Shown piece by piece: positions 1-64,000 of a DNA stretch of 64,000 bases. Where the stretch lies: contig CAYGXM010000001.1 of NCBI GenBank assembly GCA_964354105.1, forward strand, positions 85,392-149,391. The letters run 5' to 3'. The notes beneath the pieces are model-generated. The model saw only the letters and a program-made list of their open reading frames with translations, ran no database searches and was not told where the DNA came from. The number at the start of each line of letters is the position of its first letter. Position 1 is the stretch's first letter. The stretch comes from Candidatus Woesearchaeota archaeon. GTDB taxonomy: Archaea > Nanobdellota > Nanobdellia > UBA10117. Both the position numbers and the translations under genes were made by a program.

Positions 1-107
1 TTGAGGGTTAGCTCTTAGGTTTAGTTATAGAAAATCGCAAGTCTTGCGCGCTAAAATTTTTATATGCAAACATAACAGTTAACCTGCCAGAAACAATCTT
101 TGGTAAG

Positions 108-992
108 CTATTCTAAGACAATAGTCTTTACCGTGGCTTTTTCCAGATAAGCAATCTTCTGCGTTAATTGATCTATGTTCCTTGAATTTTGCTCCAACAT
201 GTCTTTAATCTCTGTAAGCTGTGCAGACTGGCTTTCAAGAGCTAAAATTTTATCCTTAATCAATTCCAAAGCAGCCGTAATTTCTGTAGCTGCAGCAGTA
301 TTCGAATTAATCCTGTTGTTGAGGCTCTCGCTTTGCTTGAAGAAATAGTTCATAGTGTCTTTCAAATTTTCAGCTTTTATTACAAGTTCTCTTGCAGTCA
401 TCTTAGCATCAATGTGTTCCGCTTCAATATCTGCAGCATGCTTGGAGATTGCAAATATTCCTGAATGTACTTTATCAAGATTTCTTACATTTTTTGAATC
501 CCTTTTTTCTATTGCTTCAATAACTTTGTTTACATCAGCAAGCGTCTTATCAGTTCTCTTCAAAACATTAATATTCCAAGATTTTATCATAGCAGCCTGC
601 TTTGCTGCCACGTTTGCAATTTCCGTCCGGGTTGCATCGATTTTTGCAGACATATTTCTGTTTATAGCAGCTACGCTTCGAAACTTCTTCTTATTTTCAG
701 TTTCGGCATCAAACAAAGGCATGACTTCCTTGCTGAATGATTTTCTTTCTTCATCAATTTCTTCATGCAAGGTTGCAAGCTCAGAATCCATGCTTGAAAC
801 TGTCTTGCCCAGTTTATCTAGAATTTTAAATTTCTTAGTAAAATCTGCATCAAGGTCATAAAGTTCTGTAACTTCCTTGTTAAATCCGTGCATGGTAGAG
901 TCTAGTTCTCCCCTTAAGGAATCAAAATTTGCATTTAATTTAGCAAGCTGGCTTTCAAGCCTCTTTAGTCGCTTTTCGATAGCATCAGCCAT
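108..992 (-). CDS. coiled-coil protein, function unknown
   Basis: 294-aa ORF with heptad-like Glu/Lys/Leu-rich sequence (MADAIEKRLKRLESQLAKLN...). The + strand ORF 355..861 is its Ser/Phe-rich antisense shadow. Confidence 0.5.
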   Translation of the reverse strand: MADAIEKRLKRLESQLAKLNANFDSLRGELDSTMHGFNKEVTELYDLDADFTKKFKILDKLGKTVSSMDSELATLHEEIDEERKSFSKEVMPLFDAETENKKKFRSVAAINRNMSAKIDATRTEIANVAAKQAAMIKSWNINVLKRTDKTLADVNKVIEAIEKRDSKNVRNLDKVHSGIFAISKHAADIEAEHIDAKMTARELVIKAENLKDTMNYFFKQSESLNNRINSNTAAATEITAALELIKDKILALESQSAQLTEIKDMLEQNSRNIDQLTQKIAYLEKATVKTIVLE

Positions 993-1033
993 ACATTAAA
1001 CAAAATTCAGGCAGTAATAAAGGTTCGTTGCTC

Positions 1034-1885
1034 TCAACTAGTGTGGAAAACAGGCTTCATTACATCAAGCCTTCTTTTGGCAGAAACAGCAGGCCTGTAA
1101 AGATGCCAAAAGACTCGCTGAAGCCATTCTATCCATTCTTTATCATAGATATAGTATAGCAGGTATGCTTTTTCCTTCAATTCTTTTGGTGCATAATTCT
1201 CAGGCTCTAAAACTTCCTTTAAGACTGCAACTTTGTCATCAACAATGGTACAGCGCAAAGGCTGGTACCTGTGCCGGACTTCGATTGCATCATAGCCGAC
1301 CTTATTGTTGACTGCCAAGATATTTTTTATGTTATTTATGCCAGCCAGCTCAACTCTAGTCAGAACTTTTGACGAAATCTTCTTCCTTGCAAGGCTTTCC
1401 AAGATATCCAAAATTTTCTGATCATGGACTGGATAATTACTCCAAGTCATATTTCCAGAGAAAAACAAAATCTGCTGCGTTGCCTCCTTTAATTCATCCG
1501 CAAAATTCTTGAAATTCCTGTATGAATTGTATTCGTGCTCCTTGAGTTTGATAATTTTTATTTTATTCTTATCGATGTTATGAATAATTTCTGATGGCGA
1601 GAAATCGCCTTTCTTCCTGCCAGATTCAATCTGCTTCAATAGATGTTCCTGCACTTCGCTTTCAGCCAGTCTTTCAATGTTATTCCAGAAAACAATTTTC
1701 AAAGCCCCGCGCGTGCCTTCCCTAAAAGTTCTGCACGAAATTGTCCCCTCATCTTTTGCAATTGCATCAACATAACGGTCAGCAGTGCGCCAATTAACTT
1801 TCAAAAGCAGGGAAATTTCCTGAACAGTCCTAGGTTTGGCATAAACAAATTCGCTAATCTGTTTGACAGTAGCCTTGTCCAGCAT
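1034..1885 (-). CDS. winged-helix DNA-binding protein (TrmB-like regulator?)
   Basis: The N-terminus ISEFVYAKPRTVQEISLLLKVNWRTADRYVDAI looks like an HTH. The C-terminal domain is unassigned. Confidence 0.5.
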   Translation of the reverse strand: MLDKATVKQISEFVYAKPRTVQEISLLLKVNWRTADRYVDAIAKDEGTISCRTFREGTRGALKIVFWNNIERLAESEVQEHLLKQIESGRKKGDFSPSEIIHNIDKNKIKIIKLKEHEYNSYRNFKNFADELKEATQQILFFSGNMTWSNYPVHDQKILDILESLARKKISSKVLTRVELAGINNIKNILAVNNKVGYDAIEVRHRYQPLRCTIVDDKVAVLKEVLEPENYAPKELKEKAYLLYYIYDKEWIEWLQRVFWHLYRPAVSAKRRLDVMKPVFHTS

Positions 1886-1960
1886 ATTAGCAATAGTACA
1901 ACACCTTGTATATAAATTTGTCGATAAATGACAAATTTACTACAACTCTATGTATATTAT

Positions 1961-2500
1961 ATGAGAGTTGTACTGACTGGAGGCGCCTGCACAGGCAAGA
2001 CAACCGTAATTGAGGAGCTAGCCAAAAGAGGTTGCAAAACAGTTCCAGAGGTTGCAAGACCTGTAATTGATAGCTATCTGAAAAGAAATGTGCTCCAGAA
2101 ACCTCGCCTTAACGATATAGCTGTCCTGCAGAAAGAGATAACCTTAAAACAAATCGAGCTTGAATCCAAATTAGATCCAACCAAAGAGATAATCTTTTTC
2201 GACAGAAGCGGCTTAGACACAATTGCATACTGCCAGTTTTACAATGTGGAGATTCCAGAAGAACTGACAAATTATTCACGAAATGCCAAATTCGACAAGA
2301 TTTTCATTTTAGACCAGATTGGCGAATTTCAATATGATGGTATCAGATATGAAAATCCTGATGACGCCAAAAAAATTCACGATTTAATCAGGGGGATATA
2401 TTGCCAGCAAGGTTATTCTCCAATTCCTGTTCCAGTTATTTCAGCAAAAGATAGGGCAAATTTTATTCTGCAAAATATTGGAGGTAAAAAATTGCAATGA
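1961..2500 (+). CDS. P-loop ATPase, AAA_28/NadR-kinase-like (COG3911-like)
   Basis: Walker A motif in MRVVLTGGACTGKTTVIEEL; hhhhD motif IIFFDRSG. ATG 1961 is preferred over the ORF-track start at 1928. Confidence 0.65.
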   Translation: MRVVLTGGACTGKTTVIEELAKRGCKTVPEVARPVIDSYLKRNVLQKPRLNDIAVLQKEITLKQIELESKLDPTKEIIFFDRSGLDTIAYCQFYNVEIPEELTNYSRNAKFDKIFILDQIGEFQYDGIRYENPDDAKKIHDLIRGIYCQQGYSPIPVPVISAKDRANFILQNIGGKKLQ

Positions 2501-3096
2501 ACTCAAAGCTAAAATGCATAGAATTTATGGGCATGCCCAAATCAGGCAAGTCGACACAGCTAGAGATTTTGAAAACAAGGCTTGAAAAAGAAAAAGGCGC
2601 GCGAGTAAGAGAAATTTACGAAGGTGCACGAATTAGCCCTCTAAATAAGGCAGACAATCGCTTTCTGTATAATGCATGGTCTTTCCATAATACTTTGAAT
2701 AGACTATTGGAAGCAAGATTGGACGGTTATGATTATTTGTTAATCGATAGGGGTGTTTATGATCATTTAGCTTTTACTGAAGCCTTGCACGAATCAAAAC
2801 AGATAACAGATAAACAATACATTGCACAATTAGAATACTTTAAACAATTTACTGATTTGGAAGATGTTGTTTTAATGTTTTTGATAAATCCCGCAGAAGC
2901 TATGCACCGGGAAAATAAGCATCATAATTTTATTGGCAGAGTCATGAATGAAGATTTTCTGTCTAAATTAAAGGAAGCGTACACTCTGTATTCTTTTTAT
3001 GCGGATCGTATAATAGACTGTTCTAAATCTTTAGAGGAAAATAGCAAGGACATTTTCGATGCAGTTTTAGGAGATAAACATGGGAAAAGAGATTGA
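2497..3096 (+). CDS. P-loop nucleoside/nucleotide kinase-like protein (dNK/Tmk fold)
   Basis: Walker A motif GMPKSGKST; LLIDRGVYD resembles the DRY/DRS motif of dNK/Tmk kinases. ATGA overlap with the upstream gene; GGAGGT lies upstream. Confidence 0.6.
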   Translation: MNSKLKCIEFMGMPKSGKSTQLEILKTRLEKEKGARVREIYEGARISPLNKADNRFLYNAWSFHNTLNRLLEARLDGYDYLLIDRGVYDHLAFTEALHESKQITDKQYIAQLEYFKQFTDLEDVVLMFLINPAEAMHRENKHHNFIGRVMNEDFLSKLKEAYTLYSFYADRIIDCSKSLEENSKDIFDAVLGDKHGKRD

Positions 3097-3664
3097 AGCT
3101 AAAATTCAGCTAAATCCTGGCGAGGGGGAATCTTTGTACCACAAAGTAAATCGCTCAGCATATGAAGCATCTCCGCATTATATCCTCGAAAAAAATATAA
3201 TTTACATTATTCCTTGGGCAAAAGGCGAAATTTTAAGGTTAAGATTAGTAAGCCAAGAAGGTTCTTTGGCAAGTTCGTATATTACTTACAAAGGCAAAAA
3301 TATTGGTAAAATAGTAAATTGTCGCGAAGAGCTTGAAACTCCTTTTGAAGTACGTTATGAGGACACATTTAAGCAAATTCTTAATGCCATTGGCTTAAAA
3401 TTTTATTCAGGCTATGCAAAGACCCGCATGGTGTTTTCATCCGGTGGTATTCGAATATGTTTGGATACTATTGTTGCATCCGATGAAAAGTTTGAATTGG
3501 ACAAAACCCAATGCCATCGTACATATCCTTCCATACCCAACTATGTAGAGATAGAAGGCCCTACTGAAGAGAAGATTCTTGATATGATAAAGCAGTTGGG
3601 CCTGCAGGATAAGCCAATTATTCACAAATCATATGCAGATTTAGTTCGAGAGGAGAAAAAATGA
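3080..3664 (+). CDS. CYTH-domain protein (CyaB-like class IV cyclase / triphosphate tunnel metalloenzyme)
   Basis: N-terminal ExExK signature EIEAKIQL, followed by LRLRLV, TYKGK, REELE, ICLDT and VEIEG. This matches the spaced acidic/basic CYTH pattern. Confidence 0.75.
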   Translation: MGKEIEAKIQLNPGEGESLYHKVNRSAYEASPHYILEKNIIYIIPWAKGEILRLRLVSQEGSLASSYITYKGKNIGKIVNCREELETPFEVRYEDTFKQILNAIGLKFYSGYAKTRMVFSSGGIRICLDTIVASDEKFELDKTQCHRTYPSIPNYVEIEGPTEEKILDMIKQLGLQDKPIIHKSYADLVREEKK

Positions 3665-3948
3665 CTATAGTTGTGGAGCCAACTGAAAATTATTCTATGC
3701 TACCACTCGCAACACAAGAGTTTGTAACGAAAATGATATTTGGCAAGAGTTTTAATTCCCTGGATGATATATTTAACCAAAAAGATGAAAAGGGCCACAG
3801 AATGGGATCATTTTTTCGCCGATATGAAGTAAAAATTATACCCAAAAACCTACCTGAGCAAATAACAGAAATTAATCTAATCACTAATGGTGATTTTTAT
3901 ACAGAGTTTATTGCACTAAAAGCAAAATATACGGAGAAAAATGGTTGA
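3661..3948 (+). CDS. hypothetical protein
   Basis: 95-aa ORF with an ATGA overlap to the CYTH gene; GAGGAG Shine-Dalgarno-like sequence upstream. Confidence 0.45.
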   Translation: MTIVVEPTENYSMLPLATQEFVTKMIFGKSFNSLDDIFNQKDEKGHRMGSFFRRYEVKIIPKNLPEQITEINLITNGDFYTEFIALKAKYTEKNG

Positions 3949-4606
3949 GAGAACAAGTCCATCTCAACATTTGAAATTTAAGTGTCTGAGCTGCGGCGAG
4001 AAACTAAAAACGTATACTAGGACTGAAGATTGGGGGAATTGTGAATCTGGTAATAATTATGTCCAAGTTGAGTATTACTCTAGGCAGAATGATGCATATT
4101 TTATAAGATTTGGAAAATATGATTTTTTAGATTTATTTAGAAAAATAATTGATGACTCCATTGAAGTGGATAGAAATAAGCTCAAGGCAGAAGTCGAAAA
4201 AGCAGTATCGAGCGAAGAATACCAGAAAATAGTTCTTGCAGTAAAAGGCTCGGATATAGGTCTAGAATTTAGAGTTAATTATGATAACTTGGCGAGCATA
4301 GCCCTAGAGCTGAGAGAGCAAAAATGGGAGGATACATTTTTCAAAATAAGCAGGCACGGACATTCGATACATTATGATTGTGCAAAGCCACTTTTTGAAA
4401 AAGCATCAAACATCGAAGAATTGAAATATATTATTGAAGGGAGCGATAAAAAATTGTTGAAAGCAAAAATAACAACAGATTCCGGAACGCTTTTGGACGT
4501 GCTGGGCTTTTTTAGAAATTATGTTTCAGAGCACATTGCACCACCATATCTTGAAAATCCGAAACAAGTAAATTTTGAAATAGCATACTTTTCAGAATAT
4601 CTTTAA
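3941..4606 (+). CDS. hypothetical protein with possible N-terminal Zn-ribbon (CLSCGEKLK)
   Basis: 221-aa ORF overlapping the upstream gene by 8 nt; last gene of the 1961-4606 operon. Confidence 0.5.
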   Translation: MVERTSPSQHLKFKCLSCGEKLKTYTRTEDWGNCESGNNYVQVEYYSRQNDAYFIRFGKYDFLDLFRKIIDDSIEVDRNKLKAEVEKAVSSEEYQKIVLAVKGSDIGLEFRVNYDNLASIALELREQKWEDTFFKISRHGHSIHYDCAKPLFEKASNIEELKYIIEGSDKKLLKAKITTDSGTLLDVLGFFRNYVSEHIAPPYLENPKQVNFEIAYFSEYL

Positions 4607-4633
4607 TTATAGAAAAATCCACAGTCAAAATTA

Positions 4634-4673
4634 GTGATTTTTCTATCCCTCAAATTAGTTAAATTTGAGTTAT
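4634..4673 (+). repeat. intergenic repeat family 3, short copy
   Basis: Sequence GTGATTTTTCTATCCCTCAAATTAGTTAAATTTGAGTTAT, containing the hairpin CTCAAATT/AATTTGAG. Confidence 0.6.
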
Positions 4674-5437
4674 TCATTATCAGGATTGCTGAATTCGTCA
4701 TCTTCGTCTTCTGGCTCTTCTGGTTCTGGCTCCCCGCCGCTGTCTGGCTTTTCATCACTTAGCTCTTCGTTTTCATTATTGTTATCTTCATCTTGAGCTT
4801 TAGTTTCTTCTGCAGCCTTTTCAGCAGCCTCTAGTCTTTCTTCAACCGCTTTTGAAATTGGAAGCTTTTGGTTTGACTTTACATTAAAGTATTCATAGAA
4901 CTTTTTTGTTGGCTGGAGCCATTTTGATAAGCCTGATTTATGTGATTCTATGAAGCCTTTTTCTATCAGAAGTTTGATGTGATTGTACGCTTTGTTTGAT
5001 CTTACACGAACAACATCACATTGTCTGCTGCCACCACGCCAGCCTATGTATGCCAGCGTTTCCAAAATGGATTTGTCAAATTCAGGCAATGCAGCATCCA
5101 AAACTAAAGTTGTATGTTCGTTTGGAATTGAAAATTTCCAGCGGCTGCCGTCTTGGATTAATTGGATAGCTCCTTTTCTAGTCTCATATTCTTTCTGAAG
5201 TTCCCTGAGAAGCTTGCCAACATCCGCTTTCAATCCAAGATTGAGCTTGTTTGCAAGGGCATCAACAGTAACACCATCAGGAATGCAGTAAAGTACAGAT
5301 TCTATTTTTGCCTTTAGTTCAGCATTGAGGTCTGGCTTTGATGGAGGGCTTTCTTCCTGCCGCTGTGGCTCTTGCGGCTGTTCAAATGGATCTTCAGGTT
5401 CGATATCCAGATTTTTTTTATTCTTCGTCTGTTTCAT
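4670..5437 (-). CDS. scpB: segregation and condensation protein B, with acidic C-terminal tail
   Basis: Winged-helix ScpB-like core (IESVLYCIPDGVTVDALANKLNL ... LETLAYIGWRGG). Sits downstream of scpA in the smc operon. Confidence 0.8.
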   Translation of the reverse strand: MKQTKNKKNLDIEPEDPFEQPQEPQRQEESPPSKPDLNAELKAKIESVLYCIPDGVTVDALANKLNLGLKADVGKLLRELQKEYETRKGAIQLIQDGSRWKFSIPNEHTTLVLDAALPEFDKSILETLAYIGWRGGSRQCDVVRVRSNKAYNHIKLLIEKGFIESHKSGLSKWLQPTKKFYEYFNVKSNQKLPISKAVEERLEAAEKAAEETKAQDEDNNNENEELSDEKPDSGGEPEPEEPEDEDDEFSNPDNE

Positions 5438-6206
5438 CTTCAGTAATTTCTCTTTCCCGCTTCAACGGCTTGCTAAGCTCCTTTTCAGATGTTTTAATAA
5501 ATATTTTGCCGAATGCTTCCTCTTGCACCAAATCCAGTTTACCTTCGTTTGCCAGATGCAATAATGGTATGAGTGTCCAAATCACGTCCCTTTTTTCTGT
5601 GCTCGGAATTATTTCTTCAAATGGTATCAATTTGCTCTTGAATTTTTTAGCTAATTCTCTGAGTTTTGAAAATACAACCTGGATTTTTGAAAAAATATCC
5701 GGCTTTTTTATATTTAAAAGCCTGGGAGCAGGCTTTAAATCCAAAACTCTCTGCCTTCTTCTCTCGTCTACTTCAAGAGCTTTCTTCAAAGATTCAACCA
5801 ATTCAAAAATTGTGACCTTTCTTTTTCTAGGGAAAGGAATTCTGCTTTGTAATTCAGCTTTTGTAAAATGCTTCTCAAGTTCCGAGCCATCCTCTGCATC
5901 AATTTCCGGCTCCTCAGGAGGATTCATCAACAAATATAATTGCTCCAAACCGATGCGCTCCGCCTTCATTTTTAACAGAACTGCTGCAGCGAGAATGACC
6001 TTGCCAGACAAGCGGAAATTCATTTCTTTCAGTTTTCTAACCATCTGTAGATATTCAACAGAAAGAACAGAAATGTCAATATCCCAAGGGTCTATTTTTC
6101 CTTCCCTGGCCAGTTCGTAAATGACAGACTGCCAGGTAACATCATCTTCCTGGAAAATCAAATTATGGACAACTTCATTCGGATTCAAATTCTTTATTTC
6201 AGTCAT
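5418..6206 (-). CDS. scpA: segregation and condensation protein A (kleisin)
   Basis: Motif WQSVIYELAREGKIDPWDIDISVLSVEYLQMV...FRLSGKVILAAAVLLKMK. ATG at 6206 forms an ATGA overlap with the M50 stop codon. Confidence 0.85.
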   Translation of the reverse strand: MTEIKNLNPNEVVHNLIFQEDDVTWQSVIYELAREGKIDPWDIDISVLSVEYLQMVRKLKEMNFRLSGKVILAAAVLLKMKAERIGLEQLYLLMNPPEEPEIDAEDGSELEKHFTKAELQSRIPFPRKRKVTIFELVESLKKALEVDERRRQRVLDLKPAPRLLNIKKPDIFSKIQVVFSKLRELAKKFKSKLIPFEEIIPSTEKRDVIWTLIPLLHLANEGKLDLVQEEAFGKIFIKTSEKELSKPLKREREITEDETDEE

Positions 6207-6847
6207 AGCATCACCGTAAGGATGAACATGAGGACGCTTAGGCCCATCACACCTCCCCAAATCCCCTTAGACCAATGCCAAACTTTTGCTCCATCCAGCA
6301 TAGAAATTGGAATCATATTGAAAATTGCCAGCCACGCATTAACTTGGGCGCCGATTTTGAAAATCAATAGCGGTGAAACTAGTGCAAGTGCTCCAAATAC
6401 CAAACAAAGTATTATGTTTATTACAGGTCCGATTACGCCAATTTCGCCCAAATCTTTTGGCTTTAATATTTGCATGGTGTAGCCAAATCGATTTCTTTTG
6501 ACAGGAGAGATCATTGTTGCACCAGGAGCTGCAAAGACAAATCCCCCTCTTGATATGATTGCCATACCAATTGCTAGAAGCAAGCCGGTTGGCCAGGCTC
6601 TGAATTCAGACCAAAGGCCTTTCGACTGTGCCATGAATTTATGCCCCAATTCATGCAAGACAAAAGCAAAGCCAACTGCAACTAATGATTGCAAAAAGAA
6701 AACCAGCATCGCAGTTATGTTGGAAAATAAACCTTGGCCGAAAATTTGGTCCCTGAAAAGTATAAACTGGAATGAAAACGCCAGAGCGACAAGAGCGGCA
6801 GCTATGTGCTTGATTTCTACAAATGAAAAAGTAAATTTTGGTTTCAT
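6203..6847 (-). CDS. site-2-protease family (M50) membrane metalloprotease
   Basis: HExxH motif HELGHKF and the second motif FNMIPISMLDG; multiple TM helices. Confidence 0.8.
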   Translation of the reverse strand: MKPKFTFSFVEIKHIAAALVALAFSFQFILFRDQIFGQGLFSNITAMLVFFLQSLVAVGFAFVLHELGHKFMAQSKGLWSEFRAWPTGLLLAIGMAIISRGGFVFAAPGATMISPVKRNRFGYTMQILKPKDLGEIGVIGPVINIILCLVFGALALVSPLLIFKIGAQVNAWLAIFNMIPISMLDGAKVWHWSKGIWGGVMGLSVLMFILTVML

Positions 6848-9800
6848 ATTTTCATGCTGACTATTACAGATTCTCCTTCCTTATTCATATGTACACCATA
6901 AACCGAATCTGCCTCCGATATTACAGAATCGTTGTGCGTAACAACAATGACCTGCGCTTTAGTACTGTATTCTTTCAAAAGTTTTGCAACTTTCTCAGAG
7001 TTTAATTTGTCAAGGGCAGCATCAATCTCATCTAAAAGATAGAAAGCGGCAGGTTCATGCTCCTGGATCGCAAAAATAAATGCGAGAGCAACAAGAACTT
7101 TTTCTCCGCCAGACAAAGAAGCTGCAGAAACTCTTTTCCGCTTTGAATCCATTATCCGGACTAAAATGCCAGCTTCAAACGGCTTCTCGAGGTTTTCCAG
7201 TTGCAAATCGCCCAGATACTTTGCGTTCGTTTTAGCATAAATTGTTGAGAAATGTCCATTGATTTCATTGTAAGTTTTCATAAATGCATCAGTCTTTTTA
7301 TTCTCAACTTCTTCTATTAAAGATAAGACTGAATTCTTCTCTTCCTGTAATTTTGAAACTCTGACAGCAAGCTCATTGTATTCCTTGATTACATCTTCAA
7401 AAACCTCCAAAGCTCGCATATTTACATTTCCGAGCGACTCTAATTTCACTTGTGCCTCATTAATTTTCTTTCTCGCCTCTTCTAAAGTTTTGAATTCTAC
7501 AGGCTCTATGCCAACAAAAGGCTTCAATTCCTCTCCAATAGCAGCCAATTCAGCCTCGTATTGTGCTTTTTCAATCGCAAAATTATTTTTTTCTGTGCCA
7601 ATTACATTTTGTTGCATTAAGAATTTATTGTAATCTGCTTCTGCGCTTCTCAACTGATTGCTCAACCCAGCCTGCTCCTCAAAAGCCAACTTTAATTTGC
7701 CATGGAAGCTTTCCTGTTCCGTTTCCTTAGCTTCCAGATTTTTCTCCAAGTTTTTCACTTTGGACTCTTCTTCTGAAATCTGTTTGTCGAAAGATTTCTT
7801 TTCCTTTTCCAATTCCTTCAAAACCCGCAATGTGTTTTCTCTGTCAGGTAAAAGGGCATTTTCAATCGTCGCTTTTACTGCCGCAAGTTTAGTCTCAAAC
7901 TCAGATTTTTTCTGCTGCAATTCCTCGACTTTAGATGCAGAGTCGCCAAACTGCAGATCGTGCAGTTGTGTTTTGATGGCATTTCTTTCTGAAACTTTCT
8001 CTGTTATCTTTACTTCAAGTTCGGCAAGATCCTTTTCCAATTCTTCTATTTTTGAGAAATTCTTTTTTGCAGAATCATTCAGTTGGGAGGCGCGCTTCTC
8101 TAAGCCGCCAATATCCCTGGTCAGCTGGCCTTTTTCCGTAAGCTCAGCCTTTGCGTCTACTTCAGCCTTTGCTTTTCTGAGCTCAAATAATTTATCTTCT
8201 AATTTGGCCCTTTCTTTTCCTAATTCGGAGAATTGTTCATTTAATTTCCCAAGTTCCAAGTCTAATTTATCAATCTGCTCTCTTGCTACAGTCTCAAAAA
8301 CAATGCCTGCCGCTTGCCTGAAGCCGCCAGTTATAGCCCCTGAGGGCTCGAATAAGTCCCCATCTAAAGTGACCATTCGGCATTTTCCAACGCCGATTGA
8401 TTTTGCAATATCTATGTTTTGAATAACAATGGTGTTTCTAAAAATATATTTGAAAACTTTGCTGTATTTTGGGTCACAGTCTATCAAAGTGTGCGCCAGC
8501 CCCAAAACGCCGGATTTTTTCAGGACAGCTTCTGGAACATCTTCCGTAGACATCTTTAATTTATCCAAAGGCAAGAATGTTGCAACACCTGCACGAGAGC
8601 TTTTCAGCATTTCCAGGCATTTTATGGCAGTATTTACAGAGTCAACAACAATATTCCTCATCCTGTTGCCGGCTGCTATGCTTAATGCAGTTGCATATTG
8701 CTGTTTTGCATTCCCTAATTCAGCAACAGTTCCATAAACTCCAGATATGTCTTTTTCTTTCAGCACGCGAATTGCAGCATCCCTCAACAGGGCTTCCTGT
8801 GAGCCCCTGGAAAGAATTTTATTTTTTGTAAGCTTCTCCTCTTTGCCGATAATTTCTTTTCTCAGCTCACCAAGCTCTAAAGCAAGCCTGGAATCTTCCC
8901 TTGCCAGCACATCAATTTCTTTCATTAATTTTTGCTGCTGCTCCTTTGCAACGGAGAAATCTTTTGTTGAATTTTTTAGCTGTGCAATTCTGTCTTCGAT
9001 AAATCTTAATTCACTCTCTTGAACTTGGAATTTTGCCTTAAATTGTTGAATTTCAGAGTTTGTCTTGTCCCTCTTGTTTTTTAGAGCATCAGCGTCTTTC
9101 TCAAATTTATCAACATCAGCTTCTAATTCCTTCAAATCTGCAATTGAGCCTTTTTTCAATGCAGATTCCTGCTTTTCTATAGCGGAGAGTTCTTTTTCCA
9201 GATTATTTCTTTCAGATTCGTTTTCTTTCAGCCTGTTGCCTAGTGTAGAAAGGTTTTGTTCCAAGTCAGCTTTTCTCTTTTGCACCTGCTCTATCTGGCT
9301 TAATGATGTCGAGATTAACGTTCTGGCCTTTTCTAATTCTACACGAACGGCTTCAACTTGCCTGTTCAATTGCAAAGATTCTTCTCCACCCTTCTTTTGA
9401 ATTTCTTTTTCCAATTTCTCCAATTGCTGCTTGAATTGTGCAATTTTTTTGCTGGAAATCTCAATTTCGAGTTTAATGTTATCTATTTCCATAATTTTGG
9501 CCTCGATGCTTGCGGCAACCTTATCCCTTCTTTCAAGCGCGTATTTTTTCTTTAATGATAATTCGCCAGTCTGGAATTTTTTAATGTCAGTTTGCAATTC
9601 TCTGTAAGTCTGGGCGCCTTTCTTTTCATCATCCAGATTTTTCATGTAAGTCTCTTTTTCCTTCAGAACAATGTTTACTTCCCTCAATTTTTCGTCAACT
9701 TTTCCTAATTCAGATAATGCTTTGGCTTTCTTTTCCTCATAAATTGCAATTCCTGCGACTTCCTCAATTAATTGCCTTCTCTCTATCGGTTTTAGGTCTA

Positions 9801-10248
9801 CAAACTTGTCAACATCGCCCTGCAAGATTATGTTGTGGCCGTCCGGGAAGATCCTTGCAGGCGCTAGAAGGTCGAGAACTTGTATTCTTGTGGCATTTTT
9901 CCCGTTTATTTTATATTGTGTCTGGCCCGTTTTCTTGATTTTTCTCTTCAATTCAACAGCTTTTTCTCCAAGTGGAAACATACCCTTGCTGTTGTCTAAA
10001 ACAATGCAGACTTCGCCTTCGGACGCGGATGCACTTTTCCTTTTGAACAACAAATCTGCGAAATTATCCGCTCGCATGTCGTGGGACGACCTTTTTCCCA
10101 GAATGAAGCATAAACTATCGAGGACATTGGATTTGCCAGAACCATTAGGACCGATAACACAGTTTAGGCCTGGCTGGAAAATTATGTCTATCTTCTTGTT
10201 AAAAGACTTGAAGCCACGCATATGCAGCGACTTAATAGCAGTGCCCAT
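6844..10248 (-). CDS. smc: chromosome segregation ATPase SMC
   Basis: 1134 aa. Walker A GPNGSGKSN, long coiled coils, a hinge, and the C-terminal signature LSGGEKVLVALAFIFAIQ...LLDEIDAALD. Confidence 0.95.
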   Translation of the reverse strand: MGTAIKSLHMRGFKSFNKKIDIIFQPGLNCVIGPNGSGKSNVLDSLCFILGKRSSHDMRADNFADLLFKRKSASASEGEVCIVLDNSKGMFPLGEKAVELKRKIKKTGQTQYKINGKNATRIQVLDLLAPARIFPDGHNIILQGDVDKFVDLKPIERRQLIEEVAGIAIYEEKKAKALSELGKVDEKLREVNIVLKEKETYMKNLDDEKKGAQTYRELQTDIKKFQTGELSLKKKYALERRDKVAASIEAKIMEIDNIKLEIEISSKKIAQFKQQLEKLEKEIQKKGGEESLQLNRQVEAVRVELEKARTLISTSLSQIEQVQKRKADLEQNLSTLGNRLKENESERNNLEKELSAIEKQESALKKGSIADLKELEADVDKFEKDADALKNKRDKTNSEIQQFKAKFQVQESELRFIEDRIAQLKNSTKDFSVAKEQQQKLMKEIDVLAREDSRLALELGELRKEIIGKEEKLTKNKILSRGSQEALLRDAAIRVLKEKDISGVYGTVAELGNAKQQYATALSIAAGNRMRNIVVDSVNTAIKCLEMLKSSRAGVATFLPLDKLKMSTEDVPEAVLKKSGVLGLAHTLIDCDPKYSKVFKYIFRNTIVIQNIDIAKSIGVGKCRMVTLDGDLFEPSGAITGGFRQAAGIVFETVAREQIDKLDLELGKLNEQFSELGKERAKLEDKLFELRKAKAEVDAKAELTEKGQLTRDIGGLEKRASQLNDSAKKNFSKIEELEKDLAELEVKITEKVSERNAIKTQLHDLQFGDSASKVEELQQKKSEFETKLAAVKATIENALLPDRENTLRVLKELEKEKKSFDKQISEEESKVKNLEKNLEAKETEQESFHGKLKLAFEEQAGLSNQLRSAEADYNKFLMQQNVIGTEKNNFAIEKAQYEAELAAIGEELKPFVGIEPVEFKTLEEARKKINEAQVKLESLGNVNMRALEVFEDVIKEYNELAVRVSKLQEEKNSVLSLIEEVENKKTDAFMKTYNEINGHFSTIYAKTNAKYLGDLQLENLEKPFEAGILVRIMDSKRKRVSAASLSGGEKVLVALAFIFAIQEHEPAAFYLLDEIDAALDKLNSEKVAKLLKEYSTKAQVIVVTHNDSVISEADSVYGVHMNKEGESVIVSMKI

Positions 10249-10380
10249 TAAGGTGCAGATAGCCGAGCTTGTTTTAAAACTTTTGTTAATCCCAGAATAC
10301 GACTTATAGAAAGCTGAAAACTACGGTGTTAGTCTTTAATGTTAGTTGGCTTTCCTTCTCTGCAATGCTAAGGAGTTAAG

Positions 10381-10406
10381 CTTTACAAACTCATAGAGCT
10401 TCAAAA
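10381..10406. repeat. 26-nt repeat family 4, copy a
   Basis: CTTTACAAACTCATAGAGCTTCAAAA matches 45876..45900 at 25 of 26 positions. Confidence 0.65.
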
Positions 10407-10411
10407 AGGAA

Positions 10412-11074
10412 TTAGTCTTCAAATTCTGTTAAAGTCTTCTGTCCTTTAAGCTTTTCAAGTTCTTTGATAGTTCCCCAGCTTTTTCTAATATATTGTGAAA
10501 GTGAATTTTCCCAGTGTTCCTTGACAAATCTTTTAGTTATGGGGTCTGCAGGATATCCGCTACCGAAATCTAGGCCAATCTCTTTTTTTATCATTTCAAT
10601 TTCATCATCTCTGTCAACTTTTGCAATTATAGACGCTGCGGAACAAATCGGATATTTGGAATCTGCTTTGTGTTCTGCAACTATTTTGATATGTTTATGT
10701 ACGGAAGTTTTCAGAATCATTTCTGCAAACTTATCCGCTTTTGGCGAAGTTGGCGAGTCAACATAAACCACATCAGGGCAAAGATCATCAAGAAGCTCAG
10801 CAATTTTCAAAGCTTCAAGCTGGTTTAAATTTGTTCCAACAGCATTCCTGCTGTCAATCTCCTGTGCTGAAATAACTGCTAATTTGAAATCTTTTGATAA
10901 TTTCTTTAATTTGCTGTAAAAAGAATTCCGTTGTTTTGGCGTTAGAAGTTTAGAATCTTTGACATTTAATTTCTTGAGCTCTGGAAGCTCTTTTTCGTCT
11001 ATGCAATAAGCACAGATTACAAGAGGGCCTATAACAGGACCCCTGCCAGCTTCGTCAACTCCGCAGATTTTCAT
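10412..11074 (-). CDS. rnhB: ribonuclease HII
   Basis: N-terminus MKICGVDEAGRGPVIGPLVI with a downstream DSK motif; length is typical for RNase HII. Confidence 0.95.
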   Translation of the reverse strand: MKICGVDEAGRGPVIGPLVICAYCIDEKELPELKKLNVKDSKLLTPKQRNSFYSKLKKLSKDFKLAVISAQEIDSRNAVGTNLNQLEALKIAELLDDLCPDVVYVDSPTSPKADKFAEMILKTSVHKHIKIVAEHKADSKYPICSAASIIAKVDRDDEIEMIKKEIGLDFGSGYPADPITKRFVKEHWENSLSQYIRKSWGTIKELEKLKGQKTLTEFED

Positions 11075-11151
11075 GTGACTTTAAACTATTTACAGACTAT
11101 AAAAATCTAAGCACAAGCTTTAAATATATGTAAATACATAAATATATAATT

Positions 11152-11295
11152 ATGGCTAAAGAAACAGAACGTGTAAAAGCGATATTTACAGTGAATAAAG
11201 AAACTTGGAAAAAATTCAAAGTAAAGGCAACGTTGGCAGATAGAAAGTATTCAGATGTTATAGAAGAATTAATTGAAAAATACTTGGAAAAGTAA
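11152..11295 (+). CDS. small ribbon-helix-helix (CopG-like) protein; not in the supplied ORF track
   Basis: 47-aa ORF MAKETERVKAIFTVNKETWKKFKVKATLADRKYSDVIEELIEKYLEK. The pattern is beta-strand, helix, helix. Its stop codon lies 1 nt before the ATG of the next gene. Confidence 0.5.
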   Translation: MAKETERVKAIFTVNKETWKKFKVKATLADRKYSDVIEELIEKYLEK

Positions 11296-11296
11296 A

Positions 11297-11959
11297 ATGG
11301 ATATTAAATTTCCGCAACCAAACGATCCTAAGCTAGCCGAATTTGTAGGTATTATGTTGGGCGATGGTTCATTGAACGAAAGAGGAATACAAATAACAAT
11401 GCATAGTATAGATGAAGTGGACTATACTACTTATGTTGTTAAAATTATAAACGAGCTATTTAATTTAAACGCTAAAGTTGTTAAGCGTAAAAATGCTAAT
11501 GCAGTAGATATTAGGGTTTATAGCAAAGAAATTGCTAGCTTTTTATTTAAGCTAGGCTTAATCAGAGCTCCAAAGTGGAAAAGAGCTATTATTCCTAATG
11601 GTTTTATTAACCAAAAACTTGGCAAATATGTACTACGTGGCTATTGCGATACTGATGGCTGTATAACATCCTACAAACGAACCGATAGGCGAAATCAAAA
11701 GCGGTGCCCGAGATTAGAAATGAAATTTTCTCCTTCACCCATGCAAGACCAATTTATAGATTTGTTAGAAATGTTTAACTTTAAATTTCGCAAATATCCA
11801 ATCTATAAAGAAGACAGAGGACGAAGTCTTGTGCGAATAAATGGCATTCCTGAAATAAGCAAGTGGATGAAAATTATTGGTACGCGCAACCCTAAGCACT
11901 ATGCTAAAATTAGTAATTATGTAGCGGGGGTAGGAATTCCACTGAACTACAAGGTGTAG
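11297..11959 (+). CDS. LAGLIDADG-family homing-endonuclease-like protein (two-motif, monomeric type)
   Basis: Two LAGLIDADG-type motifs, FVGIMLGDGSL and VLRGYCDTDGCI. ATG 11297 is preferred over the TTG at 11273. Confidence 0.8.
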   Translation: MDIKFPQPNDPKLAEFVGIMLGDGSLNERGIQITMHSIDEVDYTTYVVKIINELFNLNAKVVKRKNANAVDIRVYSKEIASFLFKLGLIRAPKWKRAIIPNGFINQKLGKYVLRGYCDTDGCITSYKRTDRRNQKRCPRLEMKFSPSPMQDQFIDLLEMFNFKFRKYPIYKEDRGRSLVRINGIPEISKWMKIIGTRNPKHYAKISNYVAGVGIPLNYKV

Positions 11960-12078
11960 CTCGTTTTGAACCTACGACCTCTTCACCTCTCGCAAACTTC
12001 GCTTGCGAAATCGGGTTATGAGCCCAGCGGGCAATCTGGCAACATTTTCGTGTTGTCTCCAGGCTGCCCTACCCCGCT
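11922..12078 (-). tRNA. initiator tRNA-Met (CAT) with three predicted introns
   Basis: Minus-strand read: AGCGGGG-TA-GGGC-AGCCTGG[~23 nt]ATT-GCCC-G-CTGGG-CTCATAA-CCCG[30 nt]G-AGGTC-GTAGG-TTCAAA[29 nt]T-CCTAC-CCCCGCT-A. It has an A1:U72 pair and three G:C pairs in the anticodon stem, as in archaeal initiator tRNAs. Each insert has an internal hairpin. Intron boundaries are approximate. Confidence 0.7.
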
Positions 12079-12148
12079 GAAAATGCAATCTTAAATTCCC
12101 TTTATAAAACTGACTACAGTCAGTTAATGTTTTCGTTAAAACAAAAGC

Positions 12149-13063
12149 CTAACCTACGAGCTGCTTGAATTTGACAACTCCAGATATTGTTTCCAAATAA
12201 TTCTGTGCAGGTTTTGCCAGCTTGCCAGGGCTATACAGCAAAACAGGCAGTTTCTTGTCAACGCCTGCTGCATACGCCAGGGATAAATCATCTTTTGTTA
12301 TTGTCTTCTTGCTCTGCACAATTACCAAAAACTGCAAAAGCCCGATACTGCTGGGGATTTTTGCAATAATTGATGCTTCCTTCCCTCTTTTGATGATTTC
12401 TTTTGATAAAATTTCAGCGCCAGCAGAATTTAACTGTGACAATGTTAATTCAATGGCAGGGCTTGCTGCACCTGTAATCAGTTTTTTGACCGCAGTTACA
12501 ACTTGAGCTTCTATCGACGGTTTTTCTTGAATCTCTTTAGTTTCAGAAGGCGTTTCTGCTGCTTGAGGTTTAGCAACTTCAACTTCTTTAACGGCAGGAG
12601 CAATAGGCTTTGGAACTTCTTTCCTGGCAACTTGAATTTCAACCTTTGGCTTTACAAAATCTTTTACTTTTACCTGGGCTTTTACAGCAATCTTAATATC
12701 TTTAGATTTCTTCAATTCAGCTTCTTTCTTTTCTATCTCTTCAAGTCTGGCTTTGAAGTCGGCTCTTTTTTGCTCAAGTGCAGGGCCTTGCGGCACTGTT
12801 GCCGCAAAAGTTCTTGCAGTGGGCTTGATGCCAAGAAGTTTTTTGATTTTGGAATCTGCAACAAGTTCTTGTCCAATTACGAAATAAACAGGGACTCCAC
12901 CGACTTTTTCAGAAGTCATCTTTAATTTGTGGGCTTCTACCAACTGATCAAGAAAAGCCTTGGCTATAAAACTGTCAACACCTAATTTTGATGCAACTTC
13001 AATAGGAAGAGCAGGCTGTTGTCGTACTATGTCAAATGCCCTGTCCAAATTGCTGGTGTTCAT
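12149..13063 (-). CDS. hypothetical protein with N-terminal winged-helix-like domain and Lys/Glu/Pro-rich linker
   Basis: 304-aa ORF with N-terminus FDIVRQQPALPIEVASKLGVDSFIAKAFLDQLVEAHKL. The + strand ORFs inside it are antisense artefacts. Confidence 0.5.
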   Translation of the reverse strand: MNTSNLDRAFDIVRQQPALPIEVASKLGVDSFIAKAFLDQLVEAHKLKMTSEKVGGVPVYFVIGQELVADSKIKKLLGIKPTARTFAATVPQGPALEQKRADFKARLEEIEKKEAELKKSKDIKIAVKAQVKVKDFVKPKVEIQVARKEVPKPIAPAVKEVEVAKPQAAETPSETKEIQEKPSIEAQVVTAVKKLITGAASPAIELTLSQLNSAGAEILSKEIIKRGKEASIIAKIPSSIGLLQFLVIVQSKKTITKDDLSLAYAAGVDKKLPVLLYSPGKLAKPAQNYLETISGVVKFKQLVG

Positions 13064-13188
13064 ACTTTTTCAGAAATGTTCTAGCTATTAAATTTTTGTT
13101 TAGAATTGTATAGACAAATAGCAAAGGGAATCTGTTAAGGTCTGGAAAGCCTTCTGGAACGAAACCTTGCTCGCAATGAGAGCTTCCT

Positions 13189-13965
13189 CTATACTAGATA
13201 TTTCGTATCGTTTACAAAAACCAAGCTTTTATCAGCATTTCCAGTTAAAGCATCAGCTAGCTTTATTCCACCCAAAACTTCTGGCAATAAGATGTAGTCT
13301 GCGCCAGCTTTCTTCAGCTTTGGCACCATTTTAGGGTCAGATGCTCTTACTGCTATTTTGGCGCGGGGATTCAATTCTCGCGCAGTTATTACCAATAGCA
13401 TGTTTTTGCCGTCGTCTCCAAGGGCGATTGCAACTCCAGCAGCTCTCTCGATGCCTGCATCTTTCAGAACATGTTCGTCGATAGGGCCTACATCTAAGAC
13501 ATTGCGATTATCTGCCTTCAATTTATTGATAACATCTTTGTCTTTCTCAATGAATACGACTGAATGACCTTTAGCTATTAGTCTTTGGCCGATGTTTCGG
13601 CCAACTTTGCCGGATCCGCAAATTATGTAATGATTTTTCATCTTCTTTATGTCAGATACCATTCTAGCCTCCTTTAGGAATGCCCCAAATTTTCCCTCTA
13701 CTGCGAGCGCAAAAGCAGCCCATATCGCAAACCATATGATTATGGCCCCAAATAAATTTAACCCTATCACTAGACCGTGAGGTTGTACTGTTTCCGAGGC
13801 CTTGCCGGCCAGCGATTCTATTGTCAATCCAAATGCGCCAGTAAAGCTTTGCTTGCTAAATGCCATAAAGCCAACTAAACCTGTAACCAAGATGGTTACG
13901 ATTAGAGAAATTAGCAATTTCAGCTGTCGCAAGACGTGCTCAGTGGCCATGAAGTAAGACTTCAT
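13189..13965 (-). CDS. 2-TM membrane protein with cytoplasmic TrkA-N/RCK NAD-binding domain (ion-channel-like)
   Basis: Rossmann motif YIICGSGKVGRNIGQRL..VVFIEKD follows two N-terminal TM helices. I see no TVGYG-type K+ selectivity filter. Confidence 0.7.
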   Translation of the reverse strand: MKSYFMATEHVLRQLKLLISLIVTILVTGLVGFMAFSKQSFTGAFGLTIESLAGKASETVQPHGLVIGLNLFGAIIIWFAIWAAFALAVEGKFGAFLKEARMVSDIKKMKNHYIICGSGKVGRNIGQRLIAKGHSVVFIEKDKDVINKLKADNRNVLDVGPIDEHVLKDAGIERAAGVAIALGDDGKNMLLVITARELNPRAKIAVRASDPKMVPKLKKAGADYILLPEVLGGIKLADALTGNADKSLVFVNDTKYLV

Positions 13966-13999
13966 GGCTTAATTAACAAAATACTTAATTAAAAACTTA

Positions 14000-14070
14000 T
14001 GCGCCGACGGGGATTCGCACCCCGGTCTTAAGCTTGGGAAGCTCATGTCCTGCTACTAGACTATCGGCGC
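14000..14070 (-). tRNA. tRNA-Gly (CCC)
   Basis: Minus-strand read: GCGCCGA..TGAGC-TTCCCAA-GCTTA..CGGGG-TGCGAAT-CCCCG-TCGGCGC-A. It folds as a cloverleaf. Confidence 0.9.
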
Positions 14071-14152
14071 AGTTTATCGCATTTCTTTTGAGTAAACAAA
14101 TCTTTATAAATAAAATCCAAGAAAGCATAAAACCCACGATGAAGCCAGCAAA

Positions 14153-14566
14153 ATGCGTTACAAATTTAAGGCAAAGTATTCAGAATCAGACGAGTATACT
14201 GTCTATAGATACTATCATTATACTCCCAGACAACTAGGCATAAGAGGATTTTTAGCAACAGTTTGTACAGCAATTGCAGTTTTCATATTATTCCCCTTTC
14301 CAGATGAAATTGTTGTGATTCCTGCTATTGCAAAAGCCCTGCAGCATGCCTTCCAGCTAGAATTTAATTCTGCAATCGGCTATGCATATGGAGTTTACAA
14401 ATCCATAGGCTTGGTTTTCCTGGGTTTAGCCTTATTGTTTGGAGCGCAGTATTTGAGGGATGCGCTTTTGGCTAAAGTAAGACATGTCAAGGATACAGAA
14501 AGAAAAGTCCGGCATTACGTGCAAAATGGTCACAGCACTTTAAAGCATCTGGCTCGCAAGCGTTAA
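14153..14566 (+). CDS. hypothetical membrane protein
   Basis: 137-aa ORF with 2-3 hydrophobic helices and a basic C-terminus. Confidence 0.45.
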   Translation: MRYKFKAKYSESDEYTVYRYYHYTPRQLGIRGFLATVCTAIAVFILFPFPDEIVVIPAIAKALQHAFQLEFNSAIGYAYGVYKSIGLVFLGLALLFGAQYLRDALLAKVRHVKDTERKVRHYVQNGHSTLKHLARKR

Positions 14567-14599
14567 AAAGCATTCAAGTTTTCTTTAAACTGTAGACCT

Positions 14600-14721
14600 G
14601 GGCCCATGGTCTAGTGGTTATGCGCTGAAATCGGCAAAAGCCAATTTCGCTGATTTGCGTATCCGCAAATGACGCCTGCTTGACGTGCAGGAGGTCGCAG
14701 GTTCGAATCCTGCTGGGCCCA
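14600..14721 (+). tRNA. tRNA-Val (GAC) with ~49-nt intron in the 3' side of the D-arm (about 14623..14671)
   Basis: Read: GGGCCCA-TG-GTCT-AGTGGTTA-TG[49 nt]AC-G-CCTGC-TTGACGT-GCAGG-AGGTC-GCAGG-TTCGAAT-CCTGC-TGGGCCC-A. Removing the insert restores a standard 73-nt cloverleaf. Confidence 0.8.
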
Positions 14722-14728
14722 CTAAAAA

Positions 14729-15505
14729 TTATCTTTCTGTTTCAACAATCAAAAATTGGCGAGCTTCTTTAACCGTTAATTTGTTTCGGCGATATAGTCT
14801 ATGCACTTCTATACGCGCTTCATTTTCTATCTCCTCTGTAAAATTAACCGCATCTGTTAGCGTTTTTCCTATGCTAACCAATCCATGGTCTTTAAGTATA
14901 ACTGCATTTGTGTCTATAACTTTCAATGCATTTGCAGTATGCACAGCTAATTCTTTCGATCCCGGTTCGTAAAAGGGTATGACCGGAACTTCGTAGTGTA
15001 TATTTTGGTCTGGATCTTCGATTACTAGCTTATCAAAATAATTTGCAAATAATTTTGTGCACACCGGATGTGTATGAATAATCGCATTAATATCTGGGCG
15101 CTCTTTGTAAATGCTGACATGCATACCCGTTTCGATAGAAGGTTTATTTGTGCCCTCTAAGATTCTACCTTCTAAATCTACCAGAATAAAGTCTGAAGTT
15201 TGTATCTGCCAAAAATCTTCTCCACTTGGTTTTATGAGTACTTTGTTATCGTTTACTCTCATACTAACGTTGCCAGTTGCTCTGTATTCGCCAGCCGTCT
15301 TGATAAGTGGTACATATCTTCGCCCACTAAAGTGATAACAAGCTGCCGCTAGTGCAATCCGATTTAATTTCATTTGGTCTAAGGGCGCGAAAAGGAGTTG
15401 CAAAACATCAATGGCAGACTTGTCTGTTTCTATAAGAAAATTGCCCAGATAATCGCTAGTGGCTTCTATGAATGGGCCAATTTTCTCGGCATTTAACTTT
15501 TCCAT
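14729..15505 (-). CDS. class II aldolase/adducin-family protein (fuculose-phosphate aldolase / MtnB-like)
   Basis: Motif INAIIHTHPVCTKLFA plus the downstream pattern ILKDHGLVSIGKTL, both typical of the family. Confidence 0.8.
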   Translation of the reverse strand: MEKLNAEKIGPFIEATSDYLGNFLIETDKSAIDVLQLLFAPLDQMKLNRIALAAACYHFSGRRYVPLIKTAGEYRATGNVSMRVNDNKVLIKPSGEDFWQIQTSDFILVDLEGRILEGTNKPSIETGMHVSIYKERPDINAIIHTHPVCTKLFANYFDKLVIEDPDQNIHYEVPVIPFYEPGSKELAVHTANALKVIDTNAVILKDHGLVSIGKTLTDAVNFTEEIENEARIEVHRLYRRNKLTVKEARQFLIVETER

Positions 15506-15557
15506 GGCTAAATCATAAAGCTAAACTTTAAAAGTCATTTTCAAGTCACCTATTAAC

Positions 15558-15641
15558 GCGGGGATACCAAAGTGGTCAAATGGGTACGGCTTAGGACCGT
15601 ATGGCTTAGTGCCTTCGAAGGTTCGAATCCTTCTCCCCGCA
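15558..15641 (+). tRNA. tRNA-Leu (TAG)
   Basis: Read: GCGGGGA..TACGG-CTTAGGA-CCGTA, long variable arm TGGCTTAGTGCCTTC, then GAAGG-TTCGAAT-CCTTC-TCCCCGC-A. Confidence 0.9.
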
Positions 15642-15650
15642 CCTCGATAA

Positions 15651-15665
15651 CAAATCTTTATATTA
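15651..15665 (+). promoter_or_regulatory. BRE/TATA-like promoter of 15687..16082
   Basis: CAAATCTTTATATTA; the TATA element starts 30 nt upstream of the ATG, suggesting a leaderless mRNA. Confidence 0.45.
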
Positions 15666-15686
15666 GCCAAAATTTCTTAATATTTA

Positions 15687-16082
15687 ATGGCCGAACAGGT
15701 TAGATATGTTGAAGTTCCAGAGTATTCTATGATAACTTCAGATTTGTCAAAATCTTCTACAGACATCTCGACAGAACTGGAGGCAGCAAAAGAGGCCGCA
15801 AATCTCCACATTGAAAAACACATGCACGTAAAAAGGGCGGAAGAACTTTTGAATTTGATAGAAAAAGACATTGCCAGATTTATCAGAATGATGCCAATAA
15901 AGCAGCCAGGCAAGTCGGCAAGAAAACCTGCAACTGCAAAATCTATTGTCGAGTTTACAGCAAGGCCGACAAAGCCAATCATGACAGAATCCGACAGGGA
16001 GCTGATTGCAAGATCACATAGAGCATTGCAGAACCTGCAAAAGAATCTGGCAGAATTAAAATCAGAATTGGGAAAGGTTTAA
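15687..16082 (+). CDS. hypothetical protein
   Basis: 131-aa ORF with a TATA-like element 30 nt upstream. The minus-strand ORF 15677..15982 is judged an antisense artefact. Confidence 0.5.
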   Translation: MAEQVRYVEVPEYSMITSDLSKSSTDISTELEAAKEAANLHIEKHMHVKRAEELLNLIEKDIARFIRMMPIKQPGKSARKPATAKSIVEFTARPTKPIMTESDRELIARSHRALQNLQKNLAELKSELGKV

Positions 16083-16112
16083 TAGATTTTCTTACGTAAT
16101 TATGTTAAGGCA

Positions 16113-16457
16113 ATGGCAATAACCAAAACTAATTTTGAGCGCAGAGGGATTAAACAAGGCAGTTTGTTAGAAATAATTGTGCTGTGGCAAAGGCCTTGTC
16201 CGGAATTACCAGGGCGGTTGAAGAAATTATTTAGAACTGTTGGCTATGTCGTAGAGCTTACAGATAATTATATCACACTTTCACATAATGAAAGAAACCA
16301 AACATTTTCCAAGATACCTTTTTTTAAGTCGAAAGATCCGGTATACGATAATAACAATGGTTATGGTGCGGAAGATAATACTGACTGGGGCTATGTTGAA
16401 CAGGTAATAGGCTATAGAATTCTGGGAGATGGCAGAAGGCGTTTAAACGCAAGTTAA
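16113..16457 (+). CDS. hypothetical protein (one copy of an ITKxxFExxGIKxGSxLE module)
   Basis: 114-aa ORF; the module is shared with the next gene. Confidence 0.5.
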   Translation: MAITKTNFERRGIKQGSLLEIIVLWQRPCPELPGRLKKLFRTVGYVVELTDNYITLSHNERNQTFSKIPFFKSKDPVYDNNNGYGAEDNTDWGYVEQVIGYRILGDGRRRLNAS

Positions 16458-16922
16458 ATGGTAACTAAAAAAGATTTTGAAAAAGCAGGCATTAAAGAAA
16501 ACTATAAGCTAAGTTTGATGTTGCAGCCAGAGGGAAAACATATTTGTTATTTTATGGAATTTCAATACCGTGATGTTGCGGTTGCCAATTCCGTAGCTGA
16601 AGCCCGCGCTGGCGTGCATTCGTTACTAATTCCCTATAGACATATACTTTCCTGTAAAGTTTTAAGAAAAGATTTGGAACCCATTACGAAAAAAGAATTA
16701 GAAAAGCAACTTATTGAAAAAGGCAGTAAACTAGAATTAACACTTTCCAATGGTGCAGAGATTATAGGTTTTGTTAAAGAGCTTGAACGTGACTGTATTT
16801 CCTTAACGCCAGGATGGGATAAAAGTGGCGAACCTTATCGGTTTAATGACGGAGGCGTACCTGGAGTGGAAATAAAGTACCGCGCAATTAGGTCTTACAA
16901 AGAATTGGGCCAATTTGATTAG
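16458..16922 (+). CDS. hypothetical protein (two copies of the same module)
   Basis: 154-aa ORF that starts 1 nt after the upstream stop. Carries VTKKDFEKAGIKENYKLSL and ITKKELEKQLIEKGSKLEL. Confidence 0.5.
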   Translation: MVTKKDFEKAGIKENYKLSLMLQPEGKHICYFMEFQYRDVAVANSVAEARAGVHSLLIPYRHILSCKVLRKDLEPITKKELEKQLIEKGSKLELTLSNGAEIIGFVKELERDCISLTPGWDKSGEPYRFNDGGVPGVEIKYRAIRSYKELGQFD

Positions 16923-17356
16923 GCTTCGGGCTTGGTTAATTTAGAATGAACATTATCTATGCTTGCTTTTGCATCATTTAGCATTGCTGCCCAGCCATCT
17001 ATGATTTCCCCTTCCCTGCTCTTTATTGCAGCAATCCTGTCTAATGTTCCCTTTAATTCTGCTAGCTTGTCATCAATTTCAGAAACAGTTCGCATAATGT
17101 CCCTGTATTTGTCTAGTTTTACAAAGACTGTTGCAACCGGCCTTTCAATAGCAGGTGTTGACTGCCAGGATGTTTCAGGGATTGCAGGTCCTGCAGGCCT
17201 CATTCTTCTAGCAGGCATTTCTTCCGGCTCTGGCATTGGAGGAAGCTCCTCTTCTCCAGGCAAAGGGGGCAGTGGAGGTAGTTCCTCACCTTCAGCTTCA
17301 GGCAAAGGGGGTAATTCGCCATAGTCTTCAGCTTGTTTTTTCTTAAAGAACGCCAT
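16919..17356 (-). CDS. Pro/Glu-rich N-terminus + C-terminal helical domain protein (MAFFKKK family)
   Basis: Sequence begins MAFFKKKQAEDYGELPPLPEAEGEELPPLPPLPGEEELPPMPEPEE, followed by a helical tail. The architecture resembles 42086..42730. Confidence 0.5.
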   Translation of the reverse strand: MAFFKKKQAEDYGELPPLPEAEGEELPPLPPLPGEEELPPMPEPEEMPARRMRPAGPAIPETSWQSTPAIERPVATVFVKLDKYRDIMRTVSEIDDKLAELKGTLDRIAAIKSREGEIIDGWAAMLNDAKASIDNVHSKLTKPEA

Positions 17357-17372
17357 AAGTTTACAAAAGAAT

Positions 17373-17390
17373 ACGACCTTTTATATATAA
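17373..17390 (+). promoter_or_regulatory. BRE/TATA-like promoter of the LTD protein gene
   Basis: ACGACCTTTTATATATAA, 32 nt upstream of the ATG. Confidence 0.45.
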
Positions 17391-17410
17391 TTCACTAATG
17401 TGTAGTAGAT

Positions 17411-18481
17411 ATGCGCTGGCTACTTTTATTGTTGGTGCTATGCTGTATTTCAGGTGCTTCAGCTATTCAGATTTCAGAAGTTATGTATGACCCTGTAAAT
17501 GAAAGCGAAGAATGGCTTGAATTGTATAATGATGGAGCCACAAGTGTAAATCTTAGTGGCTGGACAGTCTTAGACCCTACAAAACATACTCTAAGTTTAG
17601 TTAATGGCGATTGGATTTTAGCCCCTGGCGCTTATTCGATTATTGCAGAAAGTGCAGCAACTTTTGCAGCTAACTATTCTTACACTGGAATGCTGTTAGA
17701 AGCAAGCTCTTTAGGCTTAAACAATGATGGGGACTGGATAGCGCTGAATGATTCATCTGGAAATATCGTTGAAAATGCTACTTATTCAGATATTGCAGAT
17801 GAAGGGAATACCATACAGTTAGTAGATGGAGTTTTCTGCGAGGGGATTCCAACACCAGGTTCAACAAATGATTGTGCAGATGATGAAGAGCCTCTGCCTG
17901 AGGAAGAGCAGTACGACTTGAAATTAGAAGTTAAAATACAAAATGCCACTCAAGGCACAGATGCAAAAAATCTTTTCAAGCTTACAAATCTCGACTATAA
18001 AACGAATCAGCCATACATGAATGTTACTGTTGAATTTACTGTTAAATTAAACAGTAATTTGGAATTTGAAGATTCATTTACAGTTGAGTTCAAGCAAAGC
18101 AAATCCATAGGCACAGGTGAATGGACGCCAGAAAGTTTTGGCACGTATGAACTTTGCGGGGAAATCACTGATGCTCCATTTAAAGATCCTGGTGAAAGCA
18201 ATAACGACGCCTGCGAAGATATAATTGTTTATGAAAATGAAACAATACTTGAAGAAGTTCAGGAAAATAATAATATCACTGCTGACGAAAACCGAACTTT
18301 AGGGATATCTCTTAGAAACAGCACAGCAAACGCATCCGCAAAGGGTGATTATGTCACAGGAGCGTACACTTGGCGTTCAGGCAGCACTTCGATAGGAGTT
18401 GCTTTCTGGCTTTTTACTGCGGTTCTGCTGATATTTGTAGTCTTGCTGCTTCTGATGCTGTTGCGAAAGCAGAATCCTTAA
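17411..18481 (+). CDS. secreted, C-terminally membrane-anchored lamin-tail-domain (LTD) protein
   Basis: Signal peptide MRWLLLLLVLCCISGASA; LTD signature IQISEVMYDPVNESEEWLELYNDGATSVNLSGWTV; C-terminal TM segment plus RKQNP; many N-x-S/T sequons. Confidence 0.75.
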   Translation: MRWLLLLLVLCCISGASAIQISEVMYDPVNESEEWLELYNDGATSVNLSGWTVLDPTKHTLSLVNGDWILAPGAYSIIAESAATFAANYSYTGMLLEASSLGLNNDGDWIALNDSSGNIVENATYSDIADEGNTIQLVDGVFCEGIPTPGSTNDCADDEEPLPEEEQYDLKLEVKIQNATQGTDAKNLFKLTNLDYKTNQPYMNVTVEFTVKLNSNLEFEDSFTVEFKQSKSIGTGEWTPESFGTYELCGEITDAPFKDPGESNNDACEDIIVYENETILEEVQENNNITADENRTLGISLRNSTANASAKGDYVTGAYTWRSGSTSIGVAFWLFTAVLLIFVVLLLLMLLRKQNP

Positions 18482-18505
18482 AAGACATAGTTCTCAGTAA
18501 AAATT

Positions 18506-18955
18506 ATGGCTGAACAGCAGAAATGGCTGAAGACAAGAATGATTGTTGAAATAGCCGGCTTTCCAAAGGAACATATCGAAAATACCATTGTTTTATTGGG
18601 GCAGAAATTTGCTGAAGGCCTGCAGACTGTAAAAGTCACAAAAAGAATGGTGCGGGAGCCGCAGCAGATAAAAAATTCTAAAATCTGGAGCGGATTCGTA
18701 GAATTCTACTGCGATGTCCAGAATCTCGCAACATTAATCGGATTGATTTTTGATTATATGCCTTCATCTATTGAAATCATAGACCCTGAAACAATAACAG
18801 AAGACACACCTTACCTGAATGGAATTTTAAATGATTTGGCTGCAAAACTGCACAACTATGATGCAACTGTAAAAACATTAAGGGCCGAAACGAGAATTTT
18901 GGGAAAAGAATTGAAAAAGAAAGAAACTAAGCCTGCAGATAAACCTGCCACGTGA
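18506..18955 (+). CDS. hypothetical protein
   Basis: 149-aa ORF with no recognisable motif. Confidence 0.45.
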   Translation: MAEQQKWLKTRMIVEIAGFPKEHIENTIVLLGQKFAEGLQTVKVTKRMVREPQQIKNSKIWSGFVEFYCDVQNLATLIGLIFDYMPSSIEIIDPETITEDTPYLNGILNDLAAKLHNYDATVKTLRAETRILGKELKKKETKPADKPAT

Positions 18956-19028
18956 GAATTAATACCTTGCGAAATGGAATCTCTCAATCTGCAAAAAGTT
19001 TTTCTCAACTAGCTAACTTGGGCTCGCT

Positions 19029-19097
19029 AATGCAAACAAAATCTTGAGAATTTTGTTGCACAGCGAAATATGAATTTCGCTTGTGTTAAGAGCTAAC
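19029..19097. repeat. intergenic double-hairpin repeat family 2, copy a
   Basis: AATGCAAACAAAATCTTGAGAATTTTGTTGCACAGCGAAATATGAATTTCGCTTGTGTTAAGAGCTAAC is about 90% identical to 43363..43432. Confidence 0.75.
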
Positions 19098-19132
19098 ATC
19101 AGAGTTAGTTGTGCTAGTTATGATAAAATAAA

Positions 19133-19435
19133 TTAAGTAACTAGCACAAGCTTTACTTTTTCTTTCAGTTCAGGGCTGGCCCAACTGCAAAATTCCTTCA
19201 TGCTTACATTTCCAAGCTCGTTGCATCTTACATTTACAATGCCTGCAGATGTGTCTGAAGTGCAGTAATCTGGCTTGACTACTTCAACCTGGCTGAAGCC
19301 TTTTGCATAACCATAGCCGTTTCCTACGAAAAAGCCAAGGATTACAGCAAGCCCGACTCCCAGCAAGGCTATTCCTAGCAGCTGCCCTAACTGTATTTCA
19401 TATTTTACTTCAACTGTTTTTTTCGTTTCATCCAT
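19133..19435 (-). CDS. small single-TM protein
   Basis: Sequence MDETKKTVEVKYEIQLGQLLGIALLGVGLAVILGFFVG; three Cys in the ectodomain. The internal ATG at 19435 is preferred as the start. Confidence 0.45.
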   Translation of the reverse strand: MDETKKTVEVKYEIQLGQLLGIALLGVGLAVILGFFVGNGYGYAKGFSQVEVVKPDYCTSDTSAGIVNVRCNELGNVSMKEFCSWASPELKEKVKLVLVT

Positions 19436-20069
19436 TTTTTTTGTCCTCAGGTTCTTTTTTCTGAGCATTAGTTTCTTTAGGTTTGTTGCCTTTGCCCCAC
19501 TTTATTACAACTTTTGATTCCAGGAATTTCATTAAATTAAACCTGTCAACAGAATATGTCGTTTCCTTGCCTTCGCCCTCTCTTGTTACCAGGCCTTGTT
19601 CTTCCAGTTCCTTGATTTGCTTTGATGTAAAACTTTTATCAGTATCCAGAACTTGTGCTAATTCTTTGTTCTTGTTCTTGCCAAGCATGATTGCAGTAAT
19701 TATTCTCATGCTTTTCAGCATGTTTTGGGCTTCTCTCTTCCCAAGGTCCTTCTCCAGTTCGTGCAATGGCTTGTCCAAAAGCTCCTGCGCAGTTAATTGC
19801 GCAGCGGACCTTCTTTCCATCTCGTCTTCTGTGGCAATCGAAGGAGATTGCTCGGCAACAACCGCATAACCTTCTATTTTTGATTCAGAAATTGATTCAG
19901 GGGTAATTTGTATGGAAGAAGACGTGCCCTTTACCTTTGCAGGTGTGTTTTTTCTGAGCTTAGGCTTGACCTTAAGTTTAGCCCTAACTTTAGTTCTGGT
20001 CTTTGCGATGGTTATAGGGCCAGTTTGAGGTTCAATTAGTGTTGGTTTTTCTAGCTTGTCTTTATTCAT
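19428..20069 (-). CDS. winged-helix (MarR/ArsR-like) DNA-binding protein with basic N-terminus
   Basis: C-terminal sequence ELAQVLDTDKSFTSKQIKELEEQGLVTREGEGKETTYSV. Confidence 0.55.
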   Translation of the reverse strand: MNKDKLEKPTLIEPQTGPITIAKTRTKVRAKLKVKPKLRKNTPAKVKGTSSSIQITPESISESKIEGYAVVAEQSPSIATEDEMERRSAAQLTAQELLDKPLHELEKDLGKREAQNMLKSMRIITAIMLGKNKNKELAQVLDTDKSFTSKQIKELEEQGLVTREGEGKETTYSVDRFNLMKFLESKVVIKWGKGNKPKETNAQKKEPEDKKNG

Positions 20070-20242
20070 CTTGCTATATTTTGTAAAGTAGTTACATTTT
20101 TAACATATTGTATTGTTTTTAGAATAAATACCATATTGCAAATTGTCTAATTGTAATATAATTGGTATGAAATAAAATCTAACCATAATCCTTTTAAAGA
20201 ATTTTCAATTGCCTTTATGTTAAGGAGGCAAAAACAAAAAAT

Positions 20243-22480
20243 TTGCTAAAATATAAAATGGAAATACGAACTAGAAATGTAATAAAGAAAATAGCCGCAA
20301 TTGGAAGCGGTGCTTTGATGGCAGCAACGTGCTTTGGCGTAGCAGGCTTAGCAACAGACCTAAGCGATTATCCAGCACCATTTGTCGCAGACGGCAAGTG
20401 GGTAGGATTAATTGCAGTTGGCTCTGATGCAGCAGCAGGCGACATCATAGGCGCGACAGACATCGCAGCAACACTAGCCCAAGTAGCAGGCGGTACAGCA
20501 GGAACGACGACAGTAACAGGTGGAAAAGAGAAGGAAGTTGACTTAGGAACATACTTGAACGCAACTGCAAACTTCGGAACAACTGCATTAGACGATGATG
20601 ACTTAGCAGGACTCCAAGACACAGCAATAACTATTGACATTGCAGAAGGCGATGACGACTTCGACGTATCGGACCAATTGAAGATAAGCGGAATCGGCAC
20701 AGATGCTGCATCTATACAAACTGGATTGACATTTGCAGCAAACCAAGATGAAGACTTTAAGGAAGACGCCTTCATGGCAATTCCAAAGGGCTCCATCGGA
20801 TATTACTATGTGTTTGATGACGCACCAACTGCAACAGTTAACTTGAGTGGCGCAGATGACAGTTATCCAATAGAATTAGACTTCTTAGGAAAGAAGTTAA
20901 TTATAACTGGTACAACTGCAACAAGTGTAACTGCACAAGTTGGCGAAGAATTCTTCATGAACACAGACGACACCGTAACTGTACTGGGACACACTGTAAA
21001 GTTGATTAATGTAGGCAGTGCTGGCGCAGTCGTTGTAAGTGTTGACGGAACACAAGAAACTGTATCTGGTGTTGAAAAGGTTGGCACAATGAGAATAAAA
21101 GTCAAAGAGACTTTCTATTCTGACACAAAAGCCGAAAGGTCTGCAACATTGGTCATTGGCGAAGACGCAACAAAGACATATGACAATGACGATCCATACA
21201 TAGGTGAAGATGAAGACGATCCTAATTGGGTATGGGACTTAGCAGGCGTAAACGGCTTGACACCTACAATTGGTATAACTTGGGACCAGGTATATGATGA
21301 CCCTGAAGAAGTTATTGCAATAGGTGGAAGCTTTGCATTACCAAACAACTATGTAACCATAAAGCCAACAGCATACACTGTAAATGACTACCAGACATAC
21401 ACAATCGGCACGGAAAGTGGCATAACATTAAGCTACAACAACGGCACTGGTGGAGACTTTAAGACATCTGCAAAGGCAGTACACATAGAAGCAAGTGGTG
21501 GCAGTGACGATGGCCTAAAGGTAAGCACATATGAGACCGATGACATATACTTGTACCTTGACACCGTTACAAACGACACAATAGTGTTCTACAAAGATAC
21601 AGATGACAATAAAATAAAGGATGCACTAACATACTTTAACACAACAGGTGACGACAAATTCACCTTAGAATACCAAGATTCATCGATAGGTGTTGATGGT
21701 GTAATAAATGCATCAGGACAGTTGACCCTTACCATTGATGAACAAAACAATGATGGCACAACAAACAACTTGAATTTGTTCTTACAACCAGTGGGTTGGG
21801 CTGCTGCAGACCTATACTATGGATACATAGGACACAGCGACGGCGACACAGTAACAGCAAGTGATTTGACGTATGGAACAAAAGACATCTCAGGCTGGGA
21901 AGAAAACACAAGGACGCAAAAGGGTCTAATTGTGCACAGCTACGATGCAAGCGCATCAAGCGATGAGTTTGTCTTTGAAGTACCATCAGACACAGCAGAC
22001 ATGGCTGTAAATGTGTTGATAAGCTCAAGTGGAACAAAGACAACTGTAACAGGCGGAGCAGGAACAATGAGTGGTGTACCTGTTGCGAAGTTAGACACAG
22101 AAATAACTGACGCAAAGGCACAGAACTTAATCCTGGTCGGCGGAACAGCTGTCAACAAGTTGACCGCAGAAGCATTAGGTTTGACATACCCAACGTATGG
22201 AACTGACGCATCAGTTGCCACAGGAATCGGCGCAGGCGAAGCAACTTTGAAGCTAGTCGAAAATGCATTCGGCGGCACAAACACTGCTTTGATTGTAGCT
22301 GGTTGGGAAGCGGCAGACACAAGAGCAGCAGCCAACGTGTTGAAAGACTACAGCGCATACAGTGCAACATTGACTGGCAAGCAAGTTATTGTTAAGTCCA
22401 CAGCGGGCACGATAACATTGTCAGCACCAACTGTAGCAGCACCAGCACCAGTACTACCTGAGACAAACGAGACTGTGTAA
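20243..22480 (+). CDS. putative S-layer / major surface glycoprotein
   Basis: 745 aa. Signal-like N-terminus IAAIGSGALMAATCFGVAGLA; Thr/Asp/Gly/Ala-rich with almost no Cys; many sequons. The C-terminal NLILVGGTAVNKLTAEALGL resembles euryarchaeal S-layer C-termini (from memory). AAGGAGG lies upstream and a hairpin plus T-run downstream. An alternative ATG start is at 20258. Confidence 0.6.
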   Translation: MLKYKMEIRTRNVIKKIAAIGSGALMAATCFGVAGLATDLSDYPAPFVADGKWVGLIAVGSDAAAGDIIGATDIAATLAQVAGGTAGTTTVTGGKEKEVDLGTYLNATANFGTTALDDDDLAGLQDTAITIDIAEGDDDFDVSDQLKISGIGTDAASIQTGLTFAANQDEDFKEDAFMAIPKGSIGYYYVFDDAPTATVNLSGADDSYPIELDFLGKKLIITGTTATSVTAQVGEEFFMNTDDTVTVLGHTVKLINVGSAGAVVVSVDGTQETVSGVEKVGTMRIKVKETFYSDTKAERSATLVIGEDATKTYDNDDPYIGEDEDDPNWVWDLAGVNGLTPTIGITWDQVYDDPEEVIAIGGSFALPNNYVTIKPTAYTVNDYQTYTIGTESGITLSYNNGTGGDFKTSAKAVHIEASGGSDDGLKVSTYETDDIYLYLDTVTNDTIVFYKDTDDNKIKDALTYFNTTGDDKFTLEYQDSSIGVDGVINASGQLTLTIDEQNNDGTTNNLNLFLQPVGWAAADLYYGYIGHSDGDTVTASDLTYGTKDISGWEENTRTQKGLIVHSYDASASSDEFVFEVPSDTADMAVNVLISSSGTKTTVTGGAGTMSGVPVAKLDTEITDAKAQNLILVGGTAVNKLTAEALGLTYPTYGTDASVATGIGAGEATLKLVENAFGGTNTALIVAGWEAADTRAAANVLKDYSAYSATLTGKQVIVKSTAGTITLSAPTVAAPAPVLPETNETV

Positions 22481-22493
22481 GTGACGACAAACA

Positions 22494-22530
22494 CCTCAGC
22501 TTAAGCTGAGGTTTTTTCTTTTTTTTATTT
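22494..22530 (+). terminator. hairpin + oligo-T terminator after the S-layer gene
   Basis: CCTCAGCTTAAGCTGAGG is followed by TTTTTTCTTTTTTTTATTTT. Confidence 0.6.
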
Positions 22531-22666
22531 TATATTTTTTGAAGCTCTTAATGGAAGTATCAAGCGCCGAACCTAAGCTTTGTGGCTAGCTAGCAATTAG
22601 GGATATCAGGCCATCGCCTTTGGCGATGGCCATAACGTTTAAAACATTATTCCTCAAACTGGAAAC

Positions 22667-23350
22667 ATGGTAGATATAAGTCCTGAAGCAGCAGAAGCTA
22701 TTGCAGCAGCTGCTCCTGTACCGCAAAAGTCCAAGAAAAAGATGTCTATTTGGGCGAAGGTATTTGCTGTTGTTGTTATAATATCAATGACTGGCTGGGT
22801 TTTTGCAGCTTATATTGAAAACCCTGATAATGAAGACAAGAAAAAGAACCCTAATCTCATAGAAATATCAGGCTATTCGTTCTATGATTTGCAGGATGGG
22901 ACTTATGGGACTTTCATAAATGCCGGCGGCAAGGACGAAATTCCAATCGCATTTAGGATGGATCCCAGAAATGCCAGCAACATTTCCATAGATAATACTT
23001 CAGTGACGCAACTGCTATCAGCGAAAAAAGTTTATGTTGTAGTCAGCCCGAACAATACAGAGCTTGCAAAAATAGCTGTTGCAGCTGCAGAGATATCAAG
23101 AATCCTGCCATTATATAATATTACCACTGTCGGTGCCTATACGGAAGACAGCAATCCGCCAAATCCAAATATTCCTATAAGAACTTGCAATGACACTTCC
23201 GCTACAACAGGGATAGTTTATCTTAGCATAGGAAATAAAACAGGAATAGAAACTATTGACGGTTGTGTTCATGTTACAGGCATAAATGCTGATGAACTAA
23301 TACTGGCAGCTGATAAACTAGGGTATAATTTAGTAGGCATATTGATATAA
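22667..23350 (+). CDS. N-terminally anchored extracellular protein, unknown function
   Basis: 227 aa with a single TM segment IWAKVFAVVVIISMTGWVFAAYI. Confidence 0.5.
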   Translation: MVDISPEAAEAIAAAAPVPQKSKKKMSIWAKVFAVVVIISMTGWVFAAYIENPDNEDKKKNPNLIEISGYSFYDLQDGTYGTFINAGGKDEIPIAFRMDPRNASNISIDNTSVTQLLSAKKVYVVVSPNNTELAKIAVAAAEISRILPLYNITTVGAYTEDSNPPNPNIPIRTCNDTSATTGIVYLSIGNKTGIETIDGCVHVTGINADELILAADKLGYNLVGILI

Positions 23351-23444
23351 TGGCAAAGCAAATAGAGCGGAACAAAGTTCCGCTAATGTTGTTACACAAC
23401 ACGTATCTGATTATGCATTTGCTGTGCCAGGAACAGATTGTACA

Positions 23445-24749
23445 ATGGAAATCTTGAACTGGCTAGCTCTTTTCGGAATTTATATTTCATTGTTTGCAAG
23501 CACTTTTTTCCTCTACACTTTTTTTGAAAACAGAAAATCAATGAATGGAAAAGAGCCGAAGGAATGGCCTTCCGTAACAATAGCCGTGCCGACATACAAC
23601 GATGCAGATACAATAAAGCAAACGGTTGAATCGTTATTGGCTTTGGATTACCCTAAAGACAGACTGCAGCTGATGATTGTTGAAAATAATCATTCAACAG
23701 ACGGAACTTATGAGATAGCAAAACAATTTGAATCTCGTGATGTAGAAGTTTATTCTATTCCGCAGGGAGGAAAAGGGCCGGCGCTTAATTTTGCCCTAAA
23801 ATTTGCAAAAGGGGAATTTTTCGGCGGATTGGATTCAGATTCAATTGTGGAGCCCGATGCCTTGAAGAAATTGATAATGCATTTTACTTCAAAAGATGTA
23901 ATGGCTGTAACGCCTGCATTAAAGGTGCATAATCCGAAATCTGTCCTTGGCAGGATACAGCAGATAGAATATATGATGGGAGTTTTTCTCAGAAAAGTTT
24001 TTGCCAACCTGAACAGCATACACGTAACGCCAGGCCCGCTGACTGTTTATAGAAAATGCTTTTTTGATGAATATGGCGGCTATGACGAGCACAACATTAC
24101 AGAAGATATGGAACTCGCAATGCGTATACAAGCGAAAAGATTCAGAATCAAAAACGCAATTGAGGCAAATGTCTATGCGGCAAATCCAGAAACATGGGGA
24201 ACTTTGGCAAAACAGAGAATCAGATGGTACATTGGTTTCATTGAAAATATGATAAAATACAAGGAACTTTTGCACTATAGATATGGTGTTTTGGCGGTCT
24301 ACATCCTGCCGATGGCGTTTATCTCGGTTTTACTGGCGATGATGTTCTCAACATATACTTTTTACAGGGCAGGCGTGCATATAATTACATACCCATTTTT
24401 CCTACAGTCAATAAATTATAACCTGCCTGCTGCAGTTCACAGCTGGTTTGTGCAGTTCATGAGCAGAGCTCCGGATGTAAAAACAATCCTGGCTATACCC
24501 TTGATTGTATTCAGCATGATTATGCTGTATGCTGCAAAAACATACTCTAAAGAGACGAAAGAGAGCGGCCTGAAGCTTGGAATCCTTTTTATTCCTTACG
24601 GAATAGCATACATATACATCTTTTCGATTTGGTGGATGATGGCAATAGGATACAAGATATTCGCGAGAAAACCGCTCAGGTTTGGCGGTACAGTGTGGGA
24701 CAACAGCATTCTTAACAGCATAAGAAGGAGGCAACATGCACAGTGTTAG
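23445..24749 (+). CDS. family 2 glycosyltransferase, processive type (QxxRW)
   Basis: Motifs VTIAVPTYNDADTI, DSDS, TEDMELAMR and QRIRWY, plus C-terminal TM helices. This matches synthase-like GT2 enzymes (NodC/IcaA/chitin or cellulose synthase class). Confidence 0.8.
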   Translation: MEILNWLALFGIYISLFASTFFLYTFFENRKSMNGKEPKEWPSVTIAVPTYNDADTIKQTVESLLALDYPKDRLQLMIVENNHSTDGTYEIAKQFESRDVEVYSIPQGGKGPALNFALKFAKGEFFGGLDSDSIVEPDALKKLIMHFTSKDVMAVTPALKVHNPKSVLGRIQQIEYMMGVFLRKVFANLNSIHVTPGPLTVYRKCFFDEYGGYDEHNITEDMELAMRIQAKRFRIKNAIEANVYAANPETWGTLAKQRIRWYIGFIENMIKYKELLHYRYGVLAVYILPMAFISVLLAMMFSTYTFYRAGVHIITYPFFLQSINYNLPAAVHSWFVQFMSRAPDVKTILAIPLIVFSMIMLYAAKTYSKETKESGLKLGILFIPYGIAYIYIFSIWWMMAIGYKIFARKPLRFGGTVWDNSILNSIRRRQHAQC

Positions 24750-25434
24750 TCCTCTAAAATTGCTCGGAATTTTTGCAATCACTACCTTAATATTCTTATC
24801 AGGCTTTATGCTCTCAAAATCCCTGACAGGGTCTAAATTAGGAGATTTGGAGCAGGCAGTCAACGATATCACGCTGCAAACTGCAAGCATCGAAACCGAA
24901 TATAACTTATTGCTGGAAAATCCATGCAGCTTTGGCGGCTTCAACAGGCTTACAGCAAGTTTAGACGAGCTTGCAGGAAAACTTTTGTTCAATAATGCGC
25001 GGGAACAACAGACACAAACCCGACTTAATTCAATTAAGCAAAATTATTTTCTTTTAGAGACACGGCATTGGTTATTTGTGCAAAAATTAAACAAAGAATG
25101 TGGAACAAACTATACTCCAATGCTTTATTTCTATTCAGATCAAGGCGATTGCGATAATTGCGAAGCGCAGGGTATTGTCTTGTCTGAAATAAAGAAAACA
25201 CATCCAGATGCCATGATTTATTCTTTTGATACAAATGCGGATTATTCTCTTGTAAGCACAATAAAGGCAATATACAACATAACAACTGCGCCATCTGTCG
25301 TAATTAATAATACATTATATGATAAATTTCTTACGCAGGAAGATATAGAAAAAATACTTGGAAAGCTGAACACAAATGCAACAACCCAAAATCAGCCTGA
25401 AGCCTGTAATTCTTCCAACAGTACAGTCGCATAG
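24736..25434 (+). CDS. membrane-anchored thioredoxin-fold-like protein with CxxC (CDNC)
   Basis: N-terminal TM segment, then PMLYFYSDQGDCDNCEAQGIVLSEIKK...APSVVINN. This fits a Trx beta-alpha-beta pattern. Overlaps the GT2 gene by 14 nt. Confidence 0.45.
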   Translation: MHSVSPLKLLGIFAITTLIFLSGFMLSKSLTGSKLGDLEQAVNDITLQTASIETEYNLLLENPCSFGGFNRLTASLDELAGKLLFNNAREQQTQTRLNSIKQNYFLLETRHWLFVQKLNKECGTNYTPMLYFYSDQGDCDNCEAQGIVLSEIKKTHPDAMIYSFDTNADYSLVSTIKAIYNITTAPSVVINNTLYDKFLTQEDIEKILGKLNTNATTQNQPEACNSSNSTVA

Positions 25435-26474
25435 CATCCTTTTGGCAAGTTAAAGGATAACTTCAATTTCTGTTTATTCTTGTTGAAATCATCATTTTCT
25501 GGAGAACCAAATTTTAGCTTCTTGGGCTTTATAACAGCCATACGAGATTCCCCTTTTACAGCAATCTCTGGCATCCTTTTACAGTGGAAGCTCTCAAGAG
25601 TCAAATTGTCTTTTTCCAGAAGTCTTTTGATTGTCTGAGAGAAGCTATCTTTACTTAGTTTTGTCGCGAAGCCTGGAACTGGGAGATTCCCCTTAACAGT
25701 TTTAAGCGATTTTAATGCAGAGTTCCAAAGCCAGCTCTGATATGCATGTACATACAATTTCCTTATGTGTTTTGGCAGGATGCGCAAGGCTCCTGCAAAA
25801 TCATTGGGATTTTTAACAAGCCATTTGATTACATCTATTTCCAAATGCAGATGTTGGGGGAATCTTTCAAGGATGGAAGACCATTCCTTCCAATGCTGGG
25901 CAGCAAATTTCTTTGCTACTTTAACATCTTCTCGCTCCTTCTCGCCAGCAAAGCAAACTATTTCCCTAACAGCTTCATGCAATTGCCCTGTTAAGATATA
26001 TTTTCCAATTATGTGTGTGTTTCCCTTGCCGAATCTTTGCTCGCCGAAATAATTCCTGAAGCCTGATTTCTTTATTCTGGCGAAATTTTTCTTCAACTTT
26101 GATATCTCTTTGGTTGAGAGATCGCGAACTATAATCTCAAAGCGATTCCCTTTCAATGTCCCCAGTGAGATAGGCGCATCGCCAATGCCTATGATGTCTA
26201 TGGAAATATCCTTTAGTTTTATTTTTCGCAAGACTTCTGCAGGGATCTTGAAAGCTGAAACCAATTGTTTTGTAATTGCAATCTTGTCCTTGCTTCCAGC
26301 AAACTTGAATCTTCTTTGGGATGTATTGCAAGCTCTTGAAATTGCCCTTATTGCAGCTTCGGTTGTCCAGTTCTTTTTAGTCAGCCAGAAGTATGTTTGA
26401 TTTCCTTTTTCTTCCAACGGAATATTGATTAGTTCTTCCACTATAAAATCTTCAGGTATTTGCTTGATGCGCAT
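25392..26474 (-). CDS. truD: tRNA pseudouridine synthase TruD/Pus7 family
   Basis: Motifs IKQIPEDFIVEE, LKGNRFEIIVR and FRNYFGEQRFG. Confidence 0.85.
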   Translation of the reverse strand: MRIKQIPEDFIVEELINIPLEEKGNQTYFWLTKKNWTTEAAIRAISRACNTSQRRFKFAGSKDKIAITKQLVSAFKIPAEVLRKIKLKDISIDIIGIGDAPISLGTLKGNRFEIIVRDLSTKEISKLKKNFARIKKSGFRNYFGEQRFGKGNTHIIGKYILTGQLHEAVREIVCFAGEKEREDVKVAKKFAAQHWKEWSSILERFPQHLHLEIDVIKWLVKNPNDFAGALRILPKHIRKLYVHAYQSWLWNSALKSLKTVKGNLPVPGFATKLSKDSFSQTIKRLLEKDNLTLESFHCKRMPEIAVKGESRMAVIKPKKLKFGSPENDDFNKNKQKLKLSFNLPKGCYATVLLEELQASG

Positions 26475-27063
26475 TTCGTGCTTTCCAAATCCAATATCCA
26501 ATAATTATAAATATTCCAATAATTACAATCAGCTGGAATTTGTCGAAGGTTGCTATTATTGCCTGCCACCGCTCCCCTAAAATATAGCCAAAGTAAATAA
26601 AAATAATTGTCCAGGGAATTATTCCAAGTATGCTATAGAACAAAAATTTCCTGAAATTCATCTTTGCTATGCCTGCTGGAAATGATATCACAGTTCTTAC
26701 AACTGGCAAGAGCCTTCCGAAGAAAATTGTTGCAGAGCCATATTTCTTAAACCAGTTGTCCACACGGGCAAACTTCTTTTCGCTTAGGTGCAGGTATTCG
26801 CCGTACTTTAGTATGGCTGGCCTGCCGCCATAGTGGCCAATTGAGTATGAAATTATAGAACCGAAAAGTTGCCCTAAAATCGCAATTACTATTGCTGAAA
26901 AGAAAGTCATTTGCCCAGAGTAGACCAAAAAGCCTGCAAATGGAAGTACTATTTCTGAAGGTATTGGCAACAGTGCAGATTCGCCAGTCATTAGAAAAAA
27001 TAAGCCTAAGTAACCGGATTTTGAAATCAAGTCCGTAACGAATGAAGCCAATCCAAATACCAT
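26452..27063 (-). CDS. DedA/SNARE-associated family membrane protein
   Basis: Motifs GESALLPIPSEIVLPFAGFLV and GRLLPVVRTVISFPAG. The start is trimmed to MVFGLASF so that it does not overlap the Zn-ribbon gene. Confidence 0.75.
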   Translation of the reverse strand: MVFGLASFVTDLISKSGYLGLFFLMTGESALLPIPSEIVLPFAGFLVYSGQMTFFSAIVIAILGQLFGSIISYSIGHYGGRPAILKYGEYLHLSEKKFARVDNWFKKYGSATIFFGRLLPVVRTVISFPAGIAKMNFRKFLFYSILGIIPWTIIFIYFGYILGERWQAIIATFDKFQLIVIIGIFIIIGYWIWKARNAHQANT

Positions 27064-27103
27064 AACGCAACATTTAAAAGAGCTAATTTTAAGCCTTTCC
27101 AGT

Positions 27104-27259
27104 ATGAAATCGTGCATATCCTGCAAAAAATCGACGGAAAATGACCGCTCTGCAGCCAGCTTTAGCTGTCCTGCCTGCAATGAAGCTATAACGAGATGCG
27201 GAAACTGCAGGAAAACTTCAGTTGCTTACAGATGCAAATGCGGTTTTGAGGGTCCATAA
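27104..27259 (+). CDS. small Zn-ribbon protein (the type that precedes aEF-1beta in archaea); not in the supplied ORF track
   Basis: 51-aa ORF MKSCISCKKSTENDRSAASFSCPACNEAITRCGNCRKTSVAYRCKCGFEGP, containing four CxxC/CxC pairs. Confidence 0.6.
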   Translation: MKSCISCKKSTENDRSAASFSCPACNEAITRCGNCRKTSVAYRCKCGFEGP

Positions 27260-27329
27260 TTCTAATGGTACAATTTATCTCAATGTTCACAAACGTTACG
27301 AAAATGCAGGGAGAATTGACATAAATTGT

Positions 27330-27608
27330 ATGGCAGATGTTATTGTAAAGCTAAAAGTAATGCCCTCTGATCCAAGCGCAGATCTGCTTAAAATGCAGAA
27401 GGCCTGTGAAATAGAAATAAAAAAATTCGGTGCTAAAGTCATACACTCTGTAAAGCAGGAGCCTGTTGCTTTCGGCTTGAAAGCTCTGGTAATCATATTC
27501 CTGATTGATGAAAAAATATCAAACATGGATGTTTTGGAAGCAGCCATAAAGAAAATTCATGATGTCCAGTCCGCAGAAATTATTGATGTGAGAAGAGCTT
27601 TGGGCTAG
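27330..27608 (+). CDS. translation elongation factor aEF-1 beta
   Basis: Sequence MADVIVKLKVMPSDPSADL...EPVAFGLKALVIIFLIDE...VQSAEIIDVRRAL; about 92 aa, typical length. Confidence 0.85.
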   Translation: MADVIVKLKVMPSDPSADLLKMQKACEIEIKKFGAKVIHSVKQEPVAFGLKALVIIFLIDEKISNMDVLEAAIKKIHDVQSAEIIDVRRALG

Positions 27609-27704
27609 GGTTATCTCTTGATGTCTGGTTAGACTTTCTATAGCTTTGGGTGAACTTTTGCTGATGTTAGGAACTAACCCGCGAGCGAAGCGAGCTAGCC
27701 TTTA

Positions 27705-27726
27705 GAAACATTTATACATTTATACT
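27705..27726 (+). promoter_or_regulatory. BRE/TATA-like promoter of fen
   Basis: GAAACATTTATACATTTATACT, 29 nt upstream of the ATG. Confidence 0.45.
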
Positions 27727-27739
27727 TTTGTGTTGAGAC

Positions 27740-28735
27740 ATGGGAGTTAACCTTAGAGACCTTTTGATAAAACACAAGTTTGAGCTGGAAGACCTGAATG
27801 GCAAGAAGATAGCAATTGATGCTTTCAATACACTCTATCAATTTCTTTCTATAATTAGGCAGCCAGATGGCCAACCACTGATGGATTCTAAAGGAAATGT
27901 TACTTCACATTTATCTGGCTTGTTTTACAGGACAATCAATCTTTTGGAGGTTGGAGCGAAGCCAGTTTTTGTTTTTGATGGAAAAGCCCCTTTTGAAAAG
28001 GTTTCAGTCCAGGTTTCCAGGGAAGAAATAAGAGAGCAGGCCAGGGCAAAACACGCTGAAGCTCTGGCTGCAGGCCAGCTGGAAGAGGCAAGGAAATATG
28101 CACAGCAAACAGCCAGATTAACAAGGGAAATAATCCAGGAATCTAAAGAACTGATAAGTGCAATGGGCCTGCCATGGGTACAAGCCATGGCAGAAGGCGA
28201 AGCCCAGGCAGCATACATGTGCAGGAAAGGAGATGTTTGGGCGGTTGCATCGCAGGATTATGATGCTTTATTGTTTGCAACAACAAGGTTGGTTAGAAAT
28301 CTGACAATAAGTGGAAGAAGAAAAGTAGATTCAAAAACAATTGCTGTTGAGCCAGAGTTGATAGACTTAGCTGAATGCCTGAATTTCCTGAGCATAGACA
28401 TTGAAAAATTAGTTGAACTTGCCTTGTTGATAGGAACAGATTATAATCCTGGCGGTGTTTCAGGAATAGGGCCTAAAACTGCCCTGAAAGTCATCAAGGA
28501 AGGGAAATTTTCAGATTATTCAGATAAAATTTCAAATGTAGATCGTTTGAAGCAATTATTCCTGAAGCCAACAATAGTAACAGATTATTCTTTGGAGTGG
28601 AAAGCTCCAAATCCAAAAAAGATAAGAGAAATTTTAGTGGAAAAACATGAATTCTCGGAAGAGCGTGTTGATGTTGCCCTGAAGAGACTGGAAAAAGCTC
28701 CTATTTCGCAGAAAGGGCTCGGCGATTTTCTTTAA
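27740..28735 (+). CDS. fen: flap endonuclease 1
   Basis: Motifs MGVNLRDLL..KIAIDAFNTLYQFLS, VFVFDGKAP, SQDYDALLF and LIGTDYNPGGVSGIGPKTA. Confidence 0.95.
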   Translation: MGVNLRDLLIKHKFELEDLNGKKIAIDAFNTLYQFLSIIRQPDGQPLMDSKGNVTSHLSGLFYRTINLLEVGAKPVFVFDGKAPFEKVSVQVSREEIREQARAKHAEALAAGQLEEARKYAQQTARLTREIIQESKELISAMGLPWVQAMAEGEAQAAYMCRKGDVWAVASQDYDALLFATTRLVRNLTISGRRKVDSKTIAVEPELIDLAECLNFLSIDIEKLVELALLIGTDYNPGGVSGIGPKTALKVIKEGKFSDYSDKISNVDRLKQLFLKPTIVTDYSLEWKAPNPKKIREILVEKHEFSEERVDVALKRLEKAPISQKGLGDFL

Positions 28736-29714
28736 ATCTTAAATAAAATTTGCTGGCAAAATATACCAGTATAACTGCAACAGTTGTTAATGCCAATGAA
28801 ATTAAAATTGAAAATGAATCTGCAATTTTCAGTAATTCTAATGGCTTTATTATGAACAAGAAGTGCCCGACGTATATTCCAAAAGCCAGTTTTCCATAAA
28901 CAGCCAGCTTTTTCCACAAGGCAGAGGCAGGGAATTTTTGCCAAAGTGCATACGCTCCTAAAATTATCAAAGCAGGCTCGCCTATCCCCAGCAAGAAGCA
29001 GCTGAATGTCCTGCTGTAAAAGTCCAGTTTTATGCCTGCAAAATGTAGGATAATTGCTGAAACAGTAAATATTAATGCTAGCGCAAGAATTTTTGTTTTG
29101 GGTTTATTGCGTCTTATTAGATTAAAGAACAAAACACCAGCCAGCATAAATGGCAGCAAGTGTGTAACTGAAAACCAGCCGCGCCAAAGCATGCTCTCTA
29201 TAAAATTTACTATAGCACTGGAATGGAAGCTGAATGCTGTTGAAAATAATCCTATTTGAAGCAAGCCTACTCCAAAAATCAGAGCGAGCAGATGCTTGTT
29301 CTTTGGCTTGAATAATAAAATAGCTGCAGTTACGATTGCAGTCAAGCCTAAGCCTTGTATGGCTTCTTCCCAGCCCAGATAAGTTGACAGGCCGAACATG
29401 AACCAAGTGAAAGGTATGCTAAGCAGTACATACTTGCCGTATCTTTTAGTTACATTCCAAAATGTTGTTCCTTTGCTCAAGGCTGAAAATTTATTTAGCA
29501 GCAAAACAACGCTCATTCCAACGACAAAAGTAAATACTCCAAAACAAGGATAAATTGTTACTAAATTAAACTGCGAGTTCGGCAAAATAAAATCTGAATA
29601 TATGCTTTTAGTGGAAAAACGGTCGAATAGCTGGAAAAATATCATAGAGACGATAGCAATTCCTCTGAAAACATCAACGTATTCAAGCCTTTGTTTCATT
29701 TTCAACTTCAGCAA
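28701..29714 (-). CDS. DUF1624/acyltransferase-like polytopic membrane protein
   Basis: N-terminal RLEYVDVFRGIAIVSMIFFQ followed by about 9 TM helices. An alternative start is at 29699. Confidence 0.6.
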   Translation of the reverse strand: MLKLKMKQRLEYVDVFRGIAIVSMIFFQLFDRFSTKSIYSDFILPNSQFNLVTIYPCFGVFTFVVGMSVVLLLNKFSALSKGTTFWNVTKRYGKYVLLSIPFTWFMFGLSTYLGWEEAIQGLGLTAIVTAAILLFKPKNKHLLALIFGVGLLQIGLFSTAFSFHSSAIVNFIESMLWRGWFSVTHLLPFMLAGVLFFNLIRRNKPKTKILALALIFTVSAIILHFAGIKLDFYSRTFSCFLLGIGEPALIILGAYALWQKFPASALWKKLAVYGKLAFGIYVGHFLFIIKPLELLKIADSFSILISLALTTVAVILVYFASKFYLRFKENRRALSAK

Positions 29715-30429
29715 TAGTTTTTACAGTTATGTTGGGATTTTTGATTTGCTCTAAAACCCAATTATAATCTTCTGGCGATAAATCAATATCAGGCCTAGGA
29801 TTATCGCTGACATCATGAATTGCCAAAACAAGCCAGCCACCATTCGATTTCAAATCTTCCAGATATGTTGGCAAAAGCTCCTTGTAATTATTATGTGTTA
29901 AGGCAAGCCCATTAAGCTCAGTTTCATTTTTCATGTCAATAGGGTTTATTCCACCATTTACATTTCTTCGGATTGGATAATATTCTTTTGTGATTTCAGT
30001 ATGGTTTATGTCATTGTAAGGATATGCAAAACTTTCTACAGTTATGTTATGCTGCTCAAGCAAGTCTTTTCCCTGTTTAATTTCAGATTCCCATTCGCTT
30101 TCACTGAGATTGCTTGCTTTTGCATGAGTCAGAGTATGCCCGCCAATCTCATGTCCCCTGTTCTGCAAATCTGAAACCTGCTCCCAGCTCATAACAGGAA
30201 TGTTTTCAAAATAACCGCCTGCAAGCCCTGATGGGAAATAAATTGTTCCATGCCAGCCATATTTTTCCAATTCCAAGGCAGAATTATATTCAGAGACATA
30301 ACCATCATCAAAAGTTATGCTGATTATTGCTTCTTTTGCGTTTTGCTGCGGAATATTATACTGACCAACAAGCAAAAGCCCCATGGCTATGAGAAAGCCC
30401 GCAATTATTGCCGTTGCTAATCTTTTCAT
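29683..30429 (-). CDS. membrane-anchored polysaccharide deacetylase (NodB homology domain)
   Basis: N-terminal TM segment; motifs ISITFDDGY and GGHTLTH. Confidence 0.8.
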   Translation of the reverse strand: MKRLATAIIAGFLIAMGLLLVGQYNIPQQNAKEAIISITFDDGYVSEYNSALELEKYGWHGTIYFPSGLAGGYFENIPVMSWEQVSDLQNRGHEIGGHTLTHAKASNLSESEWESEIKQGKDLLEQHNITVESFAYPYNDINHTEITKEYYPIRRNVNGGINPIDMKNETELNGLALTHNNYKELLPTYLEDLKSNGGWLVLAIHDVSDNPRPDIDLSPEDYNWVLEQIKNPNITVKTIAEVENETKA

Positions 30430-30467
30430 AATTTAAGCTAAAATGATAGAAATTTAAGCTCTACGGT

Positions 30468-31544
30468 TTAGATTAGTTTGCAATTTTCATTGCGCATTAA
30501 AACAGCGTCAACATCTTTTTCAGTTATTTTTGCTAACTTTTTCTTATAATCTACCAAGAATTTTTCTAATTCTTCATATAGTTTTTCTTTTAATTCTGCG
30601 CTTAGAATTTTTCCAGCTTTGTAATCTTTTTCCAATTTATCTGCTTCTTTTTTATCTAGGAAATAAGCAGTTAGATATTTCAAAGCAACATCTTGTTCGG
30701 GAATTCCACCGAGCCTTCTATGCTCTTCAACAGTTCCTCTACCTCCCGAGAAAGCGCGCATAACTTTTTTCTTAACTAATTTTAAATCATCATCTAAAAA
30801 TATCGCAGATTCCGGCCTTGATTTTGACATTTTTTCTCCATCTATGCCAGGCATAAATGCAGAATGTAATACGGAAGGTTTTGGCAAATTAAGTTTACCC
30901 GCAATATCTCTGGATATTCGGATGTGCATATCTTCATCAATAGATATTGGCACGAGAACATGCTTATAGCCTAAATAAAGTGGCAGAAGGATGTGTGCTG
31001 CTTGCACACAAGGATAGAATTGTAATCCAATGTTAACTTCCTCAGAATGCCCGTAAGTTGCTTTTATTGTTGACCGTGTAACTAATCTGGAGAATTTTAT
31101 TGCCAAATTGTAGATTTCTGTATAGATTTGGTCGATTATGAATTTTGTTTTTTTAGGATTAAATCCTATAGCCAATAATTGTTTTACCAAATGTCTGGCG
31201 TTTTTCAAACCCGTTTTTTGGTCTTGAATTTTGCCAGCTAGATATGATTCGTCATCTGATAAAGGGATAAAGACATCAACGTTATATTTTTCCTGGAAAA
31301 ATAAATTCGTATCAAAAACGCCCTTGTGCCCTAAATGCAGTGCAGAACTTGGATTTAGTCCCGAAACAATAGCCACTTTCTCCCCTTTCTTTAGTTTTTT
31401 GAAAAATTCATCAAAATCTCTATGTGAAAATAGCAAGCCCGATTCAAAACCTCGGTATTTAGGAAAATCTTTCAAGTCCTTAGTATAACTAGCTCCAAAT
31501 TCCTTTACTAATCGTTTATGTTCGTCATCAATTGGAATTTTCAT
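30468..31544 (-). CDS. trpS: tryptophan--tRNA ligase (archaeal/eukaryotic type)
   Basis: Class I aaRS motifs SALHLGH (HIGH) and KMSKS. The N-terminal FSHRDFDEF resembles archaeal TrpRS. tRNA-Trp is adjacent. Confidence 0.8.
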   Translation of the reverse strand: MKIPIDDEHKRLVKEFGASYTKDLKDFPKYRGFESGLLFSHRDFDEFFKKLKKGEKVAIVSGLNPSSALHLGHKGVFDTNLFFQEKYNVDVFIPLSDDESYLAGKIQDQKTGLKNARHLVKQLLAIGFNPKKTKFIIDQIYTEIYNLAIKFSRLVTRSTIKATYGHSEEVNIGLQFYPCVQAAHILLPLYLGYKHVLVPISIDEDMHIRISRDIAGKLNLPKPSVLHSAFMPGIDGEKMSKSRPESAIFLDDDLKLVKKKVMRAFSGGRGTVEEHRRLGGIPEQDVALKYLTAYFLDKKEADKLEKDYKAGKILSAELKEKLYEELEKFLVDYKKKLAKITEKDVDAVLMRNENCKLI

Positions 31545-31566
31545 TTTTGTCTCCTAAAGTATAAAG

Positions 31567-31639
31567 TGGGGTGACCCGGATTTGAACCGAGATGTGCCGC
31601 TCTGGAGGCGGCCATACTGCCAGGTTATACTATCACCCC
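31567..31639 (-). tRNA. tRNA-Trp (CCA)
   Basis: Minus-strand read: GGGGTGA-TA-GTAT..GCCGC-CTCCAGA-GCGGC-ACAT-CTCGG-TTCAAAT-CCGGG-TCACCCC-A. Confidence 0.9.
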
Positions 31640-31773
31640 ATTTGTAACGCGTTCTATTAAGATTGCGTTAGTATTTAAATTTGATAAAAATCGGGCTATC
31701 TGTGCGCTTCTTTCAACGCCAAAGATAACCACCTTTTTCCATAAACTTAATACAAAACCGGTGTTTATAAGCC

Positions 31774-32817
31774 TTACTTTACGAGAATATCAAACGTATA
31801 TCTATTTACGCGAGGCGCATAGCTTCCGAATAAGCGCCAGTCCTTGATTACTACTTTTTTGCCGGCACTTTTTGATATGTCCATAATTTTGTCTCTCGTT
31901 TTTTCAAGTCCATCCTCATGTACAAACACAATGAAATGTATCATCGCATTTGGAATTGCATATTTCAAGGCCAAATCTAAGAATTCCCAGTTCTTTTCCG
32001 GGAACGGCATGATTATCCTGTCATACCTTTCTCCTATTTCAGGCAAAACTTTTCTTACATCTCCTTGGATTGCAGTAACAATATGACCAACTCTGTTAAG
32101 TCTGATGTTCTCCTCAGCTAATTTGTGGGCATCAGGGTTAAGCTCTACTGCATAGACTCTGCAGTTTGGCTGGAATTTTGCAATCACAAGAGCATAAGGG
32201 CACACTCCTGAGAACATCACTAAAACATTTTCATTTTTCTTAACAAGCTGTGCTAGCCTTAATCGTTCTCTTGAAGCTCTCGGGCTGAAGTAAACTTTAG
32301 ACAAATCAACTTTCATCAAAACACCATGCTCCTTGTATGTTGTAATGAAGCGTTTTTCACCTGTAATTATCTTTAATGGCTGAACTCTTTCTATTGCAGT
32401 TCTTTTGCCTTCCTTTTTGGCAACAACTTTGATATTTGGAAAAGCTCTTTTGATTGCATGTCCAATTACAAGCTCGAACTTCTCCAGCGATTTTGGAATA
32501 TCTAAAATACAAATGTCTCCAACAGTATCATAGCTTCTTATCAGCTCATCAATTTTCTTTTCTGGAATAATATGCTTTAACAAATCCTTCAGGTTTCCAG
32601 ATGAGGGTGGTAGTGGTTTAAGATTTCTGCGGTCTATTCTTGCAGGAGCAAATTTCTTCACAAGCAGGGATTCGTCAGCTTTTTCGTTTAATGGAAGAAG
32701 GATATATCTTTGTACTGAACGGCCGACTGAGATGTTTGTGGCCAGCCAGCCTTTCTGCATAAGGAATTCCTTTGCCTTTTGCGCAGATTCTTTTTTCAGT
32801 CTGAGACAACGAACCAT
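31774..32817 (-). CDS. trm5: tRNA (m1G37) methyltransferase Trm5/Taw22 family
   Basis: Met-10+-like domain with SAM-binding motif VLVMFSGVCPYAL and the catalytic-loop-like sequence DRIIMPFPE. Confidence 0.75.
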   Translation of the reverse strand: MVRCLRLKKESAQKAKEFLMQKGWLATNISVGRSVQRYILLPLNEKADESLLVKKFAPARIDRRNLKPLPPSSGNLKDLLKHIIPEKKIDELIRSYDTVGDICILDIPKSLEKFELVIGHAIKRAFPNIKVVAKKEGKRTAIERVQPLKIITGEKRFITTYKEHGVLMKVDLSKVYFSPRASRERLRLAQLVKKNENVLVMFSGVCPYALVIAKFQPNCRVYAVELNPDAHKLAEENIRLNRVGHIVTAIQGDVRKVLPEIGERYDRIIMPFPEKNWEFLDLALKYAIPNAMIHFIVFVHEDGLEKTRDKIMDISKSAGKKVVIKDWRLFGSYAPRVNRYTFDILVK

Positions 32818-32849
32818 ATTTAGAAATTTGAAAAGACTCGCTTAAAAAG

Positions 32850-33392
32850 TTATATCCCTTTAGCTCCAAGCTCGCGCTTCTCTGCAGGCAGCTCTTTTTG
32901 CGTTTCAATCTCCATCATCTCAACACCACGAAGGACCGCCATGGTATTTGCGAATTCTTCCCGCATTATCGTCAGCTTCCGAATAAGTACAGACTTCAAT
33001 TGAGCTAACCGTTTGTATTCTTTTATCGTGTCCTTAAGTTGCCTACGCTCTGCTTTGCTGTAGTTGCGTTGGTTGCCGCGCATGGCGTAAGTCATGGCTA
33101 TATTCTGGTCCCATAATTCTCTGTAAGCCTGCATCTCCACACCTTTTGAAAAGGCTCCACCTTCCAGCAATTTACGCTCTTTTTTCATCAATTTCTTTAA
33201 TTCCTTGTCTTTTGCCTTTTCCCTATCTCTTTCGGTTTCAACAGCTTGCATAGTTCCTAGTTCTGCACGATAAGCTTGCATAAAATTCGTAGCGGCTTTT
33301 GCGGCGGCTTGGTGTCCTGTCCGCCAAGCCTTTTGAACTTTGCCAATAAGTTTTCCAAAAACCTTGCCAGCTTTTGCAGCCACGCGAGCCAT
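32850..33392 (-). CDS. hypothetical basic helical protein
   Basis: 180-aa ORF, Lys/Arg/Glu-rich. Confidence 0.45.
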   Translation of the reverse strand: MARVAAKAGKVFGKLIGKVQKAWRTGHQAAAKAATNFMQAYRAELGTMQAVETERDREKAKDKELKKLMKKERKLLEGGAFSKGVEMQAYRELWDQNIAMTYAMRGNQRNYSKAERRQLKDTIKEYKRLAQLKSVLIRKLTIMREEFANTMAVLRGVEMMEIETQKELPAEKRELGAKGI

Positions 33393-33427
33393 ATCTTTTT
33401 TAAAGCAATCACTTTGTTATAAGTTTT

Positions 33428-34177
33428 ATGTTATACTTAATCGGCCTCGGATTGAGCTGGAAAGACCTTAGCATGAAAGCTCTTGAAGCCCTAAGTGTGT
33501 GCGAAGAAATTTATGTTGAAGGATACACATCTGTTGCTGACTTTACGCCACTTCAGCTTCAGAGACTGCTTGGAAAACCAATTCATGTTCTTGATAGAAA
33601 ACAAGTGGAAGAAGAAATGATATTTTTAGGGGATGCAGAAGTCAAAAATGCTGCTCTTTTGATTTATGGCGATCCACTTTCTGCTACAACACATCAGGAA
33701 ATCCTGCAATTAGCAAAGAAAAGAAACATAGAAACAAAAGTAATTCACGCACCATCTATATTTACAGCAATTGCAGAAACAGGCCTTTCTTTGTATAGGT
33801 TTGGAAAAGTTGCTTCTATTCCTATTTCTGAAAAGGGCTTTGAGCCAGAATCCTTCTTTGATATCTTGAAAGGAAATCTCTCAAATGATGCACATACTTT
33901 GTTTTTGCTGGATTTGCGGCCAGCTGACAACAAGTTCTTGACAATTCCAGAGGCCATAAAGCAGCTCCTTGAAATCAGCAAGCGACAAAAAGATACTGAG
34001 ACATTCCACGAAGGTTCAACAGTAGTCGGATGTGCAAGACTGGGCCAAGAAAATTCAATAATAAAAGCAGGCCCTGCAAAAGACATTATGAAAGAGGATT
34101 TCGGGAATCCTCCTTATTGTTTAATTGTTCCAGCCAAGCTAAACCACAAGGAAGAAGAATATCTGCAAAAGATATAA
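33428..34177 (+). CDS. dph5: diphthine synthase
   Basis: Motifs MLYLIGLGL...ALEALSVCEEIYVEGYTS and LIYGDPLSATTH. Confidence 0.9.
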   Translation: MLYLIGLGLSWKDLSMKALEALSVCEEIYVEGYTSVADFTPLQLQRLLGKPIHVLDRKQVEEEMIFLGDAEVKNAALLIYGDPLSATTHQEILQLAKKRNIETKVIHAPSIFTAIAETGLSLYRFGKVASIPISEKGFEPESFFDILKGNLSNDAHTLFLLDLRPADNKFLTIPEAIKQLLEISKRQKDTETFHEGSTVVGCARLGQENSIIKAGPAKDIMKEDFGNPPYCLIVPAKLNHKEEEYLQKI

Positions 34178-34202
34178 AAACTCCTATTTCTCTAATAGCA
34201 GT

Positions 34203-35288
34203 ATGCTTAAGAGAGTGCTAGTGGCTACAGCAGCATCATTAGCAGTATTGCCTGCCGCTCTTGCTGCAGATATAACCTTTTCAAATGTTTTTGATATAAT
34301 CACAGAAACATTAGGCCCGCAAGGCTTTGATTTCCTAACCGCTTTTGGCGTTGTATTTGCAGCGCTTTGGATGGGCATAACTATGCTCCCCATGTTTCAA
34401 AAAGAAGGCCCCACCAAAGCAGCAGGCATACTTTTTGCGGTTATGGGCGGCCTAGGAACTGCTTTTTATGTTTACATGAAACAAATTCCATTTTTGGATA
34501 TAGTTGCTCCATTTTCACTCTTCATAACCTTTACATTGTTTGCACTTTTGATAATTAAAGTAATTCTTGCAGCAAAAGAAGGCGAACTTAAAGGCACAGC
34601 TTTATGGACGATGATTGGATTTGGTGCGTTGATTATGGGTATAGGCCTGTTGGTGGCAAAACAGGGCGCAATAGGTGGCGTGGTAGTTGTAATTGGCATA
34701 ATAATTTTAGCTGGCTCGGGAATATTTTGGCTTGCAGGTAAAGGATGGAAAAACGTGCAATTTGGCAGGCCTCCTGGCAGGAAAACACAATACGAAGCCA
34801 TGGAAGAAGCACTGAAAGCCGTGCGTGAAATAGAATATATACGAAAGAAGCTCAGACTTGATGCGAATCTTGTTCAAACAGCGATTAACACCACTACTAA
34901 AGGTAATGTTAATGCAGCCCTCGCGGAACTTCAGCAAACAGATAGGGACGAAAGAAAACTGGCGAACTTATCTACAGACATAATCAAGAAACTAGAGGCA
35001 GCTGGTGATATTTTGCGAAAATCGCGAAGCCCTCTCATCAATGAAGTACAAGCTGCAATCGCTGAAGTGCGACTTTTGCAGCAGATGGAAGTTACAATTG
35101 TAACTTCTATAGAATATATTGAAAGAGAAACTAGAAGACTAAGGGGACGCAATCCGCAATATTCTACTGCGATTAAGCCATTAGTACAACGTCAATTAAA
35201 CCAATTGCTTACATACCTGCAGAAAGAAGCAAATGTAGCTAGACAGATTGATTTTGTGATTAGAACTATTGAATCTAAATTAGCTTGA
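34203..35288 (+). CDS. polytopic membrane protein with C-terminal cytoplasmic coiled coil
   Basis: Signal-like N-terminus VLVATAASLAVLPAALAA, about 5 TM helices, and a 180-aa helical tail. Confidence 0.5.
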   Translation: MLKRVLVATAASLAVLPAALAADITFSNVFDIITETLGPQGFDFLTAFGVVFAALWMGITMLPMFQKEGPTKAAGILFAVMGGLGTAFYVYMKQIPFLDIVAPFSLFITFTLFALLIIKVILAAKEGELKGTALWTMIGFGALIMGIGLLVAKQGAIGGVVVVIGIIILAGSGIFWLAGKGWKNVQFGRPPGRKTQYEAMEEALKAVREIEYIRKKLRLDANLVQTAINTTTKGNVNAALAELQQTDRDERKLANLSTDIIKKLEAAGDILRKSRSPLINEVQAAIAEVRLLQQMEVTIVTSIEYIERETRRLRGRNPQYSTAIKPLVQRQLNQLLTYLQKEANVARQIDFVIRTIESKLA

Positions 35289-35371
35289 ATTTAAGGTTTT
35301 TTTTAAGTTTTATTTGGCCTAAACATACCGAAACCCTTTTAATTCTTACTTGCAATATAGTAAACATAACT

Positions 35372-35878
35372 ATGGTAGAAAACAAAGATACTTCGTCAAA
35401 AGATAAGGGCCTGGAAGAAAAGCTAGATGAGAAGAATAAGGTAATAGACATTATAAAAAACGCAGAAGGCAAGTACAAAATAAATGAAGACGAAACTGTT
35501 TATTTTTCAAAAGACCACATGTATGTTGTCACAAAAGATAATGATTATTGGGAGCTTAAAGGCTCAATTAAAAAGGACATGGAAGCAAAAATTAAAGCTT
35601 CAAAAGATGGCAAAAAAAGCGATTTAACAAATAAATTAGATGAGGATAAAACTGAAGACGAAGAGCAAGACTACACAGAAGATGAAAGATTATCAAGCGC
35701 CATCCTGAATGCTGGAGTCGGCGATTATGTTGCATACTGGGGTAAAGATGGCAAAATTTACAGGGTTGCAGTCAGTGGCGGCAATGTTGAAGAATTAACT
35801 TCAAACCATGTTGATTATAAAACTACGAAACAAAAGCTGGAAGCAGAGGCAAAATCACACGGAATAACGCTCCAATAA
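35372..35878 (+). CDS. hypothetical Lys/Asp-rich protein
   Basis: ATG at 35372 (MVENKDTSSKDKG) with a TATA-like sequence about 30 nt upstream. Confidence 0.45.
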   Translation: MVENKDTSSKDKGLEEKLDEKNKVIDIIKNAEGKYKINEDETVYFSKDHMYVVTKDNDYWELKGSIKKDMEAKIKASKDGKKSDLTNKLDEDKTEDEEQDYTEDERLSSAILNAGVGDYVAYWGKDGKIYRVAVSGGNVEELTSNHVDYKTTKQKLEAEAKSHGITLQ

Positions 35879-35999
35879 TTGTGTCAATTTAATCCTTAAC
35901 AAAACATTTTAGTTTTCTAAATATGCTGTTTCATACATAATCTTAAATACTTGGATAGCTCTAAAAATAAGTTAGCAAATTTGTTAACAGGTGAAGAAC

Positions 36000-36659
36000 A
36001 TGCCAAATGGTGTAATGCCCATACAGCCACTACAAAATCAAATGCACGTCGCACAACAAAAAATTGCTAGAATACAAACAGATATGGTGTCCCACGCCAC
36101 CAAACTTAATGAATTGGCAAGCAAACTCTATAAGGCCGAACTAACTGCAAGACAAGATTTAGTAGCATCTTTGACTGCAGAACAGCGCCAAATTATGGAT
36201 ACGCAGCAAGCTTTAGAGCAGTTACGAACAGTACAATCGCAATTAGCAACCTTTATACAATCCGTGGTTAATTTTGGCGGAGAGGTTCACGCAGCAGCCA
36301 CACTCCTTTGGCGATTAGCTAGTGCTCCAGCTTCCGTAAAAAGACTCGAATTAAATAGGTTGGAGTATATGGAATCAGATCTGAATGCTAAAGACAATAC
36401 GATAATAAGAGAAGCAGGCGTCTTAGCGAAAGAGATTGCAAAAGTGAAAAAGCTAATCGTAGACATATTAAGGGGCAGGGAAAAACAGCTAGCTGCGGCA
36501 GGGATTAAAAATTTAAACATAGCCCTAACAGAAGCCATAAATCTAAGGGCAGAGATGACTAGAATTAAAGGAGATGTCCTCATGGCAAATGGGCCTATAT
36601 TAGAAGAAACTAGACTAGCAGCGCGCGTCCCACCACCGCTACGCCCAGCGGTCAGATAG
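36000..36659 (+). CDS. hypothetical Gln-rich coiled-coil protein
   Basis: ATG at 36000 (MPNGVMPIQ), preceded by a TATA-like CTAAAAATAAG. Confidence 0.45.
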   Translation: MPNGVMPIQPLQNQMHVAQQKIARIQTDMVSHATKLNELASKLYKAELTARQDLVASLTAEQRQIMDTQQALEQLRTVQSQLATFIQSVVNFGGEVHAAATLLWRLASAPASVKRLELNRLEYMESDLNAKDNTIIREAGVLAKEIAKVKKLIVDILRGREKQLAAAGIKNLNIALTEAINLRAEMTRIKGDVLMANGPILEETRLAARVPPPLRPAVR

Positions 36660-36721
36660 GTCTTTAAATTTGAAGCTAGGAATTAGAAACCTTTTTATTT
36701 GTAATTGTTCACTATATAGAA

Positions 36722-37615
36722 ATGGATAGAGCACTTAGCGAACTCTTCAAACTCTTGGATATCAGTGATGAGGGCCTTTCTCAAGATCTTTTAGCCTTGG
36801 AAGCCAAATATGGAATAGGGGCGCCTCTCGTAGACTTAGGCACAGGCACCGAAACATTAGCCCTTGAAGCGGCGCCAGAAGGCGGGCTTTTCTGTTGCCT
36901 GCTCTATGATTCCAGAGGATTTGAAGAGAGCAAAGAAGAAAAAGCCCTAGAAATAGGAGCCCATTTAGAACATAAAATAGAGCAACTTTCGCATGATAAG
37001 GTAATTGAAGTAGAAAAAACATTTGGCTTGGGCCCAATCTGCAGACTTAGTTATGGTTATGCCTACCCACCTGTCCACTATGATATATGGTTTGGGAAAA
37101 GCCTAGAAGATAGCCTCCATCTTCACGCTGAAACAGAAATAAACGGCAACTTTGAATTCTATTCTTTAGAAAAAGGCATGGTAAAGCCGGCATCACCTGC
37201 GTTGCAAGATGTCCTGACGTGGTTTTCAGGCTCCCGCATAGAACTCTCTAAGCCTGACAGCAGTGAATTTTATTCCTGCAAGGACGGCAAGATAGAACTG
37301 CAGAAAGGCCAGTTGAATAAGGCCACGCAAGAACTTGCAACAAAAATAATGGCGGCAACTCCTGCCAGCCTGTTAAATTATCTAAAACAAAAAGGCATAA
37401 CTGTTTTTGTTTGGAGCAAACCTCATTTACAAGAGATTTATGCGACAAAAGCAATTGGAAGGTACCTGCCCGAAAATAAATTTTTGGCACAAGCGCTAAA
37501 CCAGCCGCCAAAATTTAATACTGAAATTGAAACGCTCAAAATCTCTGATGTCCAGCGCGAGCTGCAGTACAGCCTGCAACAAATAAGCGAGATTTACGAA
37601 CAGCTAAATAAGTAG
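36722..37615 (+). CDS. hypothetical protein
   Basis: 297-aa ORF with its own TATA-like element; locally higher GC. Confidence 0.5.
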   Translation: MDRALSELFKLLDISDEGLSQDLLALEAKYGIGAPLVDLGTGTETLALEAAPEGGLFCCLLYDSRGFEESKEEKALEIGAHLEHKIEQLSHDKVIEVEKTFGLGPICRLSYGYAYPPVHYDIWFGKSLEDSLHLHAETEINGNFEFYSLEKGMVKPASPALQDVLTWFSGSRIELSKPDSSEFYSCKDGKIELQKGQLNKATQELATKIMAATPASLLNYLKQKGITVFVWSKPHLQEIYATKAIGRYLPENKFLAQALNQPPKFNTEIETLKISDVQRELQYSLQQISEIYEQLNK

Positions 37616-37626
37616 CTTTATATTAA
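37611..37626 (+). promoter_or_regulatory. BRE/TATA-like promoter of 37646..38173
   Basis: AGTAGCTTTATATTAA, 29 nt upstream of the ATG. Confidence 0.4.
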
Positions 37627-37645
37627 TCCTTGTTTTAATTAAAGC

Positions 37646-38173
37646 ATGCCGCAATCATCTTCCCCGCAATTACAGCAGCTGCACGACTTGTCTGCAGAAG
37701 TGAGGAATTATATCAGCGAGAACCTTATGGATTTTTTGGATGAGAAGCATACCGAAGAGCTGAACAAGAAAATGAACAGCAGCAATGCAGTGGTTTCTGT
37801 TGTATTGCAGCCTGTTGAAGCTTTTGAGCTTGAAGTAAAGCATAAGCTATCAAATGCTGCACACGAAATTCTTCAGTGCATTAACAGGGTTGAAGATTCA
37901 CGGAAACAAAATACGGACTTAGATGTTGCAAATTTCCTTAGATATGCCAGGCTGAATCTGGAAGAAGCTGAAAAAGATATGGATGCAGCAAAATCGGCCT
38001 GGGATTCATTAAATCTGTACACCAGCAGGATTGAGAAGCAAAATGTGCAATTGGCAACAGCTGTAAATGGAATTGCAGAACAGCTGATTAATATGCTGGA
38101 GCAGACAAAGAATTATAGGAAAGAATTGTATGAAAAAATACTGATGGCCTTAAATGCCATCATGGCAGGTTAG
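37646..38173 (+). CDS. hypothetical helical protein
   Basis: 175-aa ORF with its own TATA-like element. Confidence 0.45.
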   Translation: MPQSSSPQLQQLHDLSAEVRNYISENLMDFLDEKHTEELNKKMNSSNAVVSVVLQPVEAFELEVKHKLSNAAHEILQCINRVEDSRKQNTDLDVANFLRYARLNLEEAEKDMDAAKSAWDSLNLYTSRIEKQNVQLATAVNGIAEQLINMLEQTKNYRKELYEKILMALNAIMAG

Positions 38174-38195
38174 TTGATAGGTGATAAGTGATAAA

Positions 38196-38483
38196 ATGGT
38201 AGACTTAAGGGGCTTGAAGGAGATAAAATACAAAACTGCAGAACTGGCAGAATGGATAAAAGTAGCGTATGGTGCCGAAGAATCGATTATGCAACTTTCA
38301 ACATACATCAAGGACCTAACTTACAAGCGCTTAGGAACAAAAGACCTGACGCATCGGGCAAAATATGATCTTGAAATTGCAAAGCTGGAAAAGCACAGGG
38401 CAGCGCAGGAATTAAGGAAATCAAAAGCATTCAATGAATCGAAAGATGCAGTAAAACTAATTGTAGATAAACTTGGCAGATAG
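38196..38483 (+). CDS. hypothetical protein
   Basis: ATG at 38196 (MVDLRGLKEIKYK). Confidence 0.4.
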   Translation: MVDLRGLKEIKYKTAELAEWIKVAYGAEESIMQLSTYIKDLTYKRLGTKDLTHRAKYDLEIAKLEKHRAAQELRKSKAFNESKDAVKLIVDKLGR

Positions 38484-38507
38484 AATTATAGAAAAACTAG
38501 AAAATAA

Positions 38508-39239
38508 TTAACCGCCGGTTGTACCTTGGGCTTGTCGTTGATAAGGGATTAATATGTATGACTGTCCATCCATTTCAGCTGAGTGCACATTTCCACGAGG
38601 CGTGTTAATTTGCCCAGCATAAGTTATCTGTGGCACTTGCGGATTAGCCGGAGCAGGTGGTGTTGGAGCAGGTGGTGTTACCGGAGGTGTTGCCGGAGTT
38701 GTGGCAGTGGTTGTTGCAGGAGTTGTAGTTCCTGCTGGAGTTGCGTTCTTTACAAAATATCCTTTTCTTTGTACAAGAGCTTTGTATATTTTTTGCAGGT
38801 CTTTTGCAATAACTTTTTCAGGAACAGCTTCATCACAGACATGTTTTATTGTTACTTTTCCATTATCTATGACAAGTTCAACATGTCTCTTGTAATCAGC
38901 CCTGAATGGGCTTTCTAAATTATAAGTGGCTGTAACTTTACCATCTTTTTCATCTACTTTGTAATAGCCAGACCATTTACCAAATATTCCAACTAAGCTT
39001 GTATAGCCAAATCTGCTTGCTAAACTGTCAGCAAGCCTTTTTGCATCCTTTTTGTCAGCTAATTGAGTATAATTTGCAGTGTATTCAGGATTGTGTTTTA
39101 CAACAATATCTTCAAGCTTGTATGCATTTGTTAAGCCCCAAGTTCCAGGAATTTTAGCGGTTGGTTGTTCCGGTTTGGTGAAGTTAAAGAACTGGCTATC
39201 AATAGCGTCAAACTTTTTCCATCCGCCAAAGCCTAACAT
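38508..39239 (-). CDS. hypothetical protein with Thr/Pro-rich linker
   Basis: 243 aa, containing TPAGTTTPATTTATTPATPPVTPPAPTPPAPANP. Last gene of a 3-gene minus-strand unit. Confidence 0.5.
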   Translation of the reverse strand: MLGFGGWKKFDAIDSQFFNFTKPEQPTAKIPGTWGLTNAYKLEDIVVKHNPEYTANYTQLADKKDAKRLADSLASRFGYTSLVGIFGKWSGYYKVDEKDGKVTATYNLESPFRADYKRHVELVIDNGKVTIKHVCDEAVPEKVIAKDLQKIYKALVQRKGYFVKNATPAGTTTPATTTATTPATPPVTPPAPTPPAPANPQVPQITYAGQINTPRGNVHSAEMDGQSYILIPYQRQAQGTTGG

Positions 39240-39240
39240 T

Positions 39241-39690
39241 TTAGTTAACTCCCTGAGCTTCTAGAACGAGTTTTGCAATATTTTCATATTTTATTTGAAA
39301 TTCTTTCAACTCACTTTTACCTTCTTTGATAATTTGCTGATAGTCCCTATCTCCAGCAGCCGTTATTGCTTGAAGTATGTCTTCAATATCTACGTTAAAG
39401 TATTTTGCAAAATCCCTAGCACGCTCTGCATAGACCTCTCCACACGTCTTATTTTCAACAGAACATCCCGTTCTTGCACTACGGTATGCGGTTAAATTAT
39501 GATATAAGCCGTTTAAACAAGCTGTTTGTTTTGGGCCCGGATCAACTATATGACCCTTTTGCAATACAATCGGATTCTTACCAGCGAATATAATTCCATC
39601 TTCTTTTGGGAGGTTACTTGAATAAAAAGGCCATAAATCTACCTCAGACATTCTTTTTTCCTTGAAAAGCCCTTTGAACAGACCTACCAT
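39241..39690 (-). CDS. hypothetical protein
   Basis: The ORF-track ORF is trimmed to the ATG at 39690 (MVGLFKGLFKEKR), which follows the AbrB-like ORF stop. Confidence 0.45.
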   Translation of the reverse strand: MVGLFKGLFKEKRMSEVDLWPFYSSNLPKEDGIIFAGKNPIVLQKGHIVDPGPKQTACLNGLYHNLTAYRSARTGCSVENKTCGEVYAERARDFAKYFNVDIEDILQAITAAGDRDYQQIIKEGKSELKEFQIKYENIAKLVLEAQGVN

Positions 39691-39694
39691 TGCT

Positions 39695-39829
39695 TTAGCC
39701 TCCAAGTATATCTAGCGTTACCTTAACGAGTGTGCCTGGTTTAAGCACGTCTTTCAGCAAACTAGGTATAACTAAGACTGCTTGCTTGCCTTGCTTGGCT
39801 ATCTTTTTTGTTATTGTATACTGTTGCAT
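39695..39829 (-). CDS. small SpoVT/AbrB-like (MazE-type swapped-hairpin) protein; not in the supplied ORF track
   Basis: 44-aa ORF MQQYTITKKIAKQGKQAVLVIPSLLKDVLKPGTLVKVTLDILGG. The pattern xxxVxIPxxLxxxLxLKPGxxVxV is typical of the AbrB fold. Confidence 0.5.
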   Translation of the reverse strand: MQQYTITKKIAKQGKQAVLVIPSLLKDVLKPGTLVKVTLDILGG

Positions 39830-39942
39830 TTTATGTTCCTCTTATAATTACTATATAGAAAGGATATTTATAAAGGTTTCGGTTAGGCCTTTTAGCTTTT
39901 TTCACCACAAGGCTTATATATTCAATATAGTAATTATGCTGA

Positions 39943-40521
39943 ATGGTAAAGGAAGAGTTTACAGATACAGACGGCAAAACGTATCGAAAAGCGTACGGCT
40001 TCTGGTACGAACGACAGCCAGAAAATGGTGTTTTTATTATAGTTTCATACCAAAACCTCGAAAACCAAAAAATACAGCAAAGGTTTGAGAGGTCACAAGG
40101 GCTTGAAGATAAGTTAACTTTTGTATTTCCAGGTCGTATAAACGGAAAAGGTTATGCTCTGAAGGGTGGTGAAGTAGTTTATGAAGTTTGGCCGCTTCCT
40201 GCCCGTACTAAAGACGATAAAGATTCTCGTCCAATATTAGAGGCTTTGGGCTTTAAAATTCTGAAATCTCCCGAAGGCGGATTTGATGATATTTACACAG
40301 TTCAAGCTCCAGAAGACTTAGTTTGCGAGGACGATACGCTCTATGGCCAAATTTACATAAAAGATAAAAACGGAAAGGAGCTGCTGGATCTAAAGCAGCC
40401 AAGTCATTGGCTTTATGATTGGAACTCTGCGCTTACTCTAACTAAAGATGGTGAGCGTTTCGTAATGGAAAAGCACAAAAGCGAATCTGGAACAAAGCCA
40501 AATTTAGTAGCACAAAACTGA
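39943..40521 (+). CDS. hypothetical protein
   Basis: 192-aa ORF, divergent from the AbrB-like unit. Confidence 0.45.
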   Translation: MVKEEFTDTDGKTYRKAYGFWYERQPENGVFIIVSYQNLENQKIQQRFERSQGLEDKLTFVFPGRINGKGYALKGGEVVYEVWPLPARTKDDKDSRPILEALGFKILKSPEGGFDDIYTVQAPEDLVCEDDTLYGQIYIKDKNGKELLDLKQPSHWLYDWNSALTLTKDGERFVMEKHKSESGTKPNLVAQN

Positions 40522-40545
40522 GCTTTTCAACAAGACCAAAGAGGG

Positions 40546-40560
40546 ATAACATTTATATTC
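40546..40560 (+). promoter_or_regulatory. BRE/TATA-like promoter of 40583..41194
   Basis: ATAACATTTATATTC, 32 nt upstream of the ATG. Confidence 0.4.
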
Positions 40561-40582
40561 TACATACATCTTAGAAAACATA

Positions 40583-41194
40583 ATGGCCATAAACTTTCTA
40601 GCACAACTAGGGATTGGAACTATGCCTGCGAATGCGGGGCCTTTAGACATGGTTATTGCAATGCTGCAGAATTTCGGCTTTTTTAGGGTCATATTACCAT
40701 TTTTATTAGTGTTTGCGGTCATCTATGCAGTTCTGGCGAAAACAGAAGTGCTCGGCACCACAAAATCTGCAAAGAGCGCAGCAGCAATTGTAGCATTAGT
40801 CTCAGCATTTTTAGTAATTGTTTATACTCCTGTTGTTAGCGCAATTGCAACATTAATGCCACAGGCTTCATTCTTGATAATAATCGTAGTTTTGCTGTTG
40901 ATGGTTCTTGGAATGTTTGGAATCACATTTGGAGAAAAGGGCCCATGGGCAGGAAAACCAACTACGTTGTACATAATAGCAGCCATTGTCTTGGTGCTTT
41001 TTGTTGTGATGGTTGGCTATATATTAGGGCCGGATGTTCCTTTGCTGTATGGATTCAGCCAGCTCTTGATGGGCGCTCTTCCTGTAACAGGAGAAGTTCC
41101 TGCGGAAACTGTTGCACTGATTATTGGCCTGATAATAATCTTTGGAATAGTCGGCGGCGTAATCTACATGGTTACAAGGTCTGAAAAGCCTTAG
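40583..41194 (+). CDS. polytopic membrane protein, paralog of 41378..41974
   Basis: Contains FGFFRVILPFLLVFAVIYAVLAKTEVLG and ends in YMVTRSEKP. Confidence 0.55.
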   Translation: MAINFLAQLGIGTMPANAGPLDMVIAMLQNFGFFRVILPFLLVFAVIYAVLAKTEVLGTTKSAKSAAAIVALVSAFLVIVYTPVVSAIATLMPQASFLIIIVVLLLMVLGMFGITFGEKGPWAGKPTTLYIIAAIVLVLFVVMVGYILGPDVPLLYGFSQLLMGALPVTGEVPAETVALIIGLIIIFGIVGGVIYMVTRSEKP

Positions 41195-41243
41195 TTATTA
41201 TATGTTAGAGTTTTGTTGAAAGTCGCTTTTACTAAAGGGAATG

Positions 41244-41335
41244 CTTTAATGTTAATAACAGCCAGAGCTTGAGGCATAATAGCCAGCAGACTTTATTTCT
41301 GTATGATTTATACGATGTTAGAACTTGACCTTTGT
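41244..41335. repeat. intergenic repeat family 1, copy a
   Basis: Aligns with 57867..57966. Core: CTTAATGTTAATRACMGCYAGARCTTRAKGCATAWTAGCCAGCARACTTT, about 85% identical over the first ~50 nt. Confidence 0.7.
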
Positions 41336-41377
41336 AGCAGTAAACTTTTATAATGCCATTTCTGTAATAATACAGAT

Positions 41378-41974
41378 ATGGCCACGCTTGTTGATGCTCT
41401 TGGCGTCTTGAAAGGATTTGGTATCTATGACACTATTCTGCCGTTTCTGCTGATAATGGCAGGAACATATGCAATTCTTGTAAAATACGAGCCGTTTGGC
41501 AAAATTAAAGGAGTGAATGCGTTAGTCGCAACAATTGTCGGTCTGGTGTTTATTTCATTTGCAAAAGCCGTGCTATTCCTTAATTTATTGATACCGGCAA
41601 TGACAATATTTTTGCTTTTGCTGATTATGGCCCTTTTAGTGTTTACTTTCATAGGAATTAAGGGAGAGACGATTGCAAAAACATTTCAGGAGACACCAGC
41701 TGCCTTCGGCATATTAATCCTGATGTTTGTTGTTGTAATATTTGTAGTTGCCAGCTCGACTCTGCCTGAAGTTTCATTATTCATCCAGAATCCGGTTTTA
41801 GCACAACAATTAAACATAAGCCCGACCGGCGGAGCGACTCCAACAGCACAGGCAGCAACTTGGCTGATGTTCCAGATGACGCAAGTACTTCTCAGCCCGC
41901 AAATTCTAGGCTTGATTACAATGTTGGTTGTATTTGGAATTGCAGCTTATTTGATTACAAGAGAAAAAGATTAG
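41378..41974 (+). CDS. polytopic membrane protein, paralog of 40583..41194
   Basis: Contains FGIYDTILPFLLIMAGTYAILVKYEPFG and ends in YLITREKD. Confidence 0.55.
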   Translation: MATLVDALGVLKGFGIYDTILPFLLIMAGTYAILVKYEPFGKIKGVNALVATIVGLVFISFAKAVLFLNLLIPAMTIFLLLLIMALLVFTFIGIKGETIAKTFQETPAAFGILILMFVVVIFVVASSTLPEVSLFIQNPVLAQQLNISPTGGATPTAQAATWLMFQMTQVLLSPQILGLITMLVVFGIAAYLITREKD

Positions 41975-41980
41975 TTAAGG

Positions 41981-42030
41981 GTTAACTCAAAAGCTTTAGC
42001 TTTTGAGGGATAGAAAACAAAGTTTTCTAT
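41981..42030 (-). repeat. intergenic repeat family 3, inverted copy
   Basis: The reverse complement reads ATAGAAAACTTTGTTTTCTATCCCTCAAAAGCTAAAGCTTTTGAGTTAAC. Confidence 0.55.
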
Positions 42031-42085
42031 AAGTCTTAACATCAAGCTTTGCGGAAATTACGAAATCAAACCTTAACAGATTCCC

Positions 42086-42730
42086 TCACCGTTTTCTTTT
42101 CCGTTTAGGTTTCCTTATTCCTTTTTCTTTTGCTTCTCCTACCAATTCCTGCAGCTCCTTGATGTTTTCTGTAAATGAAGGCAGGACTGTCCCAAAAACT
42201 TTCTGCATGGCCTTTAATTCAGTGCCAACATCAGAAATTCCTTTTCCGTATTCCTCAACTTTCCCAAGAACTTCCTGTATGACCATATCCATCTTTTTCT
42301 CTACATTAGAGATGCGCTCCTGCATGCCTGAAATTGTTGAAGAAATATCTTCCTGGGATCTTTTAATCTCGTCAAAGTCTCTGCTGAATTTCTGCCATCT
42401 TTCAGCAATGATGGCTTCTGCAATCTCTTCAATTTCTGCAGTCGTTGTTCTCCTTTCTGTTACTAAAGGAGCAGACGGCCTGAAAACTGGAGGAGAAGGA
42501 ATCGGCGGCAATTGTTGAAATTGTTGCGGCGGTCCTGCAGGCCTCATTTGGGAAGCTTGCATCCCTGCCAAAACATCAGCTGATGTAAAGCCTCTTGTTG
42601 TCAAATCCCTCATTTGAGGCTGCGATATAGACGGAGAAATAGGCGGGAGTTCAGGTATTTCAGGCAAGTTGCCAAAATCCATCGGCATTTCAGGTAATGC
42701 TTCTGGTTCTTTTCTCTTAAACAAAGCCAT
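42086..42730 (-). CDS. Pro-rich N-terminus + coiled-coil protein with poly-basic tail (MALFKRK family)
   Basis: Sequence MALFKRKEPEALPEMPMDFGNLPEIPELPPISPS... then a helical C-terminal half and KPKRKRKR. Confidence 0.5.
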   Translation of the reverse strand: MALFKRKEPEALPEMPMDFGNLPEIPELPPISPSISQPQMRDLTTRGFTSADVLAGMQASQMRPAGPPQQFQQLPPIPSPPVFRPSAPLVTERRTTTAEIEEIAEAIIAERWQKFSRDFDEIKRSQEDISSTISGMQERISNVEKKMDMVIQEVLGKVEEYGKGISDVGTELKAMQKVFGTVLPSFTENIKELQELVGEAKEKGIRKPKRKRKR

Positions 42731-42734
42731 TTGG

Positions 42735-43244
42735 TTAACTGCCTCCTTGCTCTTTTACTTTAATGCCGTGCTCTTTTAAAATGCTTTGCACCATTGTTTT
42801 TACTTCAGCTCTGGTAACAAATTGCAAAGGCTGCCAGAGTTCCACGTATCTTTCCAGAACCTTAACCTCTTCTTTTGAAGCAAGAGCTTCCATTCTTTTT
42901 GCAATTCGTTCAGTCATATCCTTCAAAGCATCAATATCTGCGCGGAGGGAGCGCATGCCATCTTCAACATCCCTAAGTTCAGAAATTACAGACTTGTGTT
43001 TTTCAATCAAACTGCTGTCAATAAGTTCAAGGTGCCCTCTTAAGTTGTCAGTTTTTTGCTCCAATAATTTAACTCTCGCCGCAATGTTAAGAACAGTTTC
43101 AGAAACTTTTTTCTCTAGAGCTTCCAGCTCGGGGGGCAGTCTCCTTTCCATAGGGGGAGCTTGCTGCGACATAGGTATGAATGCAGAGGCTGGCGCTGGT
43201 GCAGTCGTTTTTTGAGGAGAAAATAGGCCATCTGGCATATACAA
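42735..43244 (-). CDS. coiled-coil protein
   Basis: 169 aa with a TATA-like sequence 25-30 nt upstream. Divergent from the pilus ATPase gene. Confidence 0.5.
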   Translation of the reverse strand: MYMPDGLFSPQKTTAPAPASAFIPMSQQAPPMERRLPPELEALEKKVSETVLNIAARVKLLEQKTDNLRGHLELIDSSLIEKHKSVISELRDVEDGMRSLRADIDALKDMTERIAKRMEALASKEEVKVLERYVELWQPLQFVTRAEVKTMVQSILKEHGIKVKEQGGS

Positions 43245-43362
43245 TCATATTAAATGGAGCTATAAAAACACTGTGGCACTGTTGCCAGATGGCAACTATT
43301 TGAATCTGTTAAAGCCTGAGAGAGCATTCCTGAAACAGCTTAGTGGAAGATTAAGCTTTTCT

Positions 43363-43432
43363 GATGCAAACAAAACCTCGAAAATTTTGTTTGCACAGCG
43401 AAATATGGGTTTCGCTTGTGTTAAGAGCTAAC
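43363..43432. repeat. intergenic double-hairpin repeat family 2, copy b
   Basis: Sequence GATGCAAACAAAACCTCGAAAATTTTGTTTGCACAGCGAAATATGGGTTTCGCTTGTGTTAAGAGCTAACC. Hairpins are GCAAACAAAA/TTTTGTTTGC and AGCGAAA/TTTCGCT. Confidence 0.75.
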
Positions 43433-43551
43433 CTTCAGTAGTCAACTTATCCTTGCAGCAAGCTTATTAAATTCAGATAACTTTGTTTTAATCGAGGTAT
43501 CAAGGCAGAGCTAAACTGCTATTTAGCTAGTTTGCTCGCAAGGCTACGCAA

Positions 43552-45825
43552 ATGTCACAACCTGGAGAATTTCAAGTCAAGACAGAAGGTGGAATCAAAG
43601 TTCTTCGCATCAATTATGAGGGAGTTCTTTACACACCAAGCATAGAGGATGACCTAAACATAATGTCCAGAGTTTTTGACATTTTATTGGAAGTCGGCAA
43701 AGTAGGCAAAATCGTTTTCCTGCAGAGAGAAGAATATGAATATGATTGGGCGCAGGTGCGCTTGCTTTCAGAAGTAGTAGATGCTTACAAAAAATTAGTC
43801 CTGGAAGAAAATATTCTGGAAACGTCGAAGCTTGGAGCAACATCTGAATGCCAGAGATACATTCCCGGGTGGTATGATTTCTTAAGGGATACAATTATGC
43901 ACCAGCTGAAAGAAGATCCTATTGGAGCTTATGTTGAATTAGTGAGAAAGCATAGGGAGGAGTTGATAAAACAAAGAAATCCGCCAACTCCTGATTATGC
44001 GCTTTGTTCGCAAAGCTTCATCGAAATACTGCAGCACGCTATTGATGTAATAGGGAATACGGCTTTAATCAAAATATCCGCACAGCACCTGCCCGGCTTC
44101 AAGCCAGGGGACAGGACTTTATACAAACTGCACTTCAGGCCGGCGATTCGGCCTTATTTTGTTTATACAAAATTAGTTACCGAATATCCGACCGGAGCTG
44201 AAGAAATTGACAGTTATAGAATTGCAGAAGATACCGAAGTCCTGATTCTGAGAACACCGCAAGACCTCAGGCTAATTTACCACATAATTCCGCCGGAATT
44301 CAAGCTGACAGAAGAAAAGTATGCGCTCCTGACTGAAGCCAGAGAGGTAATGGCTGAGCACAGGCCGCAAAAGTCTGAATTTATAGACCCTGCAAGAACA
44401 AGGGAAATATTTCTGTCTGTTGAAAGGGATTTGATCCAAGATTTAGCAAGGAACAAAGGACTGAAATTAAATTATAAAGAATTAGAAGAGCTGGCAAGAA
44501 TCCTGCTTAGATATACAATAGGGTTTGGATTGATTGAAATCTTGCTTACAGATCCAAACATACAGGATGTTGTTGTCAATGCTCCGCTGGGAGCCAATCC
44601 TATTTCCATAATACACGGAGATTATGGCGAATGCCGGACAAACATCACGCCATTGACAAAAGAGGGAGAATCTTGGGCGACTAAGCTTCGCTTGATGAGC
44701 GGAAGGCCATTTGACGAGGCCAATCCCGTTTTAGACACAGACTTGTTACTGCCGGGTGCAAGGGCAAGAGTTGCAGCATTACAATCACCTTTATCGCCAT
44801 CAGGATTTGCATTTGCCTTCAGAAGACACAGAGATAAATCCTGGACGCTTCCATTGTTCATTAAAGCAGGCATGCTAACGCCATTAGCTGCAGGAATCAT
44901 TTCATTTTTAGTTGACGGTGCGCGCACAATTTTAGTAGCAGGAACAAGGTCTGCTGGAAAAACATCCCTGCTGGGCGCTTTGATGGTCGAGATTGCAAGG
45001 ACAAACAGGGTGCTTACGATTGAAGATACGCTGGAACTTCCTGTTGTACAGCTAAGACACCAGGGCTATGACATATTATCGATGAAGACTCGCTCGGTTA
45101 TAACAGGAGCAGAGGCAGAAGTTCCTGCAGAGCAAGCTATCAGAACTGCATTAAGATTAGGTGATTCCGCTTTAATAATTGGCGAAGTTAGAAGTGTTGA
45201 AGCAAGAGCTTTGTTTGAGGCCATGCGTGTAGGAGCCCTCGCAAAAGTTGTTGCAGGAACCATCCATGGAGATTCGCCTTATTCTGTATTTGATAGAGTT
45301 GTAAATGACCTTGGTGTTCCGAAAACAAGCTTCAAAGCCACAGATATAATTATGACTGCAAACACAATAACATCTCCGTCAGGCTTGGAGCGTTACAGGA
45401 GATTAGTAAATGTCTCAGAAATCAGGAAATTCTGGACAGAGGATCCTTTATTAGAAAAAGGTTTTGCAGACCTTTTGGTGTATGATGCAAAAACAGACAC
45501 CTTGCAGCCAACTGATGTGCTCCTAGAAGGTGAATCAGAAGTTCTAAAAGCAATTGGAGGCCGTGTTAAGGAATGGGCCGGCAACTGGGATGCAATCTGG
45601 GGCAACATAGAATTAAGGGCCAAGATAAAGCAAGCTTTAGTTGAAAATGCAGCAAAATCAAAACTTCCAGACATCCTGGAAGCGCCATTTGTGGTGGCAT
45701 CAAATGACGAATTCCACAGGCTGTCTGCAAAAGTTGCAGAAGAAGTAGGATTTACAGACCCTAAAAGAGTCTTTACAGAATGGAATAATTGGTTAAAGCA
45801 GCATGTAAAGAAGATGAAAGCATAA
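43552..45825 (+). CDS. type IV filament assembly ATPase (FlaI/ArlI-PilB-VirB11 superfamily) with long N-terminal extension
   Basis: Motifs GFGLIEILLTDPNIQDVVVN, Walker A AGTRSAGKTS, LTIEDTLEL, Walker B ALIIGEVRSVEA and His box AGTIHGDSP. Confidence 0.9.
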   Translation: MSQPGEFQVKTEGGIKVLRINYEGVLYTPSIEDDLNIMSRVFDILLEVGKVGKIVFLQREEYEYDWAQVRLLSEVVDAYKKLVLEENILETSKLGATSECQRYIPGWYDFLRDTIMHQLKEDPIGAYVELVRKHREELIKQRNPPTPDYALCSQSFIEILQHAIDVIGNTALIKISAQHLPGFKPGDRTLYKLHFRPAIRPYFVYTKLVTEYPTGAEEIDSYRIAEDTEVLILRTPQDLRLIYHIIPPEFKLTEEKYALLTEAREVMAEHRPQKSEFIDPARTREIFLSVERDLIQDLARNKGLKLNYKELEELARILLRYTIGFGLIEILLTDPNIQDVVVNAPLGANPISIIHGDYGECRTNITPLTKEGESWATKLRLMSGRPFDEANPVLDTDLLLPGARARVAALQSPLSPSGFAFAFRRHRDKSWTLPLFIKAGMLTPLAAGIISFLVDGARTILVAGTRSAGKTSLLGALMVEIARTNRVLTIEDTLELPVVQLRHQGYDILSMKTRSVITGAEAEVPAEQAIRTALRLGDSALIIGEVRSVEARALFEAMRVGALAKVVAGTIHGDSPYSVFDRVVNDLGVPKTSFKATDIIMTANTITSPSGLERYRRLVNVSEIRKFWTEDPLLEKGFADLLVYDAKTDTLQPTDVLLEGESEVLKAIGGRVKEWAGNWDAIWGNIELRAKIKQALVENAAKSKLPDILEAPFVVASNDEFHRLSAKVAEEVGFTDPKRVFTEWNNWLKQHVKKMKA

Positions 45826-45875
45826 CGCAGCTTCACAAACCTGGGGTGTAATGGGTTTCGCTGATGCTCAAGCCC

Positions 45876-45900
45876 ATAGAAAAGCCTTACAAACTCATAG
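45876..45900. repeat. repeat family 4, copy b (between the ATPase and platform genes)
   Basis: Sequence CCTTACAAACTCATAGAGCTTCAAAA. Confidence 0.65.
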
Positions 45901-45930
45901 AGCTTCAAAAGTTCAAATTGAAAATCAAAA

Positions 45931-47982
45931 ATGGCCGAACTGACACCTGAACAGAGAAAAACATTGTTTCTGAAATATAAGGACAAGATAGAGAAAGAAG
46001 TGGACCAGCCGGCTTCTATTAAAGAAGGCCCTAATGTAACATATTCTGAAGCTTATCAGATTTTCAAGAAAGAGCAAATTGACATCGGGCACAGCTTGTT
46101 TGAGCGTTTGTGTGCTGGCTCTGAAAAAGTGATAAAACTAAAACTGAAGCCTTCTGAAACAGAAAGGCTTCTGCCGTCCCTCGAGATGGCACACATCAGT
46201 GCAACTCCTGAAAGCGTGTATTCTTTCGCGACAATAACAACACTCATAGGAATAGTTCTTTCATTTGTATCCGGCTTGCTGCTCGGGAATTTTTACATAA
46301 TAATAATTGGGATGATAGCCTCTGCAGGAATTTTCTTTTACATTCCATCAATACCAAAAAGGATGTTTATGATATGGCGCTCAAAAGCTTCCGACCAGAT
46401 TGTCCTGGCAGTTTTGTATATGATAATTTACATGGAGCACACGCCTAATCTGGAGTTGTCAACATGGTTTGCCGCAAAACATCTTCCGCCACCACTCTCG
46501 CTTGATTTCATAAAAGTTCTTTGGGATGTCGAAACTAAAAAATACAGCAACATAACTACAGCACTAGAAGATTATATTGAAACATGGAGGGGCTGGGATG
46601 ACGCCTTTATCGATTCGATACATGTCTTGGAAACTGCATTATTTGCAGAAACAAAATCTGAAAGGTTAAAGACTTTGGAGAAGGCGGAAGAAATAATTTT
46701 AGATGGAACATATGACAAAATGCTGACATTTGCGCATAATCTGCAAAGCCCGATACAGACACTGCACATGCTTGGAACAGTTCTGCCAGTGATGGGCCTA
46801 GTAATGCTGCCCATGGTATCTGCTTTCATGGGCGCGTCAATAAAATGGTGGCATATCGCAATTCTCTATAACTTTTTATTGCCAATATCTGTTTATGCAT
46901 TGTCAAAATCTGTTCTGGCAATAAGGCCTGCAGGCGCAAATCCTGCAGATGTTTACATGCATCTAAGCCAAAAGTATCTGAAGCCAAAAATACCGCCGGC
47001 GCTTGTTGGCTTTGGCGTTTTTGCAGCAGTTGCAGCACCTGCAGTCGCCTATTTCACTATTATACAGCCTGCAGGAACAGAAGCCTTCACGACGATGCCA
47101 CTTTTGTTTTCAACTCTAGTTACTACAGCAATAGGGCTCGGGTTTGCAGCGTATTATTTCTACAAAATAAATCACCTGATTGCCATCAAGAAAAAAATAG
47201 CCCAAATCGAGAGCGAATTTGCAGCAGCGATTTTCCAGCTAGGAAACAAGATTGCACAAGGCGTTCCTGCAGAAGCGGCTATTTCAGCAGTTATGGAAGC
47301 CATGCCAAAAGCAGAAGTAACTGATTTCTTCAGAATCATCGATTATAACTTAAGAGAGCTTGGGATGAACTTGAAAGATGCAATCTTTGATGAAAAGAAA
47401 GGAGCATTGTCATTTTATCCTTCAGCCATAATAAAATCAGTTATGAATACGCTAGTTGAAGCTGCAAGAAAATCTCCAGAAATTGCTGCCGCTTCGCTGA
47501 TAACAATTTCAAAATATCTCACGAATGCACACAGAGTTAATGAAAGGCTTCAGGACTTGCTGGCAGATACAACTTCATCAATGTCAGCACAAATCAAAAT
47601 GTTTGCTCCAGTTATTTCAGGAATTGTTGTAGGCCTTTCAGCTTTAACAACATCAATCTTGTCAGATCTGGGAGACAAACTGAGAGGATTCGAAGCAGGC
47701 ACAGAGACGCAAGGCTTCGGCACCGGTTTATTGCAGGTTTTCCAGATAGAGCACATGCTTCCTGCTTATCAATTCCAGCTTATCGTCGGCGTATATTTGG
47801 TACAAATTGTTATTGTAATGTCTTTCCTGCTAAATGGAATAGTAAACGGGCCTGATAAAATAGAACAGGAGAACATGATGTCGAAGAATCTCATATTGGC
47901 AACATTATTCTATGCGGGTCTTACTGTGGCCACAACATTATTATTTGCGGGTCTCGTCGGTGACATAGTGGGGGTAATCTGA
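45931..47982 (+). CDS. type IV filament platform protein (FlaJ/ArlJ-TadC-PilC family)
   Basis: 683 aa and polytopic. Two cytoplasmic T2SSF-like helical domains, e.g. ESEFAAAIFQLGNKIAQGVPAEAAISAVMEAMP. Directly follows the ATPase gene. Confidence 0.8.
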   Translation: MAELTPEQRKTLFLKYKDKIEKEVDQPASIKEGPNVTYSEAYQIFKKEQIDIGHSLFERLCAGSEKVIKLKLKPSETERLLPSLEMAHISATPESVYSFATITTLIGIVLSFVSGLLLGNFYIIIIGMIASAGIFFYIPSIPKRMFMIWRSKASDQIVLAVLYMIIYMEHTPNLELSTWFAAKHLPPPLSLDFIKVLWDVETKKYSNITTALEDYIETWRGWDDAFIDSIHVLETALFAETKSERLKTLEKAEEIILDGTYDKMLTFAHNLQSPIQTLHMLGTVLPVMGLVMLPMVSAFMGASIKWWHIAILYNFLLPISVYALSKSVLAIRPAGANPADVYMHLSQKYLKPKIPPALVGFGVFAAVAAPAVAYFTIIQPAGTEAFTTMPLLFSTLVTTAIGLGFAAYYFYKINHLIAIKKKIAQIESEFAAAIFQLGNKIAQGVPAEAAISAVMEAMPKAEVTDFFRIIDYNLRELGMNLKDAIFDEKKGALSFYPSAIIKSVMNTLVEAARKSPEIAAASLITISKYLTNAHRVNERLQDLLADTTSSMSAQIKMFAPVISGIVVGLSALTTSILSDLGDKLRGFEAGTETQGFGTGLLQVFQIEHMLPAYQFQLIVGVYLVQIVIVMSFLLNGIVNGPDKIEQENMMSKNLILATLFYAGLTVATTLLFAGLVGDIVGVI

Positions 47983-48113
47983 TGGAAGAGGAAGAAACTG
48001 AAAATTTGGTGAAGCTCATAGCGTCTGTCATAGTAATACTAGCCATAGTGGCTATAATAATCATTGCCTTAGGTACTGTCGAGATTCCAAGGGCAGCAGG
48101 AACTCCGAGATAA
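47982..48113 (+). CDS. 43-aa single-TM micro-protein; not in the supplied ORF track
   Basis: Sequence MEEEETENLVKLIASVIVILAIVAIIIIALGTVEIPRAAGTPR. Its ATG overlaps the platform gene stop codon. Confidence 0.4.
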   Translation: MEEEETENLVKLIASVIVILAIVAIIIIALGTVEIPRAAGTPR

Positions 48114-48117
48114 ACAA

Positions 48118-48561
48118 ATGGCAGAATTCACGATGGAAAAAATGCTAATTATCATTCTAGTAATAATTGCCTTCATTTTGTTTGTAATCATACTTTCAAG
48201 ATTTAATGTTGCGCTTGACTTCTGGTATTTGGGATGCGAAGGCGATGTAGGTGGAGAATTAGTTCCAGGAAAAGGCTATGCAAATCCTATCTGCGACATT
48301 CTTTCAGAAAGAGATAATGTATCATGCGAAGTCACGACATATGAGAACATAACGAGAAAAGACGGGGAAGAACTAACCCTTTGCGTTTGGAGCTATTCGC
48401 CAGAGCTCATTGGGGGGAGGAACATTACCTGCTTCTTGAATGAAAGATTAAGCTGTGAGAATTTCAACCAAAAGACAAAGCCAAAATGCCAGGATGTTCC
48501 TGACTGCCTGCCAGTCTCAGCATTAAAAGTTATAGTGCACAGGCTTGCACCGTCGGAGTAA
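48118..48561 (+). CDS. N-terminally anchored Cys-rich extracellular protein
   Basis: TM segment MLIIILVIIAFILFVIILS followed by 9 Cys in a 110-aa ectodomain. Confidence 0.55.
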   Translation: MAEFTMEKMLIIILVIIAFILFVIILSRFNVALDFWYLGCEGDVGGELVPGKGYANPICDILSERDNVSCEVTTYENITRKDGEELTLCVWSYSPELIGGRNITCFLNERLSCENFNQKTKPKCQDVPDCLPVSALKVIVHRLAPSE

Positions 48562-48562
48562 A

Positions 48563-49666
48563 ATGCAAAACAAAAACAAAAAAGGAGACATTACTGTTTC
48601 GGTGATATTTTTAATCGTACTTATAGCTGGTGGGCTTCTCGCAATATTTATTTTTGCTCCAATTCTCGCCGGAGCTTCACCAGCAGCAGCGGGCTTTAGC
48701 TGCGGCCTTAACATGCGAATAGACGCCGCAGTCATAGAAAACAGCAGGGTGCTTGGCAAGCCAGTCTTTGACGCGCCTATTTTTATGTGTGGCCAGTACA
48801 AAAAGCCTATTGACATAAATGCAAACAACTTCAAGGCCTGCCCTAGCATTTCTGATTTCTGCGAGAATGCGCAAAAAGGCTCTGCCTTGCAGGTTGAGTG
48901 CTGGAAGCAGTGTGCAAGAATCCAGATAGATAAATTGACAGACAGCTGCTGGACAATGGCTGGAAGCGGGAAATTAAATTTTGAAGACAGCTGGCTGGAT
49001 GGCTTTAAAGATATTGTATCAAATCCCTACACTCTTGGCGCAGTTATTGTCACGGGAGGCGTTGGGTGGTATGCAGGCGGAGCCCTGCTCGGCAAATTAG
49101 CAGTCGGCTCCACTTTCGTCATAGGCGGTTATTATTCAGGCACAGGGTCTAAAATACTGCGCTGTTATGAATACAGAATTGTAAATCCTATTGTCAGCCC
49201 GATTGACAAAAAGCCGATTAAATATCTTGACAATAGTTTAGGGCGCAGCTGGGCATATAGTTTAGAGTGCAGCTGTGACAATTGCACCAATCGCACTCTT
49301 TGCCCAAGCCTGATGAGCACACATCTTTGCAGGCCAACTGCTGAAGACCCAATGTGTTCTTTCGGCGGAACAGGCGTCTCGCACATTAATGAGATGGGTG
49401 AGCTAAAATATGTTATTAATGACAAGGATATAGCCACCCCTACTGATGATGTTGAATACCTTACAGGCGCAATTCTTAATTATAATATTACAGACCCCAA
49501 GAGCCAAATTTGCTACATTGCTTATCATCAGTCTAATGAAGGACCTAAAATTGAATACACCGATCCTGAGGGAAGTCACAGCGCAAAATTAAACAACAAG
49601 TATGTTGTCAGAAGCTGCAATTCGTGGAGCGCATATGCAGGCGGAGACGCCCACTTCATGAACTAA
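48563..49666 (+). CDS. pilin-like (class III signal-like) Cys-rich surface protein
   Basis: N-terminus MQNKNKKG|DITVSVIFLIVLIAGGLLAIFIF; about 20 Cys; a glycine-zipper-like second hydrophobic segment. Confidence 0.55.
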   Translation: MQNKNKKGDITVSVIFLIVLIAGGLLAIFIFAPILAGASPAAAGFSCGLNMRIDAAVIENSRVLGKPVFDAPIFMCGQYKKPIDINANNFKACPSISDFCENAQKGSALQVECWKQCARIQIDKLTDSCWTMAGSGKLNFEDSWLDGFKDIVSNPYTLGAVIVTGGVGWYAGGALLGKLAVGSTFVIGGYYSGTGSKILRCYEYRIVNPIVSPIDKKPIKYLDNSLGRSWAYSLECSCDNCTNRTLCPSLMSTHLCRPTAEDPMCSFGGTGVSHINEMGELKYVINDKDIATPTDDVEYLTGAILNYNITDPKSQICYIAYHQSNEGPKIEYTDPEGSHSAKLNNKYVVRSCNSWSAYAGGDAHFMN

Positions 49667-49716
49667 TTTATTATCGCAATAGTTAACTCTGCTTTTCAAG
49701 ACAGAAACTGTTGAAT

Positions 49717-49760
49717 GTCTTAATGTCAGTAATGCCTAAGCTTAACGTTAAGGCTTAATC
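49717..49760. repeat. intergenic repeat family 1, partial copy d
   Basis: GTCTTAATGTCAGTAATGCCTAAGCTTAACGTTAAGGCTTAATC shares the TCTTAATGT..CAGTAA seed. Confidence 0.4.
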
Positions 49761-49766
49761 ATAAAC

Positions 49767-50927
49767 TTAAAGCTTAACTCTTAATTGAAATTCGTTTAGT
49801 ATTTTATCTATCTTGTTTGCAGTCTTATCCCAACTAAATTTCTCGGCGTGCTTTCTAACTTTTTTTGAATATGCTGAAGCGCCCTTTTTGGCTACTATTG
49901 CCAGCTTTTTTGCAATGTCTGCTGAATCTGGAAACGGCTTTTTTATGCCCTTAGAACTTATTTTATACTGTCCTATTTTAACTCTCAGCTCAGGCGTAAT
50001 CTCCAATAACTCCTTTGATGCGCCCCAATCCAGTCCTATTACAGGTGTGCCGCAAGCCATGGCTTCTAAAGCCGGCAGGCCGAAACCTTCTGCACTTGCA
50101 TTTAGGCAAACATCTGCCAAATTATAAAATAAAACAAGATCTTTTTCAGTATAAATGTTATTGATGTAGCGCTGCGGGTCGGGAAAAGCGCAATTTTTCC
50201 TCAAGCCCAATTGCGCAACCAGGTCGAATAATTTGAAATAGCCAATTGGATGCGCATGTATGTAAATTTTCACCTTTAAGTCTGGATTTTCATCAATAAA
50301 TTTCTTGATGCCTGTCAATTGTTCTATGTAAGCCTTGTTTGCAGCATTTTTCTGCACTATTATTATGAGAAATTCATCTTCTTTTACAAGCGAAGGCGCA
50401 AATTTTTTCCTTATCTCCGTTTTTGAAGCTCCGAGCGGCTTGTACAAAGAAGAATCAACACCGTGATAAACAAAATCCTTGACATTAGACAAATCTGATT
50501 TCAGTTTTTGTTTTGCCCATTTGCACATAGGTATTATTCCGTTTACGCATTTTAGTTTTTCAAAAACGAAATCAGGTATTGGTTCAAAATCTATGGGAAC
50601 AAGGGCCAGCCATTTTATCAGGCCTTTTTTTGCGAAATCATAGGTTTTATCAAAAACAGAGAAATCTGATTCTGTAAAATACAAATCTGCAGAAAAGCTT
50701 TTGTAAATTTTTAACAAAGAAACTTCTCCTGTAGGGATATCTTTATTTAAATCACCCTTGAATATCGGAATACTATTTATTTTATCCGGGAAAAATGTGG
50801 CAGACACTGGAGCATAAATCCCTATTTCATATTTTTTAGACAAGCGCTTTACCCAGATTTCATTTAAGCTTCGAGCATAGCCGGTGTTTAAGCTAGGATG
50901 GTCTTTATGGGATACTAATATTTTCAT
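49767..50927 (-). CDS. GT-B glycosyltransferase, family 4-like
   Basis: Motif EGFGLPALEAMACGTPVIG (Ex7E region). Confidence 0.8.
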   Translation of the reverse strand: MKILVSHKDHPSLNTGYARSLNEIWVKRLSKKYEIGIYAPVSATFFPDKINSIPIFKGDLNKDIPTGEVSLLKIYKSFSADLYFTESDFSVFDKTYDFAKKGLIKWLALVPIDFEPIPDFVFEKLKCVNGIIPMCKWAKQKLKSDLSNVKDFVYHGVDSSLYKPLGASKTEIRKKFAPSLVKEDEFLIIIVQKNAANKAYIEQLTGIKKFIDENPDLKVKIYIHAHPIGYFKLFDLVAQLGLRKNCAFPDPQRYINNIYTEKDLVLFYNLADVCLNASAEGFGLPALEAMACGTPVIGLDWGASKELLEITPELRVKIGQYKISSKGIKKPFPDSADIAKKLAIVAKKGASAYSKKVRKHAEKFSWDKTANKIDKILNEFQLRVKL

Positions 50928-50984
50928 GTTGCTTAATGTTATAGAAAAATCAGGGTTTAAAATCTTATACTTTAGTGTGCACCC

Positions 50985-51081
50985 GTGATTTTTCTATTCC
51001 TCAAATTCGCGATTAAGCGAGAGGCGTAAAAACCACAGGCTTCAGCCCGTGGAATCACCTCGAGCAGCGAATTTGAGTTAT
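50985..51081 (+). repeat. intergenic repeat family 3, long copy with ~60-nt structured insert
   Basis: GTGATTTTTCTATTCCTCAAATTCGC[...CCACAGGCTTCAGCCCGTGG...]GCGAATTTGAGTTAT. It has the same flanks as 4634..4673 and an 11-bp closing stem. Confidence 0.6.
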
Positions 51082-51084
51082 GCA

Positions 51085-51099
51085 AGAAGATTTATATGC
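51085..51099 (+). promoter_or_regulatory. BRE/TATA-like promoter of the Kelch-like giant gene
   Basis: AGAAGATTTATATGC, 30 nt upstream of the ATG. Confidence 0.45.
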
Positions 51100-51120
51100 T
51101 TTAGCATATAGATTATTTTT

Positions 51121-54100
51121 ATGAAAAAGGAGTTCAATCAGGCCTCACGAAGCCTGTTTTCAGCGCAATGTCCTGTAACTGAATGCAAAGAAGGCAAGCC
51201 CTCTAACAAATATTTAGAACTAAAAATTTATGATTCATATTTCAATCTGCTGGATAATTTTGCAGAATTTAAAACACAGTTTGATGCCATTAGCAAGCAA
51301 GGACACAGGGTTTGGCACAGCGAATTTGAAATAAATGACGTGAAATACACAATTAAAGCGCTGGATAACCAAATACTGCATACTTTTAGCGATGAAAATG
51401 GCGATTTCTCAACAGTTTTTTTGCCTGAAGGCTATGTTAAAATTGAAACTGCGGATAATGTTGAGTGGAAGTCTTTCGCAGAACTCCATAAAGAATTAAG
51501 GCAAGATGAAAAATTGCTAAACAAATTTGATGAAGCATTTGTAAAAGCAGAAAAAACTGAAATTACAGATGAATATTTTTCAGATTTAAGAATAATTTTT
51601 GCCAATTCACTATCACCTATGCACGCATTAGCAAAAGATGAAGTTTCATTTAACAAAATGCTCGGTTTGATTGGAACTTACCGTCCAGAAATTATCGATT
51701 TTGTATTCGAAACTTACAATTCTCCAAAAGGCCTATCTCAGATATTAGAGCATCAAGCAGATATCTCGTTGAAAGAGCTTCGGGCAACAAGGCCAGCAGC
51801 TCTAGAAGATGTTTTGGAAGCTGGAATGCTGCAGAAATTTGCATTGGCAGTTAAAAGAGGAATGACAACATTACCAGGTATGCTAGTTGCAACAGCGGGG
51901 GTTGCTGTTGCTGCAGACCATAATGCAGGCCATGATGCAGATTCAAAGGATAATAATATTGAAAGTAACAAAGATATTTCACAAAAACCAAATCCATTTT
52001 CTATTGATAATGGCTGGGAAAAGATTAACACGTCAAATGATATAATAAAGTCTTTATGGGGCCACCATTATGGATTAGCGCATATTTCAAAACACGATGA
52101 AATTCTTTTACTGCAGTACCATCACGCAACAAATGGTTTTTTCCAGACTTGGGTTTACCACTTAAATAATGACACCTGGGAAAACAAAACAAGCAGCATT
52201 CAGCCACCAGAGCCAAAAGAGCCTATTATTGCTCCTGCAAATATAATGCTGGCATATGATTCAAAAAATGACAAAGTTGTCTATGCAGAATATCCGTCTG
52301 CATGGGTAAACCAGGGAAAATTTGAGACATGGGTTTATGATGTAAAGACCAATATCTGGACTAACAAAACTACGGGCGACGAGCCTTCCGCCGCATTTGA
52401 AGGCACAAGAATATCTTATGATGAAGAAAGCGGCAAGATAGTAGCCTTCCCTTGCCCAAGTAATAAACCTCCATCCACATGTGATTATACATATACGTAT
52501 GATGCGGCAAGCAATAAATGGGAAAGCAAGGACACTTCCTTGAAACCAGCAAGCTACTATGCAGATTTCGAACTTTTTTATGTGGCTAAGGAAGGCAAAG
52601 TAAGCTGCATCAGCGACAAGGGCAGGTGGTCTTATGATGCAGCAAATGGCAATTGGGAAAACAAATCAGGAGAGCCGCAATACGTACCTGAGAGTTTTAT
52701 ATTTCCATCTTCTGTTTCCCCACCTGAATTTGCATATGATGCGCAAAGCAACAAATTAATCATGTTGGCGCATGGCTTTGAGACGTGGCTTTATGATCTG
52801 GATAAAAATAACTGGTCTGATGCAAAGCCTTTAGCAAACATACCTTATGGCGAGCTTGGCCACTATAAACTAATATACGATGCAAAAAGTGACAGGGTTA
52901 TCAGCACATTGATATTTGATGAATATACAAACCCCTCAAATTTCTGTCCGTTTGAAGTCTGGCAGTATTACTTCAGCACGCCTGCGCAATCACAGACATA
53001 TCCTACATTCATAATTCCTGACAAAGAAATTTTAATGCAGGGAACTCCGCAGCAAACAAATTATCCTGCAGCAGGCGATGACAACAATGTTGCAAACAAT
53101 CATGCTAATGGCCTTTTAGACCAGCAGCAATTCACTGCTGGCGGAAAGCCGATTGTGCTTTATAATGAAATTACAGGCTCAGATGGCTATCTTTACAAAC
53201 AATACATCCTGTATGAAACAGACAATCCTGTTTATGTTTTGATGCCCGGCTTCAAGGACCATCATGCGCAGGATATTGAAGCAGTTATAGACAAATGCAC
53301 ATTAGAAGGCAAAGTTTTGGAAAGAGCGACTTCCTATCATATAAAATACGGCGGCGGACAGTTTGAAAGGGGATGGAAATTTACAAATGATGCAACCAAG
53401 CCGGTTTACATAGAGCTGGCAGGCCATGCGATGTCCGCAAACAACAAGGATTTTTCCAACCCATTTGACATAGTTGTAAAAGATCCTGCAAATAATGAAG
53501 ACCTGCATCCTGCATTTTATCATAAAAATGGAAGGACGTTGACCCCAGAGAATTATGTCCTTATGCAATTGAGCAAGGTAGTTGACAACAGCCAGATAGA
53601 CGCTTATGACAGGTATAAAACAGAAGGATATCCTGAAGCTGCGCCTATTAAATTCGGAGACGCATCAAAAGTTCCGTGGAAATCAACAGCTTTTGTAAGC
53701 CCGTGGATAATTTTTAATGAAAAGGACAAGAGCGAGGCAAAAAGCTGGCAGAACCTGATTGAAGGAAATAACATAGAAGTCAGATTAGTTGCCGAAGGTT
53801 CAAGGCTGGTATTGGGAGAGGAAAATGGAGAAAAGAAAGCAGACCTCCCAGGCACATATGTGGCAGAGGGAAACAAGACCTTCCTAGCCGCTGACTTTTC
53901 TTCATACGATAATGTGCAGCTTGAGATTTGCGCAAAAGGAGACACACACTACAAAGATACAATGTATTTGACAAAAAATGTGAATGGCCAGAGTGTTGTT
54001 GAAGAAAAAATTATTGAAAAAGACATAAAGAAAGGCGAAACACAAATTGTAAAGCTAAATCCAGATACACTGCAGCCAACTATAACGCCAGGTAATGGAA

Positions 54101-54279
54101 ACAATACAAATAATCCGCAAGGCTCAAACAATTCAATTACATGGACTTACATTGCTGCAGGAACTGCAGGAATTGCAGCTGCAATCGGCATAGGCTACGT
54201 CATATACAGGAAGAGAAACCCGCCAAAAAGACCACAGCCTGCTGAATTTTATATGCAGCAGCAACAATCGCAAGCTTAA
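51121..54279 (+). CDS. giant two-TM surface protein with Kelch-like beta-propeller repeats
   Basis: Repeats are FQTWVYHLNNDTWENKT, FETWVYDVKTNIWTNKT, YTYTYDAASNKWESKD, GRWSYDAANGNWENKS and FETWLYDLDKNNWSDAK. Internal hydrophobic segment TLPGMLVATAGVAVAA; C-terminal TM segment WTYIAAGTAGIAAAIGIGYVIY followed by RKRNPPKRP. Confidence 0.65.
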   Translation: MKKEFNQASRSLFSAQCPVTECKEGKPSNKYLELKIYDSYFNLLDNFAEFKTQFDAISKQGHRVWHSEFEINDVKYTIKALDNQILHTFSDENGDFSTVFLPEGYVKIETADNVEWKSFAELHKELRQDEKLLNKFDEAFVKAEKTEITDEYFSDLRIIFANSLSPMHALAKDEVSFNKMLGLIGTYRPEIIDFVFETYNSPKGLSQILEHQADISLKELRATRPAALEDVLEAGMLQKFALAVKRGMTTLPGMLVATAGVAVAADHNAGHDADSKDNNIESNKDISQKPNPFSIDNGWEKINTSNDIIKSLWGHHYGLAHISKHDEILLLQYHHATNGFFQTWVYHLNNDTWENKTSSIQPPEPKEPIIAPANIMLAYDSKNDKVVYAEYPSAWVNQGKFETWVYDVKTNIWTNKTTGDEPSAAFEGTRISYDEESGKIVAFPCPSNKPPSTCDYTYTYDAASNKWESKDTSLKPASYYADFELFYVAKEGKVSCISDKGRWSYDAANGNWENKSGEPQYVPESFIFPSSVSPPEFAYDAQSNKLIMLAHGFETWLYDLDKNNWSDAKPLANIPYGELGHYKLIYDAKSDRVISTLIFDEYTNPSNFCPFEVWQYYFSTPAQSQTYPTFIIPDKEILMQGTPQQTNYPAAGDDNNVANNHANGLLDQQQFTAGGKPIVLYNEITGSDGYLYKQYILYETDNPVYVLMPGFKDHHAQDIEAVIDKCTLEGKVLERATSYHIKYGGGQFERGWKFTNDATKPVYIELAGHAMSANNKDFSNPFDIVVKDPANNEDLHPAFYHKNGRTLTPENYVLMQLSKVVDNSQIDAYDRYKTEGYPEAAPIKFGDASKVPWKSTAFVSPWIIFNEKDKSEAKSWQNLIEGNNIEVRLVAEGSRLVLGEENGEKKADLPGTYVAEGNKTFLAADFSSYDNVQLEICAKGDTHYKDTMYLTKNVNGQSVVEEKIIEKDIKKGETQIVKLNPDTLQPTITPGNGNNTNNPQGSNNSITWTYIAAGTAGIAAAIGIGYVIYRKRNPPKRPQPAEFYMQQQQSQA

Positions 54280-54310
54280 ACCTTATATATCTCAAGCATT
54301 TTTCCTAGCA

Positions 54311-54490
54311 ATGGCCATTAAAGACAAAATCAACATGAGAGGAGATGCGCCCTGGTGGGCTTTTCTCGCGGCAGTTATCATAGCCATAGTTGTTGTAATA
54401 TTTTATCTTGTATTTTTCGGCAAAGTCAAAATAGGGGGAGAGGCCGCAACCACAGGCATCATAGACAAAATTGGCCAGATGTTCAAATGA
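54311..54490 (+). CDS. 59-aa single-TM protein, weak class III-like N-terminus; not in the supplied ORF track
   Basis: N-terminus MAIKDKINMRG|DAPWWAFLAAVIIAIVVVIFYLVFF, with a TATA-like sequence 29 nt upstream. Confidence 0.45.
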   Translation: MAIKDKINMRGDAPWWAFLAAVIIAIVVVIFYLVFFGKVKIGGEAATTGIIDKIGQMFK

Positions 54491-54639
54491 TTAAAGGCAA
54501 AAAAGGCGATATATGGTATGGCTACATAATTATGATAATACTTGGCATAATAGGAATTCTTTTTGTATTGTGGATTTTCAGAGGAAGCTTTAGCCCTCTG
54601 AGCAGCAAGCTACTAGCCTTGCTGAACCAGACAACCTAG
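54487..54639 (+). CDS. 50-aa single-TM protein, class III-like N-terminus
   Basis: N-terminus MIKGKKG|DIWYGYIIMIILGIIGILFVLWIF. ATGA overlap with the previous ORF. Confidence 0.45.
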   Translation: MIKGKKGDIWYGYIIMIILGIIGILFVLWIFRGSFSPLSSKLLALLNQTT

Positions 54640-54640
54640 T

Positions 54641-54711
54641 GTTAAATGTTAATGTCAGTAAATCATTATGTCGCATGCTGAATTAGAACTTAACACTTAG
54701 CCCTTTGCTCC
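54641..54711. repeat. intergenic repeat family 1, copy c (internally deleted)
   Basis: Sequence GTTAAATGTTAATG...TCATTATGTCGCATGCTGAATTAGAACTTAACACTTAGCCCTTTGCTC. Confidence 0.65.
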
Positions 54712-54760
54712 AACGTGCAGCGTCAGATTTATGTTCATCAGAACATTAGCGGACCATAGC

Positions 54761-54776
54761 GTCAGATTTATATATC
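54761..54776 (+). promoter_or_regulatory. TATA-like promoter of pilin-like gene 54805
   Basis: GTCAGATTTATATATC; GAGGT Shine-Dalgarno-like sequence at 54795..54799. Confidence 0.45.
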
Positions 54777-54804
54777 CGCATATGTTCAAACAGTATGAGG
54801 TAAT

Positions 54805-55191
54805 ATGGCCAATTCAAAAGGACAAGGTCTTCCATTAAGCTTCATTGTAATAGCAGCAATATCAGTGCTGGTGTTGATAATTATAATTGCAGTTACGTTA
54901 GGCCCTGGCGGAGGCCTGCTGAAGCAATTGATTGCACCTGCGCCAACAGAACTTGGAACAGTGCAGGTTGCCTGCAATTCTTTCTGCGAGAGGGCAAGAG
55001 TGACTGTACAGACTCAAGATCAATATAAGGATTCAGATTATTGCACAAAAACATATGCCATAGATATCGATAAGGACGGCAAGATCAATACTAATGCAAC
55101 TGCTATGCCAAAAGAAGTTGGCCTGCATTGTGTGGATGTAGGTATGCTTTGCACAGTTCAATCAGCAAACGGCACACTATTAACTTGCTAG
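54805..55191 (+). CDS. pilin-like protein (candidate major subunit), 6 Cys
   Basis: N-terminus MANSKG|QGLPLSFIVIAAISVLVLIIII. Own TATA-like element and a GAGGT Shine-Dalgarno-like sequence. Paralog of the next gene. Confidence 0.7.
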   Translation: MANSKGQGLPLSFIVIAAISVLVLIIIIAVTLGPGGGLLKQLIAPAPTELGTVQVACNSFCERARVTVQTQDQYKDSDYCTKTYAIDIDKDGKINTNATAMPKEVGLHCVDVGMLCTVQSANGTLLTC

Positions 55192-55199
55192 GCTACAGC

Positions 55200-55215
55200 A
55201 AAACTATAAAAATAA
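55200..55215 (+). promoter_or_regulatory. TATA-like promoter of pilin-like gene 55235
   Basis: AAAACTATAAAAATAA, 31 nt upstream of the ATG. Confidence 0.45.
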
Positions 55216-55234
55216 CCTTTCTTCTTTTATTCTC

Positions 55235-55633
55235 ATGGCTAAAGGAGGCATTGACAGAAAGGGCCAGGGTTTGCCAATTAATCTTATTGTTATAGCCATA
55301 ATTGGAGTCATTGTATTATTGCTTGTTGTTGCTTTTGCAACAGGCACGTTAGGAAAATTATTTGGCGGCACTAAAGAATTGAGTGAATCAGTAACGCCAG
55401 AGCAAGTTGCAACATTCAGGATAGGATGCAAGCAGGCCTGCTTTGGTGCCCAGCAATTAGCAGATACGCCAGGCGAATGGAAGAAATCAGATTACTGCAA
55501 CAGAACAATAGGCGGGCAGCGTTGCTGGGAAATCGGCGCAGAATGCAGCAAGAATACAACAATTGAAGGCGTAAAGTGGTACTTTAATGCAACAGGCAAT
55601 AATCCTGGAGTAAATATAGCGGGATGTCAATAA
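55235..55633 (+). CDS. pilin-like protein (candidate major subunit), 6 Cys
   Basis: N-terminus MAKGGIDRKG|QGLPINLIVIAIIGVIVLLLVV. Shares the Cx3C...SDYC pattern with 54805..55191. Own TATA-like element. Confidence 0.7.
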   Translation: MAKGGIDRKGQGLPINLIVIAIIGVIVLLLVVAFATGTLGKLFGGTKELSESVTPEQVATFRIGCKQACFGAQQLADTPGEWKKSDYCNRTIGGQRCWEIGAECSKNTTIEGVKWYFNATGNNPGVNIAGCQ

Positions 55634-55863
55634 TCAATAACAAAAAAGGCAGTGCTAAGACTTCGCTTAGCAGGTCTTTCTTACCTCGTGGAAAGAAAGG
55701 CATAGAACTTACAATGCAGGTAATTGTAGTTATAATTATTCTTCTTGCACTTTTGGTTTTCCTGCTCGTGTTCTTGACAGGGCAGGGCGGCAAGCTGACA
55801 ACTTTATGGGACAATTTAGTCGGAACAAGCATTAACCAGACAAATATGTCTACACTGCCATGA
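55624..55863 (+). CDS. short pilin-like protein
   Basis: N-terminal region ...LPRGKKG|IELTMQVIVVIIILLALLVFLLVF; 79 aa. Confidence 0.5.
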   Translation: MSIINNKKGSAKTSLSRSFLPRGKKGIELTMQVIVVIIILLALLVFLLVFLTGQGGKLTTLWDNLVGTSINQTNMSTLP

Positions 55864-56876
55864 CGCGCAAAGGTATTATAGGTGCCATTATACTCGGTCT
55901 CATTGTTTTAGCCATAGTTCTTATTTTCTTTGCGGGTACAGTAATGCCTTTCTTGCAGAAAGCACCTGAAACTGGGCAGAAAACACTTTACTCGCTGCAG
56001 GGAATAGAGCCAGAGCCTTATTATGATGTAATTATAGACAGCTCTAAGAGCTACAGAGGGCACTTGGAATTTTCAGTCTTGGACCCTGAAGCTGATAAAT
56101 ACGTGACAGATTTTCCATTTCCGTCAGCATTTGAAGGCTTTTCAGTTTCTGAAGACAACAACCCTAGAAGGGTGCAAAGCGTTTCTTTATACAGAAATTT
56201 GTATATTGCAACAGCTTTTGAGGGCAAGCTTGCATTCGGCGACTGCAATACATCTTATCTAGAGAAAATGAAAGGGATACCATTCAACAATACACACATA
56301 GGATTTTTCCCGGGAGAAGGCTTCACAGGAGTATGCTCAGATACAAAGCAGAATTATCTTCAGGCAGTAAAAGATGCAACATATGCATTGCCAGCAGGCG
56401 GCGACAACTATAATGCTCTTGTTATAATTGCAGACGGCGACTGCACAATAAGCCCAGACTGCGATAATGGTTCTGAAGAGTATGATGAGCTGATTGGAGA
56501 TGCAGCAAAAGGCCTCAACAGGCAGGATGTACAAACAGCATTGATATTCACGACTAATGTAGCAAACTGCGTAAAAGATGGATCACTTATTAATTTCACA
56601 AGGGGTGCATTAGGTATTTCTGCTGAACAAGTTATAGATGCAAACACAGGTGCGGCATATTATAAGTCACCAGACGGCAGGAGGAGATGCGAGGGAATCA
56701 GTGATTCGAGCTATGAAAACCTTGCAACCACACTTCTCCCTGATGTAGCTAAAATAAAATTAAATTACGTACCTTATGCAGGTGAAGACGGCGTGTCTCA
56801 CACGATTGCTGTGCGCGCAACAAAAAAGCCCTACATGGGTAGGAATGAAATTGAGATTATATATGGTGTTGCTTAA
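55860..56876 (+). CDS. pilin-like N-terminus + 310-aa Cys-containing ectodomain
   Basis: N-terminus MTRKG|IIGAIILGLIVLAIVLIFF. ATGA overlap with the upstream gene. Confidence 0.55.
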   Translation: MTRKGIIGAIILGLIVLAIVLIFFAGTVMPFLQKAPETGQKTLYSLQGIEPEPYYDVIIDSSKSYRGHLEFSVLDPEADKYVTDFPFPSAFEGFSVSEDNNPRRVQSVSLYRNLYIATAFEGKLAFGDCNTSYLEKMKGIPFNNTHIGFFPGEGFTGVCSDTKQNYLQAVKDATYALPAGGDNYNALVIIADGDCTISPDCDNGSEEYDELIGDAAKGLNRQDVQTALIFTTNVANCVKDGSLINFTRGALGISAEQVIDANTGAAYYKSPDGRRRCEGISDSSYENLATTLLPDVAKIKLNYVPYAGEDGVSHTIAVRATKKPYMGRNEIEIIYGVA

Positions 56877-57312
56877 GAAAGGACAGGAAGGACCTGGCTG
56901 GATAATTGTACTTGTCTTAATGATTCTTATTGTAGTAGCATTCTGGACTTTTTTGTCACAGCTGGCGGGGGGAGCTCCGCTGGAAAAGGCATTGAATGAC
57001 GTAAAAGAATCAATAGAGACTGTCTGCCAAAAACCTATATCTAATTACAAGCAGGGCTTTGCAGTCATACCTGAAGGAAACAAAATAGAACTGGAAAAAC
57101 TTGGTGGCGTCCTTAATTATATGAAGGATTCGAATGTACTTGCAAAGAAAACCCTTGAATGCCCTGAAAACACTGTTTTTTCAAACTGCGTAATAGGGCC
57201 GACTAAATCAGGATGGGAAGGTGTGGTTTTCGGCGTGAACAAAACAATAAACATAACAACTGGACAGGCAAAAATAACTTTAAATGGGACAAACGTTACT
57301 TGTAGTGGCTGA
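56863..57312 (+). CDS. pilin-like protein
   Basis: N-terminus MVLLKKG|QEGPGWIIVLVLMILIVVAFW. The internal ATG is preferred over the ORF-track start at 56776. Confidence 0.55.
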   Translation: MVLLKKGQEGPGWIIVLVLMILIVVAFWTFLSQLAGGAPLEKALNDVKESIETVCQKPISNYKQGFAVIPEGNKIELEKLGGVLNYMKDSNVLAKKTLECPENTVFSNCVIGPTKSGWEGVVFGVNKTINITTGQAKITLNGTNVTCSG

Positions 57313-57848
57313 TGGCAAAGAGCATTATTATAGGCATTATTTTTGCATTGATAATGATTGGTTTTATGCTTATTATTGCTAACACATTTATTGCACAGCC
57401 GCTTATGGGCGGTGCAGAAGTGCAGGCTGCAGAAAGCATAGCGACAACATTAAATTCAGCCTGCATGCAAAACAAAGGCTACGTAACTGAACTCGCTGTG
57501 TTTTTGCCTGATTTCAAGAAAGGAGGAGGGCGCACGGAATATTTTTACATTGCAGTAAGTGATTATAATTTATTGCTGCGCGAAAGGAACCAGGCTGAAG
57601 ATATTGTCACGTCATTTATAGATTTTGCAACACAGAGGCCTGGGGAGGAAACAGTTGCAACATATCCGCTTAAGGCATGCAAGGACAAGGGCGTGCAGGT
57701 TTGTATATTATCATTTGACGCCAAAGAGAAAAAATGCAATAATTTCCAGTTTGAGTCCAATGAAGGTATGGAAATGATGACATTTACAGTAAACAGGACA
57801 TACGCCAAAGAAGTTGTCATGAATTATACGCGAGCTGCAAAAAGCTAA
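57312..57848 (+). CDS. N-terminally anchored protein (weak pilin-like)
   Basis: N-terminus MAKSIIIGIIFALIMIGFMLII; 178 aa. Confidence 0.5.
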   Translation: MAKSIIIGIIFALIMIGFMLIIANTFIAQPLMGGAEVQAAESIATTLNSACMQNKGYVTELAVFLPDFKKGGGRTEYFYIAVSDYNLLLRERNQAEDIVTSFIDFATQRPGEETVATYPLKACKDKGVQVCILSFDAKEKKCNNFQFESNEGMEMMTFTVNRTYAKEVVMNYTRAAKS

Positions 57849-57866
57849 AGAAAAGTGTTGGGAAGG

Positions 57867-57966
57867 TCTTAATGTTAATGACCGCTAGAACTTAATGCAT
57901 ATTAGCCAGCAAACTTTTCATTATGTCATGTGCTGAATTAGACCTTAACGATTAACCCTTTGCTCA
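57867..57966. repeat. intergenic repeat family 1, copy b (full length)
   Basis: The 5' half matches 41244..41335. The 3' half (TCATTATGTCATGTGCTGAATTAGACCTTAACGATTAACCCTTTGCTC) matches 54661..54711. Confidence 0.7.
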
Positions 57967-58037
57967 GATATATAAGAAATCAAATTTAATTAAACCCAAG
58001 TTATTTAAATCAAGATTTAGACTTAAAGCTGGCCACA

Positions 58038-60329
58038 ATGAAGTCTAAGCGAGCTGTATCTGACCTAACCCTTATGATGGGTATAGTCATTGCAATAGCC
58101 ATACTTCTTATTGGCGGGATGGCTACTGTCATCAAGCTGGTTGAAGGCGAAGCAAGAGCAAGCCCAAGGTTTGTTGCTACCGATCTGGTTGCTATTATTA
58201 ATACTGTCCAAGCAGCTCCTGAAATAGCAATATTTGATTTCTTCACGCCCCAAGACGAAAACGGCTATCCAATAATAGGAAGCCTTGAGATAGATGATGA
58301 TGCAAGAAAGCTTTGCGTGAGCAAGAAAACAGAAGATGAAATCATAGGCTCGATAGCAGAATCCGCAGGCATCACAGCCTTCGGAACAGGAGGGCAGTAT
58401 GCCTACGAGACAACCAGGCAGAAATTCAGGACATTTTCGCAAAACAAGCTCATTGACAAGACTTTGCCAAGCCTCAAGGCCAAATATGGCGAAGGCATTC
58501 CTACAACACAGACCGGAAAACTCATATTTGCAAGCGACAATGCAGCAGCCACTGGCATGAAGAGGCTCATCAACAGCGATTTTAAAGTAGTAGATACGCC
58601 AGATATGATACGATTATCACACGCTAGGCATAGGCTTCTTGGGACGTATGATGGCATAGAAATTTTCGACAATGGTGTGGAAACAGCACTGTATCAGCAC
58701 ATAGTTGACGAGCAAGGGCGCAAAGACGTAAGGCTACTTGCAAAATATACTGGTAATCCTTTAATGTTAAAAGATGAAGCAAGGAAAATATCTAGATTTG
58801 CAAAATTTACAGATAGCCAAATGGATGAACTCGTTGATGACATAGATGTTTTGGTAAGAACAGATGGTATAAAAGCGTTTGACAGTAGAACAGAACTAAT
58901 TAGCGGCAATGCTCTCCCTGCTGGTGTGAGAACTAATCTAAAAGACGTTGTTAACGATCTTCATAACGTTGACATTGCGGTTAGCATAGACCCAGAAGCA
59001 AATACGTTGTATAAAGGCGCGACAAAAATACCTAAATGGAAGCTTTGGACGCGATTTAAAAATTGGCGTTCTGCCCGCAGTGCAAATGTTGCCAAAACAG
59101 CAATAGGCATGGAAGCAGGCAAATTCCAGAGAATGAAGGCTTATGGTGGCACAATAATAAGCGGCGTGACAATCATAGCATCTGTTGTTGCTATAGGTTA
59201 TGTTAGCGGAGACTGGAATGAAGCAATTATACAAAGCGCCATACCTTCTATCCTAGCTTTTTCAAGGTCTTTTATCGAAACCGGCGCTTATAAGATATTT
59301 CGTGCATTGATAAGGACAAAAGCGGCGGCGGGTGTGGCAGGAGCAGGCGATAAAGTAGAAGACACTGCTGTCTGTGCAGCCCCTCCTGGTGCAGATGTTG
59401 TAGTTGGTTTAGGCATAAGAGCTGCAAAGGCCACAATCATATTCGCAGATTCATTATACACTACAGCATTAATGGATTGGTGGCTTATAGGCATATATAA
59501 TGGAGCATCAAGTGCTGTCAGCAAAGAAAAGGCAGCAATAGACTGTGAGTCTTTCACGTCAACAAAAAAAGTTCTTCTGACGCCTCCTAATTGCGCTATT
59601 GATTTGGAGGATGGGCCTGCTGTCAAGGAATTAGGGCCATCGTTTAAGGCGCTCGAAGTACAAGTTGGAACTTTAATTGCAACTGTCACTGGCTTGAGCA
59701 TTGTCTGCGCAATGCCAGGCAAAGTGTGCTGCGGTGCTAGGTTTCCAATATACATGGGTACGGTAATGCCACAACTTATTTTGATAGGGGCAAACATATA
59801 TACAAATCAGGATAAATATGCGAAACTTGTAACATCTCCAAGTGATATTATTCCAAGAACTTCATGCAAGCCAACGCCAAATTTAAAAACAGATACGTGC
59901 GACAGGACTTATCTTCAACAGGATTGTCCGAATTGGTATATTTCTGATCCAGGTCTTGGCTCTGTTGCTGCCGGTGCAGTTCTTTTGGAATTAATTAACG
60001 CAGGGCCTGCCTGTGCAGCATTCTCTTGGCTTGGGCTTGTCACGCCTGCCTGCAACATGGGTAGGTATATTGGGATGACTGTTTTGCTTGTAACATTTCC
60101 TGGACAGCTTACAGGTGCAATGCTCCAAGGTTATCAGGTTGGCTTTACCAAAAGCAAAATATCTGCCAAGCCTGCTCCTGAATTAGGCCTGACAGAAGCA
60201 GAATTTGCAGACAATGAAGGCTTCTGGTATGCAGAAATGCCTTTTGCCATAGAATTTACAAAAATTTATACAGACAATACAACATCATTGGACTCGAGGT
60301 CAGGCCATTTCGTAATAAGGAAAGCATAA
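58038..60329 (+). CDS. 763-aa protein: pilin-like N-terminus + soluble domain + polytopic Gly/Ala/Cys-rich membrane region
   Basis: N-terminus MKSKRA|VSDLTLMMGIVIAIAILLIGG, followed later by at least 5 hydrophobic segments. Confidence 0.55.
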   Translation: MKSKRAVSDLTLMMGIVIAIAILLIGGMATVIKLVEGEARASPRFVATDLVAIINTVQAAPEIAIFDFFTPQDENGYPIIGSLEIDDDARKLCVSKKTEDEIIGSIAESAGITAFGTGGQYAYETTRQKFRTFSQNKLIDKTLPSLKAKYGEGIPTTQTGKLIFASDNAAATGMKRLINSDFKVVDTPDMIRLSHARHRLLGTYDGIEIFDNGVETALYQHIVDEQGRKDVRLLAKYTGNPLMLKDEARKISRFAKFTDSQMDELVDDIDVLVRTDGIKAFDSRTELISGNALPAGVRTNLKDVVNDLHNVDIAVSIDPEANTLYKGATKIPKWKLWTRFKNWRSARSANVAKTAIGMEAGKFQRMKAYGGTIISGVTIIASVVAIGYVSGDWNEAIIQSAIPSILAFSRSFIETGAYKIFRALIRTKAAAGVAGAGDKVEDTAVCAAPPGADVVVGLGIRAAKATIIFADSLYTTALMDWWLIGIYNGASSAVSKEKAAIDCESFTSTKKVLLTPPNCAIDLEDGPAVKELGPSFKALEVQVGTLIATVTGLSIVCAMPGKVCCGARFPIYMGTVMPQLILIGANIYTNQDKYAKLVTSPSDIIPRTSCKPTPNLKTDTCDRTYLQQDCPNWYISDPGLGSVAAGAVLLELINAGPACAAFSWLGLVTPACNMGRYIGMTVLLVTFPGQLTGAMLQGYQVGFTKSKISAKPAPELGLTEAEFADNEGFWYAEMPFAIEFTKIYTDNTTSLDSRSGHFVIRKA

Positions 60330-60871
60330 TGAAAATGAAAATAAATAAGAAGGGTGTAGAACAGCCGCAAGTAATTGTATATGTAATCTTTGTAATCATT
60401 CTTACAATAGCAGGAATTTATGTTTCATTTACCAAATTAGGCGGAGTTGATATAACTTTTGAATTCCATGATTTTGCCTCGCGGCTTAATGTTGTTTCAA
60501 CAAAACTGATGTTCACGCCTGAATGCTATGCAGTAGAAAGTAATTACACTGCCGAAGATAAAATTTTGCATTACCAGATAAATGGCGGAATAATCGACTT
60601 GGCAAAATTCAACAAGACAAATACAAACATAATAGATTCAAAATGCCTGTCAGGAGAGAAACAAGTCTGGGCAAGCCTGAAAGAAATTAACAAAGCGTAT
60701 AATGAAACAGTGTGGAGCTGTCCCGGCGGAAGAACTTCCTGTACAGAGCCTTTATGGAATGAAAGAACGGATTCAACATTGTGGAACAAGCAAAAACGCT
60801 CTTTTTTCGTCTTGATTAAAAACGGAAACAAGCTTGACAAGGGAATACTCACGGTGCAGATGAAAGAATAA
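60329..60871 (+). CDS. pilin-like protein
   Basis: N-terminus MKMKINKKG|VEQPQVIVYVIFVIILTIAGIYV. Its start overlaps the upstream stop codon. Confidence 0.55.
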   Translation: MKMKINKKGVEQPQVIVYVIFVIILTIAGIYVSFTKLGGVDITFEFHDFASRLNVVSTKLMFTPECYAVESNYTAEDKILHYQINGGIIDLAKFNKTNTNIIDSKCLSGEKQVWASLKEINKAYNETVWSCPGGRTSCTEPLWNERTDSTLWNKQKRSFFVLIKNGNKLDKGILTVQMKE

Positions 60872-60872
60872 C

Positions 60873-61730
60873 ATGGCAGAAATTAAAAACAAAAGCAGGA
60901 AAGGAAGCGCGGACCTGCTCATAGAAATAATTTTCTCGGCAATTGTCTTCTTTGTAGTTACTATAATTGTTTTTGGCCTGCAGATACCCCAGCAGGAATT
61001 CAAGGCGAGAGCAATTGTGGTCTCTGCAGACTCTGCTGTTGCCTGCGACCTTTCACTAACAAATATGCTGAGGGCAAATACCAGCACAGGCATAACTTAC
61101 AGCGACTGGCTGATGAATGAATATGTAGTTGGAAATGACATCAATGCAAGCGCGTCAGGCAGCTGGAAAAGCATCATGGCCGGTTACCTTGACCAAACAT
61201 TTTCATCGGGGAAATGGGTCATGAACATAACACTGCCAAATGGCACAGTTTTGTTGAACATGGGGGAGCTTAAGGGCAATCCTCCTCTAGAAGCAATTTT
61301 TACATGCATGAATTACGTACCTTATCCTGCAGCTTATTCACAGTATTTCTGCTTCCCAGACATTCCTGAATTTACAGATATAACAAGTGGAAACAAAATA
61401 GCCAAGTTCAAGACGCCTGAAGGAGAAGATGTAGAGTGCGTTATTAATATCAAGCCACGGCTTGAGGTAAAAGCCGCTGCAAAATGCAAGCTTGACCTAG
61501 CAGCTAAAAATCCATTCGAGGAAGATCTGCTGTATTATATTGAAAACACAGACGGCTTGAATGACTCCATTACTTTGCCCATTACAGTTGCGAATTCAGA
61601 TTATACTATAACAGTTTACGAGACAGTTGACGGCCTAAAGGCAAATGCTATTCTAAGAAGAAGCTCCCTGCTTGAGGACTGCTCATTGCACGCAGTCCTG
61701 AAAATAACAAACATATCTGCTCAAATCTAA
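60873..61730 (+). CDS. pilin-like protein
   Basis: N-terminus MAEIKNKSRKG|SADLLIEIIFSAIVFFVVTIIVF. Confidence 0.55.
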   Translation: MAEIKNKSRKGSADLLIEIIFSAIVFFVVTIIVFGLQIPQQEFKARAIVVSADSAVACDLSLTNMLRANTSTGITYSDWLMNEYVVGNDINASASGSWKSIMAGYLDQTFSSGKWVMNITLPNGTVLLNMGELKGNPPLEAIFTCMNYVPYPAAYSQYFCFPDIPEFTDITSGNKIAKFKTPEGEDVECVINIKPRLEVKAAAKCKLDLAAKNPFEEDLLYYIENTDGLNDSITLPITVANSDYTITVYETVDGLKANAILRRSSLLEDCSLHAVLKITNISAQI

Positions 61731-61737
61731 ACGTAAA

Positions 61738-62883
61738 ATGGCACAACAAAAAATAAGGTCGAAAAAAGGACAAGGCCTGGGCTTTGTAGCCGTAATTATA
61801 ATGATAGCGCTGCTTTATTTTGTCTTCAGGTACAACACAGAGGCTTACGAATTTGTTATGGCTGCAGGCCAGCAGCAGGCGCATCTCGTAACAAGCTATG
61901 TTGAAACAGAGAAGGCAAAATTCTTTTCAGAGACTGCAATGGAACAAGCAGCTTATGAAACTGCCTGGAAATTTGGAGCGGCAAACTGCAGCAACTTTAC
62001 AGCAAAAATCTGCAGCAAAAAAGATGATTTTATTGAGAATACCACTGTAATATTTTATGAATATCTTGCTAGATATTCGCCGGGCGTAATTGATTTAGAC
62101 ACATATTTCCCCGATTACAGATTTAGAATAAATAAGTGCGACAAAAATGGAATGGAAATAGAAGCATTTGGCTTTGATGAAAGCTGCTGGCTAAGGCCCG
62201 ATTATCCATTCCCTGAATCTGCCTGCCTTGACCAGGAAAATTCAGAAGACTGTCAAGCAGTCAAGTTTACAGATAAGAAAACAGGCGCGTGCAAGTGGAA
62301 CGATACGGGAAAAGCAAATACCAGTTATTGCTATGAGACAAAACCAGCACCGGACTGCGAATCGATAATTAATAGCGCTAATTGCACAGCCAAAAAGGAT
62401 TTGTTTAACAAGGCAGCATGCTATTGGGAAACATCTTATGCAGAGAACATCAACATCCTGTCGATATCTTTGTCAAATTACCAGTTTGGCATAGATTCTG
62501 ACGCACATTTCATAGAAAATATAGACTGCAAGGGCTATGATGCTTTTGTGGCGACAAGGAAAAACATACAGGCCTTCAGGCCGGTGTGCTCTGTTAAAGT
62601 AGAGCCGCTGACTGGCAACACAACAGACACTTTCATATTTACAATTACTTACAAAGGGGAAACAGAGCCAACATTGAATTTTGGAATATTAAATTCAACA
62701 GGCTCTGAAATCAAAAAACCGAAGTTAGACGAAACAGATAGTACTGATAAGATATATCTTGACGGGAAAACTTATACTGCCGGAAGCTTATTTGCTAGCG
62801 CAGGCAAGTATACTGCAAAAATAAGCTGCAAGGACACTTATGGCAGAACGGATGATGATTCGAAGTCATTCACGGTAACTTAA
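61738..62883 (+). CDS. pilin-like N-terminus + Cys-rich domain + C-terminal Ig/PKD-like domain
   Basis: N-terminus MAQQKIRSKKG|QGLGFVAVIIMIALLYFVF; about 17 Cys. The C-terminus AGKYTAKISCKDTYGRTDDDSKSFTVT looks like a beta-sandwich. Confidence 0.6.
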   Translation: MAQQKIRSKKGQGLGFVAVIIMIALLYFVFRYNTEAYEFVMAAGQQQAHLVTSYVETEKAKFFSETAMEQAAYETAWKFGAANCSNFTAKICSKKDDFIENTTVIFYEYLARYSPGVIDLDTYFPDYRFRINKCDKNGMEIEAFGFDESCWLRPDYPFPESACLDQENSEDCQAVKFTDKKTGACKWNDTGKANTSYCYETKPAPDCESIINSANCTAKKDLFNKAACYWETSYAENINILSISLSNYQFGIDSDAHFIENIDCKGYDAFVATRKNIQAFRPVCSVKVEPLTGNTTDTFIFTITYKGETEPTLNFGILNSTGSEIKKPKLDETDSTDKIYLDGKTYTAGSLFASAGKYTAKISCKDTYGRTDDDSKSFTVT

Positions 62884-62891
62884 GGTTAAAA

Positions 62892-64000
62892 ATGAAAAAA
62901 GGAGCAGTGTCGCAAATCGGGGGCATGTTACTTGTACTGGTCGTGCTCATAGCTGCTTTTATAATATTTTTCGCATTCCAGAGAGGGGCATTCTTCCAGG
63001 AAAAAGTTCAGATTTACCAGGCAATTGAATCAACAGGCGACCTTCCATGCTACAAGGCGCCCGTAGTTTCAATAAACCCTGTAACTTTGATTAGTCCAAA
63101 TGTAAAAGACACTGTAAATCTAAGCGCTTCATTGGGCTCAAGCTGTTTCGAGGCTCTTGACGTGCAGTGGGATTTTAAAGATATAAATCCGCCAGGCACA
63201 GGAACGATAGTAAAGAATGAATGCACTTTTAGTGCAGAGAATAACATTTATGGTATATACAACAATACTACAAACGAGTTTAACCCATTTGGCTGTTCCA
63301 AATTAAATCACACATATAATGCTGAAACAAAGGATATCTGGCAGACTTTTCCAATCACAGTGTCTGCCTTTGGCCTGCGCTCAGGCTCTTATACTGCAGC
63401 AGAAAGCAGCGGCTTTGTAAAAGACCCACTGTTTAAAGTGATTAATACTTCTAAAGTTGATGCAAGTGATTTTTCATGCATAAAGCTGCAAGTTGGAATA
63501 GAACATACAAATATAGCCAACGGCAAGAAAGCAGTCATAAAAGATCCAGGTGCTGAAGATATTTCCCTTGAGTTGTTTGACAAAAGCAAGCTGATAGAGA
63601 TGGAGCATGTTGCTCCGACACCTTCTGTCAGCTCAACAGATATAATTTACAGGGCACCCTGGCAGTCTGGCAACCATAGCATTACATTGACTGCAACAAA
63701 GCAATACCAGACTACAAAGCCTCTGGAGTTAAGCTATGATGTTATATTAGGGCAGAAAACAACAGGAAGGCCTGAAGCAGTTGTGCTAAGAGGCGGAACG
63801 GCAGCAGGAGACATAGGCGTTTACAGTACAAAAGCTCCATATTCATCAGCCCCGATAAACGGAAGCCTGTTTCCTGATGCTGGCGGACATGACCAGAAAG
63901 ATTTCAGCATAGCTGACTTGGATAAGGATAGGGTTGGAGAATTTATTTTCCTAATTGCCTCGGAAACTGACAACGTAAAAGGGCACATACTTGTGCAATC
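62892..64000 (+). CDS. pilin-like N-terminus + PKD-like and FG-GAP/VCBS-like segments (3' partial, runs off the window)
   Basis: No stop codon from ATG 62892 to the window end; absent from the ORF track. N-terminus MKKG|AVSQIGGMLLVLVVLIAAFIIFF. PKD-like VQWDF...LNHTYNAE...FPITVSA. FG-GAP-like DFSIADLDKDRVGEFIF. Confidence 0.6.
   Translation, partial: MKKGAVSQIGGMLLVLVVLIAAFIIFFAFQRGAFFQEKVQIYQAIESTGDLPCYKAPVVSINPVTLISPNVKDTVNLSASLGSSCFEALDVQWDFKDINPPGTGTIVKNECTFSAENNIYGIYNNTTNEFNPFGCSKLNHTYNAETKDIWQTFPITVSAFGLRSGSYTAAESSGFVKDPLFKVINTSKVDASDFSCIKLQVGIEHTNIANGKKAVIKDPGAEDISLELFDKSKLIEMEHVAPTPSVSSTDIIYRAPWQSGNHSITLTATKQYQTTKPLELSYDVILGQKTTGRPEAVVLRGGTAAGDIGVYSTKAPYSSAPINGSLFPDAGGHDQKDFSIADLDKDRVGEFIFLIASETDNVKGHILVQ

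Follow-up and report, generated by a model that had tools for sequence, protein, structure and literature searches.

A tandem pair of six-cysteine, pilin-like proteins in a type IV filament locus of Woesearchaeota

Two tandem genes and their surroundings

The window analyzed here is a stretch of 64,000 nucleotides from a Candidatus Woesearchaeota archaeon (assembly GCA_964354105.1, contig CAYGXM010000001.1, positions 85,392 to 149,391 of the forward strand), and all coordinates are counted from its first letter. Two short open reading frames follow one another on the forward strand: gene 1 (54805..55191), referred to below also as paralog 1 or type 1, encodes a protein of 128 aa that begins MANSKGQGLPLSFIVIAAIS, and gene 2 (55235..55633; paralog 2 or type 2) encodes a protein of 132 aa that begins MAKGGIDRKGQGLPINLIVIAII. 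A preliminary description, made from the sequence alone, had taken them for tandem paralogs and had proposed a pairwise alignment, which supports that view: the two proteins are 38% identical over 85 aa (BLASTP, E=4e-12), and the motifs that they were said to have in common, CX3C (within ACNSFC in gene 1 and GCKQAC in gene 2) and SDYC, align in register. The expected number of exactly six cysteines in each protein was also found, at positions 57, 61, 80, 109, 116 and 128 of gene 1 and 65, 69, 88, 97, 104 and 131 of gene 2; in gene 1, the CX3C motif is formed by C57 and C61 and the SDYC motif contains C80, followed by C109, C116 and C128. There are two N-X-S/T sequons in gene 1 and three in gene 2. 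When all six-frame open reading frames of the window are searched with a family HMM, exactly these two genes are recovered as full members (E=4e-51 and 1e-39).

Each gene is preceded by a TATA-like element of its own, as had been claimed, and the position of both elements is conserved in related loci; they are candidate promoters. The leader of gene 1 (54758..54801, forward strand) contains the TATA-like sequence TTTATATA at 54767-54774, 38 nt 5' of the ATG and with A-rich, BRE-like bases before it, as well as a Shine-Dalgarno sequence, GAGGT, at 54797-54801; in 7/7 loci TTTATATA lies 36-39 nt and GAGG 3-5 nt 5' of the start codon. The intergenic region between the two genes (55192..55234, forward strand) is itself conserved and carries the TATA-like sequence CTATAAAAA at 55203-55211, about 24 nt 5' of the ATG of gene 2, in the order AAAACTATAAAAA (55203-55211), C/T-rich tract and ATG, and the element is found 24-30 nt 5' of the start codon of gene 2 in 6/6 two-gene loci. 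No Shine-Dalgarno sequence was found before the ATG of gene 2, which suggests a leaderless or near-leaderless transcript. Separate promoters for each paralog are not universal, since one of the related loci (L001) has three paralogs and no intergenic promoter spacer between copies 2 and 3.

The pair had been placed at the head of the pilin block, a position that it does not hold, since two conserved mini-ORFs with a BRE/TATA-like element of their own, about 35 nt 5' of them, lie upstream on the same strand. These are mini-a (54311-54490, 59 aa, ..MRG↓DAPWWAF..; the arrow marks the putative cleavage site here and below) and mini-b (54487-54639, 50 aa, ..KKG↓DIWYGY..), which overlap and are each hardly more than one hydrophobic helix following K/R-G. 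On the other side of the pair, the stop codon of gene 2 is overlapped by a third conserved mini-protein, mini-c (55624-55863, forward strand; KKG↓IELTMQVIVVIIILL..TGQGGKLT..), a headless class III protein whose signal reads KKG↓IELTMQVIVV and which is present 3' of gene 2 in 14/17 loci. It is followed by a tightly packed run of larger, cysteine-containing proteins (55860..62883, forward strand) of 338, 156, 178, 763, 180, 285 and 381 aa, which also have an N-terminal K/R-G and a hydrophobic helix (the 381-aa protein starts with KKGQGLGF) and which are presumed to be minor pilins or adhesins. In all, the locus encodes about ten class-III-like proteins besides the pair. Given that the stop codon of gene 2 overlaps the next start and that the later genes abut or overlap, gene 2 probably opens the operon that extends downstream.

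The machinery that would assemble a filament is encoded upstream. A type IV filament assembly ATPase (43552..45825, forward strand; Pfam T2SSE, E=5e-15), whose closest relatives of solved structure are Archaeoglobus GspE 2oap (E=1e-28), CpaF and FlaI, lies 9 kb upstream of the pair and adjoins a polytopic membrane protein of 683 aa (45931..47982, forward strand). The latter is presumed to be the platform protein; its size and position are kept in other loci, and no match to T2SSF/TadC was obtained for it even at E<=10. Also upstream of the pair are a GT4 glycosyltransferase and a Kelch-repeat protein of 1052 aa with a C-terminal anchor. Six independent contigs (L001-L006) have the same order of genes from the ATPase to an FG-GAP protein, and the downstream run of larger proteins likewise keeps its order in them; the pair is linked to a conserved locus for the assembly of type IV filaments. 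The window also encodes an S-layer-like protein, FEN1, TruD and SMC/ScpAB, and its FEN1 is 73-77% identical to those of Woesearchaeota/Nanoarchaeia MAGs that carry the same pilin-like genes, which places the window in an archaeon of the Woesearchaeota (DPANN).

The N-terminal signal and the extent of the family

Both proteins start as had been described, with KG↓QGLP followed by a hydrophobic helix. The signal of gene 1 is MANSKG↓Q and that of gene 2 is MAKGGIDRKG↓Q, each with K at position -2 and G at position -1. In an alignment of 166 representatives, K or R occupies position -2 in 150/156 of the sequences scored (96%), G, A or S occupies position -1 in 153/156 (98%) and Q occupies position +1 in 136/155 (88%). 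The N-region of the family has 4-7 residues and a net charge of +1 to +3, and its basic residue and G/A precede a hydrophobic segment of about 22-27 residues, predicted by AlphaFold to be helical from residue 12 to 32 in gene 1 and from 15 to 36 in gene 2. This N-terminus is a typical archaeal class III (prepilin) signal, and the starts of distant members (KKG↓QISMNTIV, KKG↓AELSMNVII and KKA↓DISMNTIV) read as canonical signals of this class. In substrates of the EppA type, cleaved at sites such as KGQV or RAQI, the Gln at +1 is conserved and required (PMC4371748); the conserved +1 Gln of the family is this same hallmark, and the Q-G-L-P of the window proteins is a lineage variant of the motif.

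The distribution of conservation along the protein points in the same direction. Among type-1 orthologs, residues 5-35 (-2 to about +28) show a pairwise identity of 85%, against 38-56% in the head, and the K/R, G/A, Q, G, L and P around the start of the helix are the best-conserved residues of the whole protein. A near-invariant helix with a variable head is typical of pilin families, as in PilA1-6 of H. volcanii, in which the H-domain is conserved almost completely (PMC4371748). Existing models do not recognize the family: neither gene matched Pfam PF04021 (Class_IIIsignal) or PF01917 (Arch_flagellin) at E<=0.1, and no Class_IIIsignal, pilin or archaellin model was matched at threshold by the window proteins or by 57 relatives, one of which gave an Arch_flagellin match under the gathering threshold (E=0.003). 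Among about 70 open reading frames of the window scanned with Pfam, no prepilin peptidase (Peptidase_A24, Arc_PepC) was found.

The conserved N-terminus could also be explained in another way. The proteins might not be filament subunits at all, and might instead be small surface proteins that stay uncleaved and anchored in the membrane, or cysteine-rich, Ca2+-binding peptides secreted by the Sec pathway, serving, for instance, as modules through which the large Kelch and FG-GAP surface proteins encoded in the locus could dock or cohere. In some members an A-P-A motif stands after the hydrophobic segment, where it could mimic a site for signal peptidase I; a proline after the cleavage motif disfavors this enzyme, and in these proteins A-P-A is followed by proline. 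For this reason, and since the N-terminal motif is invariant, a Sec-type signal cleaved at A-P-A was rejected as the main reading. A segment of 22-27 residues is, moreover, long for a Sec h-region, and neither a plain anchor nor a Sec signal explains why conservation is highest at K/R, G/A, Q, G, L and P. Together with the constant linkage of these genes to the filament ATPase locus, these observations make a function outside a filament improbable, and the filament reading is the one followed below, with those features of the head that would suit a tethered domain considered where they arise.

When 1.84 billion representatives are searched exhaustively with the family HMM, 1042 clusters (at 50% identity) pass a threshold of E<=1e-3, of which 245 also pass E<=1e-10; word-seeded searches recover 30 proteins related to gene 1 and 9 related to gene 2, each labeled "hypothetical". 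Every named member comes from Woesearchaeota or Candidatus Nanoarchaeia. No Pfam or NCBIfam family model matches the two proteins or the 57 relatives, and a sequence-profile search of the PDB gave no significant match to the family. Most of the 17 loci compared have two or three full copies, with a single one in L017 and eight family open reading frames in L016; the type-1/type-2 pair is kept in ten further loci, the other six having between one and eight family open reading frames, and in every two-gene locus the type-1 gene comes before the type-2 gene. The family can be recognized by a sequence fingerprint in which K/R-G/A↓Q-G-L-P/S is joined by CX3C, S-x-Y-C, a DxNxDG loop and another three cysteines.

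The six-cysteine head

The head has about 80 residues, its cysteines follow the pattern CX3C-X17/18-C-Xn-C-Xn-C-Xn-C, and the six columns are 93-100% conserved in the alignment of 166 representatives. The spacing C-X3-C-X17/18-C is fixed across the family, and length varies toward the C-terminus, with 6-25 residues between Cys4 and Cys5 and 11-28 between Cys5 and Cys6. Of 185 representatives, 112 have six cysteines and 37 have eight, while the rest have 10 to 20; the number is even in 178 and odd in only 5, as disulfide pairing predicts for an exported domain. The head is probably held together by three disulfides. Binding of a metal cluster by the cysteines was also considered and is less likely, because the site is extracytoplasmic and there are no CxxC or CxxCH patterns. 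A Pfam scan of the open reading frames of the window identified no disulfide-forming enzymes.

AlphaFold models built from family alignments (mean pLDDT 78) describe a membrane helix, a low-confidence linker rich in Gly and Pro and a confidently predicted head, which in paralog 2 reaches a pLDDT of 85-93. In the predicted head, a small three-stranded sheet is combined with the CX3C helix and with short helices in the SDYC region. Structure prediction had been suggested in the preliminary description as a check on the expected N-terminal helix and globular head, and its outcome is mixed: a helix and a small alpha/beta head are indeed predicted, an architecture that is compatible with a pilin, but the helix is interrupted at the Gly/Pro linker, so that a long continuous alpha-1 such as known pilins have is missing from the models, and no solved pilin resembles the head. 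A Foldseek search of the PDB with either model gave no similar structure at E<=0.001, pilins included, and according to these models the head would be a previously undescribed fold with no solved relative. A tethered, non-filament surface domain would agree with this result, as it would with the predicted flexibility of the linker, whose pLDDT in paralog 2 falls below 50 at residues 44-47.

A further element of the head, and a new detail, is an EF-hand-like loop that is present in paralog 1 and missing in paralog 2. In gene 1 it reads DIDKDGKINTNA (residues 87-98) and is of the DxNxDGxI type; compared with the 12-residue pattern D-x-[DNS]-x-[DENSTG]-[DNQGHRK]-x-[LIVMC]-[DENQSTAGC]-x-x-[DE], its positions 1-9 fit, and at position 12 there is an alanine in place of an acidic residue, so that the full pattern is not matched. 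Gene 2 has no such loop, and its orthologs have likewise lost it. Within the family, D-x-[DNS]-x-[DNSG]-G-x-[ILV] occurs at the same site, between Cys3 and Cys4, in 93/185 members, and the full PROSITE-like pattern, including the acidic position 12, in 41/185 (e.g., DLNADGNITSEE and DVNGDGEISEDE). We infer from this pattern that the loop of paralog 1 may bind Ca2+.

It is this loop that brings the family closest to EF-hand and dockerin Ca2+ sites, a likeness that would also be expected of a secreted or anchored Ca2+-binding module. The motif lies at a fixed site in half of the family, but it is a single loop, lacking both the flanking helices of the EF-hand and the duplication of the dockerin, and all the matches fall below significance: the only sequence-profile match in the PDB is the dockerin 1daq (E=1.3), and the matches to Pfam EF-hand models are weak (E about 0.01-0.03). 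One relative carries a precomputed Pfam EF-hand_8 assignment.

Candidate roles in the filament and comparison with known systems

We consider it likely that the products of genes 1 and 2 are processed, pilin-like subunits of a type IV filament specific to Woesearchaeota/Nanoarchaeia. Each preprotein would first be inserted into the membrane, where a prepilin peptidase encoded outside the window would cut after Gly6 in gene 1 and Gly10 in gene 2, leaving a mature protein that starts with Gln; both sites are of the Q(+1) type, like those cleaved by EppA. As the polymerization module would serve the nearly invariant hydrophobic helix (QGLPLSFIVIAAIS...), which the neighboring ATPase and membrane platform would pull from the membrane to form the core of the filament. 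The head of roughly 80 residues would be displayed on the surface, with its CX3C helix packed against the small beta-sheet, probably three disulfides and, in paralog 1, the additional EF-hand-like Ca2+ loop, and the loops Cys4-Cys5-Cys6, variable in length, would be its exposed and fast-evolving part.

The label of pilin-like subunit is well supported, and that of major subunit is plausible. For the role of abundant subunit, paralog 1 is the strongest candidate, with a putative promoter and a Shine-Dalgarno sequence of its own; paralog 2, which opens the operon of larger class III proteins, may act as another major subunit or link the shaft to the proteins of the tip or the adhesins. If both are filament subunits, the evidence on whether type 1 is the main protein of the shaft is close to balanced and leans slightly in its favor. 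The conserved promoter and Shine-Dalgarno sequence, the near-invariant helix, the tandem arrays and the variable heads speak for it; against it stand the place of type 2 in an operon, the analogy with the shafts of Epd/Flp, which are headless, and the predicted linker.

The same evidence bears on another division of labor, in which the six-cysteine proteins would be minor pilins that prime assembly or decorate the tip, and the shaft would be made of a headless mini-protein, most likely mini-c and possibly mini-a or mini-b; the headless EpdE/Flp major pilins would be the parallel. It is mini-c that has the most canonical signal, and it recurs beside gene 2 in most loci. The major pilin of the Epd system, which is of the Q(+1), EppA-processed type and has also been reported in DPANN, has no globular head (bioRxiv 10.64898/2026.04.22.720090), and by this analogy mini-c competes seriously for the role of shaft subunit and is credible as an alternative major subunit. 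Gene 2, in turn, overlaps mini-c and is probably co-transcribed with it and with the larger class III proteins, in the layout of a minor-pilin operon, and the packed copies 2 and 3 of L001 fit this layout as well. Mini-c, however, sits within the operon without a promoter of its own, while the TATA element and Shine-Dalgarno sequence of gene 1 are kept in every locus compared, and tandem arrays of up to eight open reading frames, in which the helix hardly varies and the heads do, follow the pattern of major pilins and archaellins, as in PilA1-6 of H. volcanii. For these reasons a purely minor role for the six-cysteine proteins seems unlikely to us, although it is the more probable of the two alternatives.

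Woesearchaeota and other Nanoarchaeia are abundant, uncultured archaea with reduced genomes, and their presumed way of life is attachment to hosts. The family described here probably builds the attachment pili of these tiny archaea. A more elaborate proposal, quite unlikely in its full form, is that it makes up the shaft of a DPANN-specific attachment pilus, with a helix, a flexible Gly/Pro linker and a triple-disulfide head switchable by Ca2+, and that the occupancy of the Ca2+ site and the exchange of type 1 for type 2 would tune the stiffness of the filament or the adhesion of episymbiotic Woesearchaeota to their hosts. What is new is an unannotated, lineage-specific family of pilin-like proteins with a six-cysteine, EF-hand-loop head. 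The family is large, with about 1000 clusters at 50% identity, and supplies the small subunit that is characteristic of a conserved locus for type IV filaments in DPANN. If its members form the shaft of a pilus, they would be targets for antibodies, mass spectrometry and cryo-electron microscopy with which the contacts between DPANN and their hosts could be visualized, and the repertoire of pilins would gain a new head fold; if they are only minor pilins, the result would be a useful but ordinary annotation.

Bacterial type IVa pilins have a disulfide-bonded D-region, and the pseudopilins GspG/PulG have a Ca2+ site. The likeness of the family to these proteins, which is one of analogy only, lies in the conserved N-terminal polymerization helix, the small head, the variable C-terminal loops bracketed by cysteines and, in some members, a Ca2+ site that stabilizes the head. 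Homology is undetectable, and the differences are several: the type of signal and the residue at +1 are not the same, there is no Glu5, three disulfides are predicted here as opposed to one, and alpha-1 is predicted to be interrupted.

Among archaea, disulfide-stabilized pilins had been regarded as unusual, and they are indeed uncommon, but they are not unprecedented, since conserved cysteines have been reported in type IV pilus components of the Thermoproteales (subclade 4E; PMC4858521) and in the pilin of Pyrobaculum arsenaticum. In both cases the proteins are subunits of archaeal type IV filaments with multiple conserved cysteines, and in the Thermoproteales bonds between them have been proposed or observed. 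The lineages are nevertheless unrelated (hyperthermophilic Thermoproteota there, DPANN MAGs of mesophilic type here), and no similarity in sequence or fold was detected between the two groups of proteins.

A further close parallel is offered by the EppA/Epd type of filament, represented by EpdA-E of Methanococcus maripaludis ("system 1" type IV filament). The two differ in that the family described here matches no Class_IIIsignal or pilin model, has Q-G-L-P/S after the cut where Epd has Q-I/V-S, carries a six-cysteine alpha/beta head that is not seen in Epd pilins, and has beside it a single large membrane protein where Epd has two platform genes; among the window open reading frames scanned, none was found to encode a peptidase like EppA. 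In spite of these differences, both have a short basic N-region, G or A at -1, Gln at +1 and a hydrophobic helix, and in both several class III genes are clustered with a secretion ATPase and headless subunits are mixed with headed ones.

Repeats upstream of gene 1

Two kinds of repeat lie upstream of gene 1, the first of the two tandem genes for six-cysteine pilin-like proteins. The first is an exact 14-nt direct repeat, AGCGTCAGATTTAT, whose two copies (54719-54732 and 54758-54771 of the window) stand 39 nt apart, with 0.01 matches expected by chance; the downstream copy partly coincides with the gene's TATA-like element. It may represent a duplicated piece of the promoter or the site of a regulator, and it is absent upstream of gene 1 in six other loci. 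The second is an inverted repeat at 54638-54697, immediately 3' of the stop codon of the mini-ORF mini-b, with arms of 16 nt (81% complementary) and a loop of 28 nt, which may form a hairpin that ends transcripts or has a regulatory role.

Small ORFs around the gene pair

Upstream of gene 1, two conserved and overlapping mini-ORFs, mini-a and mini-b (54311-54639; 59 and 50 aa), are preceded by their own BRE/TATA-like element. Each product consists of K/R-G and a single hydrophobic helix, and the pair carries the aromatic motifs APWWAF and DIWYGY. Among the six contigs that keep the gene order from the ATPase to FG-GAP (L001-L006), mini-a was found in all and mini-b in five (it was not called in L005). 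After gene 2, the headless class III protein mini-c (55624-55863) has an N-terminal insertion of 16 residues that duplicates the KKG site (NNKKGSAKTSLSRSFLPRGKKG|IELT); this insertion is also present in loci L006 and L009, and most loci are without it.

Neighbouring genes

Shortly upstream of the mini-ORFs, positions 51121-54279 encode a Kelch/beta-propeller protein of 1052 aa that is anchored in the membrane at its C-terminus and is likely a surface adhesin or an enzyme of the same locus; its orthologs in L004 and L006 have an extra match to Metallophos (calcineurin-like phosphoesterase). Two adjoining paralogous polytopic membrane proteins of approximately 200 aa each (40583-41194 and 41378-41974), which could be assigned to no family, are encoded directly before the filament ATPase and two proteins with coiled coils. 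Elsewhere in the window, a free-standing LAGLIDADG-type homing endonuclease-like ORF (11273-11959; Pfam E about 1e-6) adjoins RNase HII.

The Q-G-L start and copy variation

A 381-aa Cys-rich protein (61738-62883) starts with KKGQGLGFVAV and shares the Q-G-L start of the two small proteins, so that three or more of the locus's subunits have this signal variant. The number of family ORFs per locus, usually two or three, rises far higher, to eight, in a tandem array of a Nanoarchaeota MAG (AUK188, JAGGYW010000020.1; L016, 1057-3825), made up of six Cys-rich paralogs (8-12 Cys; starts MKSQGLP, MKAQGLP or MKAQGLS), one ORF of 67 aa that lacks Cys and one fragment of 42 aa. Some type-1 members, P0023, P0025 and P0029 (L006 10001-10534), carry a second six-Cys module at the C-terminal end, which finishes in CCVV or CCVG and brings the total to 12 Cys.
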